Sequence record: OU343167.1
Reading direction: 5' to 3' (one strand)
DNA: 64,000 bases
Shown here: one piece after another, positions 1-64,000 of the stretch
Layout of the letters: each line of letters starts with the position of its first letter
How positions within the stretch are numbered: the stretch's first letter is position 1
The notes under the pieces: generated by a model
What the model was told of the DNA's origin: nothing
Seen by the model: the letters and a program-made list of their open reading frames with translations, nothing else
The model's database searches: none
Program-made: the position numbers and the translations under genes

Positions 1-777
1 CGCTATTACTTCTGGAGCATCACGCCATGCTTCAAGTTGTCCAAGGTTAATAACAAAGAAGTTATTCTGGACACGAATCAGGAAGTTAATCTTTTCGTAA
101 GCTTCTTTAGGTACGATCGACATATAAGACGAAGATCGATTATCACCAAGGAAACGATAAAGATCGAAAACGTTTAATACAGCGTTAGTACGGAATTTCT
201 CAAGTAGTGCCTGAGTGGTACCGCGCTCTAACATCTTAAATTCATTAAACGTTGGCATGGATTCTGGAATATGGAGTTCGATGAACTGATTCCAACCAAA
301 GCGTTTATGTACATCGACAACACCTTTCCAGAAGGTAGCGGTGTTGTTACTCCAGCGATACCAGTTAGATTTGAAATTAGCTTGGTACTTCCAGAGTGGG
401 TTTAGCATGCTGTAGTTAAACACAGCAACGTTTTGAATATTGAGTTTTACAGCCGCATCTTTACGCAGTGGTTTGAAGAAACGGTGTTGGCGACGGAAAT
501 CAGCTTCAAGGGTAGTCGGAATAAGAGAAGTACGCCGAGCGTTACCATCGAGTGTTTCTAGCTGTGTAATGTGTTCAATGAACACCTTTCCCTGCAACTT
601 AGCAAAGAGGGGGTCCGATTGACTCGGACCCTTTACAGCAGCGTTGTCATCAAGGAACTGATACACCACCTCTTGGGGTAGCTCTAGCTTCGTCAACGGG
701 AACAGACGAGGACGCAGTAGTTCGCCTGAGTTTCGAAGACTGTAATTCTTCAGAAACTGATGAATTTTCAAACGCAT
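1..777 (-). CDS. Virion RNA polymerase beta-type subunit, N-terminal part (phiKZ gp178-like), truncated by window edge
   Basis: Not in the ORF track. Reading by hand from ATG at 777 gives MRLKIHQFLKNYSLRNSGELLRPRLFPLTKLELPQEVVY..., and the frame appears to run off the window (only the 5' part was translated by hand). It lies 2 nt downstream of the gp180-like gene; identity rests on recalled N-terminal similarity plus phiKZ synteny. Confidence 0.75.
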   Translation of the reverse strand, partial: MRLKIHQFLKNYSLRNSGELLRPRLFPLTKLELPQEVVYQFLDDNAAVKGPSQSDPLFAKLQGKVFIEHITQLETLDGNARRTSLIPTTLEADFRRQHRFFKPLRKDAAVKLNIQNVAVFNYSMLNPLWKYQANFKSNWYRWSNNTATFWKGVVDVHKRFGWNQFIELHIPESMPTFNEFKMLERGTTQALLEKFRTNAVLNVFDLYRFLGDNRSSSYMSIVPKEAYEKINFLIRVQNNFFVINLGQLEAWRDAPEVIA

Positions 778-779
778 GG

Positions 780-2432
780 TTAAATCCTACTTTTCGGTTC
801 CCCAGTCATATACCGGAGAGTTAGATTAAGCGTGTGGATGTTGACACTGAATGCAAGACCACCACCAGCCTTGATATAAGCTAAACGAGATTTAAAGAAT
901 CGATCGGATTCTTCAATAGCCTCTTTAGAATACACGGCATTGAATGACACAGTGTCACCGTCGAAGTCCGCACCAAGAGGAGCAAGTATAGACGGGGAAA
1001 TAGACGTGGAGTCATGCCATTGCGCCGGTTCGTTAATAGTGATGATTGGATATTCTAATGCGATCTCAGCATTAGTATCTCGTTCCCAGTCCCAACCAAG
1101 TGGGTAGCGCATCTCACCTTTAACAGTTGTCTTCACGTACATCTTTACAGGAATAGAACTGTTATAGTTCTCAACAGGGTAACGAGTAACGAATGCGGAG
1201 TTTCTTTTCCACATAGGTAATCCGCTTAGGTAAATCAATTCAGCATAGGAAATAGGACGCACGAACTTCTTGTCGAGCTTCTTCGGCATTTCTTCAATAT
1301 CCCTAAAGATCTTGAAGTTTTGCTTGTCATCAAGATAGACCAATGCCAAATAATGTCCAGCGATCTCAATTGCACGAGAACGCTTTTCGATGACCTTTAG
1401 TTCACCAATAACACGTTCAAGACCTTCGGGAGTTCCCCATAGGTCCATCTCTTCGTTACTAATATTAACCCATTCCAGTTTCAATGTCTTCTTATTTATA
1501 AGCTCAACACGAGTAGAGAGACTATCGAAGACTTGACCGACAACACCATTGCGTAAATGGTAAATAGTCTTTGGTTTAACGGATACAGCTGCTTGATAAA
1601 TACCAATTACAGCATCTTTGAACTTAGGACGGTTTGGCTGATCAAGATCAGCAGCATTGGTATCAAGCGAACTAATAACGTTACGAGTACCATTAAATAC
1701 TCGACGAGATGCCCATTTCTGTTGAATATAACCACCCTTGCCAGATAATAGGTTTTCGTAATGGTTATAAATCGCAAGAGCAGTCAACTGCATCGAAGTA
1801 CGCTTACGATCATAAATACTCAGATCGTCATTAGGTCCGAAATATTCAGGAACACCATAAGACTGGTTAAGCAGATATCGATAGTGTTCGTTAACTTCGT
1901 CCATCGATACACGGCCATCAACATCAATCTCGGCCTCACGATATGCAGCTGGAATAACGAGCATGTTTTTGAATGTACAGTTTTTCATGTACTTCTTCAT
2001 CAACTCTACCCGTACTCGACGAATAGATGATTTAGTTTCACCGAAATCGATCTTCTTCCAGTTATCAAAGAAAAAGGCGTAACCGGTTTTACCTTCAAGC
2101 TCATTGGAACGTACGAAGTCTTTAGCAACTGGATCAAATACAGCGAATGATTTACCAAGAATGATCTCTTCGTAGAAAGCCTTTAGTTTAATAAGGTTAC
2201 GATAGATCACAGGGTGGATAATCTCAAGACCCATGTTGATATAACCGAATCGACCTTCACGTTCAGTAGAGCCTACTCGTCCGAAAATCTCTACGGAGAA
2301 TAAACCTTTCTCATGAAAGTTACCACCGGTACCTTCGAAGATCTCGTGGCTAGTTACTTGTCCCAACATCGAAAGCTGTGCTTGGGTCGGAATCAAAAGA
2401 TCAATGTTGAATGGGACTAGTGCCTTCTTCAT
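780..2432 (-). CDS. Virion RNA polymerase beta'-type catalytic subunit (phiKZ gp180-like)
   Basis: Catalytic LGADFDGD motif near the C-terminus, KGLFSVEIFG N-terminal motif, FVTRYP; 550-aa split beta' typical of phiKZ-like phages. Confidence 0.92.
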   Translation of the reverse strand: MKKALVPFNIDLLIPTQAQLSMLGQVTSHEIFEGTGGNFHEKGLFSVEIFGRVGSTEREGRFGYINMGLEIIHPVIYRNLIKLKAFYEEIILGKSFAVFDPVAKDFVRSNELEGKTGYAFFFDNWKKIDFGETKSSIRRVRVELMKKYMKNCTFKNMLVIPAAYREAEIDVDGRVSMDEVNEHYRYLLNQSYGVPEYFGPNDDLSIYDRKRTSMQLTALAIYNHYENLLSGKGGYIQQKWASRRVFNGTRNVISSLDTNAADLDQPNRPKFKDAVIGIYQAAVSVKPKTIYHLRNGVVGQVFDSLSTRVELINKKTLKLEWVNISNEEMDLWGTPEGLERVIGELKVIEKRSRAIEIAGHYLALVYLDDKQNFKIFRDIEEMPKKLDKKFVRPISYAELIYLSGLPMWKRNSAFVTRYPVENYNSSIPVKMYVKTTVKGEMRYPLGWDWERDTNAEIALEYPIITINEPAQWHDSTSISPSILAPLGADFDGDTVSFNAVYSKEAIEESDRFFKSRLAYIKAGGGLAFSVNIHTLNLTLRYMTGEPKSRI

Positions 2433-2499
2433 TTCAAATTTCCTCTTAGGGGTTACAAAAAGCTAAACGATATGATTGTTTATATCGATGGAGTTGACC

Positions 2500-5400
2500 A
2501 TGGCTACAAAAAAGACCAAGCTGCCAAAACCTGCTGGGATGAATGCCCAGAACAGAATTGGTGTACTTGACCTTAATGAGCTGGACGACCTGTTTGATGA
2601 TGTCGGTGAAACCACCAAACCTGGTGATCCAGTAACCGATTTCAAATCTGGTCTGAAAGAGGGCTTCCTCGGTGGATTGAAAACCAAAGACATCGTAAGG
2701 AATTTCTTACGAAGCGCAGCGCCTGATGGTTTCGCGCGTCTTTTTGGTGCCTATGATGATGTAATGGCTTCGGTAACCGATATCAAAGATACGGTCGAAA
2801 GAGTCAATGCATCCGACCTAGATTACCTTGGTCGTAAAGCACAGGATTATCTACCCCAGTTAAAAGATCGCATTCCAAATGCCTTATACGAAAATATCTC
2901 TGATACGCTCACCAGAAAGGTTGAACAATATCAGTACGAAGTGGATTCCCAAAGGGACCAAATCGCTATTCGTCGTCGTCGGCAAGAAAATGATGATGCA
3001 AATGTAATTAAAGCTGCTCTCGATCAGAATACGCTGGTAAGCAGAGAAAACTTCCAACGTAGTGAACAGGGTGCAGTTGCCCGCGCTGCCGTTGAAAGAG
3101 CAGAACGTGGAATTCGTGATAAAGTAAGTGCTGGACGCTTTGACTTTATGTCCCGTTCGATGGGGATGGCTGTAGATAGTCTAACTCGTCTTGTAGGATA
3201 TAACGAACAAGTTAATTATGGAATTCAACGTAAAGGCCTTGAACTTCAGTTCCGTACCTACATGGGTATTAGGGATCTTGTTAAAGTACAAGAAGCTAAT
3301 CTTGAATTGCAGAATAAGGCTTATGAAGCATTAGTTCGTAATACCGGCTTACCAGACTACAAGAAAGGCAATGTTGGCGATCTAACCAGTTTTGGTTCAG
3401 GTCGCGGCCGGGGCAACATGCTCGGACGCCTAGCTGGCGGAGCTGCACAGGGCCTTCATGGCTTCTTGGGTAGTTATGGTAACAAAGTAAACGAACGTGT
3501 TGCCAGCGGCCTGGGCGGACGTCTATCGGAGATCGTAGCCGGTCTACGCATGGGCGATATGGCTGGTTCATCCGTTTGGGATAATCGCTATAAGTTCGCT
3601 GGTCAAATCGCCGGTGAATACGGTGCCGATATCCTTAAATCGTCTATTGTTCCATGGGCAGGTCGTAAAGTTCGTCCGACTATGGAAAAACTATCCAACC
3701 GTTTTGGTGGACGCCATCATCAGGTAGGGTATGCCCTAGACAACGTTCCAGCATATCTACAAGAGTTCGTTAATAACTACCAAAACACTTATGGTTTCCG
3801 TGGCGTTATTCGTGATGCTATTATGCCATTCGTTCCTCAGTACCACATGAACGATCGTTTGGAAAACGGAAACTATCAAACAATTGATCAAGGCGCGGCC
3901 TTTAACCAATTGACGCAGCGTAGTATCGTTGAAGTCATCCCAGGTTACCTGTCTCGCCAGCTTCAAGAATTGCGAATGATTCGCACTGGTCGCGATGATA
4001 TCGAGCGTGAAGTATTCGATATTACAACTGGTCGATTCGAAGTTCAATCGCTGTCGGATGATCGTCTTCAGAAGAAGATTATTCCAGCAGCAGCAATTCG
4101 AAGTGCGAGTGGTGCCATTAATGACACATTGAACTTGATGGATGAAGAGGGTAAACTTTCTCCAGCTGCACGTAAGGCACTTGGTGAACGTATGCTTCGC
4201 GATGCGTCTACAAACCGTAGATTTGATCCAGAAGCTTACCTTAAATCCGGCGGTTATATGGATGGCTTGGATGCCACAACCACGGATGAAATTCAAAGGT
4301 TCTTTAAGAGTAAGTTCCAGTATGACGATAAAGGTAAAATGGCAGATAATGCTGAAAACCATCGTCTACGGGATGAATACTCTCGTGCCTTCCTTGACAT
4401 TCGTTCTGTAAGTCGTGACCCAGTTAAAGAAGTACATCGTCTTATTAATGCTGGTCAAACTGAACCTTTACGGATGCTCGGTATCATCATTACTGAACAA
4501 GGACAAGATAGGATAAACTATAACCGTATTTGGGAGATCATGCGCTCTGGCGTTACTGATACCAACCCATGGGTTAATGGTGACTATCAACCTGAAGCTT
4601 CTGGTGATATGAATGATAAGAACTTCTTTGGTCCTGCTTACCCAGGTGCAGCTAAAGCCAATGCGCTTAATGCAATGCGTCGTTTCCGAAATAAACATGC
4701 ACCACAAGAAGATCGAATCAAGAAAGAACTATCTCGCTACAGCCGTATTGCACAGGGGAAATTCCAGTACCTGAACAATAAGCACGGCGCCGGTATCCAT
4801 GACTTTGCTAACAACATGCGTAATGGCCAATTTGGTCCTTACGTTGCTGGTCTGCAAGGAGCTTGGAATGATGCGAATGTAATGGGTCAAGATCTCTATT
4901 CTAAGACACGTGCTAAGTTTGGAGAACACATGGATCAGTTCCAGAATGATCCAACCCAATATGCAATCGGTCAGAAAGATAAGATCATTGATGTGTTCAC
5001 AAAGTTTAATCCAAATGAACCCATCATTAAAGGTATTGATTTTGTTCAAGGTAACCTTGTTGACTTTAATACCAAAAAGATTATCGAATCTGTACACGAC
5101 ATTACCGGTAAGGTTGTTTCTACAACTGGCATGACGGTTCTAACAGCATCTGAAGTTGCACAAGGTCTGTTTGATAAGAAAGGAATGCGTCTTGAATTAC
5201 CTGCCTTCATGAGCAACGCAGCGGATAAAATCCGCGGTGCTTTAATGGGTGGACAAACGCCTCCTGCTCAACAGTTTGCTGAAGGTGAAAACGCACAGCA
5301 AAAACAAGCAGCTGAAGATGATAAGCACGACTGGTATTTGGATGGTGAGCAAGAACCCACTATCTCTGCTCGTGGTCTAAAGAACGGTGAATACTTCAAC

Positions 5401-8400
5401 GCAGATGGTGACCAGATTAATTCGATGCAAGACATCAAAGGTGATGTACTTGATAAGAATGGATCTATTATCGCAACTGCTAAGGAACTAGCTTCCGGTC
5501 TATGGTCGCGTGCTACTCGTAAACGTTGGCGTCTTACCAAGACAGGTCGGCGTCTAGCAAATGTAGCGGGTTGGGGTGCCAAGTTCATGGCAACGAATAC
5601 ATCTACCTTAGCGTGGAACGCACTGAAGTTTGGTGCTAAGACAGCGATCGGTATGGGTTCGGCCCTATTCAACTTCGCGATTGAAACTCAGAACGCTTAT
5701 TTACCTGGTGATGATGTACCTGTACTCGAACGAAGACTAGTTAATGCTGGTAAGTACTTCGATGATAAAGGTCGCGTCATTGAAAACTTTGGTGATGTGT
5801 ATGGCACGATCTTTAACGAGAGAGGCGAACCTGTAATAGAACCATCTCTGTATAAAGACCTTAAGAACTACGACGGTACCAAACATATCTTAGCTAAGAA
5901 TAAAGGTATCATCCGTAAGACTGTATGGCGTGGTATTCGCGCTGCTCGTTCGAAGTATATCGATGCTTCCATGAAGTACATGGGTTGGGCATTGAAGAAG
6001 ACGGGTAAGTTCTATGGAGGTGCAGCTAAGAAAGTGTTAGGTGGTTTCGCTAAAGCGGGTGGTAACGTTCTTGGACGTATCTTTGAACGCGTACCATACG
6101 AAGACTTCGAAACAACTGATCAAGTACTATTGGGTCGCATTCTTGAAACTCTTCAAGCACAAGTTCCAGAAAAGCTCCGGGCTGGTAGTTGGCAGGATAA
6201 AGCAGAAAAGGCCAAAGAAGGAGCTGCTGGCTTGATGGATAAATTGAAGGGTAAGGGAGATGGCGATACCGGTAAAGCTGAAAATAAAGTCCTGAAGGGA
6301 TTGTCAGATGGACTTAAAGGTATCTTCAGTAAACTTACCGGTACAGAAGGTGAAGAAGGCTCTGGTGCGTTCGACGTGCTGATGGGCGGTGGTATGAAAG
6401 GTGGCGCTAAAGGTCGTTTAATGGGCCTTGCTAAACGCGCAGTTCCTTGGATACTTGGTGGTACAGCTGCCGCAGTGGGTACAGGTGCTATGGCTTATGG
6501 TTATAGCAAAGATGGAATGGATGCAAAGCAGACAGGTATTCTGACTGCAATGAGTCTTAATCCACTTGGACAATTAACTGCTCGCTATATCCTGAAACCT
6601 ATCTTTGGTCAGATGAACGATCAAAGAGCAGAGTTCCGCCGACTCAGAATGCTACAGTACGGTATTACCGATCACGATCAACAACAGAAAGTTTCTGCAC
6701 TTGAAGATGCTTTTGATCGCGTAACCGAACGGACAGAAGAACCCGACTTTAATATCAGTGGAGTTGGTGGTAAGGCTATTCTTGATATTCTTGGCATCGA
6801 TGTTAAGAATGAAGTTCAAGTAATGCGTATGTCCCGCTGGTTGGAAATGCGTTTCCGTCCGGTCTTCTTGACTTGGGTTAAAGCACTAGCTAAACTCAAA
6901 AAGAATGAAGTCAAACTCGTTGACATTGATAGTAAGTTCCCTCAAGAATTGAAAGGACCATTAGTTAAAGCTGTTAAGATTTCTGTATCGGGTGATACAC
7001 CAATGCAGTATCGTGTTGACCCATTCTCCGAAGAAGGCGAATTGGAAGACACTATCCCAGCAGCTGATCAACTTTGGAAAGCTCTATACGTTCGTTATAA
7101 AGCGGGCGAGAAGAAAGATGATACGGTACCTGCTACAGCGGCTAATACCGAAGTAGCTACCAAAGCTCAGGATATCGCCAAGAAAGCGGCAGATACAGCA
7201 ACTGGTAAAACCGCACCGAGTCCAATGGATCCTACTAAGTCAGCAATGCCCTTGGCTGCTGCTAAGAAGGCTTTCCCTGGTCTGGGTGGTTCAACAGGTG
7301 CTCCAATCGTTGCGACTTCGGCAGCTACTACTAAGCTAACTGCACTCCAATCCATCCGGATGCGTGCCTACGGTTTGGAAGTACTGAGTTTCTACAACGT
7401 CTATCCTCTTCTCAATGCTGAAGCAATGGTATTCGATGGTCTATCTATTCAGGGCGGTGTTCCTGAATTCCGTGGTGACCTAGAATCGATCATGCAGGAA
7501 ACAGCACCGTTATTTGGTAAAGATATCGTTGGTAACGATGAGGATCGTTCTACCTATTACGATTGGTTCGTTGGTCGTTTCATGCCTGTTGCTCGTGCTT
7601 ACTACGGTGCAATGCGTAATTCGACTCAAGGAACAACCATTGCGAACATGGAATCTAAACTCAAACCCAGTGATGCTGTTATTGTGGGTAATGCCGTATT
7701 GGGCGTCACTAATTGGGACGGCTCTAGTGTATGGCAGGTTGATTCTATCTTCCCGATTAAGGGTAGCAAAGACGATCTCAAGAAAATGGCTGAAGCTGAT
7801 TTGGAACAATTGAAGAAAGATGCAAGCAAAGACATCATGTCTACGCCGACTCAATCTGCGGGTGACCAAGCAGCTGGAACACAAAACGCAGCCGCTGGTG
7901 GTAGCTTTGCCGAGAGGGCAATGGCTTCTATCTCGAATACTTGGGAGTCTGCTAAAGAAACAGTAAGTAACGCATGGAGTAATACCAAGGCAGCTGGCGC
8001 TAAAGCAATGGATTATGTATCCGACGCTGCGGCGAATACACAGTACAAACTTGGTATGGCTGGCGAGGTATCTGCAACAGGTCGTACATACGGAACCCTG
8101 ACAAAGGGTAACGGTGGAGCTTGGGAACAGATTCCATATCCGAAAGCCAATAAGTCTCGTCAAGCAGCTGCTGAAACATTCCAAGCAGTTGCAGCGATGG
8201 TCGGTATTCCAGTAGAACTTCTGTTCATCTTCGCATCGCTTGAGTCTGGTTTTGATTACACCGTCAAAGCTAAGACATCGTCTGCAACCGGATGGTTCCA
8301 GTTTATTAATAGTACCTGGGACGCAATGTTGGCGAAACATGGCTCCAAGTTCGGTATTCCTCCAGACGACGCCCAACGTAGTTTACGTGTTGATCCTCGG

Positions 8401-9270
8401 ATCAACGCCTTAATGGGTGCATGCTTCCTTAAAGATAACTACACCTACCTTAAAGATGCATTAGGACGCGATCCAACAGACGTAGATCTTTACATCGCTC
8501 ACTTCATGGGACCAGGTGGTGCACGTAAGTTCTTGACTCGTAATCAGGATACCATCGGCGCATCGGTCTTCCCTGAAGCAGCATCTGCTAACCGACCGAT
8601 CTTCTACAAGAAAGGTGGACAACCTCGTACTCTCGGGGAAATCTATCAAATGTTCGAAGAGAAGATTGCAAAGCATCGTGGTGGAGCTGAAGGTAGTTCT
8701 GTAGCTACACAGGAAGCGGGTAAAACCATGACTCCGGAAGAGGCGACAGAAGAACAAGCCAAGGCTAATGCTAAGGCGTCTGCTGCCGAACTTTGGAATA
8801 CTGATGATAGTAACAATGCTGGTAATGCAGCGGTTGCTCGTGAAGAAGCATACAGTGCCACTGGTACTGCTGCCCAAACACCGGTACTTCCTGGTATTAC
8901 TCCAATGAACCCCGTGGGTGGAACAACTACTAGCGGAACTAATCCATCTGCTGATAGTGGCGGTAATGTTATCCAAGCCCAACAAGAAGCAGCTCTTCAA
9001 GCAGCACAGCAACAGAACTCGACTCGTCAAGCTGAAGTACGTCGTAATAACGAGAAGGCTCAACAGATCGATGATATCCAAGCTGAGCAGCTTAAGACGC
9101 TAATTGAGATGCGTGATCATCTCAAGCGTTTGGTACAACTGAACGAACAAAAGGACAGTAGTATCAAAGAAGCTTCGAAAACCCAAGCCGGAGGAAATAA
9201 TAGTATGACCTCCACGTTAATGAGAACGACCGCGGCTCAAAATCGCCCGTCACCCCTCTCGTTAACTTAA
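2500..9270 (+). CDS. Large virion-associated peptidoglycan hydrolase / tail-tip lytic transglycosylase (phiKZ gp181-like)
   Basis: About 2256 aa; C-terminal SLT domain (ASLESG catalytic Glu, [27 protein letters not shown]) at about 8200-8690; divergent from gp180-like gene as in phiKZ; ATG 2500 preferred because of the GGAG RBS. Confidence 0.9.
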
Positions 9271-9277
9271 TCAATGG

Positions 9278-9305
9278 AGCCTCCCTTCGGGGAGGCTTTA
9301 TTTTC
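9278..9305 (+). terminator. Intrinsic terminator hairpin AGCCTCCC-TTCG-GGGAGGCT plus T tract
   Basis: Perfect 8-bp stem, UUCG loop and T run directly after the gp181-like stop. Confidence 0.85.
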
Positions 9306-9325
9306 CGCTAAGAAGGGAAATCAAA

Positions 9326-11302
9326 ATGGCAACAGATGTTAAGCCCATTTGGTTGCGCCAAGCTTTCTTATTACCTATTAATGACAATAAGAACTCGTAT
9401 GGTTCTCAGACCAAACGGCGTTACGCTAACTCGGCTGCTTTCAAATTTACAAATACGTCGTTGGGTGGTAGTTTCGCTATTAACCCTCTCCCACAATACA
9501 CACGCTATGCTGATATCCGTCAGCCTGGTCGTGGTCGTACCTATGAAGATCGTTTCTTAGGTATGGGTCGTTACTATTCGGAAGCACATGACGATACTAA
9601 ACAAGAAGTACACATGTCGTTTGGTGTTCCACGTTATTCGAGTTGGACCTCGTTCTTCACGAACTTCTATGATCGTTCAGCTGCTGGTTTAGCTAATACC
9701 GGCGTTACATCCGATCTTTGGTACAACCTTGGTAACGTAACAGGTTATTTCATCACCCTGCCCCTTCAACCATTTATTCTTGGGGTAACTGGCGTATCTC
9801 GTGTTATTAGCTTCTTGACTAAATCGCAGCCTTCTAAGTGGTTCTATTTTAAACCAACTATGCACGCATACTGGTCGTCTGTGAATACATTGGCTAACGA
9901 GTTCGCCATCGCCCTGGGTATGGTTCCTCGTATTCTAGATGATTCTCAGCGGCCATTAGAAGACCCAGGCCACCGGGTAGGGTTAGATGACGTTAAGCGA
10001 ATGCATGAAATCTTCCCAGGTTTCTTCCGTCCAGATGGCGGTGTCGATGTAATGTCTTTGGCTGGCCGTACGCAGCGCATGTCAGACCAAGCTCAAAAAT
10101 CAATGCGAGCAATGGCTGAGAAAGCACGTACCTTAGCAGAACTCCGGGCAGGTATCGAATCTGAAATGGCTAAAGCTGTAACAGACCCTAAACCTGGAGC
10201 AGATGCGCGTGATTATTTCTTGAAGTATTTAGAAGCAGATAAGAAACCATCCGAGAAGAATGGTGTTATCGATACTGAAAGTTTTAGCAGCTGGGGCGAG
10301 TTGAAGAACGTGTACGACTTCGTTGTAGGTGCACAGCGGGATGGTTCTCAGTTCGTTACATTCCGTGTCGACTATAATGGCGAAGTATCCGAATCCTTTA
10401 CTAACACTACACGTGATGTGGGTGTTGTACAAACCTTGAATACGAAAGTAGGTGAGGGCCGCGCAGCATCGTTTGACTTCATGGGTGGTAATATCACTGA
10501 AGGTGTTGGTGCTGTTACGGATATGCTTAAAGGATTTATTTCAGGAGCACTAGACTCTGTTAACTTATCCGGTCTTGAGACTTTGGCTGGCGCAGCTTTC
10601 GTTGATGCACCTGAGTACTGGGAATCGGCAATGGCGTCCTTGCCATCTGCCTCGTATACTGTTCAATTGATCTCTCCTTATGGAAATAAAATATCCAGGT
10701 TCATGAACATATACGTACCACTAGCCATGATTCTCCCAATGGGATTACCAAGGTCAGCTGGTCGAAGTGCTTACACCTCTCCGTTCATCTGTCAGATTTT
10801 CCATAAAGGTCGAGTACAGAGACAATTGGGGATCGTGGATAGCATTCAAATCCGTCGTGGTGTCGGTAACGTTGGTTGGAACGCAGAACACGAAATGCTT
10901 GGTTGCGAAGTAACCTTTAGTGTTAAAGACCTATCTAAGTTAATGCATATCCCACTGAAGGCTGGCTTCGCTAGTCCAAGTTGGTTGGGTACTGCTGGTC
11001 GTGCTATTTCTGCTACAGCTGGTGAAGCCGTTGCTGGCGATGGTGGTATTGCTACTGCGCTTGCTCTTACTGACGGAGCGGTGTGGGATGAACAAAGTCT
11101 GTTCCAAGATTACGTGTCGACTCTAACATCGCAATCGTGGGCAGATTTCTATTACGCTGGTAAACGTTTGAATCTTAACCTGACTCGTGCAGTTCAAAGT
11201 TTCAAGTCCTGGCGTAGTCCTTCGAACCTAATGTCTTGGGTTCTCGATGGTGAGGTCGCCCGTACGGTCTCTGCCTTCGCTCAAACTTCTGATCGCTTTT
11301 AA
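9326..11302 (+). CDS. Virion structural protein, baseplate/tail-tip associated (phiKZ gp182-like)
   Basis: 658-aa ORF with AAGGGA RBS directly after the gp181-like gene; assignment mainly by synteny. Confidence 0.65.
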
Positions 11303-11318
11303 TACAGGAAACGCAATA

Positions 11319-11789
11319 ATGTCTATCATTCGCAAAATCGCTCTGAAACTCCTTGGTGTTGAATCCGTACTGGAACTGGCCCGTTCTGAAATTAAAGGTA
11401 ATGACCTGGCTCAGCTCGCATCGACTCTTCCGGTTGATACTCTGACCAATCTGTTGGTTGGTAAGTCCGGCGTTCGTAACTTCGCCGAACTGGCTACCGG
11501 TTATCTGGAAGCTGAACAGTATCGTGGACAGAACCTGGAAGCTGAACTGCGTAAACTAGTTCGTAAATACACCGCTGGTGCACGCATCAATGCGTCCATT
11601 GAAAATATCGCAGTCAATGCCCTGATTGGTGGTGTGGCTGAAGTTGAAAACAGTAAGGAACGCAATATTCTGAAGCGTAAGGCCGCTGCCATGGCGACTA
11701 TTCGTGCACAGATGCCGGGTATCGCTAAAGCTGACGGTAACTACGCTGTAGAACTGCTTCTGCAAATTGTTAAAGTCCGCTACTCTTAA
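11319..11789 (+). CDS. Hypothetical protein, co-transcribed with structural genes
   Basis: ATG 11319 with AGGA RBS; tight spacing with neighbours. Confidence 0.7.
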   Translation: MSIIRKIALKLLGVESVLELARSEIKGNDLAQLASTLPVDTLTNLLVGKSGVRNFAELATGYLEAEQYRGQNLEAELRKLVRKYTAGARINASIENIAVNALIGGVAEVENSKERNILKRKAAAMATIRAQMPGIAKADGNYAVELLLQIVKVRYS

Positions 11790-11798
11790 GGTGAACTG

Positions 11799-12380
11799 AT
11801 GAAATGTCTGGACTGGGCTCTCAGCGTAGAGAGTCAAGATGGTGTCGCCCAACAGGTAGACGCTAGTAACGTTGAATCCGAAACCGAGGTTAAAGATCTC
11901 GATCAAGGTAATCTGGATGTGGATAATGCTAACGCTGAATCCCAACCGGATGATGTTAAGGCTAGTACCACTGTAGACATCTCTGTTGAACAACTGGAAG
12001 ATGGTCAGGTGTCTGGTAGTTCTGGTGGTAAGACGATCGATGCTTACGGCGTTGATGAACTGTCCGGCGCACCGAAGCGTATTGTAATCTCTGGTTTTGA
12101 TGCTTCTACTAACAAAGCTGCTGAACCCGGTGATAACAAACTGGAACTGGTTATTCTACTTCAAAATGGAGTAATCCCAGAAGTTGGTATTAATGGGGTA
12201 ACCGTAGAAGATCTACTGACAGCTTCGATCATTGTATTCGAAGGTTTCCAATCGGGTAAGTTTGCCTGTGAAGAAAATGCCAAAGCATTGTTCCACATGA
12301 ACGCTGCACGTGAACTGATTCGCGCTCGACTGGAGCGTCGTCAAGCACAAGGCACTGAAGGTACCTACGAAGGTAACTAA
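11799..12380 (+). CDS. Tad1-like (Thoeris anti-defence 1) nucleotide-signal sponge domain with acidic N-terminal extension
   Basis: C-terminal LQNGVIPEVGINGVTVEDLL..FEGFQSGKFACEENAKALFHMNAARELIRARLERRQAQGTEGT matches the recalled Tad1 pattern FQKG..K...HGV...DLL..V.DRL.SFQAGPFSSRENA.AL...EEA..W...R...R..R.V.GT. Confidence 0.75.
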   Translation: MKCLDWALSVESQDGVAQQVDASNVESETEVKDLDQGNLDVDNANAESQPDDVKASTTVDISVEQLEDGQVSGSSGGKTIDAYGVDELSGAPKRIVISGFDASTNKAAEPGDNKLELVILLQNGVIPEVGINGVTVEDLLTASIIVFEGFQSGKFACEENAKALFHMNAARELIRARLERRQAQGTEGTYEGN

Positions 12381-12387
12381 TATAAAT

Positions 12388-12410
12388 GCCTCCCTTCGGG
12401 GAGGCTTTAT
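12388..12410 (+). terminator. Intrinsic terminator GCCTCCC-TTCG-GGGAGGC-TTTAT
   Basis: Same hairpin as 9278; closes the gp182-like to Tad1-like operon. Confidence 0.85.
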
Positions 12411-12418
12411 GTTCCATT

Positions 12419-12445
12419 AAAAAATATTTCAAATCTATATCACAG
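12419..12445 (+). promoter_or_regulatory. Putative early (virion RNAP) promoter AAAAA-N-TCTATATCAC
   Basis: Variant of the phiKZ early TATATTAC motif with upstream A tract, placed just after a terminator. Confidence 0.6.
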
Positions 12446-12551
12446 GTATGCACTAGAGATTAACATCTTGAGGGCATTACCATGTAACAGCTAACACAAT
12501 ATCCATTCGCGAGAATGACAAGTTAATTCCTTTAATTGAAGGTAGTAAAAA

Positions 12552-13046
12552 ATGAAAGAACAAAACATCGACCACAATAAACCTTATACTTACGTGGTCA
12601 GTGATTCCGAAGGCAACATGCGTGTACTGACTACTCTCGGTGACGAGCTACAAGTGCAGATCGACTATGCCGTGGGCACGGGAGGCAAAGCCAAAGTAGA
12701 ACACATTGAAGAAGGTATTCGTGGCCTGTGCCATTCGTCTACCTCCACTCGTCTGCTCCGTGCAACTGTTCCAGGTTTCTACAAGATGCTTGAAGGCATC
12801 ATGGGTAAGATCGGTCGTGCAATGGCCGAACCCGAGAACTGGACAACTGGTAACAATGGTCGTCTGGCCTTCCATATCGAGACTCTGTTCGGAGCCGATA
12901 AGAAGTTCTGGCCGTTGATCACCCAGAGCGTTTACGAACGTCTGCAATATGACGGTTACGTCAGCGTGGATGTACAGGTAGCGGAAGACGAAGAACAACC
13001 TATCAAGTTGGTCACTCGCTTTGGTATTCCTGCTCGCATGGTCTAA
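12552..13046 (+). CDS. Hypothetical protein
   Basis: 164-aa ORF with GAAGG RBS downstream of the early promoter motif. Confidence 0.7.
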   Translation: MKEQNIDHNKPYTYVVSDSEGNMRVLTTLGDELQVQIDYAVGTGGKAKVEHIEEGIRGLCHSSTSTRLLRATVPGFYKMLEGIMGKIGRAMAEPENWTTGNNGRLAFHIETLFGADKKFWPLITQSVYERLQYDGYVSVDVQVAEDEEQPIKLVTRFGIPARMV

Positions 13047-13055
13047 GGAATCGTT

Positions 13056-13256
13056 ATGGCTCTCTCTGATTGCTCCTGTTGTTGGGAAACTCCATGTCAT
13101 GCTGGTGGAGCGAAGTTCGATGAGTCGGATATGCGCATGATGCCACTACCGCGACTTGGAGAGCTGGTTGCAATGTCCAGGCGTATCTTCGATGAGCGTA
13201 ATACAATGGCTTCTCTTACAGCCTCTCATGATCGTAAGGAACTTACGGTAGAGTAG
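13056..13256 (+). CDS. Small Cys-rich hypothetical protein (CSCCWETPCH)
   Basis: AAGGA RBS; 9 nt after upstream stop. Confidence 0.6.
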   Translation: MALSDCSCCWETPCHAGGAKFDESDMRMMPLPRLGELVAMSRRIFDERNTMASLTASHDRKELTVE

Positions 13257-13315
13257 GTTGTATTTGAACCATCCCTCAAAATAAACACATCAAACTTTCA
13301 CAAGGAAATACTCAC

Positions 13316-13735
13316 ATGTCTAAAGATCTGAAGAGCTTTGCATTCATCGAAGAACACAAACTTCGCGAGAAGGTTATTCTTGGTGAAGCCAATACTTTCG
13401 ACATCCCGAACGACCTCTATGAATCGGTAGTTCTGGGTGGAGCTGGTATCAGCCTTGAGCAACTGAAGAAGAAAGAACGACTGGAAGGTGAACTCCTGGC
13501 AGGCGTTACTCTTGTTGCTGGTGAACAAGCTGCAACTCGCATGAAAGAAAATCCGGATCTTTCTGAGATCGGCTTTAACTACAACATGGGTACCACTAAC
13601 TCTCAGGTTGCTGGTATCTTCAGTCGCGATGGTAAGGACCACAGTGTTGTTACTGTATCGACCAAGACCAACTCCGCTGAAATGAAGCGTGTCTGTGCAC
13701 ACATCAATCAGCTATTCGAAGAAGTAAATACCTGA
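13316..13735 (+). CDS. Hypothetical phage protein
   Basis: AAGGA RBS; followed by hairpin GGGGCTC-TACG-GAGCCCC at 13742-13759. Confidence 0.7.
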   Translation: MSKDLKSFAFIEEHKLREKVILGEANTFDIPNDLYESVVLGGAGISLEQLKKKERLEGELLAGVTLVAGEQAATRMKENPDLSEIGFNYNMGTTNSQVAGIFSRDGKDHSVVTVSTKTNSAEMKRVCAHINQLFEEVNT

Positions 13736-13799
13736 TCAAATGGGGCTCTACGGAGCCCCTTTCCATCTGATTAATTTTTATGTAAATACAGGAAACAAA

Positions 13800-14858
13800 A
13801 TGACCAAATCTGCTAGCCGCAATTTCATCGTATTGGAAGGCCCCGAGTTCTCCGGTAAATCCACTCTGCACCGTGCACTGATCGCACGACTTGAAGCCGA
13901 AGGTATCGCGCACGTAGCTCTCCGTGAGCCTGGTGGTACTGAAATGGCTGAAGAGATTCGATCGGTTCTACTGAAACATCGTGAAGAAAAAGTTGATCCA
14001 GTTTCAGATATTTTCCTGCACATGGCATATCGCCGGCAGAACATTCAGAATATCGTCAAACCGGCACTGAGTGACGGTAAGTGGGTTGTATCTGATCGCT
14101 TTGTTTTCTCTACTTGGTGCCTGAACGTAGCTCCTTACCTCGATACCAATCCCAATCTGGCAGATCTGTTCATGGGTGTAATGCCGCACGTTATTGGTGA
14201 TGGTGTTCCTGAGCCGCTGTGCTTCTATCTGGAAACTCCTGAAGAAGTTCGGAAAGAATGGATGGTAAATAGCGGTCGTGATCTGGATCGTTACGAAGTT
14301 GACGAAGTTTACCAAACTCGTGTTAACAACGCATATGCCCAGATTAAGTTTAGTCCTTCGACTAAAGTAATTGACGGCACTGCTCCCATTGATGAACAAG
14401 TTCAGTTCATCATTGAAACTATTCAAGCCCACGAAGCTCTGCGAGCTAAAGATGAGCTTGAAGAGAAAACCGAGAACAGCGGTCATCTTCCTCCGGAAAC
14501 TGTACCTGGTGAAGAGAACGATGGCGATGTACCGCAGTCTCCTGTTGAAGAAGCACCTGTTGAACCAGTTGCCTTTGATCTGGAAGTGGCACTGGAGCAA
14601 TACGCTGAAACCCAAATCATCAAAGAGGTGATCTTGGGTCGTGAAGAACTCCTGCCGTATTACAAAGATCTGGCCAAGAAGATCGTACGTAAAATCTTTG
14701 AAAAGACCAATGACGAGACTATCTTCCATCCGGCACGTGTTGGTGAGTTGAACCGTGAAATCCACTCACTGTTCCACTTCCATGAACGTCTGCAAGACTG
14801 GAAAGATCTGATCAACAAAGACGAGCCGGTTGAACCTGAAACCGCTGTAGCAGAATAA
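13800..14858 (+). CDS. tmk: Thymidylate kinase with about 140-aa acidic C-terminal extension
   Basis: P-loop EGPEFSGKST, REPGGT, VVSDRF motifs; ATG 13800 has AGGA RBS. Confidence 0.9.
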   Translation: MTKSASRNFIVLEGPEFSGKSTLHRALIARLEAEGIAHVALREPGGTEMAEEIRSVLLKHREEKVDPVSDIFLHMAYRRQNIQNIVKPALSDGKWVVSDRFVFSTWCLNVAPYLDTNPNLADLFMGVMPHVIGDGVPEPLCFYLETPEEVRKEWMVNSGRDLDRYEVDEVYQTRVNNAYAQIKFSPSTKVIDGTAPIDEQVQFIIETIQAHEALRAKDELEEKTENSGHLPPETVPGEENDGDVPQSPVEEAPVEPVAFDLEVALEQYAETQIIKEVILGREELLPYYKDLAKKIVRKIFEKTNDETIFHPARVGELNREIHSLFHFHERLQDWKDLINKDEPVEPETAVAE

Positions 14859-14865
14859 AGGAAAC

Positions 14866-15099
14866 ATGATGTCTGAGACTCTCTCTGTGAAACGTTACAT
14901 CCAAGCATCGGAAATCGACGATACTCTGTCCGACTATATCGGTCGTACATTCATCGTTAAACGCAACGGTATTACTACCGCTGTCACGTTGGATAAAGTT
15001 AAAACCAACAAGATCTATCTGAAACGCATGGGTGACCGTCAAGATGGTTTCTCCCTACCTCGTGCTGAGTTCGGTAAATATTACCAACTCGCTCCTTAA
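14866..15099 (+). CDS. Small hypothetical protein
   Basis: AAGGA RBS; followed by terminator. Confidence 0.6.
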   Translation: MMSETLSVKRYIQASEIDDTLSDYIGRTFIVKRNGITTAVTLDKVKTNKIYLKRMGDRQDGFSLPRAEFGKYYQLAP

Positions 15100-15112
15100 G
15101 TTGTAAACACGG

Positions 15113-15137
15113 GAGGCTCCTTCGGGGGCCTCTTTAT
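15113..15137 (+). terminator. Intrinsic terminator GAGGCTCC-TTCG-GGGGCCTC-TTTAT
   Basis: UUCG hairpin plus T run. Confidence 0.8.
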
Positions 15138-15158
15138 GTTACCAAGAGGAAACTTCAA

Positions 15159-15878
15159 ATGTGCTTTACCAAGGTTATCATCCTTTTTCTAATGTCTTTT
15201 GTCGGCACTGTGTTTGGCCAAGAAATAAAAGATCCACTGATATATGCACAAACACCTTTGTTCTTTTCTACCTTTACTCCAAAGGTTGCTCCCTGTTTCT
15301 TTAATAACGAGTCACGACATGGTGTATGCGGATGGAAAACATGGCCAGATGAAATCACAGTAGCTGTTACACGTCGTTCTAAACCTACTGAGATTTACAG
15401 CTATGTAACTAACGGCAATGTAGAAGTAGTATGTATTAATGAATATTGCCATGATGCATATGGACAACTCGTAGGTGTTGTACGCGGTCATATCGGTACC
15501 ACCTATTGGGAACTTCCACGTGGTTATTATTTGACCATGGTTAATAACTCATTTACTGCTATTAAGTTTGGAAATGGGTCATTGAAACATGAGTTCCCTA
15601 TTCGTGATCTCTTACCTTCCAAATACAACGATAAGAAAGCTGATGGTGAAACACTAGATCTACGTTTTACTGAAGCACTTTACAATGTGTATTGTAATGT
15701 AGAGATGGAGCGTTGTAACTATCTTGGGAAAGAGTGGACTCTACTAGAGCTGGCTCAATTGGTTCCCTTTGTTAAGACTGCAACATGTGACGAGTATCTT
15801 TGTTACATCGATAACCGTAAATCTCAAGTAGCTGGTATCAACCCCGCGCGACGTGATATTTACGATGGCATCAAATAA
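15159..15878 (+). CDS. Hypothetical exported protein with N-terminal signal peptide, Cys-rich
   Basis: Hydrophobic N-terminus (VIILFLMSFVGTVFG); GAGG RBS; followed by hairpin 15887-15909 and T tract. Confidence 0.65.
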   Translation: MCFTKVIILFLMSFVGTVFGQEIKDPLIYAQTPLFFSTFTPKVAPCFFNNESRHGVCGWKTWPDEITVAVTRRSKPTEIYSYVTNGNVEVVCINEYCHDAYGQLVGVVRGHIGTTYWELPRGYYLTMVNNSFTAIKFGNGSLKHEFPIRDLLPSKYNDKKADGETLDLRFTEALYNVYCNVEMERCNYLGKEWTLLELAQLVPFVKTATCDEYLCYIDNRKSQVAGINPARRDIYDGIK

Positions 15879-15968
15879 CAATATAAATGGAGTCCCCAAG
15901 GGGACTCCAATACCTTCTTTCTTTTTTTTTTGCTCTCAATCCTATAATCCAGCATTCGAGATACGATC

Positions 15969-16451
15969 ATGGTTAAAGTAGTAGTCATCAAGGGTAGTCC
16001 CAAATTTGGGAAAATTGAACTATCTGAAAAGTATTACGCTGAGGTTACTTCTTTCCTGAAGGATCTCGGTTGTGAAGTTATTGTCCGCGATGTTAGTGAA
16101 ATGTACGCATGGGAAGCTGATGCTAAACTATACGTAGCACACGGTCGCGCTAGTAGATTAGCAGCTGAACATAATGCTACTGCATCCGATGTACCATTCT
16201 TAGAATTCGGTAGCTTAAATGGAATTATCCATCCGATTGATAAAGCTTGGCAAGAGGGTTCTCGTCAAGGTCTTCCACCAGATGAACATTTTGAATTTAT
16301 TCCAGAACAGAAGGAAGTGCTCGGTCGTTTGGTACATGACTTAATGGCACCTACTCCAACTATTTCCGGTATACAAACATTGCGTAATCTGGAAGTACGT
16401 CGACAAGGGAGACGTCAGAATATCTCTGGTTTTAATGTTCGTCGCAGTTAA
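15969..16451 (+). CDS. Hypothetical protein, alpha/beta-type
   Basis: 160-aa ORF; GAG RBS. Confidence 0.6.
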   Translation: MVKVVVIKGSPKFGKIELSEKYYAEVTSFLKDLGCEVIVRDVSEMYAWEADAKLYVAHGRASRLAAEHNATASDVPFLEFGSLNGIIHPIDKAWQEGSRQGLPPDEHFEFIPEQKEVLGRLVHDLMAPTPTISGIQTLRNLEVRRQGRRQNISGFNVRRS

Positions 16452-16518
16452 ATACTTAAGTTGTAACCATATGTAGCAAAGACTACAAAGCCTCATACCC
16501 ACCGCCCGGAACATCACC

Positions 16519-16881
16519 ATGGAAATATTCTCCCTTATCGAACTTCTCTTCGTATTACTCGTCGGTCATGCTGTTTGCGATTACGCGCTACAGAATGATT
16601 TTATGGCCGCTGCAAAGAACCATACTACTGAACTAGGTAAGACCTATTGGCCCTACGTTCTTCCAGCACATGGTCTTATCCATGGAGGTTGGGTATACGT
16701 AGTAACGGGTAGTTTTGTTCTAGGGGCGGCTGAAACAATTATCCATTGCATCACAGATTATCTGAAATGTGATGGTAAAATTGGATTCCATACTGACCAA
16801 TGGATTCATATTGGGTGTAAGGTACTTTGGGTAATTCTACTAGCATATCAGTTTGACTTCCTGCAACAACTCCCTGTATAA
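16519..16881 (+). CDS. DUF3307-like membrane protein
   Basis: GHAVCDYALQ, HGLIHG, HCITDYLK and DQWIH His/Asp motifs within hydrophobic helices. Confidence 0.75.
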   Translation: MEIFSLIELLFVLLVGHAVCDYALQNDFMAAAKNHTTELGKTYWPYVLPAHGLIHGGWVYVVTGSFVLGAAETIIHCITDYLKCDGKIGFHTDQWIHIGCKVLWVILLAYQFDFLQQLPV

Positions 16882-16986
16882 ACGCATAGCTCGCCTTAGG
16901 GCGGGCTTTATGCCTTATCTGATGAAAGTATAAGGATATATATTTTCGTGTTGTGGAAGAGACCGTGGCCCCTATAGGAGGGGAAG

Positions 16987-17475
16987 ATGGTTATTAGTCA
17001 GAATACTGCTACTGAGATTGACTCCCAAGTTGCCAAAGGTTTATCTATTGGGTATTTCGGTAAAGGAGATGATCTATCTCAGATCCCTCGTATGATCGGT
17101 GACTGGAATATCAGAACAGTAGAGGAACAGAGGTCACCCGGAACAGGGTATATTGTGGCGGTTCCATCGAATACACGCACTCGACTTATTTATGCTGCTG
17201 GTCGAATAGCGTGGTTAGTAGCTTTAGGTTACTCTGAGCAAACAGCTCATGTTTATCTTAAAGCTAGTTCTACCGTTGCAAAACGTTGGGATCATGAGGT
17301 GGCACAGTTTGTACTAACTAACTACGGAATTGATACATTTATTCTAGAGCAAGCTTTATCCGATGATAATCCAAAGAAATATCTAGAGGCACAAGGATAT
17401 TATTCCAGGGTATCTCGTGGTAAGATAATTGCTAGTTGTCAGATTCTTCGTAATATCCGTGGTCTATCAAAATAA
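16987..17475 (+). CDS. Hypothetical protein
   Basis: Strong GGAGGGG RBS; terminator GGAGCC-TTCG-GGCTCC-TTTT at 17478-17497. Confidence 0.7.
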   Translation: MVISQNTATEIDSQVAKGLSIGYFGKGDDLSQIPRMIGDWNIRTVEEQRSPGTGYIVAVPSNTRTRLIYAAGRIAWLVALGYSEQTAHVYLKASSTVAKRWDHEVAQFVLTNYGIDTFILEQALSDDNPKKYLEAQGYYSRVSRGKIIASCQILRNIRGLSK

Positions 17476-17551
17476 CTGGAGCCTTCGGGCTCCTTTTATT
17501 TCGTGTAGTCCCTTATTCTTATGACTTCCTTATCGTAAAGGTTCACTCCCT

Positions 17552-17983
17552 ATGAGATTCTTTTGTGACGCTGAATTTGATGTACCAACTGATAGTTTAA
17601 TTTCTCTTGCTATTGTTTCCGAAGATGGTAACAGAGAGTTCTATGAAGTACTCGAACATAAGCATATTCAAGACGACTGGGTAAAGGCTAACGTCATTCC
17701 TATTCTTCAGAAAGATCCTATTTCGTTTGAAGAATTCCAGATCCGCCTTGAGAAATTTGTATCACAATTTGCTGGCATGAATATAATCGTTAACCACCCC
17801 AACGATGTTATTTATTTTAACAAAGCCCTATTAGGGGAGAAGGGGAAGTGGATTATGATTCAACCATTGACTTTTGATATCGATGATCGTCTCAGTGGTA
17901 AAGGATCTAAACTTTTGCATAATGCGCTATTCGATGCCAGGGCGACACGCGAGGACTGGTTTAAAAAGAATGGCTATACATGA
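17552..17983 (+). CDS. DEDDh-type 3'-5' exonuclease (Rv2179c/DUF5051-like)
   Basis: ExoI FCDAEF, and C-terminal LHNALFDAR (ExoIII H..D). Confidence 0.75.
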   Translation: MRFFCDAEFDVPTDSLISLAIVSEDGNREFYEVLEHKHIQDDWVKANVIPILQKDPISFEEFQIRLEKFVSQFAGMNIIVNHPNDVIYFNKALLGEKGKWIMIQPLTFDIDDRLSGKGSKLLHNALFDARATREDWFKKNGYT

Positions 17984-18004
17984 AACCATTTTGGATAAAT
18001 AGAA

Positions 18005-18676
18005 ATGACAACCGTACTTGAACAGATGACAGGTAAACCCGGTCGTAAATGCCGAGGCGAATCTCTTTTACGTCTTCTGATCTCCACGAGTTATCCACAG
18101 ACAATTCTGTCGGATCTAACATTTGCTTTTACTAAGCACTCTGGAACAGATGACGAAGAGTCGCTTGAAAAACTTGCAGTACTAATGCGAAATATCGAAA
18201 AAGAATTTGATATGTTCGACTTCATCCGCTGTATTGAAATTAGACGAGATGGCGATGTCATTAACATCATTGTTAAACGTCTTGATTTCGATCCAACAAT
18301 GCGGGCACTGAATGACAGTGTTGATACGCATGAACACATGGCAAGCTCCTGTGTGACTCTATCTAATGCAGATGATCGCATCGAAGATGTTGAACAACTA
18401 GCAGTTAAACTCCTAGAAGTTTTCTACCGTTCTCAAGTTAAGGTTAAACGCGGTACTGAGATTGCAACAACTACATGGAAATGTCGTTATCGTGAATCTG
18501 ACCGTCGTAAATCGAAAGCTGAGCAAACTGCTATCGATACTAACCTTGACTTTGAAGGTGTAGTAGAAACAATCACTGCTTCGCTCTGTAAGCGCCGTTT
18601 CCACCTAGTCCTTACACAGAATGCCTTTCTGCTTCTGGATCAACGTAAGCGCGTCTGGGGCGTTAGCAAGGGCTGA
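18005..18676 (+). CDS. Hypothetical protein
   Basis: 223-aa ORF ending at a convergent terminator. Confidence 0.65.
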   Translation: MTTVLEQMTGKPGRKCRGESLLRLLISTSYPQTILSDLTFAFTKHSGTDDEESLEKLAVLMRNIEKEFDMFDFIRCIEIRRDGDVINIIVKRLDFDPTMRALNDSVDTHEHMASSCVTLSNADDRIEDVEQLAVKLLEVFYRSQVKVKRGTEIATTTWKCRYRESDRRKSKAEQTAIDTNLDFEGVVETITASLCKRRFHLVLTQNAFLLLDQRKRVWGVSKG

Positions 18677-18680
18677 CAAC

Positions 18681-18708
18681 ATAAAGCCTCCCCGAAGGGA
18701 GGCTATTA
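18681..18708. terminator. Bidirectional terminator AGCCTCCC-CGAA-GGGAGGCT between convergent genes
   Basis: UUCG loop on the minus strand; A/T tracts on both sides. Confidence 0.8.
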
Positions 18709-18713
18709 TGCCG

Positions 18714-21700
18714 TTATTGCACAGGTACCGGAGTTCCATTAACTGGAATTCTCCAAGCTTGCGTTGGGTCCTCAAAACTTCTGATTACCCGTGGTGCACC
18801 GTAAATCGTTTTAGGTGTTGTATTCTGCATTAGTACCCAACCGGTACCATTCCAAGAATAAACTTTATTGGAACCCATATCGCAAACAATGTTGCGTGGA
18901 AGTCCAGTATAAACGATGTCTTTGAAATACGATTGCGGTTGCGAGAAGGCCATGTAACCGTATTTCTTAGGACCTTTAAACTTAGCCAATAGTGGATCAC
19001 TGTTCAGGTCAACCGTCATGGACAGAGTTGGATCATATTCGGTCATTCCCCATTTGGAGATACTGATGTTAAATATATCACCAGTCCTAATAACCTTAAC
19101 TCGTTTGAAAGCACCGTTCCAACCTTGATTAGAGTAATCGCCAGTATTAACAGAAATGATATTCTGTCTGGTACCCATACTCAAATCGTAGATGATGTTC
19201 TGTGCTTCATTACCTCGTCCATTTCCATTCGAGTTACTACGAGACAATGCGAGTGTCAAATGATGGCTTTGATCGCCCTCTTTAACAAACGCCAGAACCA
19301 CACCCAAGAAGTCGTCGTCACCATTGTTAGATTGACATGTAACTTCAAGTGTGTATTGTTCTGGTTCTTCATCTGAAAGGAAACCAGTAATGGAACTTGT
19401 ATTGTCAGGCATTACAGCAGCTTTGATCGTATCGTCCCAATACCAACGACCCGCTGGATGAGGGGTAGTCCCATCGGAAAGGAACGGTGGGATACCTTGA
19501 CCTTTAGCAAAATATTCATCAGCATAGAAACGATCCCATGTATCGAAGATTTGCTTAGGTGTCGGTGGAGATAGTCTAGCTAGAGCTGCACTTGTGTCAG
19601 CAGCGGTTTTATAGGCAAATGCTTGCCCTTCGTTACGAGGAAGCTCACCAGCAAAGTAACTAATGATATTTTTGAAGTGATCAGCTACACTCTGCGTTAT
19701 CGCAGTAAGGTTGTACACAGGTCGAACAACTTGGATCTCTTCAATAATTCTCCGTGGAACTTGGATATGAGAGATCGAGTAGATTGGCTCAGTGGTAGTA
19801 CCACCCGTCTTATATCGCGGCATTAACGGAAGTGTATTCTCGGCACGACCATATTTACCAGCGATCGGAGGTTGATACCGAGTCACAGGAAGAGTTGCTT
19901 CATAAGTGAATGGTTGAGTGATACGTACCTTAATGAGATCCGCGTTGTTAACGTAGATACCATCAACAGGATAGATAGTTTGATGACTTCCGGTTGCCGG
20001 ATCGTAAACAGCAGTACCCACTTTAATATCTCTAAATGGATCTACTTTAGTTATGTCTACACGGAATATATCCGCTATCATGGAGCCAACACTTGTGCCA
20101 TCCAATTCAACTACGATATCAGCGATATCAGAAATGTCATTGAGTAGTTGTGTAATTTCAACTCCCTTGTTATCTCGGAATATAACGTACTTACCTGCTC
20201 CGATCAAGTAGACAAACGTCATTGGAACGACGTCGCCGTTAGTAAGCTTCAGCAAGAAGTTAACAGTATGTTTTCCAGGGTTGAGGGTCAGTGTTACTGG
20301 ATCCTTCTTTTGGAAAACAACTTCTTTAACGACTACACTCGATTCACTGCCGCCGGCTACGATAAAATCGCCATCGGTTAGATCATTATAAAGGACATGA
20401 TCCCCATAGGTCGATCGTATAAATCCAACATTCACATTTGATCTGTCAACGGAGCCATTGAAGTATGCGTTGAAGTTTACAGCAAGTTGGTTAGCAGTAA
20501 CAAAGAAGCAGTTAGTTGCAGTTGGAACCGGATATGCTTCTTCAATACTGTTAATAGCTGGACCATGATCAGTGAATATGAAAATACCATTACCGGCTTT
20601 CCGATATGTAAGAATATCCTGAACCGCAGTTTTCGTGAACTTACCGTTAACCGATTGATCCGGATCACTTAAAGAACCAACAAATACCAACCCTGCGTAA
20701 TTGTTTAATTCCGTTAAGGTTGGATTTAAATGGGTTCCATCATAATCGGTCTGATCCTTCAATGTACATGTAAAACCGCCGGCCCCTGCAACCTTAGTAA
20801 TGTATTCATTGAACGCGGTCTTCAGTGCATAGCTACCAGTAGTTGCATCACCTAGGACAAGAATGTTTTTATTACCACTAGCAACTTTTGCAGGGTTAGC
20901 AATAAAGTCAAGACAGTTCTTAAAATAGGTCTGACTAGAGTTTAGGTTTTTACCTGGACCAAGATAACGTTTACGGGTAACAGTCCAACTACCTATCCAA
21001 TCTTGCGGTGTTGTTGGATTAACTACAAGATTATCTGTCATGACATCAAAAGCAACAGTTGTTCCGTTAAGGACCCGTGCATTTCTCAGCTGACCACGAT
21101 ACTCTCTTGCAAGGATAGGATCTGCATCGTTCTCGAATGCTACAGTCCAAGTCGATAATCTCTTACCAACAATGGCTTCCAATGGGACTGTACGTGTCAC
21201 CCATTTGTTTTTCCATTCCGGCCTGTCTCTACACATAACTGGATGTGTTGCAGTGGCGGGGTTACCATTGTCTTTGATTACAGGACTGTAGTTCCTAAAT
21301 CGAACAGGGTTATTACCAGTTTCATCATAAACAGTACAGTCTAAACCAAAATATGCATCATCGAACACATAGTGATCGTAAACAAGAACATCTCCACTTT
21401 TAACTGTGTAAGTGTTATTGTTAATTACTTCATAGTAGCAAAGGTCTAGACCGTTTGCATCAGGTTGTAGTCTAGCAGAGAAATCTAGAACACCCTGAGT
21501 CATGGAAATGTTTGCTGCCTGTGGATTCATGAACTTTGGAAAACCACCATCGTAAACAACATTGCCGTTACCATCTTGGGTAACGGCAATGAATGGAGTA
21601 GGCGGGCTTAAAGAATCGTAAGCGATATACTCAGAAACGACTGGCGGTAAACCATTAACAGAATACGCGACACCATTAGTAGCGACATTAGAATCAAATG

Positions 21701-21764
21701 TCCATTTTACAACCTGGGTACTAGGATAGGCCCCAGGTTTTTTGTCTGGATTAGCATATGCCAT
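18714..21764 (-). CDS. Modular virion structural / tail-fibre-associated protein
   Basis: 1016 aa; N-terminal DGGFPKF motif recalled from phiKZ-like virion proteins; beta-rich modules; C-terminal concanavalin/TSP-C-like DDDFLGVV motif. Confidence 0.65.
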   Translation of the reverse strand: MAYANPDKKPGAYPSTQVVKWTFDSNVATNGVAYSVNGLPPVVSEYIAYDSLSPPTPFIAVTQDGNGNVVYDGGFPKFMNPQAANISMTQGVLDFSARLQPDANGLDLCYYEVINNNTYTVKSGDVLVYDHYVFDDAYFGLDCTVYDETGNNPVRFRNYSPVIKDNGNPATATHPVMCRDRPEWKNKWVTRTVPLEAIVGKRLSTWTVAFENDADPILAREYRGQLRNARVLNGTTVAFDVMTDNLVVNPTTPQDWIGSWTVTRKRYLGPGKNLNSSQTYFKNCLDFIANPAKVASGNKNILVLGDATTGSYALKTAFNEYITKVAGAGGFTCTLKDQTDYDGTHLNPTLTELNNYAGLVFVGSLSDPDQSVNGKFTKTAVQDILTYRKAGNGIFIFTDHGPAINSIEEAYPVPTATNCFFVTANQLAVNFNAYFNGSVDRSNVNVGFIRSTYGDHVLYNDLTDGDFIVAGGSESSVVVKEVVFQKKDPVTLTLNPGKHTVNFLLKLTNGDVVPMTFVYLIGAGKYVIFRDNKGVEITQLLNDISDIADIVVELDGTSVGSMIADIFRVDITKVDPFRDIKVGTAVYDPATGSHQTIYPVDGIYVNNADLIKVRITQPFTYEATLPVTRYQPPIAGKYGRAENTLPLMPRYKTGGTTTEPIYSISHIQVPRRIIEEIQVVRPVYNLTAITQSVADHFKNIISYFAGELPRNEGQAFAYKTAADTSAALARLSPPTPKQIFDTWDRFYADEYFAKGQGIPPFLSDGTTPHPAGRWYWDDTIKAAVMPDNTSSITGFLSDEEPEQYTLEVTCQSNNGDDDFLGVVLAFVKEGDQSHHLTLALSRSNSNGNGRGNEAQNIIYDLSMGTRQNIISVNTGDYSNQGWNGAFKRVKVIRTGDIFNISISKWGMTEYDPTLSMTVDLNSDPLLAKFKGPKKYGYMAFSQPQSYFKDIVYTGLPRNIVCDMGSNKVYSWNGTGWVLMQNTTPKTIYGAPRVIRSFEDPTQAWRIPVNGTPVPVQ

Positions 21765-21776
21765 TTCAGGCTCCTA

Positions 21777-22178
21777 TTAAGGTACGATTTTCTTATGGGG
21801 TGCTCTGACAATGACAATGTATGCAACAGTGGCAGACGATGGGTTAGCAATAACTAAAGTACCATCATCTTTAATACCCCAGGTTAATACAGCAGAAGCA
21901 TCAATGTAGCAATCTTTGGTGAGAGAACCGTTTACAGTATCTCTAATCTTTACTTCGACAGAAGCTGTACGGGGTACCTCTGAACCAGCTGGAATCAAAG
22001 GAACAAGATCATACGTCTTAGTTCCACCTGCCGGTACAGTTGTACTCTCGTAGATAATGGCTGCTGCACCGCCACCACCAGAACCACCACCGCCAGCGAT
22101 TAGTTCTTCGATCTTAAGTAGATAACGGTTGATGGCCGCAATCATACCTTTATTTGTTTCACTCATTGTAGACTCCAA
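21777..22178 (-). CDS. Small putative virion/tail protein with Gly-rich linker
   Basis: GGGGSGGGG linker then beta-rich domain; between helicase and tail gene. Start may be the ATG at 22166. Confidence 0.55.
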   Translation of the reverse strand: MESTMSETNKGMIAAINRYLLKIEELIAGGGGSGGGGAAAIIYESTTVPAGGTKTYDLVPLIPAGSEVPRTASVEVKIRDTVNGSLTKDCYIDASAVLTWGIKDDGTLVIANPSSATVAYIVIVRAPHKKIVP

Positions 22179-25100
22179 TCACCGCAAATATGCGGGAACA
22201 TTAGATTTGGGTTTAAGGGGTATCTCGAAATCAACTGTCGGAATCTCGATGTCGAATTTTTCGAATGCTTTCTGAAGAACACTATGGATTACTTTGTTCT
22301 CATCAAACTGTGTTTCATCACCATAGTCTTCCATTGCCTCTCCAATCTCAAATGGAGACTTGATACCCATAATCGCTTCTACTTGATCCTGACTCCATTT
22401 AAGAATATCAGCCGATCGGGTAGAGATATTTGGGATATCCCCAGTATCGAGAGAACACTGGTAAACAACAACTTGAGAATCTTGACCTAAACGATAAGCA
22501 CGAGATATAGCCTGTTCCAGAATATAAGCTCTGAATGGACTATTCAATAGAATCAAGGTATCTGCCATTGTCAGGCGAACAGCCGTCGATAGAGAAGCAT
22601 ATGTAGCATTGAGTGGATTTAGATCCTTACCCGAATCAAAGCGTTTAACGATTTCAGCCAGTTCATTAGTAGTCTTCCCATAAACGGCTAGTGGTTTCAT
22701 ACCTAGCTTAACACAATGTGCATCTGCTGCTTCCACTGCTTCAACAAAGCTAGTAAACATAATCGTCTTCTTGTGAGTAGATTCTGTAATACCAACCCAG
22801 TCGACATACGGGACCATTGCCACGTGGCACTCAATACGTTTACCACCTAACACACGTCCAAGACATTCACCTTGAATCTTAAGGTTAGTATATTTAATAA
22901 CCGATTTGATGTCTCTGAACTCATGGATGAATTGCTTTGGAAGGGAAGGTCCAAATACTAATTTCTCGTATTGGTTCGTTGCTTTAATTTCCTCTCCTGC
23001 AAAGCGTGGATCAGGGATCTGTTGAACATACTTGACCAGATCCAAGTACTCTTTGAAGGCTCTTTCCTGTGCGGCTGTTTTGAGGGTTTTTCGATGGAGT
23101 CCACAGAACTCTGCCCAGCGTTTATCATCTTCAGGTCTCCGCTTCTTGTAGTAAGCCCAGCGTTCTTGAATAAATGCTTCCATAACCTTTCTAATAGCCG
23201 GAAGGGTGAAGTCATCACCATTCGGAATTTTAATTGGATAAGGACGCATGATCGGGGGCTCTAGGTCGAGTTCTTGTTTCTCTACCTTGTAGGATACGAG
23301 ACCTAATCGATGTCTGATTATATCGAGTCCTTTAGATGCTTCTTTACCATACATCTTCTTGAAGCGTTCTTCTACCTGCGGAGTGAATAGAGGATCTACT
23401 ATTCGCAGTAAGTTAATCAGTTCAACACCCAATGCTTTTACAGGCGTGCCCGAAGCTAAAAGATTATTACGAGAACCGACCATCTTTACAATGAGTTGAT
23501 AAAGTTTAGTCCGTGTAGAGTTAGGGTCATTCATGTTGTGCGATTCATCTAGAATCGTCACAGTACGTTTGCTACCAACTATATTACGGTTTCTAAGAAG
23601 TTCTACTACCTTATCCATTGCATCGTAATGACAGACGATCCAACGCTGTCCTTTGTAGGGCATATTAGGTTCGAACGTATGCCAAACTGTTTGCGGCTTA
23701 TGGAACATCTCTTTCAGGGAATCTAACCAGACTAGATCCAAAGCATTCTTAGGACACATTACAACAATGAGTTCAGCATCAAGCATCTCGGCAATAGCTG
23801 AAGTAAGATATGTGTTATGTGTCACGACGAAATCATCGGTCACGTAAAGGTGATCGGGATGTTCAACCTGAATACATTGACACTCCACTCGATCCGACAG
23901 GTTAACATGTTTCACCTGTAAACGAAGATTATCCGCGTATTGGTTATTGTCGTTGCATCGAGCTATTTTGCGATCAAGGCGGAAAAGTGCACTGGGGGTA
24001 TCAAACCGGACAGCTACCCGATAAGACATGTTACCGTACTTCTTGACGCCGTTGTACGTGAATGTAGGCTCTTTGAACGCCAGTTTGGCAATTCCACCCA
24101 GGGAACGAACTAGGTACTGGAACTGCTTGGCTAACATGTAGCTGCAACTGGTGAAACTTAGGTTGCTATTCTCGTCAACTGTACCATCCGTGTCCATAAG
24201 ACCTTGTACAAGAGCCAATCGCTGGGCAGTAGAACCGAATAGGTATTCTTGCGGAATGAATTTAGAAAGGGAATTCGTTCCTAGCAAATTCATATCTCGA
24301 AGAGCACTGATATACGGGTTACGCTCACCTTTCTTGTTGATGACCCCCATGGTAATGGCGTCACGGGCGATAAGATTGAGGTTATCCGGGAGAGCTTTAC
24401 TGAACGTATCGAATAGTTGAGGGTCACCACTGGTAATGGTCACACAACTCGAACTGATCCCGCCATCGCCAAGAATAACCCCGAGGTTATACGGATCGAT
24501 CGGTAGATCGACATCCATACCTTCTTCGGACTTACAGAGTTGAACGTAAAGTCGATTCCGGTATGATTTCATAGACATGTAACCGAACAGGGTGGTGGTG
24601 TTGATTACTCGCCAACCATCACTACCGTCCCTCGTCCAATTATAGCAATAGACTCGCCATAGGTGCTCATCACATGCTTCGGTCGTGCGACCGTCTTTGA
24701 ATGTAACCGTAAAAGTTTGTTTCTTTCCTTGTGGGTAAACGCCGGTGACCTTAGTCGGGGTACCGTCCCAAGCAGTGACCATGTCACCAACTTGAATATC
24801 ACCCATACGTTTCCAGCCACCAGGAATTTTAACCATGGCGTTTAGTGGTTGTGCCTTACCCGTACCGGCGGCCGCGGCAATTAAGTCACCATTTAGATTG
24901 TATTGATCTAGCCGATATGTGTAGTTCTTGAAATACTCTAATTGATACGGTTTTGGATCAAATTTTAATCGAGACAGATTAGCTAGATTAAGTCGCCCTT
25001 GTACTGATTTCTCATCAATGGCTTTAGTAGAGGCAAGCCAAGTATTCTGTAAAAGCGCATCTTTAATAGCAGCGATCATTTTTACAGAGGTGTATCGAGA

Positions 25101-25334
25101 ACGGTAATAGACAATGTTTTCCAACATGTACATTACTTCAGGTGCAAAGAACTTATAGAAGCTTAATGAGTTCCGACCAATGTTGTTGAACAAGTTGGTT
25201 GTAATCTTGGAAGTCTTCCAATGCTTACTGATATCTCGGACTATGTCGAAGCCACGAATACCAGAGATGATAATCTCCGTTTCAGTTTCTTTGACTGTCA
25301 AGCCGCCAAATATCGAACGGAATGAGTCTAACAT
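22179..25334 (-). CDS. SNF2/RapA-family (SF2) helicase with intein (phiKZ gp203-like)
   Basis: Walker A AAAGTGK, split by the intein and resuming at TYL; Walker B ILDESH; motif III ASGTP; motif VI QAISRAYRLGQ. Confidence 0.9.
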   Translation of the reverse strand: MLDSFRSIFGGLTVKETETEIIISGIRGFDIVRDISKHWKTSKITTNLFNNIGRNSLSFYKFFAPEVMYMLENIVYYRSRYTSVKMIAAIKDALLQNTWLASTKAIDEKSVQGRLNLANLSRLKFDPKPYQLEYFKNYTYRLDQYNLNGDLIAAAAGTGKAQPLNAMVKIPGGWKRMGDIQVGDMVTAWDGTPTKVTGVYPQGKKQTFTVTFKDGRTTEACDEHLWRVYCYNWTRDGSDGWRVINTTTLFGYMSMKSYRNRLYVQLCKSEEGMDVDLPIDPYNLGVILGDGGISSSCVTITSGDPQLFDTFSKALPDNLNLIARDAITMGVINKKGERNPYISALRDMNLLGTNSLSKFIPQEYLFGSTAQRLALVQGLMDTDGTVDENSNLSFTSCSYMLAKQFQYLVRSLGGIAKLAFKEPTFTYNGVKKYGNMSYRVAVRFDTPSALFRLDRKIARCNDNNQYADNLRLQVKHVNLSDRVECQCIQVEHPDHLYVTDDFVVTHNTYLTSAIAEMLDAELIVVMCPKNALDLVWLDSLKEMFHKPQTVWHTFEPNMPYKGQRWIVCHYDAMDKVVELLRNRNIVGSKRTVTILDESHNMNDPNSTRTKLYQLIVKMVGSRNNLLASGTPVKALGVELINLLRIVDPLFTPQVEERFKKMYGKEASKGLDIIRHRLGLVSYKVEKQELDLEPPIMRPYPIKIPNGDDFTLPAIRKVMEAFIQERWAYYKKRRPEDDKRWAEFCGLHRKTLKTAAQERAFKEYLDLVKYVQQIPDPRFAGEEIKATNQYEKLVFGPSLPKQFIHEFRDIKSVIKYTNLKIQGECLGRVLGGKRIECHVAMVPYVDWVGITESTHKKTIMFTSFVEAVEAADAHCVKLGMKPLAVYGKTTNELAEIVKRFDSGKDLNPLNATYASLSTAVRLTMADTLILLNSPFRAYILEQAISRAYRLGQDSQVVVYQCSLDTGDIPNISTRSADILKWSQDQVEAIMGIKSPFEIGEAMEDYGDETQFDENKVIHSVLQKAFEKFDIEIPTVDFEIPLKPKSNVPAYLR
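23814..24854 (-). mobile_element. 347-aa class 3 intein with LAGLIDADG homing endonuclease
   Basis: Starts AQPLNAMV (Ala161) right after GTGK; block B DEHLW; block F VECQCIQV; ends VVTHN before Thr+1; LAGLIDADG motifs YNLGVILGDG and LVQGLMDTDG. Confidence 0.92.
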
Positions 25335-25409
25335 GTGGGTTTATCCTTAAGGGGTAAATTCATAGAATTGGCCTACGTGTAAGATTTAGAAAAAAGATTA
25401 CTAAAACAG

Positions 25410-25600
25410 TAATGATATAGTCAAGGCAGTCGCGCATAGCGCTGCACTTTAAGGGGGTGATCCAGCCGATTCTTTAACTTGATACGTTAAAGTATTTGCG
25501 GGAGCAAAGACGAGTATCTAACTACGGTGCCTTGACGACTATGTTTGGACTCTCTAATCTAAACAGACATATCGCCCGGCTCAATGCCGGGCTTTATGTT
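25410..25600 (+). ncRNA. Candidate structured non-coding RNA (unassigned family)
   Basis: 9-bp closing stem 25420-28/25528-36 encloses three hairpins, one with a GGGA GNRA loop; possible GATAC/GTATC pseudoknot; followed by a terminator-like hairpin with + strand T tract. Confidence 0.4.
25574..25597. terminator. Hairpin GCCCGGC-TCAAT-GCCGGGC-TTTAT
   Basis: 7-bp GC stem downstream of the minus-strand paralog cluster; T tract lies on the + strand. Confidence 0.7.
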
Positions 25601-25603
25601 GTC

Positions 25604-26557
25604 TCATCGAATCAAACGTAAAGCTGGATTGAATCCACGGCTACTACCATAAGCTGTAAAAGCATTGTCAAGCTGGTGAGCGATAGATGTGCTAAATCCA
25701 CGCTGGATACAACGGTTATCTTCAGTAACAGCTTTATAGAAAATATTCAAGCCATTACCTGGAGCTATAGACGATGGTAACTGATTACCATAACGACTGC
25801 GTTGATAACCAGAATACAACTGTCCAGTTGGGTTTACTGCTGTATTGAATAGACGTTCGAAGGTATCTAAAGCTAGATCATTCATCACATGGAGACTTAC
25901 CATCGCATCAGTAGCATTGGTGTATACTACCTTATCACCATGTGGGATACATCCAACAGCAAAACTATTACCATTCCTAGAATAGATCTTACCCTGCATT
26001 ACAGCTGGATTAGTGAGAGATGATGGCAAAGTACCAACACCGTCTTCTACCGTATCAAGGAGAACACCTGTCCTATAAACATCCATGAATGACATTCCAG
26101 AATATGGAACTCTGTTCGGAATGTAATACGTTACACCTTTGAACTGTATTTTCCATGCTTCTGTTGGTTGATCAACAGTATTCGTGAAGTTAGATGGTAA
26201 AGCCAAATTTGTTTTAAAATCAGCCACCTCAAAGACATCTTCGATTGGACATGTTCCGAAGTAGCCAATCCACCAGTCACCGAATACGGGAGTTTCGGGA
26301 CCAGGTCCTTTATTAGTGTAATCAATAATGCAAATAGCTTTTACATCACTCAATACGAAAGAACCTGTATTGTCCGTACCAATAACAAGATAGAAATAAG
26401 GTGTATCTTTCAAAGCAGTATCGTCTACAAATTCTCGATCAGTAACATCCAGCTGCTTAAAAACAGCTGGAAGATTATTCACATCAAATGGTTCTGTAGA
26501 ACGATAAGCTTTTAAGTCAACAATATCACCTGTAACCGAAAAGCCTACTTTAATCAT
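25604..26557 (-). CDS. Putative virion structural protein, paralog 4 of tandem family
   Basis: N-terminal FN3-like segment (YRS..PFD..NLP, D..A....YFY) then GPGP...G.W.IGYFG; C-terminal FNPALRL. Confidence 0.7.
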   Translation of the reverse strand: MIKVGFSVTGDIVDLKAYRSTEPFDVNNLPAVFKQLDVTDREFVDDTALKDTPYFYLVIGTDNTGSFVLSDVKAICIIDYTNKGPGPETPVFGDWWIGYFGTCPIEDVFEVADFKTNLALPSNFTNTVDQPTEAWKIQFKGVTYYIPNRVPYSGMSFMDVYRTGVLLDTVEDGVGTLPSSLTNPAVMQGKIYSRNGNSFAVGCIPHGDKVVYTNATDAMVSLHVMNDLALDTFERLFNTAVNPTGQLYSGYQRSRYGNQLPSSIAPGNGLNIFYKAVTEDNRCIQRGFSTSIAHQLDNAFTAYGSSRGFNPALRLIR

Positions 26558-26565
26558 CGAATCAC

Positions 26566-27516
26566 CTATAGCTCTAGTTCTAGAATTGGCATGAATGCAG
26601 CCGCGCTATTTACCAGAGTACTGGAAACGTTTATAAGCGCTGCACCTCTGACCAATATAGACTGGGTTTCACCTACGAATGTACGCGTCATGAAGATACC
26701 CGAACCAGGTGCGCCACCCGTCATTACAACGTTCGTTGAAGTCGAGTTAACGCGTGTTTTAAGGTTAGGCTTATTGATGTTCGATGCATATGCAATTAGA
26801 CGATCCCATGTGAGGCCAAGTAGATCATTAAACTGATCATAGACAGCCTGTCCAGCAGCTATACTTGCGAGTGATCGTTCACCAGCAAATGTAGGCAGGC
26901 CAACTCTGTAACTATGATTCTTAATAATGACAGTCTTACCTTGTTCGGTTGGCGTACCAACTACAGTCTTAACAGGAGCAGGAAGATCATCCCAATGATC
27001 TCCAGGTGTTGACCAAGCACAACCCGCATTATAGACATCGGCCCAACGTAGGTTATAAGCCACGTAGCGAATTGGCAGCATGAAAATGCGCCCATCTACA
27101 ACGAACTTATGCCAAATGAAATCCGTTACAGGTGGAATTCTAATATCAGTCAAAAGACTGAGTCCACAAAGATCTGTTATTTCACCAGGTAATACAAAAT
27201 CTGGAACCTCACCAAAATAACCTAATTCATAGTCTCCAGAACGAAGGGTATTTGGTCCGAAACCAGTGTAAGGCATGTTAGCAAGTGCAACCACTTTGGA
27301 ATAGGTTACATCACCATTCTCAAAATTAGAACCGATGCAGTAATAGTAGACTTTATTTCTAATAGCTGTTGTATCATCGTACTCTTTGATGTTTCCTTGC
27401 ACATTAACTAATACACTAGGTAATGTCGATTCATCGAATTTTGTTTCAGATCGAAAAATATCAAATGTGACTGCTTCTCGATCATTGGTCAAACCCCATT
27501 GTACTTTAATACCCAT
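26566..27516 (-). CDS. Putative virion structural protein, paralog 3
   Basis: IKVQW..FDIFRSETKFDESTLP..YYY; GFGPNTLRSGDYELGYFGEV; C-terminal FMPILEL. Confidence 0.7.
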   Translation of the reverse strand: MGIKVQWGLTNDREAVTFDIFRSETKFDESTLPSVLVNVQGNIKEYDDTTAIRNKVYYYCIGSNFENGDVTYSKVVALANMPYTGFGPNTLRSGDYELGYFGEVPDFVLPGEITDLCGLSLLTDIRIPPVTDFIWHKFVVDGRIFMLPIRYVAYNLRWADVYNAGCAWSTPGDHWDDLPAPVKTVVGTPTEQGKTVIIKNHSYRVGLPTFAGERSLASIAAGQAVYDQFNDLLGLTWDRLIAYASNINKPNLKTRVNSTSTNVVMTGGAPGSGIFMTRTFVGETQSILVRGAALINVSSTLVNSAAAFMPILELEL

Positions 27517-27518
27517 GA

Positions 27519-28505
27519 TTACACCTCAAAGTCAACGAAGTTACCAGGGATAAGTTCCAGTACAGGGAACCAAATGTTTGAACTTGAGGTTCTACCTGTA
27601 TGTTGAGGTACAAAAGCCGAAGCTTTCGTTGCACTCGTATTTCGCGAAATATATGCAGAAGCTGGAGTGGTTGGAGTATCTCGTGTTAGAATAGCTTTAC
27701 TATTAACACGTGTAGCCTCATTATCACCGGTTACGTTAACTCGTTCCAATGTTTTATTAGCATAGAACTGACTAGTCATACCGGCTAAAAATAACTCGAC
27801 GGTACCATTACTGAGAGATGGGTCAGAATTACCTAATGCAGTCGCTGCGGATGACGATAGATCACTAACAGAATTAGGATCATCGTGATCAACTAGAACG
27901 GAAGGCAAAGATACTTCAAATTCAGATAGAGCAAAATTGATTCGCTTGCCCTGAGGAACAGGAGTAGTAACACCGGGGACAGCGGATGGTACTGCGTTCT
28001 TACTGTACACTAGACCCGCATTATAGAGGTCCATCCAGTTCAGAGTACCAGTTGCGATGGAATATTCAGGTACATAGAAAGTCCGTCCTTTCCATGCGAA
28101 TTTATGCCAACGTTGACCAGCATTATTAGCTGCGTTCCAGGACAAACCACAACGAGCGATTAGTTCACTGTCCGAAATAAATTCAACAGTGGGAAGAGAA
28201 CCGTAGTAACCATAATTGATGTTACCTGCAACTAAGCGCTGTGGACCAGGTCCAGTGAAAGGTACCGCATGGAACTGGAATACACGAGATTTAGCTACAT
28301 CCCCATCTTTCGATGATTCAAACATGTAGTAGTAAATAAGTCCATATGTAAGCCCTTCGTCAGCATAACCATCAACGTCACCATTGACTTCTGCAATTGG
28401 TGTACCAGGGTTGTTTCTATCAATCATTGTTGCCGATCGATAAATTTTAATACTTACGGACGCGTCGTTTGGGTTTACCCAACGTAGATTGATTGTAAAT
28501 GCCAT
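27519..28505 (-). CDS. Putative virion structural protein, paralog 2
   Basis: INLRW..IKIYRS..YYY; GPGPQRLVAGNINYGYYG; WHKFAWKG; C-terminal WFPVLEL. Confidence 0.7.
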   Translation of the reverse strand: MAFTINLRWVNPNDASVSIKIYRSATMIDRNNPGTPIAEVNGDVDGYADEGLTYGLIYYYMFESSKDGDVAKSRVFQFHAVPFTGPGPQRLVAGNINYGYYGSLPTVEFISDSELIARCGLSWNAANNAGQRWHKFAWKGRTFYVPEYSIATGTLNWMDLYNAGLVYSKNAVPSAVPGVTTPVPQGKRINFALSEFEVSLPSVLVDHDDPNSVSDLSSSAATALGNSDPSLSNGTVELFLAGMTSQFYANKTLERVNVTGDNEATRVNSKAILTRDTPTTPASAYISRNTSATKASAFVPQHTGRTSSSNIWFPVLELIPGNFVDFEV

Positions 28506-28517
28506 GTTAAATCATCC

Positions 28518-29468
28518 TCATGTGAAACTAAAGCTATTAATTCTAACTTCAGCTGTTTTATCTATCTTTCGCGATATACTGTTCAAGTCGATAAGCGTTT
28601 CATCTTGTGGGGCATTGCTAATATAAGCAATACTTACAGGAGTTGGTAGTGAAGTAAGCTGAATAATAGGTTGAATTCCACCAGAGCTGATTTCTGTATT
28701 AGTTATAATACTAGCTTCAGCTAAATTACTGTAAGCATTAATAGTCGTTTCTATTGGTACTAGGTGATATTCATCTTTAGGAATCAGCTCTAATACCGGC
28801 CGCCAAATACCATTATTCATTGGGGCATTATTATTTACAGACGTGATACTTGTGTTGTAAAACTGATACATTGGGCGCTGGGCTGTATTCAATGCCTTTG
28901 TCCATGTACCGTTACCAAGACCGATAACACTTGTGGGTCTATTGTCCCAAGACCCATTAGTCACTCGTGTAAATACCTGACCAAGTTCACTTGTTGGGTC
29001 TTCATTATTAGTTGGAGTGAATGGGTTCTCAGTTAGATGACCCATACGGATTCTAAACTGCCAGCTCCCTTCATCGTCAGTAAAATGATAGAACTTATCT
29101 TGAACGGTATTATATCCACTTGGAATATTTTGACCAATCGTGTTGTCTCCAAATACAAGGCCTTTGTCGTAAAGAACCTTCCATGAGACGTTGGTCATGT
29201 AGATAGATAAAGGTGCAAAACAAACCTTACCCATCCAGAAATATTTAACCCATTGTTGATTAGCGAATGAACCTACAATAGAGTTGGTATAGTCGGCTAT
29301 ATCTGCCTGTTCGATAAATCGTTCACGAAAATAAATATCTTTCGAATCGACTAGACCGAAATACCCAAGTGTCTCATTACCCTTTATTAGGAATTTACTT
29401 CCTGGTCCAGAAAATGGATACTCTATAGCTTGCTTCTTTTGACTCAATGATAACAGCACTTCAAACAT
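28518..29468 (-). CDS. Putative virion structural protein, paralog 1 (no N-terminal FN3-like part)
   Basis: SGPGSKFLIKGNETLGYFG; WVKYFWMG; WRPVLEL followed by an extra C-terminal segment. Confidence 0.7.
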   Translation of the reverse strand: MFEVLLSLSQKKQAIEYPFSGPGSKFLIKGNETLGYFGLVDSKDIYFRERFIEQADIADYTNSIVGSFANQQWVKYFWMGKVCFAPLSIYMTNVSWKVLYDKGLVFGDNTIGQNIPSGYNTVQDKFYHFTDDEGSWQFRIRMGHLTENPFTPTNNEDPTSELGQVFTRVTNGSWDNRPTSVIGLGNGTWTKALNTAQRPMYQFYNTSITSVNNNAPMNNGIWRPVLELIPKDEYHLVPIETTINAYSNLAEASIITNTEISSGGIQPIIQLTSLPTPVSIAYISNAPQDETLIDLNSISRKIDKTAEVRINSFSFT

Positions 29469-29511
29469 ATTAGCACCTTTGCTGTTAAGGAAGAACTATA
29501 GGATTGCCTAA

Positions 29512-29540
29512 TAAAAATTATCTTACATCTATATTACCTA
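29512..29540 (+). promoter_or_regulatory. Putative early promoter AAAAA-N-TCTATATTAC
   Basis: Exact TATATTAC core with upstream A tract at the start of the + strand accessory block. Confidence 0.7.
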
Positions 29541-29573
29541 AGAGAACATCTTTTCAAAGAAAGGAGAATACCG

Positions 29574-30365
29574 ATGAATATTGCTGAAAAAGTAAATGAG
29601 CTTATTAAGGAACTAGACAATAACAAATTTTATCTCATTCAGTTCAACCAACGAGTTGATGGAGAGTGCCAACATTTCTATCTTTGTGATGATCTGGCAG
29701 GAGCGAGGCTCGACCGAGACCATCGGAAAGCAACTCTATTTAACCCGGTAAAAGATGATATTAGTCTCTTCATTAACCTTGGATACTGTTTAGTAACGAC
29801 TCGTACACATCAGAGCCTTATTAAGTCAGCTAATATGGATCACCCGGCCTGGGTTGGTGATTGGGACGTAGAGCTAGCTCCCTGTATGGTCGAATATGAT
29901 AATTCGCTCCGTTTAGGTTTCACCGTTAGTAAAGAGGGAGATGTTCAAGCCGGTTATGTTTTCCCAGTTGTTCCATCTGTTGAGCCAGTAGAAGAGAAAC
30001 CAGTAACTGTTCACAGCCGTGAATCTATTAACTCTACTATTGAAAAACAACTTAACTCGCATGTGACTCCAGATTTCTTTGATGGATTTGATATTCTTTC
30101 CGTCCAAGATATCTTAACCTTATTGCGTACTTTCAAATGGCAGAATGCGGATAAGGTTAAATGTGCTGGACAACATGCTGTTCGTCAGAAGAAGGATATG
30201 TTGATCTATGAATTTGGTATCAATGGGGTTATTCATATCGATGTCCTGAATGAACTATACGGTGTTCTGAAAGAACAGGGTTGGACTGGAGCATCCACGG
30301 CTGTATCTGGTATGGCTTCTGGTTCTTGGACTCGCCTAATGCTACACCGAAAGGTAGCTGTATGA
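29574..30365 (+). CDS. Hypothetical early protein
   Basis: AAGGAG RBS; first gene after the early promoter. Confidence 0.75.
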   Translation: MNIAEKVNELIKELDNNKFYLIQFNQRVDGECQHFYLCDDLAGARLDRDHRKATLFNPVKDDISLFINLGYCLVTTRTHQSLIKSANMDHPAWVGDWDVELAPCMVEYDNSLRLGFTVSKEGDVQAGYVFPVVPSVEPVEEKPVTVHSRESINSTIEKQLNSHVTPDFFDGFDILSVQDILTLLRTFKWQNADKVKCAGQHAVRQKKDMLIYEFGINGVIHIDVLNELYGVLKEQGWTGASTAVSGMASGSWTRLMLHRKVAV

Positions 30366-30778
30366 AAAGAGTAAAATTCTATTCTCGGTTAGCGGCTCAA
30401 GCCTTGACTGACGAAAGTTACATCATCTCTATTCGCTGTCCTGAACAAGACGTAAAGTTTGTACGTGAGCATAAAGCTGTATTGGTTCTTGTTTTCGACG
30501 ATATTGAGGATTACGTAGATAGTCGTTATCAGATGTTCGACTATGTACATGCTGACAAGATCCTTACATTCATCGATAAGGTTCCCGATGGTGAGACATT
30601 GATTGTTCACTGTGAAGCAGGTATCTCTCGTAGTGCAGCTGTTGCTAAGTTCCTTGAAGGTATCGGTTGGGAAGTCAAGACCGATCGTTTCTGTAATGGT
30701 AAAATGGATCTGGCAAATGGACGAGTTTACGGTATGCTTCGTAGCGTGCATTATAGCCGTTCCAAGAATGAAGCTTAA
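30362..30778 (+). CDS. Protein-tyrosine/dual-specificity phosphatase-like (CX5R)
   Basis: IVHCEAGISRSAAV P-loop; LVFDDIE acid loop; ATGA overlap with upstream stop supports start 30362. Confidence 0.85.
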   Translation: MKRVKFYSRLAAQALTDESYIISIRCPEQDVKFVREHKAVLVLVFDDIEDYVDSRYQMFDYVHADKILTFIDKVPDGETLIVHCEAGISRSAAVAKFLEGIGWEVKTDRFCNGKMDLANGRVYGMLRSVHYSRSKNEA

Positions 30779-30807
30779 CGATATGTCTATTCAAAAGAAG
30801 GTGTAAC

Positions 30808-31167
30808 ATGGCATTCCCAACATTTGATGAACTTGTCGATATTATCAAAGCTGATGATGTTGACTCCGCAGCAGTCGTAGCTGCATTAGAAGCCGACATG
30901 GCAGATGCTGATAAAGTTAAAGCTGGTCATCGCATGGTCAATGGAACTAGTACTTTTCAGTTCCACGTCCTTGGTCACATTACTGATTCCGACGTAATTA
31001 CCAAACTTATTAAAGATCTGGGTAGCGCTGGTTTCATTATTAAAGACCTCAGTAGTATTACTGGTCGCATGCCACCTAATAGCCAGGACCGAATCTTCAA
31101 TGTTGAGGGTGAAGGTAATTCCTCTACAAAGTGGTCTCGTCTGGTAGTCGCTAAGAAACCTGACTAA
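30808..31167 (+). CDS. Hypothetical protein
   Basis: GAAGGTG RBS; terminator GCTCCC-TTCG-GGGAGC at 31174-31194. Confidence 0.7.
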   Translation: MAFPTFDELVDIIKADDVDSAAVVAALEADMADADKVKAGHRMVNGTSTFQFHVLGHITDSDVITKLIKDLGSAGFIIKDLSSITGRMPPNSQDRIFNVEGEGNSSTKWSRLVVAKKPD

Positions 31168-31222
31168 CATACTGCTCCCTTCGGGGAGCTTTATGCCATC
31201 TCTCATTAAAAAGGAAAATCAA

Positions 31223-32323
31223 ATGTCTTATCGTGGCCCTAAACTTAATCCTAATCAGCAATATTGGATTGAACGTTATGTTGAACTAGCTCTGCGGGCT
31301 GGTCAAGCCGGTTCCCCTTGGAAAGTACACCACTATATTCTCAATGAACAGGGTCTCAATACAGATAGCGAGAAGCTCCGCATCTATTATCCTTTTGGCG
31401 TTGATCGTGAAGAGTATATTAAAGAACGGATTGTCGAGATTAAGAAGAATGTCATTGAGACATTTAACCTTACTGCTTTTTCTATTAGTGGTGGTTGGGC
31501 ACTGCTTGATGAAGAAGGTATCCTCGGTTTCCTTATTGAGGGAATGGAAGGTTCAACTAGCCATGGCTTCACCATTTACTCCACTGAAGAATTTGCTCAG
31601 AAGTTCAAGGAACGTTTTGAGTCTGTATTCGATCAGACCAGACCTCCGAGCATCAAGCGCATTCGACTGAACCGTCAGAAGGATGAACTCTATGCATGGA
31701 GTGAGGTAATTGCTACGCGTGAATACAATGATAAGCTGATGGCAATGTATCCGTTCCTGACTCGTTCCCCAGCTGAAACATGGGAGGCATTCGCGGCATC
31801 CGATTCTAATATCCTCCTGTTGATTGGGCCTCCAGGCACGGGTAAGTCTACGTTTATTAACGAAATGGTTCGTGCACGTGGTTATGACGACCGTAACGTA
31901 TACTTGGCAGACCAAGACTCTGTACTGAGTCATGGTGATCTCACCAGCTTTATTCGTGGTGTCGAGGATAACTCGCTGATCATTACTGAAGACTCTGATA
32001 AGATGGTTGCCAAGCGCGAGGATGGTAACAGTAATATGGCCGGTCTGTTGAATGCTACTGCTGGTCTTGTGTCTACCAAAACCAAGATCATCATCTCTAC
32101 TAACCTCCCAACTCTTCGTGATGTTGACGAGGCTCTGATTCGTCCTGGACGTGCTTTCGATATCCTCACCTTTAAGACTCTTACGGCTGAACAAGCGAAC
32201 GATGCTCGTATTGCTAACGGTCTTGAACCTGTGGATTTCGTTGGTAATAACTTCACTCTGGCTGAAGCATTGAACACTGATGCAGCTAGTTCTCCCCGTA
32301 AAGCAAACCGTATTGGTTTCTAA
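31223..32323 (+). CDS. AAA+ ATPase
   Basis: Walker A GPPGTGKS, Walker B IITEDSD, sensor STN, SRH DEALIRPGR; ATG 31223 with AAGGA RBS. Confidence 0.88.
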   Translation: MSYRGPKLNPNQQYWIERYVELALRAGQAGSPWKVHHYILNEQGLNTDSEKLRIYYPFGVDREEYIKERIVEIKKNVIETFNLTAFSISGGWALLDEEGILGFLIEGMEGSTSHGFTIYSTEEFAQKFKERFESVFDQTRPPSIKRIRLNRQKDELYAWSEVIATREYNDKLMAMYPFLTRSPAETWEAFAASDSNILLLIGPPGTGKSTFINEMVRARGYDDRNVYLADQDSVLSHGDLTSFIRGVEDNSLIITEDSDKMVAKREDGNSNMAGLLNATAGLVSTKTKIIISTNLPTLRDVDEALIRPGRAFDILTFKTLTAEQANDARIANGLEPVDFVGNNFTLAEALNTDAASSPRKANRIGF

Positions 32324-32332
32324 GGAAAAAGA

Positions 32333-32797
32333 ATGGCACATTCAGAAGCGTTTGAAGACGCTTGGGATCAAGTGAAAGCAGCAGTAGGTGCTGTCCCTAT
32401 CGAACATCGAATAAAGATCATTGAAGCAGCTGTACGCAAACATAAAGAAACTCTCCGTGAGCGCTGCTGGATCGAAGATGATGAAGATGGTTTCACTGGA
32501 TGGCGTTGGGATAAGTATAATAAGACCCGCTACATTGTCTGTGCAGCTAACCGTTACAAAGACTACATTGTAACGGGTTCTCGCCATTACTGTGTATCCA
32601 TGAATGCGCAGATCGATCTTATCGGTATGGACGCACTCAGGGCATATGCAGCCGATGACTATGAACAAGGCTTCATTGATCAATACGGTGTCTTCTGGTC
32701 TCGGAGTGATGCACTGGAACACGTGAAGAAAACTGGCCAGTTGCGTTACCCTGAACATTGCACACGAGATGAGCTTTTCTCGGAAGGTTTGTACTAA
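32333..32797 (+). CDS. Conserved phage hypothetical protein
   Basis: IVCAAN..GSRH..EQGFIDQYG..LFSEGLY pattern recalled from many tailed phages. Confidence 0.65.
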   Translation: MAHSEAFEDAWDQVKAAVGAVPIEHRIKIIEAAVRKHKETLRERCWIEDDEDGFTGWRWDKYNKTRYIVCAANRYKDYIVTGSRHYCVSMNAQIDLIGMDALRAYAADDYEQGFIDQYGVFWSRSDALEHVKKTGQLRYPEHCTRDELFSEGLY

Positions 32798-33171
32798 TGC
32801 TCGTTGAAACTATCGACCTTATAGAAATCGTAAAGTCTTCTAATAAGAAAACCGTTGAATTGCATGATGCAATCGTAGGAGTACTGCGTGATCTACTCTA
32901 TGAAACCTCTAGCCTTAGAACTCGACTTAGATACCAGTCAAAGAGAGAGAGGCTCCTTGGGTTCGTAAATACATTGCTAAGCGTACTACATACAGACATC
33001 GACCTTTCCATTTGTCTGTACAGAGGGAAAACGGAATTACAGTTAGAGGCAGTTCGTACCAACGTCGCTACATTGAAGGAACACTTCCGTTCCACACTAG
33101 AAGGGGCTACTAATGTCGAAAAAGAAACAACGTCAACTCGTTACTGTCACCCTCAATGGCTTGGGTATTGA
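32797..33171 (+). CDS. Hypothetical protein
   Basis: TAATG coupling with upstream gene. Confidence 0.55.
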   Translation: MLVETIDLIEIVKSSNKKTVELHDAIVGVLRDLLYETSSLRTRLRYQSKRERLLGFVNTLLSVLHTDIDLSICLYRGKTELQLEAVRTNVATLKEHFRSTLEGATNVEKETTSTRYCHPQWLGY

Positions 33172-33535
33172 GCTTAAAGATGTAGAGCTCAAAAACATTG
33201 GTCGTGGTAAAGGTGACATGTTCGCCCATCTGGAAGAACGTAATGAACGTTGGACGATCATTCACACAGATAGTCCTGTACTGAATGAAATGGGTGATGA
33301 GCTAACCATTGAATTCAAACGTGGCGGAGATTTCCTTTTCTTGGAAGCTATTAATCCATCCGGACAGGGCTATGGTTTCGCTATTTCAAAAGCGGCTAAA
33401 ATCGTTTCTGCTGGAGCGCCTAAGTTCTTGCATATTGATCAGCTGCCAGACGGATTCGAATACCGTATGAACTGGAGTGGGAATTTCTTTGATGAATCTC
33501 GCTGCATTCAATCGATCGTAATTAAAAAGCAATGA
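33113..33535 (+). CDS. Hypothetical protein
   Basis: GAAGGGG RBS; 140 aa; overlaps upstream ORF end. Confidence 0.6.
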   Translation: MSKKKQRQLVTVTLNGLGIELKDVELKNIGRGKGDMFAHLEERNERWTIIHTDSPVLNEMGDELTIEFKRGGDFLFLEAINPSGQGYGFAISKAAKIVSAGAPKFLHIDQLPDGFEYRMNWSGNFFDESRCIQSIVIKKQ

Positions 33536-33606
33536 GGTCTTAACATGCCTATCTACAACCAAGTGTTTCCTGGCTTTATTAACATAGAGCCAAAGGAGGC
33601 ACTCTC

Positions 33607-33768
33607 ATGTCGCGTAGCAATCATTCCAAACACCAGCAGTCCAAAGAGTTCTGGAGCCGTCGTCCAATGCGCTATTTCACTTCCTGTAAATGGGCTAAAG
33701 TGAAATGCCATCGGATCGAACGAGCACAAGCCCGTGATCTGGTTAGGAAAGAAGTGGACAAGCTGTAA
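33607..33768 (+). CDS. Small basic protein (53 aa), missed by ORF track
   Basis: GGAGG RBS at about 33595; MSRSNHSKHQQSKEFWSRRPMRYFTSCKWAKVKCHRIERAQARDLVRKEVDKL; stop directly before a terminator. Confidence 0.7.
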   Translation: MSRSNHSKHQQSKEFWSRRPMRYFTSCKWAKVKCHRIERAQARDLVRKEVDKL

Positions 33769-33772
33769 CTAG

Positions 33773-33808
33773 AAAAGGGAGCTTCGGCTCCCCTTTTTAT
33801 TTCTTTTT
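33773..33808 (+). terminator. Intrinsic terminator GGGAGC-TTCG-GCTCCC plus T tracts
   Basis: UUCG hairpin with long T run. Confidence 0.85.
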
Positions 33809-33818
33809 GGAAATAGCG

Positions 33819-34556
33819 ATGAACCCATTGATCTTATTCTCGGGTGGATTAGATTCCACTTACATGCTCCAGCAGTATCTTCAGAAAGGTTCAGCGGATG
33901 TCATGTACATCAATGCTGGTCAAGACGAAGAAAAGATGAAGTTAGAACTCAGGCAACGACAAGTAATCCTTGAAAAGTTTTCTGAGTTCTACCCTTACAA
34001 AGTACAAGCGCAATATGAACGTCTGAAAAGTACCCAGTTACAAGGTGATAATACCAAATGGTCACAGGTTGCACCGTGGTTATTTGGGGCGCTGGCTATA
34101 GCTGATTCGGCTCGACATAGCAAGTTGATGATAGGGTATGTCAGTGATGATGGTGCCTACTTCGGATCACATCTACGGTACATCGAAGACGCTTGGTACA
34201 ATCTACAAAAGGTATCTTGCGTTAATGATCCTATTCCAATTGAGTTCCCTTTACTCGGCATGACGAAGGTCGATATTCTTCGTGATCTAGATAAGAGAGT
34301 ACTGAACGACATTTGGATATGTGAGACACCTACTAATGAAAAACATTGTGGCAAATGTAAGCCGTGTGTAACCATGACTCGTGTTCTTAGCGATTACAAA
34401 ATTCGACATAAGGAAACTGTATTTGCTACAGCTCGCAGAGCACTGATTCCACATAAGTTTCCAGTGGATAGATACCCAGGTCCGATGGATAAATATCACA
34501 ACCATTATGTCTTTAACATGGCTGGCCCAGATTACTACAAAATCCCGAGGCATTGA
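33819..34556 (+). CDS. QueC-like (7-cyano-7-deazaguanine synthase-like) PP-loop ATPase
   Basis: PP-loop FSGGLDS; Zn-binding CETP..HCGKCKPC; PLLGMTK. Confidence 0.8.
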   Translation: MNPLILFSGGLDSTYMLQQYLQKGSADVMYINAGQDEEKMKLELRQRQVILEKFSEFYPYKVQAQYERLKSTQLQGDNTKWSQVAPWLFGALAIADSARHSKLMIGYVSDDGAYFGSHLRYIEDAWYNLQKVSCVNDPIPIEFPLLGMTKVDILRDLDKRVLNDIWICETPTNEKHCGKCKPCVTMTRVLSDYKIRHKETVFATARRALIPHKFPVDRYPGPMDKYHNHYVFNMAGPDYYKIPRH

Positions 34557-34557
34557 A

Positions 34558-35034
34558 ATGACTGACAAGAACAAAGACGAATCCATTATTGTACTTAGTA
34601 CGAATGCATTCGAAGAACTGATGGCGTATGCGAGGATCGGCTGTGAAGAAGCTGGTTGTCCTGAGAAAGCAAACTCTCTGCACAAGCATGCACGTAAGCG
34701 CAACACTTGGCTGCGTGATAAACACATGCAAGATACTCAAGAGGCTCGTCGTAACTATGCTAACCTGAAACAACAGGTCAAGCAGTTCGTTGGTGCTCAT
34801 GGCGGCACTACTGTTTACATGCGTTATGACGAGTTCGTCGTTATCCCGGTTAAGGTACTTGCTGTCTATCTTCCTAACCGAGTTAAGATCCGTGTCAAAG
34901 AACATGGTTTCAATGGCCGCGAGCAATTGGTTGATCTGAACCAATTGACTATCACCAAACCGGCAGGCACATGGACACCGATGGAACTTGCCCAGCTTCA
35001 ATGGGATTCATCGAAGAGTCGCTATCGTGGCTAG
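34558..35034 (+). CDS. Hypothetical protein
   Basis: GAGG RBS before ATG 34558; follows QueC-like gene. Confidence 0.65.
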   Translation: MTDKNKDESIIVLSTNAFEELMAYARIGCEEAGCPEKANSLHKHARKRNTWLRDKHMQDTQEARRNYANLKQQVKQFVGAHGGTTVYMRYDEFVVIPVKVLAVYLPNRVKIRVKEHGFNGREQLVDLNQLTITKPAGTWTPMELAQLQWDSSKSRYRG

Positions 35035-35041
35035 GGGATAC

Positions 35042-35680
35042 ATGGCAATCGTAGGTTCTCGTAACGTACCCGAATGGATCCTTGAAGTAATGATCCGTCT
35101 TGGTCGTACACTCACGGACTACGGTTGGGCTATTAGCTCTGGCGACGCCTATGATTCTGATCGGGCTGGTTGGTATGGTGCAAAGCAGTCGCGTAAGTAT
35201 GGTGAGGTAGGTGCTAGGATATATCTCGCTAGTGGTACAGGTAGAAGCTTCTATCGTATTCGTGATAATGCTTTCTTTATGGATGCATCCCAGTTTACCG
35301 ATACATGGGCTACAGCTGAAAGTATGGCTGCTTGTGCTCGTGGTAGTTTTGGTGGGTTGAACGATTACGGTAAAGCTCTCCATACTCGGAACGTCTTCCA
35401 GATCCATGGTCATACTCTCGATGAGTTGGTCACTGGTATCTTCTATTATGCCGTCCCTAAGGGGAAGCGTGAGAATGAAGTGGTAGACGGCGGTACTAAC
35501 ACAGCAGTTCGCTTAAGTGTTAATGCTGGTGTTCCTATCCGTAAGAACCTGTACTACGATGATGACTTAAAATGGGTCATCAAGTTCCTAGATAAATACG
35601 AGCTTGATTATCCATACGAGCCGATTGACTGGACAGCTATCCATCATCCACAAGACCCGAGGATACTTGATTTTGAATAA
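35042..35680 (+). CDS. DprA/Smf-like SLOG-fold protein (short, Rossmann domain only)
   Basis: AIVGSRN, ISSGDAYDSD, ARN-like HTRNVFQIHG, GGTNTAV motifs; start uncertain (34988 possible). Confidence 0.7.
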   Translation: MAIVGSRNVPEWILEVMIRLGRTLTDYGWAISSGDAYDSDRAGWYGAKQSRKYGEVGARIYLASGTGRSFYRIRDNAFFMDASQFTDTWATAESMAACARGSFGGLNDYGKALHTRNVFQIHGHTLDELVTGIFYYAVPKGKRENEVVDGGTNTAVRLSVNAGVPIRKNLYYDDDLKWVIKFLDKYELDYPYEPIDWTAIHHPQDPRILDFE

Positions 35681-36065
35681 ACAAATAAAAGGCGTCATAT
35701 TCAAGAATTCCCCTATTGATCCGTTTGAGTTGTTTGCCGAACTCAAACGGAACACAGGGGAAACATACAAACTGGAAAAAATCAAAGGTACACTGGATTC
35801 AGCTAATGCGTCAGTTCAATGGCATCATGTTCATCAACGTCCATTGGATGAACAGATGATTTTGGCTAATATTGAATTGACTATAATTGAAGAAATCTTA
35901 CTAGGTAACGATGTAGAGGGTATGTATGAATGTTTGCTGCAACAAGCTATTTCGCTCGATGGGTCGGAACCGAAGAGCACTGTTTGTGGATGCTTCTCTT
36001 GTAGAAACGTTATCTTCGGAAAAAGAGCTCCCACCTATCAATTGGAGAAAAGCCGTGACAATTAA
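35673..36065 (+). CDS. Hypothetical protein
   Basis: Within ORF 35604-36065; start uncertain. Confidence 0.45.
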   Translation: MNKQIKGVIFKNSPIDPFELFAELKRNTGETYKLEKIKGTLDSANASVQWHHVHQRPLDEQMILANIELTIIEEILLGNDVEGMYECLLQQAISLDGSEPKSTVCGCFSCRNVIFGKRAPTYQLEKSRDN

Positions 36066-36234
36066 AGCATCTGAGGATTGGGTTCGTCGGAAACTCAAAC
36101 TGTCAATGAAAGGAGATGAAAATCCAATCATTGAACTCGCTGAGAAATATGAATTCCGTAAAGCAGAGTTTAATCCGGATCACCTCAAGAAACATTACTT
36201 TACCACTAACGGAGATTCCCATGCAGCGCAATAA
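35926..36234 (+). CDS. Hypothetical protein
   Basis: ORF track; start uncertain. Confidence 0.45.
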   Translation: MNVCCNKLFRSMGRNRRALFVDASLVETLSSEKELPPINWRKAVTIKASEDWVRRKLKLSMKGDENPIIELAEKYEFRKAEFNPDHLKKHYFTTNGDSHAAQ

Positions 36235-36427
36235 TGATCCGCAACAAATTATCATGTCCATCGAAGCATACAACAATCTTGTTGCTATGGCCGATACCTC
36301 GCCGCGTTATAGCACCAAACTGATTCGACGACATGTTCGAAAGATGAATCCTTTCCTGCAACCAGCACATCAGAAAGCGGTTAGAGAAGCGGAGATTATT
36401 CGCACGAAACGTATTAGGGAAGCATGA
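36221..36427 (+). CDS. Small hypothetical protein
   Basis: GGAG RBS before ATG near 36221, within ORF 36116-36427. Confidence 0.5.
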   Translation: MQRNNDPQQIIMSIEAYNNLVAMADTSPRYSTKLIRRHVRKMNPFLQPAHQKAVREAEIIRTKRIREA

Positions 36428-36469
36428 GCTTTCTTTGAAGCTAATCATGGTAAGACATTATACGCTGAA

Positions 36470-36799
36470 GTGGACATGGGCAATAGTAAGCAGGGCGATG
36501 ATCCCGTTTACTTCCCGTGTGTATCGGAGCGTATTGACACCAACCGTCAGCTCATCCGTATCCACCATGTTCTTGAAACTGGTAAGGCTATTCGCACCCG
36601 TAAAGTAACTGCCGATAGTCTGACTACTGTTCTCCCGGAAGGTTATGTTCAAGGCGTCATGCAGTTCCGTGAATACATGGTAAAAGAGAATGGTCCGTAT
36701 GACCTGCGTAAACAAGAGCAAGATCGTGCAGCTGCTCTGAAGCAATATGTCGCAACTCTGACTGATAAATCTGACGAAGAGACTCTGGTAGAGTGTTGA
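36470..36799 (+). CDS. Hypothetical protein
   Basis: 109-aa ORF in the + strand gene run. Confidence 0.6.
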   Translation: MDMGNSKQGDDPVYFPCVSERIDTNRQLIRIHHVLETGKAIRTRKVTADSLTTVLPEGYVQGVMQFREYMVKENGPYDLRKQEQDRAAALKQYVATLTDKSDEETLVEC

Positions 36800-36847
36800 T
36801 TTACTGACCATGTTAATAGTGTACGTCTCCAACAGGTAAATTAAAAA

Positions 36848-37492
36848 ATGACAGTTCTCTCTGATAAAACAATTCGTGAATACTGCGAAGGCACAATGGT
36901 CGGTGCACATGGTCCAATGATAGAACCATTTCACGGTTCGTCAGTGAAAGAAGATAGTCATGGAAAGCGTATCGCTTCCTATGGTCTGTCCTCTGGGGGT
37001 TATGATCTTCGAGCTGGTACTGAGTTTAAAGTATTCAAGTCTCTACCTAAGTTCACTCTTTGGCAACGTTTCAAAGCCTGGGTAACAGGTAAAGAACTTG
37101 AACACCCTGTACTGGATTACAAGAACATCAGCGCTGATCTGTTTGATACAGTCTACGGTGATAAAGTTGTAGTTCCCCCAGGTGGTTTCCTTCTGACTCA
37201 TTCGAAAGAGTATGTTCGAATGCCTCGGAATGTAATCGCAATGTGTATTGGTAAATCTACCATCGCGCGAGCTGGTTGGAACTGTCTGTGTACTCCGATC
37301 GAACCAGGTTGGGAAGGACATATCACGTTCGAGTTCCAGAACACTACTAATCGCCCTAACGTGTTCTATGCACATGAAGGTGTTTTGCAACTGGTGTTCC
37401 ATGATCTCGATCAAGATTGTGAAACTTCCTATGCAGATCGTGGTGGTAAATACATGAAACAGGCAGATAAGGTTATTCTGCCTCGGGTATAA
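36848..37492 (+). CDS. dcd: dCTP deaminase
   Basis: SYGLSSGGYDLR, GKSTIARAG, TPIEPGWEGHITFE, YADRGGKY. Confidence 0.93.
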   Translation: MTVLSDKTIREYCEGTMVGAHGPMIEPFHGSSVKEDSHGKRIASYGLSSGGYDLRAGTEFKVFKSLPKFTLWQRFKAWVTGKELEHPVLDYKNISADLFDTVYGDKVVVPPGGFLLTHSKEYVRMPRNVIAMCIGKSTIARAGWNCLCTPIEPGWEGHITFEFQNTTNRPNVFYAHEGVLQLVFHDLDQDCETSYADRGGKYMKQADKVILPRV

Positions 37493-37524
37493 TTTATTAA
37501 GGTGGTTTGGTTTACATTTAAGCC

Positions 37525-37545
37525 TTTTTAAAGGCTATATTACAA
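37525..37545 (+). promoter_or_regulatory. Putative early promoter GCTATATTAC
   Basis: Exact TATATTAC core in the intergenic gap upstream of 37582. Confidence 0.55.
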
Positions 37546-37581
37546 ATGTGAACTACAAACCACCAATAGGAGAATACAAGC

Positions 37582-38049
37582 ATGGCACGCGTTAAATTCA
37601 ACTCGCTTAAAGACCTTATTGCTGCTCAAGGTCCTATTGCAACTGTACCGGCACCCAAGAAAGAAAAGAAGAAGGCAGAGCCTGTAGCTGTACCTAAAAC
37701 TGTTCTTCCGATGCCTACAGTACCTAAGCGAGTGAAGAACAAGAAGAAAGATCCGGTACATCGTCCTGCACCTGAAAAGGAAATTCGCTACGCCCAAGTA
37801 ACGGATTTCCGCGTTAAACCCGAGGGGCAGAAAGAGGTCTCCAAGCCGGACCAATCTGGTTTGTCTGAACTGGGTCACTTTAAAAATAAACTTGATTGTC
37901 TCGGTCTTGAACTGTTTGGTTGTGAAGTTCGCAAGAAGAAAGAATTCGCCGATGAGTTCTTTAATGATGCAACTGAGACACCGACTCAACGGGCAATGAT
38001 CAAAGAGTTCCAAGATCTCTATGATTCTAAGTTCCGTGTAAAGGTTTAA
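37582..38049 (+). CDS. Lys/Pro-rich hypothetical protein
   Basis: AGGAG RBS; terminator GCTCCTACC-TTCG-GGTAGGAGC at 38058-38079. Confidence 0.75.
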   Translation: MARVKFNSLKDLIAAQGPIATVPAPKKEKKKAEPVAVPKTVLPMPTVPKRVKNKKKDPVHRPAPEKEIRYAQVTDFRVKPEGQKEVSKPDQSGLSELGHFKNKLDCLGLELFGCEVRKKKEFADEFFNDATETPTQRAMIKEFQDLYDSKFRVKV

Positions 38050-38140
38050 AACATAGTGCTCCTACCTTCGGGTAGGAGCATTTGCTTTCTTTTTATTTTT
38101 TCTCAGATCTACATTATCAAAATGTATAACTATCGGAGAT

Positions 38141-40736
<2,596 letters not shown>

Positions 40737-40754
40737 TTATCCTAGGAGATTACA

Positions 40755-41006
40755 ATGTTCGCGTCTATCAAAGAATGGTTCCGTAACCATGTTCGTTCTA
40801 TCCGGATTGCCAAGCTGGAAGAAAAACACCGTAAAGATGTTAAGGCTTTCCTTGACAAGATCGATAAATGGGGTCTGACTGTACGTAAAGGTCGTGTAGT
40901 TGGGAATGCTAAAGATATCAGCATTTCTAATGATGCCCGTGTAGAACTTGAGGTTGAATATAAGACCATCGTATGGGAACATCAGCAAGCGTTGAAAGCG
41001 CTGTAA
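40755..41006 (+). CDS. Small hypothetical protein
   Basis: AGGAG RBS. Confidence 0.7.
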   Translation: MFASIKEWFRNHVRSIRIAKLEEKHRKDVKAFLDKIDKWGLTVRKGRVVGNAKDISISNDARVELEVEYKTIVWEHQQALKAL

Positions 41007-41042
41007 GTTCCCCTTCCATTAGGGTCGGTCGAGGTCTCAATA

Positions 41043-41252
41043 ATGAAAAAGCTGCGATTGGTTAAAGTAATAGCTAAACGGGTTCTCTGGGTATTGACTT
41101 TTATTGCCCGAGTCCAGATAGTTGATCCCATCGTGAAAGCAAAAGCCCGGCGTGCTGGATTTTATAGTAACCCTGTAGATCGTTCGTTGGAATGGAAACT
41201 TGCAGATGCGAACTTCCATGCTGACTACAACCTTGCACGTGCAGTTAAATAA
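41043..41252 (+). CDS. Small hypothetical protein with hydrophobic segment
   Basis: GAGGT RBS; hairpin 41255-41280 follows. Confidence 0.6.
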   Translation: MKKLRLVKVIAKRVLWVLTFIARVQIVDPIVKAKARRAGFYSNPVDRSLEWKLADANFHADYNLARAVK

Positions 41253-41296
41253 AAATAGCCTGTCCATCGGGACAGGCTATATTCCGTGAGGTCCTG

Positions 41297-41785
41297 ATGA
41301 TTGGATTATTTAAGATGTGGCGGGGTTTCCGTCAAGTGCATTCACTACATCGTGAAGGTACACAAGCGATGTGGTTTAGACTACAAAGACTTGATCCTAA
41401 GCGGAAGTTGTTCAACCCTAATAAAATGAAAGAGTCTATTGCTCTGATTGACTTCTTGACTAATGTTAGTATTGGACTAGGTGATGAATTCACATGTTTC
41501 CTAATCGAGTCAATTGGAGATAATCGTAACTGCGACATTATTGCAAGAGAGCTCCGCGAATGGCATCGTAATACCGATGTATTGGCGAAGATTTTCTCGT
41601 TAGCCTATACGCAAGAAAATGCCGCAGCTCAAAGATATGCAATACTCTTAGCTAAAGAACTCTCGTCTTTTATGCCGGAAAATGTGTACCTATGGTATAG
41701 TCGAGTACGTTTTGCAGTTAGGAAACAATTGCATGAACTCGATAAGGGTAGACCAGAACCGTCACCCTGGGAAGCAAATTTGTAA
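41297..41785 (+). CDS. Hypothetical protein
   Basis: GAGGT RBS. Confidence 0.65.
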   Translation: MIGLFKMWRGFRQVHSLHREGTQAMWFRLQRLDPKRKLFNPNKMKESIALIDFLTNVSIGLGDEFTCFLIESIGDNRNCDIIARELREWHRNTDVLAKIFSLAYTQENAAAQRYAILLAKELSSFMPENVYLWYSRVRFAVRKQLHELDKGRPEPSPWEANL

Positions 41786-41871
41786 GCAACACCCTCAAAC
41801 CGAAATGGCATATTACTCCTTCCGGATAGGATGGGGTAATATGTTGTCTATGCTATTTAAAGGAAATAGGA

Positions 41872-42264
41872 ATGTACGATCATAAAGAAGCTATGGACAA
41901 TATGCATCAACGGATAGCTCTGCACAATGACTATTACATGGATGTCATTGTAGAAGGGATGAAGGTCATTGATGAGAACGGGGTAATCAAAACTATTCCT
42001 TTCTCTCGTAAACTAAAGCCACGTCGAAGCAGTATCTTCCTGAAGAAACGAATTGGGAAGAAACGTCATAAAAAGGAACAAGACCAAAATGACATCCTTA
42101 AATGGATCTATGATCTCAGGATGTATCTGGTCGAAGCAAATGGCGAAGATGAACGTGTAATCATTGACCAATTCAAAAACAAAATGAAGAGTGCCAACAA
42201 CATGTACTTTAAGGCGCCGTTAATGAATCATTACGTCGGTGTAGCGATGGGTGACACACTGTGA
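41872..42264 (+). CDS. Hypothetical protein
   Basis: AGGA RBS. Confidence 0.65.
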   Translation: MYDHKEAMDNMHQRIALHNDYYMDVIVEGMKVIDENGVIKTIPFSRKLKPRRSSIFLKKRIGKKRHKKEQDQNDILKWIYDLRMYLVEANGEDERVIIDQFKNKMKSANNMYFKAPLMNHYVGVAMGDTL

Positions 42265-42408
42265 GAGACATTCTTATTGTCGAATCAGGTAATCCAGGGC
42301 GCGCCTCAGCACTTACTCTAATTGGTTCCATGGTTTTTAAAGACACCACCATACAAAAATAATCCCAGCTTGAGCTGGGTACTATAATGAACTATCGAGG
42401 ACTCAGCT

Positions 42409-42759
42409 ATGCAAACACACATCGATTTATTTACGGTTTACAGAGGGAAGTTGAACTCCCTGTTTACAGAAGAATTGGATCTCACTCTACAACAGGCAAT
42501 AACACGAGTAGAGATCCTCTCCGATAATAAAGTTACAGACGAGTTTAATTGGTCTATCAGTCGGTCAAAAAATATAGATGGTTTGGTTGACACTATCTTT
42601 ATTGTTCCGCGTGATCAACAAGGTATTGTCGTTGCTTATATCGAACTTCAGTATGGTTCAAACCATTTTGAAACCTTTGTAAGTCCAAGTTATCGAACAC
42701 GGTTTATTTCCGTAACATTCGATTTGGAGGTTGATAATGGAACTAACTATACCGCTTAG
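42409..42759 (+). CDS. Hypothetical protein
   Basis: GAGGA RBS. Confidence 0.6.
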   Translation: MQTHIDLFTVYRGKLNSLFTEELDLTLQQAITRVEILSDNKVTDEFNWSISRSKNIDGLVDTIFIVPRDQQGIVVAYIELQYGSNHFETFVSPSYRTRFISVTFDLEVDNGTNYTA

Positions 42760-43069
42760 TTTAGACAATAACTTCGAGCATGTTATTTTTAAATATGGCG
42801 ATCTAACAGACTGTATATCGATACTAGACCGTAAAGGTAGGGTTGACAATACCTATTCCATTACAGTCGAGTTGGATGACTTGTTCGATGATGAATGGTT
42901 AGTTACAATTCAGGCTAAACCGAACTGCCGTCGCTTCCTAAAGTTCAAACGGTATTGGTTTAGATACAACTCAGCAACAGGTCGTTTTGCTGGCGATCCA
43001 TTCTTCATTGCCGGGTTAAGAAAACGTTTTATTCATATCAAAACACCATCTGGCATATCGCTTCCCTAA
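42737..43069 (+). CDS. Hypothetical protein
   Basis: GGAGGT RBS; stop embedded in hairpin 43060-43078. Confidence 0.6.
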   Translation: MELTIPLSLDNNFEHVIFKYGDLTDCISILDRKGRVDNTYSITVELDDLFDDEWLVTIQAKPNCRRFLKFKRYWFRYNSATGRFAGDPFFIAGLRKRFIHIKTPSGISLP

Positions 43070-43135
43070 GGGGAGGCTTTATGCCTTTTTTTATTTTCCT
43101 AACCAATCCTGTAGATTATTACAATCTGAGGATAT

Positions 43136-43531
43136 ATGAGTACTCGATTAAACTCCGTGTTTGTTGATCTTGAATACTATTTCCGTGGAACCTATTCTGA
43201 GCGCTTTAAATCACTTCGTAAGAATGGTATTGAAGCATTGGAATTCACAGACGTAGATATTGAAAGTATTATCAACGGTGATACACAAAAAGATGCAGAC
43301 ACACTAAAGTTTTATAAAGAAACTTGGTTAGAAAAACCAAGACATGTCTGTTTCACCATCTTCGAAAAACAAAGAAACCGTGTCTTAGTCGAGCTGCATG
43401 TTGAACTCGATAAGAAACGTATATATTGGAAGAAACCTATTACGCGTTGGAACATGCCTAATTTTAAGCTACGTCTTAAGATAGTACAGGATACATCTAA
43501 ACGTAATTGGTCGGGATCGGAGCAATTATAA
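43136..43531 (+). CDS. Hypothetical protein
   Basis: GAGGA RBS. Confidence 0.6.
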   Translation: MSTRLNSVFVDLEYYFRGTYSERFKSLRKNGIEALEFTDVDIESIINGDTQKDADTLKFYKETWLEKPRHVCFTIFEKQRNRVLVELHVELDKKRIYWKKPITRWNMPNFKLRLKIVQDTSKRNWSGSEQL

Positions 43532-43956
43532 TGTCGGCACAACGTGTTATTATACCAATGTACCACGGGGTAAAAGGGGACTTGAAGCAGTTCTTCTATT
43601 CACGTGATGGTAATTTAAAATTAACTGAAGTGTTTTGGCTAGTACCAGTAGCTGTCTTCACTCCAGATGGATTAAACGTTTTCGAATTCAAGACAATACC
43701 TACAACTGCTCGATACGAAAACAATCTTACGTTCGAGGTTTGGGATAAGCTTCGTAATAGTACGCCTAAACTTGTAGCTACTGTAAAAATCGACACCATT
43801 GCAGATACTTATGTTGTTGAAGTTTCTGAGCGATATATGAAAAACCGTTTCACGATGGAATTTAATTTAATTATCGCAAATCGAGAACCTGATCCAGCTC
43901 TGCTGTATCGGAACAATACCCATCATGGCGACATTCACTATAAAGGTAAACTTTAA
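43531..43956 (+). CDS. Hypothetical protein
   Basis: TAATG coupling plus GGAG RBS. Confidence 0.6.
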   Translation: MSAQRVIIPMYHGVKGDLKQFFYSRDGNLKLTEVFWLVPVAVFTPDGLNVFEFKTIPTTARYENNLTFEVWDKLRNSTPKLVATVKIDTIADTYVVEVSERYMKNRFTMEFNLIIANREPDPALLYRNNTHHGDIHYKGKL

Positions 43957-44120
43957 TGGGTGATAAGAGTGAACGTATAGCTCTACTAGAGCAGCGTTTA
44001 GACGATATGGCGATCCAGTTTGAATCTATAGTAAAAATGCTAAGTGAATCAAGACGGATCATCGAACGCCAGCAGACAGCATTGGCTAGTTTGCAACGTA
44101 AAGTTAATCGCAAGTCCTAG
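43956..44120 (+). CDS. Small coiled-coil protein (54 aa), missed by ORF track
   Basis: TAATG overlap; MGDKSERIALLEQRLDDMAIQFESIVKMLSESRRIIERQQTALASLQRKVNRKS; fills the gap exactly. Confidence 0.65.
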   Translation: MGDKSERIALLEQRLDDMAIQFESIVKMLSESRRIIERQQTALASLQRKVNRKS

Positions 44121-44128
44121 GAGAGCAT

Positions 44129-44629
44129 ATGTCCGTAAACATTCATCAATTCTCGCACGGCCTGTCGTTCTGCACTGCTGTTATTCAGTATCACAAACTC
44201 GTGACATTCATACAACAGCATACAGAATCTAATTCACTCTCCATCGAGAAAGGGTCAAGTCTATATACGCAGTTTATTGAGTGGTTCAATAATAACTGCG
44301 AGTGGATTCCATCAACTGCAAAGTCGGATCCAGAACTAATTCGTTTTATGGTATCCGCCGATGTTTCTGGTTATGATGACCCTAGATCCATTGTTTACGA
44401 AACAACAAGTCAGCTCTATGGAATAAATGGTAGGGGTCTTCTGACTGAACATGCTATAAATTCAATGGTTGAGAACGTTAAAGAATATTTCGAGAGTAAC
44501 AACTCTAATGTCATATTTGGAGACGAGAATACATTTATTGAACTTATTACAGATGGGACACCCAATGGAACTAAGATGTATTCCATTGTCTTCATCGACG
44601 TTAATGAGGCTACCCCAAAGAAAGAATAA
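44129..44629 (+). CDS. Hypothetical protein
   Basis: AGGAG RBS. Confidence 0.65.
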   Translation: MSVNIHQFSHGLSFCTAVIQYHKLVTFIQQHTESNSLSIEKGSSLYTQFIEWFNNNCEWIPSTAKSDPELIRFMVSADVSGYDDPRSIVYETTSQLYGINGRGLLTEHAINSMVENVKEYFESNNSNVIFGDENTFIELITDGTPNGTKMYSIVFIDVNEATPKKE

Positions 44630-44681
44630 GATACGCTGTAGTGTATTATATTCTGACCTAACAACCAAAGGTACCAACGTG

Positions 44682-45047
44682 ATGCAATGTTTTACACACG
44701 TAATGCGGCTAATGGTTGTAGCTGGAATCTTAATGGTTCCACTGCAAGCTGAAGCTACAGAGGTGCGTGTCGATGAGGTTTATTGTGAAGCACTAGCACT
44801 AGCTGCTCATGCTACAGCAGAAGCCCGCGGCCGTTCTGAACCCATTGCAAAATGGAAACAGAACCTCCTTGCCCTAAAGGGATACGGTGTGAAGGACAAA
44901 GATAACGTTCTTTACAAAATCCTGCCCAAAGCTATTCAAGACGTCCGTGGTATATACGACGCTAAGGATAGTCCGCGAGACGCATACATGGCATCGTTTG
45001 ATTCATGCATGTCTGAAGATTACGGCAAAATGGTCGTGATTAGGTAA
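44682..45047 (+). CDS. Putative periplasmic protein (signal peptide ending AEA, two Cys)
   Basis: MQCFTHVMRLMVVAGILMVPLQAEA; terminator GCCCTCCC-TTCG-GGAGGGC at 45059-45077. Confidence 0.65.
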   Translation: MQCFTHVMRLMVVAGILMVPLQAEATEVRVDEVYCEALALAAHATAEARGRSEPIAKWKQNLLALKGYGVKDKDNVLYKILPKAIQDVRGIYDAKDSPRDAYMASFDSCMSEDYGKMVVIR

Positions 45048-45110
45048 TGGTACATTTGGCCCTCCCTTCGGGGAGGGCTATATGTCGTTTTTTTTTATTT
45101 ACTTACGCTA

Positions 45111-45136
45111 AAAAATATCTCAGATCTACATCATGT
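45111..45136 (+). promoter_or_regulatory. Putative early promoter AAAAATATCTCAGATCTACATCAT
   Basis: Same architecture as the 12419/29512/56986 motifs; follows a terminator. Confidence 0.55.
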
Positions 45137-45171
45137 GTTTGATCCCCCTACACACCCAACGAGGAAAATCA

Positions 45172-45687
45172 ATGTCTTTTATATCTGCGGAATCTTTCAC
45201 TAATTGGAAGTTCTATAAGGAACTGAGAAAACAGCATCGCGAACATTTACAACTGTGTCGCCACCGAGCAATTTTGTTCTTTGGCGATGTAATAGGTAGA
45301 CCCAGGTTGCATATTGATGGTATTTTATTCAAAGATCTATTTGTCATTCCAGATGTCTTCGTTGTAAGTGGTGGTGACGAGGATTCATTCGATCATCGAC
45401 TGGAAGAACTGGACAAAGAAATATGTGTGATCATGAACAATGTCTTCGTACAGCTTGAAGCGGAAGCTATCAATGATTACTACAAAAGTTCTTCACGAGG
45501 TATTACTATTCGTCCTAATGGAGAAACTCCAGTAAAAGACGATGTTGTTATTGGTGAAGGGAAAATTTATATCTGTGATGGCAATGGCAATCTAAACTTA
45601 CTTTCGAACGAACCTGGTGTAGTCTATGCGTCGACAACTCCATGGTATCTTAAGCCATGGAATTTCATAAAGAACATGTTCCGTTGA
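45172..45687 (+). CDS. Hypothetical protein
   Basis: GAGGA RBS before ATG 45172. Confidence 0.6.
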   Translation: MSFISAESFTNWKFYKELRKQHREHLQLCRHRAILFFGDVIGRPRLHIDGILFKDLFVIPDVFVVSGGDEDSFDHRLEELDKEICVIMNNVFVQLEAEAINDYYKSSSRGITIRPNGETPVKDDVVIGEGKIYICDGNGNLNLLSNEPGVVYASTTPWYLKPWNFIKNMFR

Positions 45688-45694
45688 GGTAATC

Positions 45695-46126
45695 ATGTAT
45701 CCATTCCAGAAACCCAATGAGCTGCAACCACGTCATGAACTTGATGGTGATGTTATTACCAATCGTTGGGTTCCGGGTGTAGCACCGCGTACTTTAAAAG
45801 AACTCAAAGAAGTGCATGCTAACCTTCCCAAAGGTGATCTTAGTGCTCTCGATGAATTCAGCCGATCGGTTAGTCAATCCATCGATGCTTATCTCATTGA
45901 AGATAGCGATGAGTCTAATGCAGCTGTAAAGAAAATAATCTCGGAATCCAAGACATGGAACATTAGTGTCTATACGGGTACCCAGATCCATCACATACTC
46001 ACGGCCAATCCCAAAATGGCAAATGGTCCTGAAGATGTAGGTTACTTCAAGAAATACCGTGATCACATGTCTTCTCTCAATAAAGAAAAGAAACTGATCA
46101 CTTCTATCACTGAACGATTCCTTTAA
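45695..46126 (+). CDS. Hypothetical protein
   Basis: GAGGT RBS. Confidence 0.65.
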   Translation: MYPFQKPNELQPRHELDGDVITNRWVPGVAPRTLKELKEVHANLPKGDLSALDEFSRSVSQSIDAYLIEDSDESNAAVKKIISESKTWNISVYTGTQIHHILTANPKMANGPEDVGYFKKYRDHMSSLNKEKKLITSITERFL

Positions 46127-46140
46127 TCTGGAGACTCAAA

Positions 46141-46938
46141 ATGATCAAACTCACTTCCGCACTGAATCAAAAACTGGTTGAAGCATACTACAACTGGAAT
46201 GCTGATAACAACATGTACCGCTTCGACTGTGTTATCGATGTAGGTTATCTGGCAGAACCGCTTCGTAAAATCATGATGCGTTCGAAAGATTTCAATGCCA
46301 CTAATGGTACCATCGTTCTCAATCTGTCGGTAAATGCGTGCCGCCACATTGATTATTCGGGTGATTGCTTCTATGGTGAAATTGCTTTCTCGGGTATGCC
46401 TACTCGTTTGCATCTGCCATGGCATTCTTTCATTGGTGTGAATGTGCAGATCTCTGAGAATGCAAGTGTGTTCTCTCCGTTCCCTAATGTCGATCGGATT
46501 TTGTTTGATGCCGAGAATCCGACGTATGTTCATCCCTTCCGCGATATTGCTAATGGTGCGCCTGGTACCGTCAGCATTGATATCGTAGATGTAATGGCAT
46601 GGCTGGCAGAGAAGGGAATCACCGATGTTCCCGTAGAGAAAGCGCTTGAACATATACAGCACATGGTTAGCAACGATGACGATTTGTTCTCTCAGTTCTT
46701 GTCCTATGTTTCCGAACGTGCAAATACTCGGAAACTAAAAGAACTGGAAGAAGCTGAAGATTTCATTGCTAATCAACCTGGTGTGGAGGTTAGTCCGATC
46801 AAGAAATCCCCCGAACTGAAGGTTGTTGATAAACCTCTTCTCGACTTTGGCGATCTTCCCGGTGCACCAGTTAATGTTGCTCCATCCCGTTATAAAGGCA
46901 AGCCGAAGCTTACCGTAATTAAAGGAGGTAAAAAGTAA
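46141..46938 (+). CDS. SspB-like ClpXP adaptor homolog
   Basis: EAYYNWNADN, GTIVLNLSVNAC, FSGMPTRLHLPW align with recalled E. coli SspB (AFYEWLLDN, GQIVLNIAPRA, FGGIPRQVSVP); C-terminal KPKLTVIK resembles the XB motif RPALRVVK. Confidence 0.75.
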   Translation: MIKLTSALNQKLVEAYYNWNADNNMYRFDCVIDVGYLAEPLRKIMMRSKDFNATNGTIVLNLSVNACRHIDYSGDCFYGEIAFSGMPTRLHLPWHSFIGVNVQISENASVFSPFPNVDRILFDAENPTYVHPFRDIANGAPGTVSIDIVDVMAWLAEKGITDVPVEKALEHIQHMVSNDDDLFSQFLSYVSERANTRKLKELEEAEDFIANQPGVEVSPIKKSPELKVVDKPLLDFGDLPGAPVNVAPSRYKGKPKLTVIKGGKK

Positions 46939-47186
46939 TGTCTCTTGCAGGAGCTATTCTCATTAGCACTACTATTGTCTCTGGTATTTATGCTGGTGGT
47001 TCTTCTGAAACCACCACTAAGATGGAAAGCATTGACTCCTGTTGGAAAGCTGTAGGTGCTATTCAAGATACAACAGCAGCGAATGGAACTAAAGTTAAAG
47101 TCGTTCGTACTCAGGCCGGTGTGGTTCTGGAATACGAATTCGATAATAAAAACATTCGTCGCGAAATGTCATGCGTTTCAATGTAA
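46938..47186 (+). CDS. Small exported/membrane hypothetical protein
   Basis: GGAGGT RBS, TAATG coupling; hydrophobic N-terminus, Cys pair. Confidence 0.65.
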   Translation: MSLAGAILISTTIVSGIYAGGSSETTTKMESIDSCWKAVGAIQDTTAANGTKVKVVRTQAGVVLEYEFDNKNIRREMSCVSM

Positions 47187-47270
47187 TATTATGTAGTTGA
47201 TCGTAAAGGTCAGCGCACCGGGGCTCCTTCGGGAGCTCCATCTATTTTCTTTTTGTCGTGAGGTATAGAA

Positions 47271-48026
47271 ATGACATCTCCATTCGTAATGTCCCGTATC
47301 CATAAAGAGATCGCTGATGGTCTTTCTCTTGGTACTGTAGATATCGGACGCAAACCACTGGAGTTCGTATTTTGCACCCCCAGTTATGAAGAGTTTCAAG
47401 AACTCGTAGCTATCTCTGATTTTGTCAAGCAACTTGGACATGACCTTAAAGTGTTTCATGGTACGCTTGATGCACTCGGAGACCACGCGGACGAGTTTGA
47501 CTACTACATGACCGCGGGTAACTCATACGGGCATATGACCGGTGGATATGATGGTGCCCTAGCTGCCCGTTTTGTTAACATGCAGAAAAATGTGGTTCAC
47601 GATATCAATCGTTTCCACAACGGTGAGTTAAACGTAGGTTCCTGTGCTTGCGTTCAATTCACCAAACTTAATGGTATCACTGCAACACTCCTGTACACCC
47701 CTACGATGCGTGTTCCTCGCAGGCTACCCAAAGGTTCGGATGTTCCGTATCTAGCCTCTAAGGCAGCCCTCGATGGCATTGCTGGATGTGAATGGTACGG
47801 TAAACAAAAGAAAGATTCTTTCCGTGTCCTCGGTTGCCTGATGGGAACCGGCACTGGTGTTATTCCAGCCCGAGTAGCTGTAACCCAATTTGCAATTGCG
47901 TTGTACAACTATACTTACCCGTCCAATGTAGAGAAGCTGTTTAAGGACGGTCAACGTACTGACAACGCTATTCGTGAAACCTGGAAAGAAGAGGGCGGGT
48001 TCTGGAAACTTCGTCTTGAGGAATAA
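47271..48026 (+). CDS. Macrodomain protein (ADP-ribose binding/hydrolase)
   Basis: TAGNSYGHMTGGYDGAL, VGSC, YTPTMRVP, MGTGTG motifs of phage Appr-1''-p processing macrodomains. Confidence 0.8.
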   Translation: MTSPFVMSRIHKEIADGLSLGTVDIGRKPLEFVFCTPSYEEFQELVAISDFVKQLGHDLKVFHGTLDALGDHADEFDYYMTAGNSYGHMTGGYDGALAARFVNMQKNVVHDINRFHNGELNVGSCACVQFTKLNGITATLLYTPTMRVPRRLPKGSDVPYLASKAALDGIAGCEWYGKQKKDSFRVLGCLMGTGTGVIPARVAVTQFAIALYNYTYPSNVEKLFKDGQRTDNAIRETWKEEGGFWKLRLEE

Positions 48027-48028
48027 AC

Positions 48029-48295
48029 ATGGCATCCTTAATTAGCTATACCCCTGTTGAACGCAAACGAGAATTCGATCTGAAGTACAAACACAATAAT
48101 AACATCCACTTCGTTATCGACAACAGTCACACTGGTAATATGCCGGTCGTGGAATCAGTTGCAGATGGGTTTAAAGTCATCTGTACGGATTATCAGAATT
48201 TCAATATGCACCGCCGTGACGAAAGTCCATATTGGGATCATTTCTACGAAGTAGCTGGTATCCCGAAATCCTACGACCCTGAGGAAAAGAAATGA
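48029..48295 (+). CDS. Small hypothetical protein
   Basis: GAGG RBS; coupled gene run. Confidence 0.6.
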   Translation: MASLISYTPVERKREFDLKYKHNNNIHFVIDNSHTGNMPVVESVADGFKVICTDYQNFNMHRRDESPYWDHFYEVAGIPKSYDPEEKK

Positions 48296-48600
48296 TTAGT
48301 TACGTTGCTGAAAGCACCACTGAAGATTCGCTGGTTAAATACAAAGTCGACTTCGGTACTATTCCAACTCCCCGTAAACTGATTGCCATTAAGCAAAATG
48401 ATGAAGTTTTCGAACTGGGTGAAATCAACACTGATGATAACACTTATCAGTATTACGATAAACGTAATAACCTAGTCGTAGCTGTTGTCAAATATGATGA
48501 ATTCAATAACAGTATTCGTCTTCTTACCGAACGTAAACACACTGAGAATTATGAATTCATATTCGGTCCTCACTCGGTGAAATTCAAAGGTGAAAAATGA
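48292..48600 (+). CDS. Small hypothetical protein
   Basis: ATGA overlap. Confidence 0.6.
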   Translation: MISYVAESTTEDSLVKYKVDFGTIPTPRKLIAIKQNDEVFELGEINTDDNTYQYYDKRNNLVVAVVKYDEFNNSIRLLTERKHTENYEFIFGPHSVKFKGEK

Positions 48601-49001
48601 ACAATCCAACCGTAAACGCTTTACCTCTTCCAACTACTAATGAAGTCAAATTTTTGTTGACTCCGTTCAACAATTATAAACTGACTGTACCGCCGTCTCG
48701 TGGTCACTACTTCATCGGGTTGACTGAAGTCACTGCTTACATTAACCCAGGTAACATGGGTATCATCGTACCCAGTTGCGATCACCTGATGGGTATCTCT
48801 CGCACTAGCAATAGTTCAGGCGATTACACCGAAGTTCAATACATGGCAACTGATGAACTTGTTCCGAACGGTGCTCGCGTGTGGGTTGATGGCGGTAGTA
48901 TCCATTATGAATCTGATGGTGATGACGCCCGTGCCGAATCTGGTATCATTCTCCAAGTAACTGCAAAGTTCCTAAAGGTAGTTGAAGATGACAATCTCTG
49001 A
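48597..49001 (+). CDS. Hypothetical protein
   Basis: ATGA overlap. Confidence 0.6.
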   Translation: MNNPTVNALPLPTTNEVKFLLTPFNNYKLTVPPSRGHYFIGLTEVTAYINPGNMGIIVPSCDHLMGISRTSNSSGDYTEVQYMATDELVPNGARVWVDGGSIHYESDGDDARAESGIILQVTAKFLKVVEDDNL

Positions 49002-49326
49002 AATCGTAAGTCGTAACCTACTGCAATCCACTGGTGCTTGGGCAGTCGTCCATAACCGTGCTACCATGGACTTCATTGCTATCGGTCATGACCGTAAGGT
49101 TATTAAAGGTATCAGTCTGGGTTATCCGGTGAATGTTGGTGATGTCGATTTCAGTCATGTCGTGGATGTCCCCATGACCTTCGAAATCAGTTATCAAAAT
49201 GATCCTCATCTGGGTCATCCTACTGGTAATATGGAAGCTCTTCTGAAAGCTATTGAAGAAACTACCCATAAAACTCTAGGTCTTCCTAGCAAGCTGACCG
49301 CGGCTTCTAACGATGGAGGTGTTTAA
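48988..49326 (+). CDS. Hypothetical protein
   Basis: Coupled to thyA by TAATG. Confidence 0.55.
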   Translation: MTISEIVSRNLLQSTGAWAVVHNRATMDFIAIGHDRKVIKGISLGYPVNVGDVDFSHVVDVPMTFEISYQNDPHLGHPTGNMEALLKAIEETTHKTLGLPSKLTAASNDGGV

Positions 49327-50756
49327 TGCATCAGTATCTACAACTACTTGAAGATACCCAGAAGTACGGTGTATTTAAAGGTGACCGTACTGGTACGGGT
49401 ACTACCTCTTTGTTCGGTAGACAGTTCCGCTATGATCTTCGTAACGGTAACCTCCCTGTAGTGACCACCAAGAAGATTCATCTTCCGTCGGTTGAAGAAG
49501 AACTCAACTGGATGAAATCGGGGGATACTCGTCTTGAGTATCTCCTGAGCAAGAACGTTACCATTTGGAATGAATGGGTTAAGCCAGGTACTGAAGTATT
49601 TGAAATTGTTTCTGATGAGTGGTTAACCACGGTTGTTCAGAAAAAGTTCAAAAACGTTCCATTTGAAATGCACTTCAGTAATGAGATCGGCGATGTTGAT
49701 TGGAAGTGGCTTGAACCCGAGCAGGGTACCCCAGCTAAACTTCTGATTAATCTGAAGACGTGGGCCGATACGGAACGCTTTGGTCCTGGTCCTAGTGCTT
49801 ATGATTATTACGGCATGGCTCTACGTGTTTATCGCATCACTATTGGCGATGCAAAGATCGTAGTCAAAGACAAAGATGGTTCTCTTGTTGCTTACCGTTT
49901 GATCGGTGGTGACCTTGGTCCTGTCTACGGCAAGACATGGCGTGATATCGATGACGTTCGGATTGTCCCCAAAGTCGACTGGGTTAACTACGAGAAACGT
50001 GGTTTTAAATTCGTGGTAGATGTACCTGGTGAAGACTATACTAAAGACGAGTGTGTTATTCGTCGACGTGTGGATCAGGTTCAGGAACTCTTGTATCAAC
50101 TGGAGCATAATCCGGATAGTCGTCGTCTGATTATCTGCGCTTGGGATCCTCGGTTGGTTGAAGATCAAGCACTGCCTCCATGCCACGCATTTATTCAGTT
50201 CTGGACTCGTGAGCTGTCTGTAGATGAACGAGTGCAAGCGCTAGACCAAACCCAGTTCGAAGCTGATGCTTATCATGATCAGATTAGCGGTGGGACTACT
50301 CGCGGTCAACCTCCGTTCGGTAGTGCTGAACAGGTTAAAGCACATCTGCGTATCTGGCGCGGTGATAAACAGGCTACAGATGAAGCAGTGGTTGAATGGC
50401 TGGATCAGCATGGTGCTCCGAAACGAGCTATCAGTTGCCAACTCTATCAAAGATCGGCGGACGAATTTTTGGGCGTGCCCTTTAACATCATGTTCTATTC
50501 GCTGATGACTCATCAATTGGCGAACCAGTTTAACATGGTAGCAGAAGAGTTCATCTGGACTGGTGGTGACTGTCACATCTACAGTAACCATGAGGAACAG
50601 GTTACTCTGCAACGTTCGCGGAATACTTATCCTACTCCTACCATCCGCTTCAAGCCTGAGGCCAAAGGTAAACCTTTCCTTGATATCACTCGGGAAGATT
50701 ACGAGATTCTGGATTATCAGTTCCATCCGCACATTGCTGGTAAAGTTGCTGTTTAA
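49326..50756 (+). CDS. thyA: Thymidylate synthase A with large insertions
   Basis: DRTGTGT, LGPVYG, catalytic LPPCH, YQRSADEFLGVPFN, GGDCHIY. Confidence 0.95.
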   Translation: MHQYLQLLEDTQKYGVFKGDRTGTGTTSLFGRQFRYDLRNGNLPVVTTKKIHLPSVEEELNWMKSGDTRLEYLLSKNVTIWNEWVKPGTEVFEIVSDEWLTTVVQKKFKNVPFEMHFSNEIGDVDWKWLEPEQGTPAKLLINLKTWADTERFGPGPSAYDYYGMALRVYRITIGDAKIVVKDKDGSLVAYRLIGGDLGPVYGKTWRDIDDVRIVPKVDWVNYEKRGFKFVVDVPGEDYTKDECVIRRRVDQVQELLYQLEHNPDSRRLIICAWDPRLVEDQALPPCHAFIQFWTRELSVDERVQALDQTQFEADAYHDQISGGTTRGQPPFGSAEQVKAHLRIWRGDKQATDEAVVEWLDQHGAPKRAISCQLYQRSADEFLGVPFNIMFYSLMTHQLANQFNMVAEEFIWTGGDCHIYSNHEEQVTLQRSRNTYPTPTIRFKPEAKGKPFLDITREDYEILDYQFHPHIAGKVAV

Positions 50757-50763
50757 CATAAAC

Positions 50764-50789
50764 GCCTCCCTTCGGGGAGGCTTTATTTT
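50764..50789 (+). terminator. Intrinsic terminator GCCTCCC-TTCG-GGGAGGC-TTTATTTT
   Basis: Identical to 9279 and 12388 hairpins. Confidence 0.85.
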
Positions 50790-50809
50790 CCTTTGGAGGT
50801 ATACTTCTT

Positions 50810-51217
50810 ATGAACAATATCGAACTTAAACATCAGCTTGAACTCGCCGTAGAACTGATGGGTGTAGACCCTGCTCCACTTAAAATCGGTATCGCTGGTG
50901 ATCGAGTTGATACTGCAACACGATGCGGTATTTTCAATGGGAAAGATCCGGGTAGAGAATTCAGTATCGGTCTTGGAATTGTTAGCCGAAAGCAATGGCT
51001 TGAACTCACTGATGATTCCCTGATTCTCAATAAACCAAATAAAGATCCGGTTGTCATTCCCTATGACGCTATCTATGAGTTGAACATTCCTCTGGAATAT
51101 GGCGAACAAGCAGAAAAAGAAGGTTGGATGTATTACAACCTTCTCGGGAAATCGATGTTCATGTATTTGGATACCGGTAAAGAAGAGAAACTTCAACTAG
51201 CTAAGGTAGAAGCCTGA
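50810..51217 (+). CDS. Hypothetical protein
   Basis: GGAGGT RBS. Confidence 0.7.
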   Translation: MNNIELKHQLELAVELMGVDPAPLKIGIAGDRVDTATRCGIFNGKDPGREFSIGLGIVSRKQWLELTDDSLILNKPNKDPVVIPYDAIYELNIPLEYGEQAEKEGWMYYNLLGKSMFMYLDTGKEEKLQLAKVEA

Positions 51218-52041
51218 TGGATCCACGACACCCAGTTAGCGATGAAATGCGCGCAACGGTAAACGCTGAACTTGACCGAATTGAGAGGAAGTACGGTGTA
51301 AAGATTATTTACGCTTGTGAGTCTGGTAGTCGTGGTTGGGGTTTTGCTTCTACTAACAGTGACTATGATGTTCGTTTCATCTACGTTAACCATCCGAGTC
51401 ATTACGTTCGTGTAGATAACGAAGGTCGTGACACTATCGAGGAGATGGTATCGAAAGAACTCGATCTAGCTGGTTGGAATATCACCAAGACTCTACAGTT
51501 GGCTTATAAGTCCAACCCAACTCTGTTGGAATGGCTAAACTCTCCGATCGTCTATCGGAAGAATCAATGGGACTACGATCTGATTCGTTCCTATGCCATC
51601 AAGCACTTCATTCCTGAATCGAGCTTCATGCATTATATCTCCATGGCCAAACAAACCAAGATGCGATGGCTGTCGGATGATAAGGTTCGAATGAAGAAAT
51701 ACTTCTATGCTTTGCGTCCTCTACTTGCAGCATTGTGGGTAGAGACCAGTCGTGAACATCCACCCATGGTGTTCCATGAACTGTTGCCTATTCTGTCTGA
51801 TCCTACTCTGTACAAGCGTATCCAAGAATTGGTTAACGCTAAGGTTGGAGCTACTGAGCAGGATCTCGTTGACCGTTGCCCAGTTCTTGATCGGTTCATT
51901 GATTTCCATCTGGCTAAAGATAAACCAAACTTCGGCGAATACGAACGTCCGGATATCTACAGGCTCAGTGAACTCGCTTGGCACTTCGTTGATCAATACA
52001 AGTTCGACACGTTCCAGTTACTACATGGTACTGAAAAATGA
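51217..52041 (+). CDS. Pol-beta-family nucleotidyltransferase, RlaP/YcgL-like
   Basis: ESGSRGWGFASTNSDYDVRFIY (GS..DxD), KSNPTLLEWL, KKYFYALRP. Confidence 0.85.
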   Translation: MDPRHPVSDEMRATVNAELDRIERKYGVKIIYACESGSRGWGFASTNSDYDVRFIYVNHPSHYVRVDNEGRDTIEEMVSKELDLAGWNITKTLQLAYKSNPTLLEWLNSPIVYRKNQWDYDLIRSYAIKHFIPESSFMHYISMAKQTKMRWLSDDKVRMKKYFYALRPLLAALWVETSREHPPMVFHELLPILSDPTLYKRIQELVNAKVGATEQDLVDRCPVLDRFIDFHLAKDKPNFGEYERPDIYRLSELAWHFVDQYKFDTFQLLHGTEK

Positions 52042-52628
52042 ACGGCGGATTAGAGATGGCTATTATAAATGCAGCAGCGGCACGTTCCCCACACGGTTAC
52101 AGTGAATCCATCGGCTGTAAGATAACTACCCGTAAGGAACCGTACGTGCCTATTTCCAAATGGGTTAAATTACGGTGTGTCGTATTGTATCTACTCTGTC
52201 TGTTATTCTTGAGTGGCGCAATCTACAACAGCTTGTATTCGGAATACGTAACCAAACGTAAGACGGAGGTGATTCTAACTTGGAAGTGGGAGGAATCTTA
52301 CAAGTACAAGAATGGCGTTTATACCGAACTAATGAGTCGTTGGGAAGGGAAGATGAAAGGAAAACCTTTCGTCTATGAAACCAAGCTGGATAATTACACC
52401 TATCACCATGTTCCCGTAGGTACAAATTATGTCCTCGATATCGCCCCGCGCGATGTTGATGAAGGTAATAGCCTATGGATTATCATGAGCTTGGTATGGG
52501 CAGCTTTAGCTGCCATCTTGGGTGGACCTGCAATGTGGTTCAGTGTGAGACCATGGTTTGTTGATGTAGAACTCCGGAGGAAAGAGAAAGAATGTGCTAT
52601 GAAAGAAGAATCATCCCACTCGCAATAA
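52038..52628 (+). CDS. Two-TM membrane protein
   Basis: Two hydrophobic helices (about aa 45-65 and 145-170). Confidence 0.65.
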   Translation: MNGGLEMAIINAAAARSPHGYSESIGCKITTRKEPYVPISKWVKLRCVVLYLLCLLFLSGAIYNSLYSEYVTKRKTEVILTWKWEESYKYKNGVYTELMSRWEGKMKGKPFVYETKLDNYTYHHVPVGTNYVLDIAPRDVDEGNSLWIIMSLVWAALAAILGGPAMWFSVRPWFVDVELRRKEKECAMKEESSHSQ

Positions 52629-52867
52629 ACTCTTATCCTCTTCCAGCGTTCTTATGGAATGAGCGGTGCCTTCGGGCACCAAAGCCCTTCATGATCGATG
52701 GCTACTATCACATACCTCCCTATCGTAGGGTAAGACCGGGATTTATAGTTGTTCCTACTGGCTTCACGACAACGCCTAGTACCGTAAGAGATGTAGTTGA
52801 GTCTCTACGCGGTCGAGTGCGTAATACCAATAAGGCTATTGACAATTTACTCAAAAGTCTTATCTAA
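52592..52867 (+). CDS. Hypothetical protein
   Basis: ORF track; start uncertain. Confidence 0.35.
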   Translation: MCYERRIIPLAINSYPLPAFLWNERCLRAPKPFMIDGYYHIPPYRRVRPGFIVVPTGFTTTPSTVRDVVESLRGRVRNTNKAIDNLLKSLI

Positions 52868-52978
52868 TACGGACATGCATGACATTACTCTACATGTCCT
52901 TGGAATTCTGCGATCCCGACCTTGGCACAACGTTAAATCGTTGAATTCCTAAACCTTAAAACATCCGGAGCGTCTACA

Positions 52979-54232
52979 ATGACTACTCAAAATTACGTTA
53001 TGCTGAACGAACAAAATGAATTCCCAATCAAAGGCTGGGTTAAGGGCGTACCGGTTGAAGCCGATGCTAAGCGTCAGCTGAAAAACATTGCGGGACTCCC
53101 GTTCATTTACAAGCATTTGGCAGTAATGCCTGATGTCCATCTTGGGACCGGTGCTACCATCGGTTCTGTTATCGCTACTCGGGGTGCAATCATTCCGTCT
53201 GCGGTAGGGGTCGATATTGGGTGCGGAATGGCCTGCCAGCTGACTGATCTGACAGCTAACGACATGACTCGTGGCCTACAACATCTTCGATATAGAATCG
53301 AGTCCCGTATCCCCCATGGTCGTACTGACAATGGCGGACCTAACGACCGTGGTGCATGGAGTGACTTCAACCTCGTTTACAAGAAACTCGAACCAGAACT
53401 CCAAGTTCAGGTTAAGAAGCTTGAAGAGGAACTGAAGCTCATTGTAGCTAAACACCCCAAACTGGGTAAAGCAGCTAACCGTGCGTTCAACCATGCTGGT
53501 ACCCTCGGCACTGGTAACCACTTCGTCGAAATCTGTCTGGATGAACAAGATCGAGTTTGGATCATGCTCCATTCGGGTTCTCGTGGGATCGGTAACGCTA
53601 TTGGTCGGTACTTCATCGAGAAAGCAAAAGAGGAGATGCGGCTCTACCACATCAACCTGCCTGATCAGGACCTCGCTTATCTGCCGGAAGGTACCAAGTA
53701 CTACAACGATTACATCGAAGCTGTACATTGGGCTCAGCGTTATGCAGCACTCAACCGTACCATCATGATGCGGGCGACCATTGAGGCTGTAGCTGATTAC
53801 ATGGGTCGTCCAATCAATACCAGTCTCACTGCGGTCAACTGCCACCACAACTACGTGTCGTTCGAGAATCACTTCGGTGCGAAAGTATCCGTTACTCGTA
53901 AAGGCGCTGTACGGGCAGATGAAGGCATGTATGGTATTATCCCTGGATCGATGGGTGCAAAGAGCTTCATCGTGAAAGGTAAAGGGAACCGCGAGTCCTT
54001 CTGTTCGTGTTCGCACGGAGCAGGACGTGTCATGTCCCGAACCCAAGCCGCTAAGACTTTCACTCTTGAAGATCATGCTCGTGATACTGCCGGTATAGAA
54101 TGCCGGAAAGACATTGACGTAATCGACGAGACTCCAAAGGCTTATAAGAACATCGAAGACGTAATGGCTGCTCAGGATGACCTCATTGAGATCGTCCACA
54201 CCCTGCGTCAAATTGTTTGCGTCAAGGGCTAA
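52979..54232 (+). CDS. rtcB: RtcB 3'-phosphate/cyclic-phosphate RNA ligase
   Basis: MPDVH, VGVDIGCG, GTLGTGNHFVE, HSGSRG, HHNY, RKGA, PGSMG, SHGAGR, DETPKAYK. Confidence 0.95.
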   Translation: MTTQNYVMLNEQNEFPIKGWVKGVPVEADAKRQLKNIAGLPFIYKHLAVMPDVHLGTGATIGSVIATRGAIIPSAVGVDIGCGMACQLTDLTANDMTRGLQHLRYRIESRIPHGRTDNGGPNDRGAWSDFNLVYKKLEPELQVQVKKLEEELKLIVAKHPKLGKAANRAFNHAGTLGTGNHFVEICLDEQDRVWIMLHSGSRGIGNAIGRYFIEKAKEEMRLYHINLPDQDLAYLPEGTKYYNDYIEAVHWAQRYAALNRTIMMRATIEAVADYMGRPINTSLTAVNCHHNYVSFENHFGAKVSVTRKGAVRADEGMYGIIPGSMGAKSFIVKGKGNRESFCSCSHGAGRVMSRTQAAKTFTLEDHARDTAGIECRKDIDVIDETPKAYKNIEDVMAAQDDLIEIVHTLRQIVCVKG

Positions 54233-54279
54233 CCCGAACGGGGACTTCGGTCCCCATAACTTTCCTAAAGGAAAAATAA

Positions 54280-55167
54280 ATGATTCGAATTACTCAGCTT
54301 CACGGTAACGGCCTGGCAGATCACTACGATTGTCAGCCCTTTAAATTCCCTGGCGGTGAGATCGGTATCAAGATCCCTCTGAAAGATCACAGAAAGAAAG
54401 GTGAACAATTCATAGTCAATGCTTGGCTTCGTAATAGCGATGACATCATGGAACTGTTCCTGGTGTTCAATGCTATTCGTCGTCAACGTATTCGTCCTGA
54501 AATGCACCTGGTTATTGGTTATCTGCCGTATGCACGACAAGATCGTGTTTGCGATGAAGGTGAACCTTTGTCGATCAGTGTGATGACTAGCTTGATCAAC
54601 GCATTGGATGCTACATCCGTGTGTTTGTACGATCCGCACAGCAATGTGTCGCTACCGCTCATCAACAACTGTCGTGAAATCACCCAAGCTGATATTATCA
54701 AGAGCTGGGTATGTGTAGAAGGACAACTTCTGGAAACTCCACAAGAATGGTGGTTGGTTGCCCCTGATGAAGGTGCACGTAAAAAGATCGAAGCCATTGC
54801 AAAAGAGATTGGCGCTGCTGGCGTACTCTACGCTTGCAAGAACCGTGAACTGTCGACTGGTAAGATCACCCATACGTCTTTGTTGAATGCCCATGATGTT
54901 CCTCGGTTAGCAAAGCTGTTGGTTATCGATGACATCTGTGATGGTGGCCGCACGTTCATTGAACTTGCTAAGGTTATCCACGAACAGTGCATCGTAGATC
55001 AACTGGGTCTGTTTGTAACCCATGGTATTTTCTCCAAGGGTTTCGACGAGCTGAACGAATACTACGACTATATCCAGACCACTAACACCTATCATCCTAA
55101 CGCCGTAAATGATTATCGGCATGATGGTGTACGTGACCCGAAATTCTTCTCCCATTCTGTTTTCTAA
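54280..55167 (+). CDS. Prs-family pyrophosphokinase (candidate Adps of NARP1)
   Basis: FPGGE, YLPYARQDR, VAPDEGA, IDDICDGGRTF, THG. Confidence 0.88.
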   Translation: MIRITQLHGNGLADHYDCQPFKFPGGEIGIKIPLKDHRKKGEQFIVNAWLRNSDDIMELFLVFNAIRRQRIRPEMHLVIGYLPYARQDRVCDEGEPLSISVMTSLINALDATSVCLYDPHSNVSLPLINNCREITQADIIKSWVCVEGQLLETPQEWWLVAPDEGARKKIEAIAKEIGAAGVLYACKNRELSTGKITHTSLLNAHDVPRLAKLLVIDDICDGGRTFIELAKVIHEQCIVDQLGLFVTHGIFSKGFDELNEYYDYIQTTNTYHPNAVNDYRHDGVRDPKFFSHSVF

Positions 55168-55183
55168 TCCGAGGATCAAGAAT

Positions 55184-56950
55184 ATGTCTAATGCTCTCTA
55201 TGCTGCAACTGCTACTGACTGCTACAAACCCGGTCATGGTGCTCTGTACCCGAAAGGTACTGAACGTAAATATGCTAACTTCACCCCGCGCTCTGCTAAG
55301 CAGTTCCTGCGGTCGAAGTCTTGCTCTGCGTTCTACGATAACAAAGTCGTTAACTTCGGGTTGCAAGGTACTTGGCACGAACTGGTAGAACTGTGGGATC
55401 GCACCTTCTTCAATCTGCCTCGTGAAATTGCCGTCAAACGTGCACAACGTCGTTTCGACAACATGTGCGGTAAAGGCGTAATCAAACATGAGTGTCTGTA
55501 CAAACTACATGAACTGGGTTACCTGCCTCTGACTGTACTGGCTATTGATGAAGGTGAACGTGTTAACATTGGTGTTCCAACTTTCGTAGTTTACAACAGT
55601 CTGGATGACGATGATCATTACTGGCTGGTGAACTATCTGGAAACCATCGTTAGTTCGTACAACTGGAAAATGATTTGCAACGCAACCATCGCTGCTGAAT
55701 ACCAACGTGTATTGAACCATTATGCTGACCGTACTTGCGATAACCGTGAGCACGTTAAGTTCCAAGCACATGATTTCAGCTTCCGTGGTATGAGTGGCCC
55801 TGAAGATGCAATGCGTTCTGGCTCGGCTCACCTGACTAGCTTCGCTGGTACTGATACCATCCCGGCACTTGATTACGCTGAGATGTATTACGGTGCTAAT
55901 AGCGATACTGAACTGTTGGGTGCTTCGGTTACTGCAACCGAACACGCTGTAGCCACTACCAACATCCTGTACCGTTTGCAAATGAAGATCAACTTCCTCA
56001 AAGAGGAAGGTACTGTGATCACTCCGGAACTGCATGACAAACTGCGACTGGAAGCTGAACGTGACTACATTCTGGAGATCATTCTTCAGAAAGTTCCGGA
56101 AGGCATCATCTCGCTGGTCTGTGATTCCTTCGACTTCTGGGGTGTTATCTCTGATGTTCTCCCGAGCATCCGTGCAGAAATCGAAAGTCGTCTGAAGAAT
56201 GAACTTGGCCTTGCCAGGGTTGTTGTTCGTCCTGACTCCGGTGATCCGGTTAAAGTTATTACTGGCTACATGGCTTACCCGACTGAGTTTGCAGATCGCG
56301 CTGATTTCGAGAAGCACATCGGTGAACTGGGGTCCATTGAGTTCAGTGGCTACGAAGTTGTACGTATCGCAGGCGAATACTACGAGATCAATCACATTGC
56401 TTCGTCGCTCTCCGATTTCCTGTCTGAAAAGACTATCCCGGAAGTTGAAGTACGTGGTGCGATTGAAGTCCTGTGGGATTCCTTTGGCGGTACTGTTAAC
56501 GGTAAAGGCTTCAAATGCCTGAACGAATATGTTGGCCTGATCTATGGCGATTCGATTACTGTAGAACGTACCGAGCAGGTCATGTCTCGCTTGGAACGTA
56601 AAGGCTACGCCTCTAGTAACGTCGTTCTCGGTATTGGTAGCTACACCTATCAGTACAACACTCGCGATACGTTCGGTATGGCCGTTAAAGCCACTGCTGT
56701 TCAGATCGAAGAGGAATTCGTAGAGCTGTATAAAGATCCAAAAGCTGCATCTAGTAAAAAGTCTGCAAAAGGTTTCCTTCGTGTAATTAAAGATGAAGAA
56801 GGTAACTTCGTTCTTGAACAAGAAGCCGGCATGTCTTGGGCGACTCTGGAGACAGAATCCGGCGAATTGAAGCTGTTCTTTAAGAATGGTGAATTCTACA
56901 AGAACGACACGATGGCAAAAATCCGGGAACGGATTGCGACCTCTCTGTAA
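55184..56950 (+). CDS. NAMPT/NadV-family phosphoribosyltransferase (candidate Namat of NARP1)
   Basis: TDCYKPGH, HDFSFRG, ATEHAV, SLVCDSFD, VRPDSGDP, LIYGDSIT, GIGSYTYQ; ATG 55184 with GAGG RBS. Confidence 0.9.
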   Translation: MSNALYAATATDCYKPGHGALYPKGTERKYANFTPRSAKQFLRSKSCSAFYDNKVVNFGLQGTWHELVELWDRTFFNLPREIAVKRAQRRFDNMCGKGVIKHECLYKLHELGYLPLTVLAIDEGERVNIGVPTFVVYNSLDDDDHYWLVNYLETIVSSYNWKMICNATIAAEYQRVLNHYADRTCDNREHVKFQAHDFSFRGMSGPEDAMRSGSAHLTSFAGTDTIPALDYAEMYYGANSDTELLGASVTATEHAVATTNILYRLQMKINFLKEEGTVITPELHDKLRLEAERDYILEIILQKVPEGIISLVCDSFDFWGVISDVLPSIRAEIESRLKNELGLARVVVRPDSGDPVKVITGYMAYPTEFADRADFEKHIGELGSIEFSGYEVVRIAGEYYEINHIASSLSDFLSEKTIPEVEVRGAIEVLWDSFGGTVNGKGFKCLNEYVGLIYGDSITVERTEQVMSRLERKGYASSNVVLGIGSYTYQYNTRDTFGMAVKATAVQIEEEFVELYKDPKAASSKKSAKGFLRVIKDEEGNFVLEQEAGMSWATLETESGELKLFFKNGEFYKNDTMAKIRERIATSL

Positions 56951-56957
56951 TAGACAT

Positions 56958-56980
56958 GGGGAGCTTCGGCTCCCCTTTAT
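56958..56980 (+). terminator. Intrinsic terminator GGGGAGC-TTCG-GCTCCCC-TTTAT
   Basis: UUCG hairpin after the NAMPT-like gene. Confidence 0.85.
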
Positions 56981-56985
56981 GTCAT

Positions 56986-57012
56986 AAAAAAGATTTCAAA
57001 TCTATATTACTC
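56986..57012 (+). promoter_or_regulatory. Putative early promoter AAAAAAGATTTCAAATCTATATTAC
   Basis: Exact TATATTAC; nearly identical to the 12419 motif. Confidence 0.7.
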
Positions 57013-57039
57013 TTTTGTATCCACAACGAGGTAACTGCA

Positions 57040-57438
57040 ATGTCGAATAAAGACCGTTTAGATGAAAAGAAAGAATGGCAAGAATCGAACCCAGTTCTCA
57101 ATGAGTTCTGCTGGACTGTAAGTCGTACCATGGGCGACGTAGCACGTACCAGTGACGACCGTACTCCCATTGTCGATATCCCTGCTGGAAAGACCTATGA
57201 AATCACTACCAACCAGGAGAACGATATTTATAATGTCGGTCTTGAAACTGGTATGGTGAACTTCGTTGATCACCTACGCGAGAATGGTTACAAGATCATC
57301 TCGCCGGTAAGTGGGCATCCTGTCCCATTTGAGCAAGCTGTAACCTTGGTAAATAGCACAGAGCAGGTCGTACAAGAACTACCTGGTAAGTCTTTCGTTG
57401 AAACCTTCTATGATTATAACTGGGGTGTGAATACATGA
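57040..57438 (+). CDS. Hypothetical early protein
   Basis: GAGGT RBS before ATG 57040. Confidence 0.7.
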   Translation: MSNKDRLDEKKEWQESNPVLNEFCWTVSRTMGDVARTSDDRTPIVDIPAGKTYEITTNQENDIYNVGLETGMVNFVDHLRENGYKIISPVSGHPVPFEQAVTLVNSTEQVVQELPGKSFVETFYDYNWGVNT

Positions 57439-57641
57439 TTGCAGCGCCGCCGCCACCGGGTAAAGTAACGATAGATGGTTTACGTCGAACGTTGTCAGAT
57501 CAGATTGAAGCTGAAATTTCATTGGCTTGTCGTGAAATTGAACTGACAGACATTCGTTATGTAGATCAAAAAGAAATACTCGAAATAGTGCGGCGGTTCC
57601 GTAATGACGTTCGCACAACCATCACTGATAAAGGTAAATAA
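57435..57641 (+). CDS. Small hypothetical protein
   Basis: ATGA overlap. Confidence 0.55.
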   Translation: MIAAPPPPGKVTIDGLRRTLSDQIEAEISLACREIELTDIRYVDQKEILEIVRRFRNDVRTTITDKGK

Positions 57642-57642
57642 A

Positions 57643-58998
57643 ATGACGATTGAAATGGATGAATTGAAACCGATCCGCGAAGGTTTTGGTGTAGTAGAAG
57701 AAACTCGTAAGCTTGCACGCATTGTTGAGATCGATGATGTTGTGAAACACCCTAATGCCGATGCACTGGAATTGGCTATTGTTGGTGGTTGGCAACTTTG
57801 TGTAAAGATGGGCGAATATAAGAAAGGTGATCGCGCTATTTACTGCGAGATTGATTCTCTTCTTCCTCTGGATAACGTTAAGCTCTTCGGTTTTCTTGAG
57901 AGCCGTCGGTCCGACAATCGACGTGTAGACGGTAAAAACTATCATCGTTTGAAAACTATCAAGCTTCGTAAAGAGCTCTCTCAAGGACTACTGGTTCCGA
58001 TTCCCGATGAGTTCAAAGATGAACCCGTTGATACTAACCTGACCCTGAAGCTGGGTATCCTTAAGTACGAGTCTGCTCCTCCGATGGTATCGAAGGCTCA
58101 TGCAGCACGTAACGCTCCGTGGATCGTTAAGCTTGGTGCCAAGCTGATTGGTAATCTGGGTGGCGCTCTGAAACCGTGGCCTGAGATGCTAACTAAGTCC
58201 GATCAAGACCGCATTCAGAATAAGACCGTTGCGTTTTATAACCTGAAAGAAGACGGTGATGACATGGAAGTTACCTATAAGCTGGATGGTAGCTCCATGA
58301 CCGTATTCTGTGTCGATGACAAAGGTATTCGTACTGGCGTTTGCTCGCGGAACTACGAACTCGGAATGGGTGGTGAGAAATGGGGATTCATCCAGCAGCT
58401 TCGGTATTGGGTTGGTAACTTCCTTATCCGTAACCGTAATCTGTTCCGTAAGAAGACCTGGGTTACTCCAGAAGGTAAACTTCGTAATTGTATTATTCTG
58501 CCCCTTTGGACGAAAGGTACCGCTATCGAAGACAATAACTTCGTACGTGTAACTAACCAACAACAGATCATCGAACGTCTTCTCAAGTTCCACAAGAACA
58601 CCGGTCGCTTCATTTCTGTACAAGGGGAACTGATTGGACCATCTATTCAAGATAACTTTGAAGAAGTGGCTGATTACGATTATTACATCTTCAACGTGTA
58701 TGAGGATGGTAATCGTGAACTCCTGCCGGCCGAAGCACGAGCTGTTGTAAAAGACCTTGGTCTGAATTATGTTCCCGTGCTTGACCCGTGCTGGAAACCT
58801 TCTAAGGAAATGTCTGTTAAAGATGTTCTCGCTATGGCTGAAGGTCCATCTGCATTTAAGAACAAGCGTGGATACCGGGAAGGTCTGGTATTTAAGTCCA
58901 ACCAACGTGTACTGTCGTGGAAAGCCATTTCGACTAATTATCTCTTGAAGAAAGAGAAAGAAGAAGAGAAAGCAGCCGCTAAAGAAGACGCTGTATAA
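57643..58998 (+). CDS. ATP-dependent RNA ligase, DRB0094-like (N-terminal tRNA-binding OB fold plus ligase domain)
   Basis: KHPNADALE, YCEIDS N-domain; motif I YKLDGSS, QGELIG, EGLVFK, KAIS. Confidence 0.88.
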   Translation: MTIEMDELKPIREGFGVVEETRKLARIVEIDDVVKHPNADALELAIVGGWQLCVKMGEYKKGDRAIYCEIDSLLPLDNVKLFGFLESRRSDNRRVDGKNYHRLKTIKLRKELSQGLLVPIPDEFKDEPVDTNLTLKLGILKYESAPPMVSKAHAARNAPWIVKLGAKLIGNLGGALKPWPEMLTKSDQDRIQNKTVAFYNLKEDGDDMEVTYKLDGSSMTVFCVDDKGIRTGVCSRNYELGMGGEKWGFIQQLRYWVGNFLIRNRNLFRKKTWVTPEGKLRNCIILPLWTKGTAIEDNNFVRVTNQQQIIERLLKFHKNTGRFISVQGELIGPSIQDNFEEVADYDYYIFNVYEDGNRELLPAEARAVVKDLGLNYVPVLDPCWKPSKEMSVKDVLAMAEGPSAFKNKRGYREGLVFKSNQRVLSWKAISTNYLLKKEKEEEKAAAKEDAV

Positions 58999-59004
58999 CG
59001 ACAT

Positions 59005-59035
59005 AAAGGGAGCTCTAGCTCCCTTTTTTATTTTT
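59005..59035 (+). terminator. Intrinsic terminator AAAGGGAGC-TCTA-GCTCCCTTT
   Basis: Hairpin plus T tract. Confidence 0.8.
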
Positions 59036-59052
59036 GTCAAGAAGGTGAATAT

Positions 59053-59439
59053 ATGTCACAAGCTCTAAAATTCCTGACTCGTAATTTGGATAGTGAAGAA
59101 CTATACCTGATATTGAACTGGAAGACCGATAAGGTTCTCTCTCCTATTCTTCAGACAGTTGGTATCCTATCTGAAGAAATGGGTGAAGAAGGGCGACGCG
59201 TCTACTATAAGTTCGATAACGCCATTTGGAAACTTTGTCGATTTATCCGGGCCGAACATAATCTTCCAGAGTTCCAAGAAGATCTCATCAGTGTTGTTCG
59301 CAACTACTTTAAGTTTATCTGGCGTGACGATGGATTCAATATTGTTATCTTTGAAGAACCTGGATATGCTCGTGTCGAGTATAGTACTACCATTGACGTA
59401 ATGGACATCTTCCATGAAGGTAAACCTCGTCGGCTCTAA
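59053..59439 (+). CDS. Hypothetical protein
   Basis: GAAGGTG RBS. Confidence 0.7.
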   Translation: MSQALKFLTRNLDSEELYLILNWKTDKVLSPILQTVGILSEEMGEEGRRVYYKFDNAIWKLCRFIRAEHNLPEFQEDLISVVRNYFKFIWRDDGFNIVIFEEPGYARVEYSTTIDVMDIFHEGKPRRL

Positions 59440-59695
59440 GAAAACCATAACTGCATTGCTGTATAACAACAATGTATATTCGTTTGCTTTCTTTGCTGAG
59501 ACAATCAGGAAAGCTATTGAAGCGTATGACCCAAATCAGCGCTTCACCATCAGCTATCGTCGTTATATGCCACTATGGCAGAAAATCCGGATGACGATAT
59601 TCCGCCAATACTCGGATCAGATGTATGTCAATCAAATAAAGATCCAGCTTCAGACGGATAAAACCTGGGAAACTATTCTTGACGTAGAGGGATAA
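59414..59695 (+). CDS. Small hypothetical protein
   Basis: ORF track; fills gap. Confidence 0.55.
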   Translation: MKVNLVGSKKTITALLYNNNVYSFAFFAETIRKAIEAYDPNQRFTISYRRYMPLWQKIRMTIFRQYSDQMYVNQIKIQLQTDKTWETILDVEG

Positions 59696-59697
59696 AC

Positions 59698-60147
59698 ATG
59701 TCAATATTTTACCGTTACGCTAGTCAACCTAAAACAGAAATTGTTTGGTGGAATCCCATTAGTTGGATTAAACGTGGTTGGCAAGAACTCACCACAGCTA
59801 ATGCATCTGATGGACACACGTTCTTTACAGCGTTATATTTCTGTTCTCTCCTTCTGTCAATGTGGTTGATCCATATTCTATTCGTGGGTTGGTTCCGTTG
59901 TCTGTTTATACCTCGGTGTTGGATTGGTCGAGTTGATCAACTGAAGGAAGGTTACATTGATGATTGGGGCACTTACACGAAAGAGGCTAGAGAATGTATT
60001 CTAGCTAATTCTGATAGCCCTCACGCAATTGTAAAAATCGTTGAACGAGTTAATCCAATCTTCATGGCAGATGAAGGTTTCTGTAGTATATACTCACCTA
60101 ACTACAAATGGAAACGAAGCTGGCGTGAACTTTTTTCTCGGAATTAG
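59698..60147 (+). CDS. Membrane protein, Trp-rich
   Basis: GAGGG RBS; central hydrophobic helix. Confidence 0.65.
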   Translation: MSIFYRYASQPKTEIVWWNPISWIKRGWQELTTANASDGHTFFTALYFCSLLLSMWLIHILFVGWFRCLFIPRCWIGRVDQLKEGYIDDWGTYTKEARECILANSDSPHAIVKIVERVNPIFMADEGFCSIYSPNYKWKRSWRELFSRN

Positions 60148-60199
60148 AAAATACCGAGTTAACTGATAATGTGTTATTAACTATAAACAGGAAACGAAA

Positions 60200-60757
60200 A
60201 TGTCTCAAGAAATCGATTTGACTGTATCTCCGCTGGAACCTCGTAAAGAGACTCCCCTACAACCGACTGACGTTTTTGACATCGTCCGTAAGTGTGGTCT
60301 TACTGAAGACTTTAAACGTCTCTGCTATGAAGATGCCACTCCAGAAGAACTCGATTTTAATCCTGACGTAGTTACTGTCTACCGTCATGATCTCGGATTG
60401 AAATTCCTTCGTGGTAAAAATCTGCCGACTACGTTGGAAGATCTGAAGGATCGAACTGAAGTTCTATTTGAAACCATGACTGCTGGTAAGATTGACTATA
60501 AAGCCGGTGAAATGATTGTTCTTTTCCCTCGCCCTGTTTATAGTGGTAGCGATCTTAAAAATAACATGGTCATTGCCATTGTTAAAGAAGACTTTAAGTT
60601 CGAATCTGACGTAGATCTTAACTGTGGTGGCGAAGAGAATTTCGAAATTGCGATGCGCCCCTATGTAGAAGGTGGACAACTGGAACTGGTTACTAATCCT
60701 GGTCTTCGTGTGTATAGCGCGTATGAACGTTGGACTTTCCTGGAACGGTTTAAATGA
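60200..60757 (+). CDS. Hypothetical protein
   Basis: AGGA RBS. Confidence 0.7.
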   Translation: MSQEIDLTVSPLEPRKETPLQPTDVFDIVRKCGLTEDFKRLCYEDATPEELDFNPDVVTVYRHDLGLKFLRGKNLPTTLEDLKDRTEVLFETMTAGKIDYKAGEMIVLFPRPVYSGSDLKNNMVIAIVKEDFKFESDVDLNCGGEENFEIAMRPYVEGGQLELVTNPGLRVYSAYERWTFLERFK

Positions 60758-61323
60758 AAATTCTTGAACAACTGACACAAAAAGGTCTGCTTGACGAATT
60801 CATTTCTGAATTTTGTACGACCTCTGCTCTCGGTCCACAAGTTATTTCAGATCGTCTTCCCGATGCAAAGAAATGGTTGGAAAGTCATTCTATCACATTT
60901 GAGTCGAAGGGGAGCATCGAAAGAACCCCTCGGCTCATTGCAGAATCTGATTTCCGTATTGATCAATGGATGCGTGTTGTAAACAATAAGCTGGACTATC
61001 TTGAGACAGCTTATGATAAAGCAATTGAACAAGGGGTTAGTCTAAATAACAGCTTCTTCAATTACGATATCAGTGTCCTGTATACTCTTGATAAAAAGCG
61101 TCTAGATGCTTACCCAATAACTGTCGCTCGGGTTAGAGCCTTTGCAGAGAAGATCGGTGCGCAACCTTATCGTCTTCTTAATGGCGATATTAATACGAGG
61201 ATAGCTTATGAGGAAGAATACTACGCCGCGTACGTCAAGGAACCATATAAGGCGATCATGGGAAACCCCGACTACTACAAGGAAACCATCGAAGCCGCGA
61301 ATGAATGCTACGGACGTCCGTGA
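60754..61323 (+). CDS. Hypothetical protein
   Basis: Overlap with upstream stop. Confidence 0.65.
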   Translation: MKILEQLTQKGLLDEFISEFCTTSALGPQVISDRLPDAKKWLESHSITFESKGSIERTPRLIAESDFRIDQWMRVVNNKLDYLETAYDKAIEQGVSLNNSFFNYDISVLYTLDKKRLDAYPITVARVRAFAEKIGAQPYRLLNGDINTRIAYEEEYYAAYVKEPYKAIMGNPDYYKETIEAANECYGRP

Positions 61324-61579
61324 TATTTATCGCGACATCGAATCGTTAGTTCCTGTCCCACCTCCATTGAAAGAACCAATTCCAGTGAGTGTCGATCCAG
61401 TCTATTCGACGATAGACATAGATTGGAATGAGAAGAAATCTGGTGTCAAGTTTGTACCCAGAGAACGATTCAATCTGTTTGACGGTATATCGCCGTGGAC
61501 ATGGTTCTGCATCGCCTTTCTCTCTGGATGTTGGATTGGTATCGAAATCATTAGCGCTTACTTAACGAGGTCATTATGA
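61301..61579 (+). CDS. Small protein with C-terminal TM helix
   Basis: Probable start 61301 in track ORF 61208; WTWFCIAFLSGCWIGIEII. Confidence 0.55.
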   Translation: MNATDVRDIYRDIESLVPVPPPLKEPIPVSVDPVYSTIDIDWNEKKSGVKFVPRERFNLFDGISPWTWFCIAFLSGCWIGIEIISAYLTRSL

Positions 61580-61887
61580 GTCTGCTCCTTTCTGCTTGTC
61601 AACGACTGCATGCTATCGCCACTGTTGGTTTCCCCAACTATCTAAAAGATCGAGCTACTTTTGTTGGAGATAAGGAGTATATTCTCCAGGTAATTGCACA
61701 TTTCGAAAAGTATCACTGGACCGAACAGTTGAGTGAAGCTATCAATGATTATGTACGCAGTCGTAAGAAAGCGCGTACATGGACAGTCACCGTTGTACCT
61801 TCGATTCTTCAACCTGGTACAGCTCTGTTTAAGTTCAAAGGTGACGATGGTAGTACTCTTTCTATTCGCATTAGGAAAGCTCTATGA
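61576..61887 (+). CDS. Hypothetical protein
   Basis: GAGGT RBS, ATGA overlap. Confidence 0.65.
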   Translation: MSLLLSACQRLHAIATVGFPNYLKDRATFVGDKEYILQVIAHFEKYHWTEQLSEAINDYVRSRKKARTWTVTVVPSILQPGTALFKFKGDDGSTLSIRIRKAL

Positions 61888-61989
61888 GAGACGATTATGA
61901 AGGTTTCTGATTCTTGGGAAGACTACATCTTCTCTTAACGTCATATAAGCCCGGCGTTAGCTGGGCTTTATATCGATTAGGGTATTCCG

Positions 61990-62457
61990 ATGTCAGCAAA
62001 AAATAAAATCAACATAGATCTATACGAAGTGTATCTCCGCTTCATTTATTTGAATCAGGCGATAAAACTTCCACGTACTGAATTCGAGCAATTCAAAAAA
62101 GAGTTTGTCAGAAAGGTACGCTATTTTTATAAAAACGTAACCAGAGCTCCTCTCATCTGGAACAATAGTCATTATCTCGTTCAACTTTACAGAGTAATGG
62201 TTGAAGAAGATAAAGAAGCTATTCAAAAAGAAATTCAAACCGAACTCGATTGGCTGTTCGATATTTGTCGTATTTGGATCGACTCTCCTAATTGGAATGG
62301 AGTCGGTGTAGATGAGTATGTTTACCGAACAGATCTATTCCATATCGAATCTTATTACAGATGGGTTTGGAATAGAAGGGCAGAAATTGTTTATCCTCCC
62401 TTCTCAGAAATCAAAGAAATCTACATCGCCATCGAAAAAGAACTTGAAGGAAAATAA
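61990..62457 (+). CDS. Hypothetical protein
   Basis: After hairpin 61947-61968; AGGG RBS. Confidence 0.65.
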   Translation: MSAKNKINIDLYEVYLRFIYLNQAIKLPRTEFEQFKKEFVRKVRYFYKNVTRAPLIWNNSHYLVQLYRVMVEEDKEAIQKEIQTELDWLFDICRIWIDSPNWNGVGVDEYVYRTDLFHIESYYRWVWNRRAEIVYPPFSEIKEIYIAIEKELEGK

Positions 62458-62458
62458 A

Positions 62459-63019
62459 ATGCAATCCAACAGTATCCGTAATCAAATCCTCGTTATGACC
62501 GATGACCCTGCTACCAGCCTGGCTATTCGCAATGTGCTTTCTAATGGGTTGACATCTCTTGGTCTTAACCACGAAGTAATGCACACCGGTCGTGAAGACT
62601 ATGATAATCTTGATCCTGCTGTAATCTTGAGTAAGTTCAAAGAAGATGATTATCATCTAACTGTCAGTGAGCACGCTATTCATCCATGTGGCACTAAGGT
62701 GTCCCCACCTGTGAACAATGCGATCAACCCGCTCTGGAGTAAAGAACTCCGAATCTCCGTGCTGGGCGGTACCCATCGCGGTAAGTCGATCCTGTGTCAA
62801 GTGATTTACCACATTCTGGTACAACACCTGAAACTGATTGATGCTAACAAGTTCACTCTGCGTGATATCGACGGTCCTCGTTTCGCTTTCGAGAGTCCTC
62901 TTGATACAGAGCATTGGCCTGCGGCAGCTGAAGCTATTAGTCGTTGGGGTATCGATCTGCGTTCGGTGTTCCTGGAATCTACCCAGAGTCTCGATCCGAT
63001 CCTGCGTCGGTCCATCTGA
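62459..63019 (+). CDS. Hypothetical protein with P-loop-like motif
   Basis: Start 62459 (GAAGGA RBS); GGTHRGKS; terminator 63025-63042. Confidence 0.6.
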   Translation: MQSNSIRNQILVMTDDPATSLAIRNVLSNGLTSLGLNHEVMHTGREDYDNLDPAVILSKFKEDDYHLTVSEHAIHPCGTKVSPPVNNAINPLWSKELRISVLGGTHRGKSILCQVIYHILVQHLKLIDANKFTLRDIDGPRFAFESPLDTEHWPAAAEAISRWGIDLRSVFLESTQSLDPILRRSI

Positions 63020-63069
63020 ATCACGGGGAGCTTCGGCTCCCCTTGTTCTTTATTTTTTTGTATTTAAAC

Positions 63070-63092
63070 GTTTTAAAAACCTACATTACCAA
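63070..63092 (+). promoter_or_regulatory. Putative early promoter AAAAACCTACATTAC
   Basis: TACATTAC variant with A tract, after a terminator. Confidence 0.5.
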
Positions 63093-63161
63093 TTTGATAT
63101 TCGTAGAGATATCATTCAAATACGTAAAGAAGATCATCGATAGTCCATAGAGGAATGTTCC

Positions 63162-63566
63162 ATGAATACCGAAATCCAAACCAGCGTACATATCACCATT
63201 CTGCAACGCATTGCAGAAGCTGTATTCGTTTACTATAATAACGCTTTCCGTCGTGAAGCTGCTAATGCCCTCCCCACTGTTGAGGTTGGTGACGCTACTG
63301 TTACCTTCCATCATCGCTCCGTTGATCGTCGCCTGAGCTATGTCGTTGCTGAGGTAAAGGTATCTGATCGTCTGTGGAACGTCGTACAGGAATATAGCTA
63401 TGGCGTCCCTGGTGGCATTGACTTCCAACTAGTTGGAGATACAGTTTCTGATGACATCATTTCGGATATGGAAGAAGTGAACAGTTTGTTTACAGAGGCA
63501 GTTGCATATTGTTCCTCTAACTTCGATCAATACGGTAAACCTATCACGGTTAAAACTAAAGTCTAA
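63162..63566 (+). CDS. Hypothetical protein
   Basis: GAGGA RBS. Confidence 0.7.
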   Translation: MNTEIQTSVHITILQRIAEAVFVYYNNAFRREAANALPTVEVGDATVTFHHRSVDRRLSYVVAEVKVSDRLWNVVQEYSYGVPGGIDFQLVGDTVSDDIISDMEEVNSLFTEAVAYCSSNFDQYGKPITVKTKV

Positions 63567-63602
63567 CTGTTTCTTCTAACCCTCATTGCAAGGATTTAAT
63601 TT

Positions 63603-63941
63603 ATGGATACCGATAAGCGTTATCAAGAGCTGTGGAAGAAAACAATAGTCATGGTTGTCACCGATACGGTCATGTCGCATCCAAGTTGCTTGGATAAAGA
63701 GCATGTACATTTCTGCGATGGGACGCAGGTGATAATCGGTGATACCAGTTTTGATCCGGAAGTAAAAACCTGGACAATCGCCGTAGGTACCGGTCCTGGT
63801 ATCCTTCACTTCGATGTGACCGTTCATGACGGTGGCGTAATAATTAATGACTACGCTAGTCGCGGTTGTATCGAATCTGCTGAGCTATACCGTGACTGTG
63901 CACAGGTTCTTGTGAAATGGGCCGAGTATGTAACTCGATAA
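63603..63941 (+). CDS. Hypothetical protein
   Basis: AAGGA RBS. Confidence 0.65.
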   Translation: MDTDKRYQELWKKTIVMVVTDTVMSHPSCLDKEHVHFCDGTQVIIGDTSFDPEVKTWTIAVGTGPGILHFDVTVHDGGVIINDYASRGCIESAELYRDCAQVLVKWAEYVTR

Positions 63942-63951
63942 GGAAAAAGTA

Positions 63952-64000
63952 ATGGATCAAGAATTCCATCGCCTTCGTCGTAATGAACTTTATATCCTTG
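63952..64000 (+). CDS. Start of a gene truncated by the window edge (MDQEFHRLRRNELYIL...)
   Basis: AAGGA RBS and ATG 10 nt after upstream stop. Confidence 0.5.
   Translation, partial: MDQEFHRLRRNELYIL

Follow-up and report, generated by a model that had tools for sequence, protein, structure and literature searches.

Introduction

The structurally characterised Tad1 proteins CbTad1 (7UAV/7UAW/8SMD) and CmTad1 (8KBB-8KBD) share a fold in which an N-terminal antiparallel sheet is followed by two C-terminal helices. The Tad1 preprint describes both as hexamers, arranged as a trimer of dimers, with two trinucleotide sites at which the hexamer interface is needed, and it reports dinucleotide spectra that vary between Tad1 homologues. 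Short-form Tad1 proteins are about 125-138 aa long, lack a propeptide and are mostly prophage-encoded. Acb2, which shares the Pfam Acb2/Tad1 hairpin name, likewise sequesters cyclic nucleotides.

In phiKZ, Tad1 has been linked to the virion. gp184 belongs to the virion proteins; its sites of cleavage by gp175 have been verified, and it is found at the inner capsid surface (PMC11297242). The density assigned to it lies in the vertex-binding complex and fills a gap between gp86 and a capsid hexamer; the piece that was modelled consists mostly of beta-strand and does not reach the length of the cleavage product (PMC11297242). Injection of gp184 into cells was detected by western blot (PMC10449902). 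AntiDefenseFinder detects a Tad1 in phiKZ, and a transposon study (2025 preprint) identifies the phiKZ Tad1 as gp184 and finds it non-essential, with orf184 insertions of near-normal fitness. The same preprint states that the head protease frees the C-termini of gp93 and gp184/Tad1, which are then injected, and a 2026 review describes Tad1 as being injected by phiKZ and as blocking CBASS and Thoeris. For 201phi2-1 gp280, the sequence record bears the remark “identified using mass spectrometry”. A gp184 homologue is absent from the Goslar capsid structure. The primary citation for the activity of phiKZ Tad1 is Li et al. (Nature 2024), whose 2023 preprint contains nothing on phiKZ.

Here, we analyse a window of 64,000 nucleotides from sequence record OU343167.1, in which window position 9300 corresponds to position 195300 of OU343167. 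An earlier note, made from the letters alone, had proposed that the window encodes a Tad1-like sponge with an acidic extension that is made late, packaged, matured by the head protease and injected, and it regarded this as a new delivery mode. The novelty does not hold, as packaging of gp184, its cleavage by gp175 and its injection are already published (PMC11297242, PMC10449902, 2025 preprint, 2026 review). We therefore compare the locus with phiKZ and with the wider Tad1 family.

Results

A Tad1-like gene closes a run that begins with a virion gene

The window is 100% identical to Pseudomonas phage vB_PaeM_phiLBG22 over the 3.8 kb tested, and PS119XW and PA1C, which are ~302-kb Pawinskivirus phages with P. 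aeruginosa as host, have 99.8-99.9% nucleotide identity to this region. The ORF singled out by the earlier note, at 11799-12380 on the + strand, is real: it encodes 193 aa, begins 10 nt past the stop codon of the gp183-like gene and has a good ribosome site, AAGGTGA, 5-11 nt 5' of its ATG. Among the annotated Pawinskivirus records checked, the gene is a “hypothetical protein” in PS119XW, PA1C, phiHQ, BRkr and HHBS36_1; the phiLBG22 record is without annotation and the HPP-Temi record is without a call for this gene. The locus comprises the following features:

9279..9304, + strand: intrinsic-terminator-like hairpin and T-run that separate the gp181-like gene from the gp182-like gene (dG -21.1 kcal/mol, z -4.4)
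9326..11302, + strand: gene opening the run; its 658-aa product is a gp182-like virion structural protein (PHROG 3181, E 1.9e-244; PS119XW annotation; syntenic with PHIKZ182)
11319..11789, + strand: gp183-like small gene, no family match (start taken from the PS119XW annotation; the mechanical ORF has its start at 11247)
11799..12380, + strand: long-form Tad1 gene, phiKZ gp184 orthologue, 193 aa plus stop
12388..12413, + strand: intrinsic-terminator-like hairpin (7-bp GC-rich stem, TTCG loop) and T-run, 8 nt past the stop (folding, phiKZ counterpart)
12420..12443, + strand: AT-rich early-promoter-like motif ending in TATATCAC, 5' of the gp185-like gene (recurrence, phiKZ equivalent)
12552..13046, + strand: gp185-like gene, 164 aa, no family match, opening the next transcription unit (ORF, PS119XW annotation)

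The gene for a gp181-like protein (2264 aa) lies 5' of the run, and a thymidylate kinase gene follows a few genes downstream. The order of gp181-, gp182-, gp183- and gp184-like genes, followed by thymidylate kinase, recurs in phiKZ, PS119XW, Noxifer and two metagenomic contig sets, and the gp182- to gp184-like order is common to PhiPA3 and 201phi2-1.

The hairpins at 9279-9296 and 12388-12405 are identical, and the latter folds with a dG of -19.9 kcal/mol (z -5.3). Because the former separates the gp181-like from the gp182-like gene, the run starts at the gp182-like gene, in agreement with the earlier note. The note had also claimed that the run is free of terminators and early-type motifs and that both follow the Tad1-like gene, and the sequence bears this out: within 9326-12380 we found only one weak 6-bp hairpin, TATAT(T/C)AC is absent from the + strand between 2476 and 12380, and the hairpin at 12388-12405 and the early-promoter-like motif at 12420-12443 lie 3' of the gene. 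The same hairpin-plus-motif arrangement is present on the 3' side of phiKZ gp184.

The terminal TATATCAC of this motif is one mismatch from the octamer given in the earlier note. A degenerate 24-nt pattern, derived from three sites of the window that resemble promoters, matches four sites in the window (the other three at 29514, 45111 and 56987) against 0.04 expected. The exact string TATATTAC occurs four times in the window against 2.5 expected, which is chance level; thus, only the 24-nt motif is significant. Early promoters of these phages have AT-rich motifs ~10 nt 5' of the start site, while their late promoters are too short for recognition from sequence (PMC7598289). A sigma-70 promoter scan gave fewer matches than shuffled sequences and is uninformative, which is no surprise for a phage with polymerases of its own, and Rfam gave nothing credible in 9000-12700. 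A small RNA has been described 5' of phiKZ gp182 and of 201phi2-1 gp277 (PMC11512511), and the hairpin at 9279..9304 sits where these relatives have this 5'UTR-derived RNA.

A Tad1 domain occupies the C-terminal part of the protein

When all PDB sequences were searched with phmmer, the top match was phiKZ gp184 (8y6v chain I, E 2.9e-36), with residues 75-193 aligned to gp184 residues 112-230. CmTad1 (8kbb) was matched at E 1e-7 and the CbTad1 entries 7uav, 8kbh and 8kbe at E about 7e-3. A profile search returned 1254 relatives, and the best 120 of these were used for the alignment, the profile and all residue counts given below. The profile of these best 120 of 1254 matches near full-length CbTad1, with E values of 5e-23 to 7e-24 across Tad1 chains.

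An AlphaFold model of the monomer, made with the 120 aligned sequences and superseding a single-sequence model with a mean pLDDT of 41.7, has pLDDT >90 for residues 76-190. The model has three strands (79-85, 92-98, 116-121) and two helices (136-152, 158-184), the same fold as in CbTad1 and CmTad1. By contrast, most of residues 1-72 have pLDDT <50, and this stretch is predicted to be disordered. In Foldseek searches of the PDB, all 20 matches with E<=0.001 are Tad1 proteins (probability 1.0, target TM-scores 0.57-0.78). In BFVD, the fold matches a 230-aa protein that is 53% identical, with an rmsd of 1.0 over 117 columns; this length and identity are as for phiKZ gp184. With sequence matches to solved Tad1 proteins, a confident model and Tad1-only fold matches in the PDB, which was the structural check that the earlier note had proposed, we have very high confidence that residues 76-190 constitute a Tad1 domain. 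Of two strings quoted in the note, FQSGKFACEENAKAL is found at residues 150-164 of the protein and the other is absent from the window.

Precomputed Pfam tables and UniRef names assign the protein to PF24729, Acb2_Tad1_hairpin (Acb2/Tad1 hairpin); local scans of the protein with Pfam-A, NCBIfam and PHROG gave no named family. A weak nitrosocyanin match scored 22.8 bits where the cut-off is 142.85; it covers the acidic stretch, and we attribute it to composition. Acb2 chains were absent from the PDB matches by phmmer (E<=10), by the profile (E<=0.01) and by Foldseek (E<=0.001). Sequence and model thus place the protein on the Tad1 side of the Acb2/Tad1 family.

The acidic extension carries two candidate protease sites at conserved positions

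The protein can be divided into four parts, the third containing the fourth:

11799..11831, + strand: N-terminal peptide, residues 1-11, ending at candidate site 1, S9-V10-E11 (W6 and E11 invariant in six named orthologues)
11832..11990, + strand: acidic disordered spacer, residues 12-64, ending at candidate site 2, S62-V63-E64 (pLDDT <50, net charge -12.5)
11991..12377, + strand: predicted mature protein, residues 65-193, 129 aa (core pLDDT >90, Tad1 matches, pocket residues kept)
12024-12368, + strand: Tad1 core, residues 76-190 (pLDDT >90)

In residues 1-75, D and E make up 24% and K and R 4%, and the net charge of residues 1-64 is about -13.5. Both of the S-V-E sites listed in the earlier note are found, as S9-V10-E11|S12 and S62-V63-E64|Q65. 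Thus, the note was right to call the extension acidic and S-V-E-bearing. Its estimate of ~75 extra residues is too high because short forms already carry 12-27 residues ahead of the core; by comparison with these forms, the true excess is about 62 residues. Such Tad1-length relatives, 125-148 aa long, account for 62 of the best 120 of 1254.

For the protease sites, we kept the S/A/G-x-E motif as defined in the earlier note. The extension contains two matches against 1.8 expected on shuffling (P=0.59). Because the number of motifs is at chance level, the argument for protease sites rests on their position. When the core domains were placed in a neighbour-joining tree, a single clade held 54 of the 58 long forms. 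An S/A/G-x-E motif is present at the E11 column in 53 of these 54 proteins, at the E64 column (within one column) in 50, and at both in 49, while the residues between the sites vary. Neither site is found in the four unrelated long forms outside the clade. In phiKZ gp184, the aligned motifs are S-L-E and A-I-E. The proposal that the S-V-E motifs are head-protease sites is supported, as both align with S/A/G-x-E motifs of gp184 and of nearly all related long forms.

Cleavage after E64 would leave 129 aa with 11 residues ahead of the core, where most short forms have 13. A gene for a gp175-type protease lies outside the window and is seen in PS119XW, whose nucleotide identity to the window region is 99.9% and in which the head maturation protease gp208 is 59% identical to gp175 over the full length (E 2e-117). 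We also considered the propeptide as a general packaging module that might be joined to further proteins. When a profile made from five propeptides was run on 1.84 billion representatives, it recovered only members of this family plus two acidic proteins of repetitive sequence, and we rejected this idea; the same profile detected no propeptide on any other ORF of the 64-kb window.

phiKZ gp184 has an additional segment

The Tad1 domain of phiKZ gp184 is about 55% identical to that of the window protein and is encoded in the same genomic slot. gp184 likewise has an acidic N-terminus with S/A/G-x-E at both aligned positions. However, gp184 is 230 aa long and has, between site 2 and the core, a segment of ~50 residues without a counterpart in the window protein. 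We have very high confidence that the product of 11799-12380 is the Pawinskivirus orthologue of phiKZ gp184, previously unannotated.

The ~50-aa segment is also missing from the PhiPA3, 201phi2-1 and Phabio proteins, and most of the long forms among the best 120 of 1254 relatives are built like the window protein and have an extension that is 81-87 aa long. By this alignment, the segment is a feature of the phiKZ genus and not of the clade. None of the 8y6v chains is among the Foldseek matches (E<=0.001) to the window Tad1 domain. Because of this, and because the modelled gp184 piece is mainly beta-strand, the capsid-bound piece of gp184 is probably the ~50-aa segment and not the Tad1 domain. 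As the window protein is without this segment, its retention in the capsid may differ from that of phiKZ gp184, and it may be carried as free cargo inside the head instead of being anchored to the capsid.

Two other Tad1 proteins of jumbo phages have a different architecture. Noxifer gp200, encoded in the same slot, has the short form (134 aa) and is without the acidic propeptide or the sites, and in Burkholderia phage FLC9_gp131 the Tad1 domain is fused to an N-terminal cyclophilin-type domain.

The gcADPR pocket is conserved and the trinucleotide site is replaced

Residues were mapped with a gapless HMMER alignment anchored on the residue numbers named in the Tad1 preprint. This preprint reports that mutation of CbTad1 F82, N92, R109 and R113 disrupts binding of gcADPR and 2',3'-cGAMP. 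In this alignment, these residues correspond to F150, N160, R177 and R181 of the window protein. CbTad1 and CmTad1 thus share the four residues of the gcADPR/dinucleotide pocket with the window protein, and the C-terminal G-x-E-G-T tail, whose CbTad1 counterpart forms a lid, is kept as well. Short-form Tad1 proteins are otherwise only 24-28% identical to the window protein. In the best 120 of 1254 relatives, the pocket N, R and R are invariant and the aromatic position is F or Y in 118; it is C in the other two, which are short forms.

The trinucleotide site follows a different pattern. As described in the same preprint, the phosphates of cyclic trinucleotides are held by CbTad1 R90 and T97 (CmTad1 R88 and T95), and mutation of these residues markedly reduces cA3 binding. 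The equivalent positions in the window protein are E158 and F165. Across the 58 long forms, R or K is never found at the first position, nor T at the second; of the 62 short forms, 15 have R or K at the first and 19 have T at the second. Judged by these alignments, the Arg/Thr pair is a trait of the studied short forms and not of every Tad1 family member. In addition, the CmTad1 interface residues K96, Q98, E99, M102, W103 and K106 correspond to H166, N168, A169, E172, L173 and A176.

Because neither the trinucleotide pair nor the CmTad1 hexamer-interface residues are conserved, the oligomer and the ligand range may differ from those of the studied Tad1 proteins. With the pocket residues kept, E158 and F165 in place of the trinucleotide pair and the hexamer-interface residues replaced, we predict a narrower range, with binding of gcADPR and possibly of dinucleotides, which could still occupy the conserved gcADPR pocket, and no canonical trinucleotide site. 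The earlier note had included CBASS signals without distinction; for cyclic trinucleotides, E158 and F165 at the binding pair speak against this claim. A phiKZ nlp1 mutant with tad1 is sensitive to a CBASS system signalling through cA3 and is rescued by Acb2, and this sensitivity agrees with the predicted lack of a trinucleotide site.

Discussion

Based on the sequence comparisons and on analogy with phiKZ, we consider it likely that the Tad1-like gene encodes a sponge precursor with an acidic propeptide, which is packaged, cut and injected. In this model, the gene would share a transcript with the virion genes that precede it, gp182-like and gp183-like, as the layout of the three genes between two identical hairpins indicates. 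The precursor would enter the prohead, as expected from its orthologues, where the gp175-like protease would cut after E11 and E64, as the conservation of the sites suggests, and strip off the acidic part. A 129-aa protein of ordinary Tad1 size would remain inside the capsid and, when the next cell is infected, be ejected together with the DNA, a step that has been shown for phiKZ gp184 only. In the infected cell, the sponge would sequester Thoeris gcADPR, and possibly some cyclic dinucleotides, at the dimer-interface pocket ahead of phage gene expression. Cyclic trinucleotides would probably remain unbound at the canonical three-fold site, given the replacement of the pair that binds them. 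The mechanism in the earlier note is, in effect, the published view of the orthologue; it is partly supported here, being right in outline and doubtful for trinucleotide CBASS signals.

The alternatives to this model concern where the protein acts and what it binds. The protein could be a sponge that acts only in the cytoplasm of the producing cell, with an acidic tail that stays uncut and plays no part in packaging. The predicted disorder of the extension and the chance-level motif count are in line with this idea, and the 134-aa short form in the same slot of Noxifer means that the slot alone implies no packaging. However, both sites are kept in position in 49 of the 54 clade members while the intervening residues vary, and they align with sites of gp184, in which cleavage sites have been verified (PMC11297242). 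Together with the mass spectrometry note for 201phi2-1 gp280 and the injection of phiKZ gp184 (PMC10449902), these observations make a purely cytoplasmic sponge very unlikely. At the other extreme, the Tad1 fold could have been co-opted as a cement at the inner vertex, making the protein a purely structural minor capsid protein without sponge activity. This idea draws on the gp184 density in the vertex-binding complex (PMC11297242) and on the position of the gene in a run of virion genes. Yet, a cement needs no ligand pocket, and the pocket is kept in the best 120 of 1254 relatives, packaged or not; phiKZ tolerates transposon insertions in orf184 with near-normal fitness; gp184 leaves the capsid on infection (PMC10449902); the resolved piece of gp184 is unmatched to the Tad1 domain in the fold search; and the window protein is without the phiKZ-specific segment. 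We regard a structural role of this kind as the least probable of the alternatives.

With regard to ligands, the packaged sponge could be as broad as CbTad1 and CmTad1 and counteract Thoeris as well as CBASS, including systems with cyclic trinucleotide signals. Tad1 proteins are reported to bind gcADPR, several dinucleotides and trinucleotides, the 2026 review has the phiKZ Tad1 blocking both defences, and the shared gcADPR/dinucleotide pocket is conserved in the window protein. These points are countered by E158 and F165 at the trinucleotide pair, with R/K or T at the respective positions in 0 of 58 long forms, by the replacement of hexamer-interface residues required for the trinucleotide site, and by the cA3 CBASS sensitivity of the phiKZ nlp1 mutant that still has tad1 and is rescued by Acb2. 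Moreover, Tad1 homologues differ in their dinucleotide spectra. We therefore consider this broad, two-pronged activity unlikely.

Returning to the packaged, narrower sponge, we tentatively suggest, with confidence short of even, how it may apply to the long forms as a whole. The packaged long forms may represent a single jumbo-phage lineage directed at Thoeris, i.e. at gcADPR and perhaps dinucleotides, in all members of which the trinucleotide site, and probably the hexamer too, has been lost. The majority, the window protein among them, would be free cargo, loaded by way of the 11-residue peptide and the acidic spacer and cut at the two conserved sites to ordinary Tad1 size, while the anchoring in phiKZ would be a genus-specific addition.

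The head-loaded anti-defence proteins internal protein I of T4 and Dar of P1 are also delivered with the DNA, and in T4, a short N-terminal peptide directs loading and is removed by the head protease. These packaged proteins block restriction-type nucleases and not signalling molecules; the likeness lies in the working principle.

A virion-delivered immune-signal sponge is already in the literature, and the data reported here refine the phiKZ story in several respects. The candidate protease sites are conserved across 54 relatives, and the predicted mature size is that of an ordinary Tad1; the trinucleotide pair is replaced in all 58 long forms, and the phiKZ-specific segment is missing in the protein analysed here. 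For Pawinskivirus, a gene recorded so far as a “hypothetical protein” now has a name and a likely role. Because these P. aeruginosa phages are considered as therapeutic candidates, knowing which defences they would pre-empt may help in reading host-range data.

GC-rich hairpins and early-promoter-like motifs in the window

Two types of short element recur in the window. The first is a family of near-identical GC-rich hairpins, which is present in six copies (0.05 expected by chance), in every case on the + strand.

GC-rich hairpin copies in the window
9279-9304, +, GC-rich hairpin, between the gp181-like and gp182-like genes
12388-12405, +, GC-rich hairpin
18687-18702, +, GC-rich hairpin
43061-43076, +, GC-rich hairpin
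45061-45076, +, GC-rich hairpin
50765-50780, +, GC-rich hairpin

The hairpin at 9279-9304 has the properties laid down in the terminator scan's stated criteria, yet it is missing from that scan's output. Its position is the site of a conserved 5'UTR-derived small RNA in relatives. The second element is an AT-rich 24-nt early-promoter-like motif with four sites in the window vs 0.04 expected.

Early-promoter-like motifs in the window
12420-12443, 24-nt motif
29514-29537, 24-nt motif
45111-45134, 24-nt motif
56987-57010, 24-nt motif

At two places (12389/12420 and 45061/45111), a hairpin is followed by the 24-nt motif with a gap of ~15-35 nt. Similarly, in phiKZ, a terminator-then-early-promoter cassette is found downstream of gp184.

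Annotation of the Tad1-like gene and its relatives

A search of the protein encoded at 11799-12377 and of the short Tad1 relatives against a local copy of Pfam-A found no family; precomputed tables assign PF24729 (Acb2_Tad1_hairpin) to the same sequences. On the opposite strand, a 145-aa ORF (11556-11993, -) overlaps the start of the gene and further antisense ORFs are present; the 145-aa ORF is without supporting evidence, and homology is entirely on the + strand. In Pseudomonas phage HPP-Temi (L005:904-2122), a Tad1-like gene with 89% protein identity is uncalled in the deposited annotation, which instead lists two ORFs, one of 99 nt and one of 1095 nt, the latter being antisense to the gene. 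This is likely a mis-annotation.

Tad1 domains in other jumbo phages

In Burkholderia phage FLC9, gp131 (L009:3302-4318; 338 aa) has a C-terminal Tad1 domain and, as judged by eye from the translation, an N-terminal region resembling cyclophilin-type peptidyl-prolyl isomerases. In this jumbo phage, the N-terminal addition to the sponge domain is of another kind than that in the window protein. The gp200 protein of Pseudomonas phage Noxifer (L008:3920-4324) is a short Tad1 form of 134 aa without the acidic propeptide and without S/A/G-x-E sites. Its gene occupies the same slot as the window gene, i.e. 3' of the gp182- and gp183-like genes and 5' of thymidylate kinase. Because the short form is in the same slot, the putative packaging extension is either lost or absent in a member of this one gene neighbourhood.

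Follow-up and report, generated by a model that had tools for sequence, protein, structure and literature searches.

A structured small RNA gene of phiKZ-like phages with an invariant complement to the 3' end of 16S rRNA

The gap at 25335-25603 of the DNA analyzed here (64,000 nucleotides of record OU343167.1, hereafter the window) contains, in its core from 25419 to about 25600 (+), a gene of its own that encodes a structured small non-coding RNA. This RNA represents a new family with a testable link to the ribosome. Its only long invariant stretch is AGG(G/A)GGUGAUCCA, and the invariant, helix-free UAAGGGGGUGAUCCAGCCG is complementary to the final 19 nt of the host 16S rRNA, which comprise the anti-Shine-Dalgarno (anti-SD) tail and the adjoining helix 45 strand. 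The RNA is expressed in phiKZ and, judging from the conservation of the element, is probably expressed in the window's own phage as well. From the sequence, we lean slightly towards a small RNA gene whose box would dock its product on 30S subunits or immature 16S rRNA through anti-SD pairing.

Homologues and a covarying fold

Pseudomonas phage vB_PaeM_phiLBG22 (PA1C/PS119XW/BRkr group) matches the window with 100% identity. Using the gap alone, blastn found the same intergenic stretch in phages of other genera, namely phiKZ, PhiPA3 and 201phi2-1, with 70-81% identity, and scanning viral contigs with a pattern brought in four more members, from the metagenome contigs L009, L010, L012 and L013. 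A covariance model, R1, gave the window a score of 112.7 bits (E 3e-30) and recovered divergent copies missed by blastn in D6 and Psa21 (49 and 48 bits) and in Phabio and pPa_SNUABM_DT01 (29 and 28.5 bits). Fourteen homologues were aligned to one covariance model; the fifteenth, from Noxifer, where R1 has no match, was obtained through the box pattern and read by eye. The homologues come from the Pseudomonas phages phiKZ, PhiPA3, 201phi2-1, Viktualia, Psa21, D6, Phabio, DT01 and Noxifer and from the four metagenome contigs. R1 also had no match in the EL-like phage HHBS8_1, in OBP or in the Erwinia chimallivirus Deimos-Minion, where the box-pattern scan returned coding-looking near-matches only. 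The same scan, with a pattern of limited sensitivity, had no hit in four further chimalliviruses, Ralstonia RP31, Klebsiella Centimanus, Vibrio Yong XC32 or Stenotrophomonas BUCTxx100. A possible analogue was seen in the E. coli phage Goslar.

The earlier note on this DNA had read the gap as an RNA with a multibranch fold, and all the stems it named are present at the positions it gave. Folding of the + strand yields -83.3 kcal/mol, compared to -65.6 +/- 5.0 kcal/mol for dinucleotide shuffles (z -3.53); the - strand is likewise more stable than its shuffles (z -3.93). In the resulting structure, P1 closes a three-way junction bearing P2 and a P3-P4 arm, the helix-free stretch with the box lies between P2 and P3, and P5 and a terminator follow P1.

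P1, which had been described as GTCAAGGCA (25420-28) pairing with TGCCTTGAC (25528-36), joins the 5' strand GUCAAGGCA (25420..25428, +) to the 3' strand UGCCUUGAC (25528..25536, +). Both strands are kept in relatives by the same compensatory changes, which read AGCAAGGCA/UGCCUUGCU in phiKZ, GACGAGGUA/UACCUUGUC in L010 and AAGAAGCA/UGCUUCUU in L012/L013. By eye, GGCA/UGCC becomes GGUA/UACC in L010 and AGCA/UGCU in L012/L013. The GC-rich hairpin placed by the earlier note at 25426-45 corresponds to P2 (25429..25445, +), with outer pairs G-C and U.G, an inner stem GCGC/GCGC and the loop AUA, and it too is retained across relatives through compensation. P2 (helix 3) is paired in 91-98% of cases, and one of its pairs alternates between U-A and C-G. 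Its U.G pair is invariant and would be A.C on the opposite strand.

The possible pseudoknot between GATAC and GTATC turned out to be a regular helix of the family, P3 (25481..25518, +), in which GAUAC (25481-85) pairs with GUAUC (25514-18) and encloses P4. P3 (helix 4) covaries across relatives, with changes on both sides in 5/5 pairs and 97% of cells paired. P4 (25492..25511, +) is a long hairpin in which an internal loop separates 2 bp from 5 bp and the GNRA tetraloop GGGA (25500-03) caps the stem; it contains the TTTGC-GGGA-GCAAA element recognized before at 25495-508. Both-sided changes occur in 7/7 of its pairs (helices 5 and 6), and its loops in the homologues (GGGA, GAGA, GUGA and GCGA) are of the GNRA type on the + strand only. 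The perfect CTTTAAC/GTTAAAG hairpin does exist in the window (25472..25492, +), where it forms an H-type pseudoknot topology with P3. It is a feature of the clade formed by the window, HPP-Temi and PhiPA3, shows no covariation and is absent from phiKZ and the 201phi2-1 clade. The further hairpin reported downstream is P5, UGUUUGGA/UCUAAACA (25542..25565, +); its sequence varies between phages, and a hairpin is found at this place in 9/9 minimum free energy folds.

Across the 14 sequences of the model-based alignment, 85% of cells are paired. Changes on both sides affect 20/27 pairs, compared to 11.0 +/- 1.9 in shuffles (0/500 reach the observed count) and to at most 10 in slid controls. A covariation score of 0.488 was obtained, which neither shuffles (0.171 +/- 0.018; again 0/500) nor slid controls (0.109 at most) reach. 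The search for conservation and covariation among phiKZ-like relatives that the earlier note had advised thus yielded both homologues and helices that covary beyond controls. The alignment used for the pair counts was fitted to the model and therefore leans towards structure; the slid controls and the P1 compensations read by eye agree with the model-based covariation. MAFFT followed by RNAalifold misaligned P1 and P2 and gave a partial structure only, and the model-based alignment was used instead.

The box and the 3' end of 16S rRNA

The main feature of the RNA, an invariant complement to the 3' end of 16S rRNA, had been overlooked in the earlier note. In the window, the anti-(anti-SD) box is UUAAGGGGGUGAUCCAGCCG (25449..25468, +), a contiguous 20-nt complement, with one G.U pair, to 16S ...CGGCUGGAUCACCUCCUUA-3' and the first base of the spacer. 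The box includes GGUGAUCC, and its core AGGRGGUGAUCCA is invariant in 15/15 homologues. We obtained Pseudomonas 16S 3' ends from genomes by pattern and found that, in all nine aligned elements, an uninterrupted run of 17-22 nt complements the exact 3' terminus of Pseudomonas 16S rRNA. In the 8-kb rrn locus, the match between the box and the 16S end is the longest complementary run, and minus strands give scattered 12-16-nt matches only. The predicted box-16S duplex has an energy of -38.2 kcal/mol in the window and of -30 to -38 kcal/mol in the 14 homologues. In thermodynamic ensembles, the box is only moderately open, with a mean P(unpaired) of about 0.45. A CACUUU/GGGGUG hairpin that would mask it is not conserved.

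Three box positions vary: G/A opposite U in CCUCC, A/G opposite U1541 and C/U opposite G1526. These substitutions are mostly transitions that preserve the pairing with 16S, as with a fixed partner. At the first position, D6, Psa21, Phabio and Noxifer hold A instead of G, which makes the match perfectly Watson-Crick, while most homologues hold G, in a G.U pair, where A would be Watson-Crick. The retention of G hints at a further constraint.

The complementarity extends beyond the box. The conserved, single-stranded junction UAACUACGG (25519..25527, +) contains CUACGG, complementary to the 5' strand of 16S helix 45 (CCGUAG); AACTACG is invariant in 10 homologues, and CUACG is retained in D6 and Psa21. 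In every lineage, the segment from CUACG(G) through the P1 3' strand is colinear with 16S nt ~1493-1514 read as reverse complement, the P1 3' strand falling, in colinear order, on the reverse complement of 16S ACAAGGUA. This match is significant by itself in the window, HPP-Temi, L010, phiKZ and D6 (z 3.1-5.1). By its sequence, the RNA resembles the final ~50 nt of 16S copied in antisense, with the P3-P4 arm in place of the helix-45 loop. The colinear match may be a record of the RNA's origin, or it may make the RNA able to engage both strands of helix 45. A reading of P2 as a sense copy of helix 45 was too weak to claim.

An RNA that is real and yet uses its box to bind a phage or host protein, or another RNA, would turn the 16S complementarity into a relic of the antisense 3' end of an rRNA gene. 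The colinear match in every lineage fits such a descent from rDNA, and the G held by most homologues where A pairs better with 16S also speaks for this explanation. A relic would decay, however, and the box is the only stretch that stayed invariant while the surrounding helices turned over by compensation; moreover, its substitutions mostly keep the pairing with 16S. We also searched the window, the complete phiLBG22 genome and phiKZ for another sequence able to pair with the box and found none. We regard this explanation as rather unlikely, though it deserves to be taken seriously.

Promoter, terminator and neighboring genes

The gap is flanked by two minus-strand ORFs, 22179-25334 (-), which is an intein-bearing SNF2 helicase, and 25604-26557 (-), of 317 aa. 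The small-RNA promoter lies at 25392..25418 (+). Its AAAnnTAC box, AAAAGATTAC, ends at 25401, 18 nt before the start, and is followed by the conserved AATGATAT. The same organization is seen in 11 homologues, where AAAnnTAC is followed by ~9 variable bases and then by AATGATATAG. In phiKZ middle promoters, TAC is located 18-21 nt before the transcription start site (TSS) (supplement, 10.1101/2023.10.13.562163). Compared with P082, P098, P114, P116 and P124, the promoter of the window is of this phiKZ middle type, and the match predicts a start at the A of TATAG, 25419.

At the other end, the stem that the earlier note had likened to a terminator is an intrinsic terminator of the phiKZ type (25566..25602, +). 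GACAUA/UAUGUU flank a GC hairpin at 25574-92, after which comes TTTATG, within CTTTATGTTGT. The motif published for phiKZ terminators reads ...GGBYTTATKYYGT (PMC10914365), and the window has the GC-rich hairpin and then YTTATKYYGT. All nine aligned elements carry this terminator on the + strand, as do Viktualia, D6, Psa21 and Noxifer. The predicted transcript (25419..25600, +), whose 5' end in the window is taken over from phiKZ, would measure ~181 nt to the terminator; in phiKZ a ~150-nt form ends after P5.

We compared four RNA runs containing the phiKZ version of the element, which are contigs, so only positions count. In the phiKZ Nanopore cDNA run X13, three contigs have the strand-switch adaptor joined at the A of TATAG. 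The joined sequence is the reverse complement of the kit's strand-switching primer. One contig carries a poly(A) tail 150 nt downstream of the 5' end, just after the hairpin equivalent to P5. The orientation of adaptor and tail assigns the RNA to the strand corresponding to + in the window. As an internal control, another adaptor-tagged 5' end of this run coincides exactly with the helicase TSS known from the literature. In a phiKZ Illumina RNA run, the element is represented by a separate 210-nt contig with holes on both sides. The 3' end of the phiKZ RNA agrees with the transcription termination site T095(+) at 213001 listed by Putzeys et al. (supplement, 10.1101/2023.10.13.562163); the published phiKZ table holds no TSS or ncRNA for the element. 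Contig depth is 2,400-7,500 over the RNA and 20-210 beside it, which suggests a highly abundant RNA, each value being one figure per contig and not a measure of expression.

Several features make sense on the + strand alone and assign the RNA to it: the GNRA loops, the U.G pair kept throughout in P2, and the motifs of both promoter and terminator. Among the roles listed in the earlier note (a + strand small RNA, a ribozyme-like element, a switch or a structured leader of the helicase gene), the first is borne out by these strand-specific features, by the covariation and by the phiKZ cDNA ends, the latter providing the transcript that the note had called for. The other roles did not hold up.

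A cis-acting leader, attenuator or riboswitch for the helicase or another neighbor is very unlikely. The idea draws on the position of the element, which adjoins the helicase gene in the window, phiKZ, PhiPA3, D6 and Psa21, and on the many short RNAs derived from 5' UTRs in phiKZ-like phages (PMC10914365). The orientation of the genes argues against it. In the window, the helicase mRNA has its own 5' UTR (25335..25361, -) with the Shine-Dalgarno (SD) sequence AAGGA, which is part of the helicase gene and not of the RNA gene. It is preceded by a late promoter with a predicted start TCTATG at ~25361 (-), which aligns with the phiKZ late promoter P107 (TSS 212808(-); supplement, 10.1101/2023.10.13.562163). 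The middle promoter of the small RNA and the late promoter of the helicase are thus back-to-back, with start sites 58 bp apart and transcripts that do not overlap. In phiKZ, the element is located between the helicase gene gp203 (-) and gp204 (+) and is divergent from the helicase as in the window, while in PhiPA3 it lies between gp232 (+) and the helicase gene (+) and is inverted relative to the latter. Four annotated genes separate element and helicase in 201phi2-1, other genes intervene in Viktualia as well, and in pPa_SNUABM_DT01 the helicase is ~28 kb away. The gene downstream of the small RNA in the window is convergent with it, and the next gene is always preceded by the element's terminator and a fresh promoter. 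The element keeps its own orientation while its neighbors change, which makes it a gene of its own and not a leader.

Nor does the element match a known family. Over the whole window, Rfam 15 gave nothing at gathering scores, ribozyme and riboswitch families included. With E up to 10 (25200-25750), only Hrs12 (16.5 bits, cut-off 70) and PrrF (14.5 bits, cut-off 90) appeared, both driven by the terminator hairpin, and a scan for tRNA and tmRNA found none.

A tiny mRNA, in which the box would be the extra-long SD sequence of a micropeptide, is highly improbable. It has a precedent in Bradyrhizobium, where a ribosome-bound small mRNA carries a 17-nt SD sequence (PMC5711450), and small CDSs are annotated over the element in Viktualia, HPP-Temi and HHBS36_1. 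These annotations are lineage-specific, and the called ORFs differ in frame and place; the AUG used in Viktualia lies within P1 and exists only in the 201phi2-1 clade. Behind the box we found no conserved ORF, no common frame and no start codon at a conserved, workable distance (4-12 nt). In addition, substitutions track the pairing of helices and not codon positions.

We give equally little credit to a functional minus-strand RNA that would imitate the 3' tail of 16S rRNA (GGCUGGAUCACCCCCUUA) and sequester SD sequences or tail-binding factors. Such an RNA folds well (z -3.9), and in the window it would arise by read-through from the minus-strand gene upstream. That gene is upstream only in the window's clade, the phiKZ cDNA ends lie on the other strand, and the GNRA loops, the invariant U.G, the promoter and the terminator are all + strand features. 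Finally, there is next to no room for a self-cleaving ribozyme, which the multibranch fold and the pseudoknot-like topology of the window's clade might have suggested and which no Rfam ribozyme matched even with E up to 10, or for a DNA-level element such as an origin or a promoter hub at the two back-to-back promoters of the 5' edge instead of a trans-acting RNA, given a defined RNA of ~150 nt with adaptor-tagged ends and helix-preserving compensatory changes that are unexpected for a DNA site.

Possible action on the small subunit and relation to known systems

For the box, pairing with the anti-SD tail of 30S subunits is the most likely role that its sequence suggests. The phage non-virion RNA polymerase would start at the middle-type promoter, and transcription would stop at the hairpin-TTAT terminator, or else the RNA would be trimmed after P5. 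The box could then behave as a very long SD sequence without an ORF and dock the RNA onto the tail, whether in a free 30S subunit or in still immature 16S rRNA. Once docked, during the middle phase, the RNA might compete with mRNAs for the anti-SD, or tether or mark ribosomes. We also consider, more tentatively, that the RNA may pair with the anti-SD tail and, with its CUACGG junction, invade helix 45, so that the 30S subunit or immature 16S rRNA would be captured, re-programmed or tethered.

Phage ORFs have an SD sequence of -6 kcal/mol or better in 43% of cases, compared to 5% of internal controls. Since phage genes use SD sequences, a plain global block of the anti-SD would hurt the phage too. 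Other points also count against docking: the box is only about half open in the predicted ensembles, pairing past G1530 requires opening of the base of helix 45 in the mature 30S subunit, and the RNA is made inside the phage nucleus and needs export to reach ribosomes.

Several small RNAs have been described in phiKZ-like phages by ONT-cappable-seq and Grad-seq, namely 5'UTR_gp40, 3'UTR_PHIKZ298, the RNA upstream of gp182 and its 201phi2-1 counterpart, sRNA005 (PMC10914365, PMC8545117, PMC11512511). Like the present RNA, they are phage-encoded, 70-200 nt long, structured, conserved between jumbo-phage genera and bounded by phiKZ-type promoters and hairpin-TTAT terminators. In contrast to this free-standing gene, they derive from UTRs, each being linked to a single gene, and no complementarity to rRNA has been reported for them. 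In the phiKZ papers searched, no RNA is named at the place of the element, and we found no published description in the phiKZ literature; the three intergenic sRNAs of 201phi2-1 lie outside this comparison. The place is not mentioned in the Grad-seq supplements either. That study sought phage non-coding RNAs by their non-ribosomal sedimentation, a selection which an RNA travelling with 30S subunits would have escaped.

Other systems share parts of the proposed action. The Bradyrhizobium small mRNA, which occurs in the ribosome fraction, also has a long purine-rich complement to the 16S 3' tail (PMC5711450). Unlike it, and unlike SD sequences in general, the phage RNA is virus-encoded, has no conserved ORF, forms a three-way junction and carries a complement that reaches helix 45. 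In Haloferax, a Val-tRNA fragment binds the small subunit and displaces mRNA (PMC5711459, PMC11009984). A trans-acting effect on the small subunit in competition with mRNA is what we propose here for the phage RNA; RNAs of the Haloferax type, however, are cellular tRNA fragments that act at the decoding site, are not viral and do not pair with the anti-SD.

Among viruses, the calicivirus TURBS motif and contacts between IRESs and 18S rRNA are cis elements that tether ribosomes through complementarity to rRNA. The likeness would consist in a virus holding ribosomes by pairing with small-subunit rRNA; TURBS and IRESs are parts of eukaryotic viral mRNAs and act in cis, whereas the present RNA is separate, non-coding and encoded by a bacterial virus. 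Large phages also encode the ribosomal protein bS21, which is aimed at the 30S platform and the anti-SD region. It is a protein and the present product an RNA, and no homology is implied.

Work on phiKZ-like phages has so far dealt mainly with the protein nucleus and with proteins acting on host ribosomes. A conserved RNA with a complement to the 16S tail offers a testable handle on how these phages steer translation. If docking is true, it would be the first phage RNA to target rRNA directly, a virus-encoded RNA acting in trans on rRNA and a way of taking over ribosomes that has not been described in any phage. For databases, the element would provide a new RNA family and would correct several genomes in which tiny "hypothetical proteins" are annotated over the gene. 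The box is short and phages are amenable to antisense oligomers (PMC12571901), which makes the idea quickly testable.

Transcript ends and overlying annotations

The phiKZ small RNA lies on the + strand at 212853-213001 (1582-1730 of the record piece L001), with its 5' ends taken from Nanopore cDNA and its 3' end coinciding with T095, a terminator listed in the published ONT-cappable-seq tables. Although these tables contain neither a TSS nor an ncRNA candidate for phiKZ 212853-213001 (+), adaptor-tagged 5' ends were found at 212853 in a public Nanopore cDNA run. Short CDSs annotated as "hypothetical protein" overlie the RNA gene in HPP-Temi (CDS0187-0189; L004 1487-1905), Viktualia (CDS0006; L134 1510-1599) and HHBS36_1 (hit H42). 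Because no frame is common to these phages, the CDSs are probably mis-calls.

Arrangement of the RNA and helicase genes

At 25361-25419 of the window, two promoters face away from each other: the late promoter of the helicase on the - strand and the middle promoter of the small RNA on the + strand. With only 58 bp between their start sites, they share part of their upstream regions and could therefore compete for the same polymerase. The RNA and helicase genes are divergent in the window, phiKZ, D6 and Psa21, whereas in PhiPA3 (L002 1498-1740, compared with window 25335-25603) they run in the same direction; this difference therefore places an inversion breakpoint within the approximately 60 bp that separate the two promoters. 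In pPa_SNUABM_DT01, the RNA homologue (record 229896-230019; L148), in which hairpin P2 is reduced, is found about 28 kb away from the helicase gene (258.5-260.7 kb), a distance peculiar to this phage.

A possible counterpart in Goslar

On the minus strand of Escherichia phage Goslar, the 213-nt intergenic gap between gp077 and gp076 (87200-87412 of NC_048170.1; L163/L164) contains AGGAGGTGATCC; a start codon at a usable distance from this sequence is lacking. Its 3' end is a phiKZ-type terminator, a hairpin followed by CTTTATGCCG. This element, from an E. coli chimallivirus, may represent a distant analogue of the small RNA.

The neighbouring ORF row

Four successive minus-strand ORFs of similar size (317, 316, 328 and 316 aa) occupy window 25604-29468, the place taken in phiKZ by gp204 and the genes that follow it. 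They look like a tandem array of candidate paralogues, the first being a putative virion structural protein according to the PA1C annotation.

Follow-up and report, generated by a model that had tools for sequence, protein, structure and literature searches.

A putative NARP1 operon in phage phiLBG22

Two adjacent plus-strand genes of Pseudomonas phage vB_PaeM_phiLBG22 very probably form a NARP1 operon which, judging from its sequence, would rebuild NAD+. The phage is a jumbo phage of 302 kb whose genome encodes chimallin, and it is therefore presumably nucleus-forming; the window analyzed here is a stretch of 64,000 nucleotides of this genome (OU343167.1, positions 186001–250000). All of the sequence-level tests that were run, namely structure match, motif, trees, HMMs, Prs cut-offs, synteny, and absence of an NMN adenylyltransferase (NMNAT), support NARP1 rather than ordinary Prs/NadV salvage, as a sequence-only reading of the window had proposed. 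Both enzymatic reactions and the overcoming of NAD+-depleting defences are predicted from homologues. The phiLBG22 pair is already known: it appears as OU343167_00278 and OU343167_00279 in Supplementary Tables 1 and 2 of Osterman et al. 2024 (bioRxiv 10.1101/2024.02.11.579819) and, because both exact proteins are in these tables, the finding is not new.

Gene layout and conservation of the pair

The window carries a Prs-family gene followed 16 nt later by a NAMPT-family gene, as first read from the letters alone and now borne out by the open reading frames, the family matches, and the positions of the stop and start codons. The spacer between the adps stop codon (55165–55167) and the namat ATG (55184) is exactly 16 nt long, and each gene is preceded by a Shine-Dalgarno-like sequence:

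54268–54272, plus strand: Shine-Dalgarno-like AAGGA, 7 nt 5' of the adps ATG, read from the sequence
54280–55167, plus strand: adps, predicted ADP-ribose diphosphokinase homologue (Prs-like, 295 aa), assigned by profile matches, Prs cut-offs, tree, and dN/dS; OU343167_00278 in Osterman Supplementary Table 1
55171–55175, plus strand: Shine-Dalgarno-like GAGGA within the 16-nt spacer, 8 nt 5' of the namat ATG, read from the sequence
55184–56950, plus strand: namat, predicted nicotinamide ADP-ribose transferase homologue (Nampt-like, 588 aa), assigned by profile matches, motif, tree, and dN/dS; OU343167_00279, 'Adps-associated', in Osterman Supplementary Table 2

An alternative, longer namat frame from 55109 overlaps adps, and its start is used neither in the PS119XW and PA1C annotations nor in Osterman's table. 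The operon criterion of Osterman et al. places Adps and Namat within 10 genes of each other; here the two genes are adjacent and on the same strand. An adps gene lies upstream of namat on the same strand in 76 of the 80 nearest viral relatives (within 50 nt in 40), and the pair is present in all eight related genomes. Relative to PA1C, adps has a dN/dS ratio of 0.056 and namat one of 0.072, values that indicate strong purifying selection on the two genes.

Public annotations name the two products ribose-phosphate pyrophosphokinase and nicotinamide phosphoribosyltransferase, and both proteins match the general Prs and NAPRTase/Nampt families. These assignments fit an alternative that we regard as improbable, an ordinary salvage boost in which the Prs-like protein would make PRPP from ribose-5-phosphate, the Nampt-like protein would make NMN from this PRPP and nicotinamide, and a host adenylyltransferase would finish the synthesis, in the manner of NARP2 without a phage NMNAT. 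Features of each protein and of the genome speak against it and for NARP1.

The Prs-like protein resembles validated Adps

The 295-aa protein matches Pfam PF13793 (Pribosyltran_N, 6e-10) and PHROG 619 (4e-80), and is predicted, by analogy with its homologues, to convert ADP-ribose (ADPR) and ATP to ADPR-PP and AMP. It scores 101 bits against the TIGR01251 model, the cut-off being 113, close to the Adps of ICP1 (98) and FADO (97), while E. coli Prs reaches 423. None of the 11 NCBIfam Prs models recognizes it at its cut-off (top score 101 versus 113), and the same is true of the validated ICP1 and FADO Adps, which argues against PRPP-producing salvage. The loss of the C-terminal α11-α12 module of PRPS is described as a defining Adps signature (PMC13586617). 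As seen with the sequence profile, the TIGR01251 match ends at position 273 of 309 (E. coli Prs reaches 309) and is followed by a 24-aa tail unlike that of Prs; this module is therefore not recognizable by profile in the Prs-like protein and may be lost.

The acceptor and catalytic residues R86, H120, D163, K187, D217, D218, and D221 correspond to R87, H121, D161, K185, D212, D213, and D216 of ICP1 Adps, and the first six, through D218, are invariant in an alignment with ICP1, FADO, PaoP5, and E. coli Prs. Lys185 of ICP1 Adps is the essential catalytic lysine, carried on a β-hairpin (PMC13586617). Two of the corresponding sites are located as follows:

54838–54840, plus strand: codon for Lys187, aligned with ICP1 Adps Lys185 in an invariant alignment column
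54928–54957, plus strand: PP loop DDICDGGRTF, aa 217–226, identical to the Adps consensus; the E. coli Prs counterpart is DDMIDTGGTL

The consensus that the PP loop matches is that of 37–40 Adps homologues, among which D217, D218, and F226 are invariant, with G223 and T225 also invariant in the viral-contig subset. Two aromatic residues, Phe18 and Phe92, contact the adenine of ADPR in ICP1 Adps (PMC13586617). The phiLBG22 protein has Cys91 rather than an aromatic residue at the Phe92 position, and the N-terminal stretch around Phe18 aligns unreliably. Cys is the family consensus at the Phe92 position and ICP1 is thus the exception; the Phe18 and Phe92 contacts are ICP1-specific and a weak criterion for the Adps family.

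A phylogeny setting Adps/Namat against Prs/NadV had been proposed as a check of the NARP1 assignment. In the Adps tree, 76 Adps-like proteins are separated from nine Prs by a long branch with a support of 100, the outgroup being restricted to gammaproteobacterial Prs (identity of 80% or more), the only ones returned by a genome-contig search with E. coli Prs. In view of this narrow outgroup, we give more weight to the curated NCBIfam cut-offs than to the tree.

The Nampt-like protein carries the Namat signature

The 588-aa protein matches PF04095 (3e-33), PHROG 448 (3e-174), and NCBIfam NF006629 (442 bits). Its closest relatives among solved structures are those of SpβL1 Namat (PDB entries 9W5X and 9W5W; 4e-102, 346 bits), as compared with 1.5e-44 for canonical human or rodent Nampt structures. 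The residues D12, Y14, F198, R201, D224, H254, R349, and D351 occupy invariant alignment columns, which are those of D13, Y15, F189, R192, D215, the catalytic His, R306, and D308 of SpβL1 Namat, in the same order. By analogy, the protein is predicted to convert ADPR-PP and nicotinamide to NAD+ and PPi.

In Namat enzymes, the selectivity-clamp helix has the signature GS-X-Φ1-X-Φ2-X-Φ3-TRD with aromatic residues at motif positions 3 and 7, and the stacking residue of the selectivity-clamp loop (SCL) is either an Arg at the third position or a Lys or Tyr there together with a stacking fourth residue (PMC12774641). Both elements can be located in the phiLBG22 protein:

55292–55351, plus strand: SCL, aa 37–56, 20 residues as against 8–9 in KVP40-type Nampt, from the alignment
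56636–56668, plus strand: selectivity-clamp (adenine-clamp) helix motif GSYTYQYNTRD, aa 485–495, matching the Namat signature

A motif of the GS[YF] type is found in all 81 Namat-side sequences (counting the window's own protein, along with 79 whose locus also contains an Adps-like ORF), as opposed to GGG/GGK...RD in all seven Nampt sequences without Adps, KVP40 included. The phiLBG22 protein thus has the adenine-clamp helix of Namat and lacks the GGGLLQ..DRD of validated Nampt, as would not be expected of a salvage enzyme. The SCL reads S37-A38-K39-Q40-F41, with Lys in the third position, aligned with Arg40 of SpβL1, Gln in the fourth, and an aromatic residue in the fifth, an imperfect fit to the Namat scheme that counts against the NARP1 reading. 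The long, 20-residue SCL also occurs in relatives.

The tree of seven Nampt and 81 Namat sequences is split with an SH-aLRT support of 100 and places the window's protein deep within the Namat side, together with FADO and ICP1; the 80 viral relatives used in the trees were picked as the nearest to the query, so that the sampling is not free of bias. Profile HMMs that were built without the window's protein give the same answer, the score being 665 bits with the Namat model and 258 with the Nampt model (in the same order, the controls scored 710 and 333 for FADO, and 292 and 668 for KVP40). Both the position in the fully supported split and the advantage of 407 bits for the Namat model are at odds with ordinary salvage. 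On the other side, the rate at which SpβL1 Namat forms NMN from PRPP is roughly half that of human Nampt (PMC12774641); since Namat enzymes retain some PRPP-dependent NMN synthesis, ordinary salvage may persist as a side activity.

The Nampt-like protein contains two insertions, aa 261–296 and aa 363–419, and is about 90–100 aa longer than the Namat of SpβL1 or FADO. This extra length, the clustering of many of the substitutions relative to PA1C in insertion 2, and a 20-residue clamp loop that lacks the expected aromatic residue at its fourth position could suggest a drift of the pair towards another function or substrate, for instance a signalling nucleotide or some other derivative of ADP-ribose, or inactivity of one partner, with the new specificity lying in the long loop and the insertions. 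We consider such a drift very unlikely: no catalytic or clamp-helix residue has been lost, dN/dS values of 0.06–0.07 speak against decay, and the insertion sites are hot spots of length variation in many Adps-linked relatives, including Felixounavirus-type proteins of 593 aa, from the genus of Bas63. The insertions and the long clamp loop were also considered as a possible novelty, and this was rejected on the same length variability of these sites.

Absence of a detectable NMNAT and neighbouring genes

The impression from the letters alone that the window holds no NMNAT stands after sequence and profile searches, and the search was extended, as had been suggested, to the rest of the genome. 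Six queries detected no NMNAT in the 302,555 bp, with no tblastn match below E = 0.19 and no HMM match below E = 0.3, and the same length yielded no NadD, NadR, NadM-Nudix, or NatV homologue; as a positive control, the queries matched each other at 1e-49 to 1e-76. Phage enzymes of the Nampt clade pair with an NMNAT (10.1101/2024.02.11.579819), and its absence from the phiLBG22 genome therefore speaks against the salvage alternative. Nevertheless, we downgraded this argument because the ICP1 genome contains a NadR-like gene in addition to NARP1, so that NARP1 cannot be defined by the lack of an NMNAT.

The NAD-dependent ligase mentioned in the sequence-only reading is indeed present in the window. 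It is a consumer of NAD+ and is given here as context:

38604–40736, plus strand: NAD+-dependent DNA ligase (LigA type), outside the operon

With the start annotated in PS119XW, the ligase would be 680 aa long, some 30 codons less than the window's ORF. The adps-namat pair of phiLBG22 is flanked by genes for RlaP, RtcB, and an RNA ligase. A link between NARP1 and RNA repair was considered and rejected: among 90 related loci, an RNA-ligase homologue lies within 3 kb in two, and RtcB or RlaP in none. The RNA-repair neighbourhood is therefore local to phiLBG22 and does not represent a conserved module.

Hairpins and transcription signals

The two UUCG hairpins described as bounding the pair were recovered at 54240–54255 and 56958–56975:

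54240–54255, plus strand: GC-rich UUCG-tetraloop hairpin GGGGAC-UUCG-GUCCCC between RtcB and adps, from folding and shuffles
56958–56985, plus strand: hairpin GGGGAGC-UUCG-GCUCCCC with a TTTATGTCAT tail, terminator-like end of the two-gene unit, from folding and terminator scan

The folding energy is −15.7 kcal/mol for a 55-nt stretch around the upstream hairpin (z = −3.0) and −19.7 kcal/mol for the downstream one (z = −4.5), and only the latter has a T-rich tail and a terminator-like score. The upstream hairpin is absent from the terminator-like sites of the scan and, as it has no T-rich tail, is probably a transcript-stabilizing or processing element rather than a full terminator. The plus strand of the window contains 13 GC-rich UUCG hairpins, these two among them, as compared with 0.36 expected from shuffles, indicating that they are the phage's general punctuation between units and nothing peculiar to the adps-namat pair.

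Directly past the downstream hairpin, at 57003–57010, lies TATATTAC, which we take to be the phiKZ-type early promoter motif. This candidate was dropped, as the motif occurs four times in the window against 2.5 expected and is thus not enriched. Sigma-70-like sites are no more frequent in the window than by chance. A search of sequencing runs for the locus returned 23 runs, nearly all of DNA; the sole RNA run, a wastewater metatranscriptome, contained 0.07 of the sampled words.

Proposed pathway and significance

By analogy with its homologues, the pair would act when a host NADase defence splits NAD+ into ADP-ribose and nicotinamide during infection. Adps would then move the β,γ-diphosphate of ATP to the 1'' hydroxyl of the terminal ribose of ADP-ribose, yielding ADPR-PP, whose diphosphate would be displaced by nicotinamide through the action of Namat, giving NAD+ directly without an NMN adenylyltransferase. 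The two enzymes would be made from neighbouring cistrons that each carry a ribosome-binding site, in a unit ending at the terminator-like UUCG hairpin. The restored NAD+ could sustain phage replication, including the phage NAD+-dependent DNA ligase.

The presence of the pair in a therapeutic-type lineage of P. aeruginosa jumbo phages (Pawinskivirus, PA1C group) would, on sequence grounds, confirm a broad-spectrum counter-defence against NAD+ depletion there, and could be useful for host-range prediction and phage choice. Nothing is added to NARP1 biology as such; the remaining angle is NARP1 of nucleus-forming phages versus Avs5-type NADases. A protein shell guards DNA but not a soluble metabolite, and NARP1 could therefore answer SIR2-type NADases. 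That it is the specific answer of chimallin-encoding P. aeruginosa jumbo phages to SIR2-type defences directed against jumbo phages, such as Avs5, is a tentative and rather doubtful proposal. A rebound of NAD+ is reported during Avs5 defence (PMC12931631), and only some chimalliviruses, the PA1C group and Phabio, carry NARP1 according to Osterman's tables (10.1101/2024.02.11.579819). If the proposal holds, the NAD+-dependent ligase inside the phage nucleus would also depend on NARP1.

Comparison with known systems

NARP3, composed of a PnuC-like transporter and a NadR-like enzyme in phage Bas30 (PMC13464706), would share with the phiLBG22 pair the purpose of restoring NAD+ against SIR2-type defences, but its enzymes are unrelated and no NARP3-type NadR-like ORF is detectable in the 302,555-bp genome. 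NARP2 of Vibrio phage KVP40 (Nampt/NadV and Nmnat/NatV) restores NAD+ during infection (10.1101/2024.02.11.579819) and has the Nampt-family fold and the catalytic core in common with the pair, which would serve the same NAD+-restoring purpose. In the KVP40-type Nampt, in contrast, GGGLLQQLDRD replaces the aromatic clamp helix and the loop is short; this enzyme falls on the opposite side of the SH-aLRT-100 split, has no Adps neighbour, and works with an NMNAT, of which none is detectable in phiLBG22.

Canonical Prs/PRPS and cellular Nampt would likewise share with the pair their folds, the transfer of the ATP diphosphoryl group, and the attack of nicotinamide on an activated ribose. Canonical Prs differs in its TIGR01251 score, 423 bits in E. 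coli against 101 in phiLBG22, and in its PP loop, DDMIDTGGTL instead of DDICDGGRTF.

The core of Adps and Namat found in phiLBG22 is also that of NARP1-AP from Vibrio phage Gary, in which a Macro-domain phosphatase, Adpp, is added (10.64898/2026.01.28.702374), and of the RyDEP-extended NARP1 of DyoEdafos. These systems have an extra gene in the NARP1 locus, for a Macro-domain phosphatase or an RyR-domain glycosidase, whereas phiLBG22 has no gene between adps and namat and no Macro or RyR (PF02026) domain in the plus-strand ORFs scanned at 44–64 kb. By analogy, phiLBG22 would not be expected to use aRES-made ADPR-1''-phosphate.

NARP1 itself, Adps with Namat, is known from Bacillus phages SpβL1 and FADO, Escherichia phage Bas63, Vibrio phage ICP1, and mycobacteriophage DyoEdafos (Osterman et al. 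2024, bioRxiv 10.1101/2024.02.11.579819; PMC12774641; PMC13586617; 10.64898/2026.05.28.727677), and the NARP1 genes of Bas63, of the genus Felixounavirus, were knock-out targets of its discoverers (10.1101/2024.02.11.579819). phiLBG22, with its putative NARP1, is set apart from these phages by its P. aeruginosa host and its 302-kb, chimallin-encoding jumbo genome, and its identity to the FADO and ICP1 proteins is only 26–33% for Adps and about 43% for Namat. The two Namat insertions and the longer clamp loop of the 588-aa protein are absent from SpβL1, FADO, and ICP1 and are common to the Pakpunavirus- and Felixounavirus-type relatives. As in the known NARP1 systems, phiLBG22 has two tightly spaced genes on one strand in the order adps-namat, and it shares with them the clamp-helix motif, the catalytic core, the Adps lysine, the acceptor residues, and the sub-threshold Prs scores.

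Organization of the gene pair

The sequence-only reading had described a Prs-family gene followed, 16 nt later, by a NAMPT-family gene, the pair being bounded by UUCG hairpins; all of these elements are confirmed.

54240–54255, plus strand: UUCG hairpin upstream of the pair (z = -3.0 versus shuffled sequence)
54280–55167, plus strand: Prs-like ORF, 295 aa
55184–56950, plus strand: NAMPT-like ORF, 588 aa from the ATG at 55184
56958–56975, plus strand: UUCG hairpin downstream of the pair (z = -4.5 versus shuffled sequence)

Exactly 16 nt separate the two ORFs, including a GAGGA 8 nt 5' of the ATG at 55184, which is the best NAMPT-like start and the one chosen in the published table and for PS119XW and PA1C in their annotations; AAGGA lies 7 nt 5' of the Prs-like ATG. 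Both hairpins fold better than shuffles, but they are not particular to this locus, since the window carries 13 GC-rich UUCG-tetraloop hairpins on the plus strand (0.36 expected; just 2 on the minus strand), for example at 9278, 12388, 17478, 31174, 33777, 38057, 45059, 50764, 56958, and 63025. T-rich tails stand behind most of them, and the stems at 56958 and 63025 have the same sequence. They look like the standard terminators or transcript punctuation of phiLBG22. Of the two flanking the pair, only 56958–56975 has a T-rich tail and a terminator-like score, and transcripts from the upstream rtcB gene may read through the upstream hairpin. In the single RNA run listed, the locus content was 0.07 of sampled words.

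The NAMPT-like protein groups with Namat

General libraries are unable to tell Namat from Nampt, as testified by NF006629, which both the FADO Namat and a KVP40-like Nampt pass. The best solved-structure matches of the NAMPT-like protein are 9W5X and 9W5W (4e-102), the nicotinamide and NAD+ complexes of SpβL1 Namat (PMC12774641), versus 1.5e-44 for mammalian Nampt. Two further entries, 9KE8 and 9KEO, deposited as "nicotinamide phosphoribosyltransferase", match at 1.6e-94, much more strongly than canonical Nampt does (1.5e-44), and are probably a further Namat that was given a generic name.

A helix found in Namat only, the "selectivity clamp helix" (GS-X-Phi-X-Phi-X-Phi-TRD), places its aromatic residues against the adenine of ADPR-PP or NAD+ by stacking (PMC12774641), and the window protein carries GSYTYQYNTRD at residues 485–495. 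We compared 88 sequences, drawn from the 80 nearest IMG/VR relatives (one exact duplicate kept as a single copy), FADO, ICP1, PaoP5, seven phage Nampts, and the window protein. All Namat-side sequences have the GS[YF] form, 79 of them sharing their locus with an Adps-like ORF, whereas every Adps-less Nampt, including that of KVP40, an enzyme described as Nampt (Osterman et al., 10.1101/2024.02.11.579819), has GGGLLQ..DRD or a variant. The maximum-likelihood tree splits 7 Nampts from 81 Namats (SH-aLRT 100), with the window protein deep in the Namat side, inside a 19-member clade with the Pakpunavirus-type protein of PaoP5; its sister, 63% identical, is encoded on a viral contig of 314 kb. HMMs built without the window protein and its two nearest relatives give it 665 bits as Namat and 258 as Nampt, the controls scoring 710/333 (FADO) and 292/668 (KVP40).

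All catalytic residues are conserved in the alignment. The match is less clear in the clamp loop, where SpβL1 Arg40 is replaced by Lys39, followed by Gln. The extra 90–100 residues form two insertions (261–296 and 363–419), at sites whose length differs among many Adps-linked relatives, such as the 593-aa Felixounavirus-type proteins; the NARP1 genes of the Felixounavirus Bas63 were targeted for knock-out by Osterman et al. (10.1101/2024.02.11.579819).

The Prs-like protein groups with Adps

The Prs-like protein falls under the curated cut-off of 11 of 11 NCBIfam Prs models; the top one, TIGR01251, gives 101 bits for a cut-off of 113, compared with 98 for ICP1 Adps, 97 for FADO Adps, and 423 for E. 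coli Prs. ICP1 Adps has been demonstrated to make ADPR-PP (PMC13586617), and FADO lacking its two NARP1 genes does not replicate on defence-carrying cells (Osterman et al., 10.1101/2024.02.11.579819). Alignment columns matching ICP1 R87, H121, D161, K185 (essential), D212, and D213 are invariant, and the PP loop, DDICDGGRTF, is the Adps family consensus, where Prs has DDMIDTGGTL. The position of ICP1 Phe92 is Cys here and in most homologues. The Prs profile match ends 36 positions short of the profile end, which would fit the loss of the α11–α12 module reported for Adps (PMC13586617).

Phylogeny, proposed in the sequence-only reading as a check, separates both proteins from the salvage enzymes: beside the NAMPT-like protein on the Namat side, the Prs-like protein stands apart from Prs, 76 Adps-like proteins being split from nine Prs by a long branch (support 100) with a narrow, exclusively gammaproteobacterial outgroup. 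It lies within a 68-member group that holds the validated ICP1 and FADO enzymes.

Of the 80 nearest relatives, 76 encode an Adps homologue 5' of the Namat gene and on the same strand, with a gap of ≤50 nt in 40 and >300 nt in 19; in two of the four exceptions the match is located right at the edge of the locus, which leaves no upstream DNA. The dN/dS ratios between phiLBG22 and PA1C are 0.056 (Adps) and 0.072 (Namat), and the sole clamp-helix change is Y487F. Solved-structure match, clamp helix, trees, HMM scores, Prs cut-offs, and synteny all argue for NARP1 rather than ordinary salvage, and we consider this assignment of the pair very probable.

No NMN adenylyltransferase is found in the genome

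The window had been read as lacking a recognizable NMN adenylyltransferase (NMNAT), and none is there. The search was extended to the whole genome (302,555 bp; the window is bases 186001–250000) with E. coli NadD and NadR, Ccr29 NadM-Nudix, nt-1 NatV, ICP1 NadR-like, and CfP1 NatV-like as queries: no NMNAT was found, with no tblastn hit below E = 0.19, nothing below E = 0.3 by phmmer or HMM, and no GxFxPxHxGH motif; as a positive control, the NMNAT HMM picks up the members of its family (1e-49 to 1e-76). The genome therefore has neither NARP2 nor NARP3. In ICP1 (MW794144.1), positions 12551–13591 code for a NadR-like protein that shares 36% identity with E. coli NadR (2e-60). Since ICP1 encodes both, NARP1 and a NadR-type route can coexist in one phage, and the absence of NMNAT supports NARP1 without being diagnostic alone. 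Among the plus-strand ORFs scanned at 44–64 kb, neither a Macro (Adpp) nor an RyR (RyDEP) domain was found, and NARP1 here is predicted to be the plain two-gene form.

Neighboring genes

38604–40736, plus strand: NAD+-dependent DNA ligase
49326–50756: thymidylate synthase ORF
51217–52041: RlaP-type nucleotidyltransferase
52979–54232: RtcB, upstream of the Prs-like gene
57040–57438 and 57435–57641: two small ORFs (132 and 68 aa), directly 3' of the NARP1 terminator-like hairpin
57604–58998: RNA ligase with PHA02142 OB domain

The NAD-dependent ligase that the pair had been proposed to support is real. The three RNA-repair genes around NARP1 could form a local island of genes that counter defences cleaving tRNA or RNA; their association with NARP1 is not conserved across 90 related NARP1 loci. 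The small ORFs have no match in Pfam or PHROG. Thymidylate synthase (476 aa, about 200 over the usual) has an internal insertion, as its Pfam match is split in two stretches. The RtcB of PS119XW (17829–20033, 734 aa) is interrupted, precisely at the conserved Cys of VDIGC|GMA (residue 82 in phiLBG22), by an insert of some 317 residues; this insert begins with Cys, ends in TGN directly before Cys, and looks like an intein. The 1254-nt genes of phiLBG22 and PA1C lack it.

Comparison with known phages and NARP1 systems

Positions 54200–57000 are 100% identical to vB_PaeM_phiLBG22 (OU343167.1) and 89–99.7% identical to seven further P. aeruginosa jumbo phage records: BRkr, HHBS36_1, PS119XW (two records), phiHQ, PA1C, and HPP-Temi. 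PS119XW is the Pawinskivirus type, and PA1C has been handled as a nucleus-forming phage (PMC10643120). By gene content phiLBG22 is a chimallivirus-type (nucleus-forming-type) jumbo phage, because its genome encodes, outside the window (genome bases 41270–43015), a chimallin/PhuN homologue, which is 100% identical to PA1C ChmA over 582 aa and matches the solved shell proteins phiPA3 PhuN (4e-259) and chimallin (4e-197).

The NARP1 call is correct and already known, since the pair is listed by Osterman et al. (10.1101/2024.02.11.579819). NARP1 is also annotated in the phage panel of a P. aeruginosa phage preprint from 2026, with Pawinskiviruses in that panel. In Osterman et al., Supplementary Table 1 has OU343167_00278, with the same sequence beginning as our Prs-like protein, and Table 2 gives OU343167_00279 as "Adps-associated"; proteins of PS119XW, PA1C, the Pseudomonas chimallivirus Phabio, and Yersinia phage phiR1-37 also figure there. 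phiKZ and phiPA3 were not found among the table entries listed, where NARP1 occurs in some nucleus-forming-type phages only, namely the PA1C group and Phabio. Avs5 is a SIR2 NADase aimed at jumbo phages, and the NAD+ rebound during Avs5 defence was left mechanistically unexplained (PMC12931631); Avs5 is one candidate P. aeruginosa defence for NARP1 of this lineage to act against.
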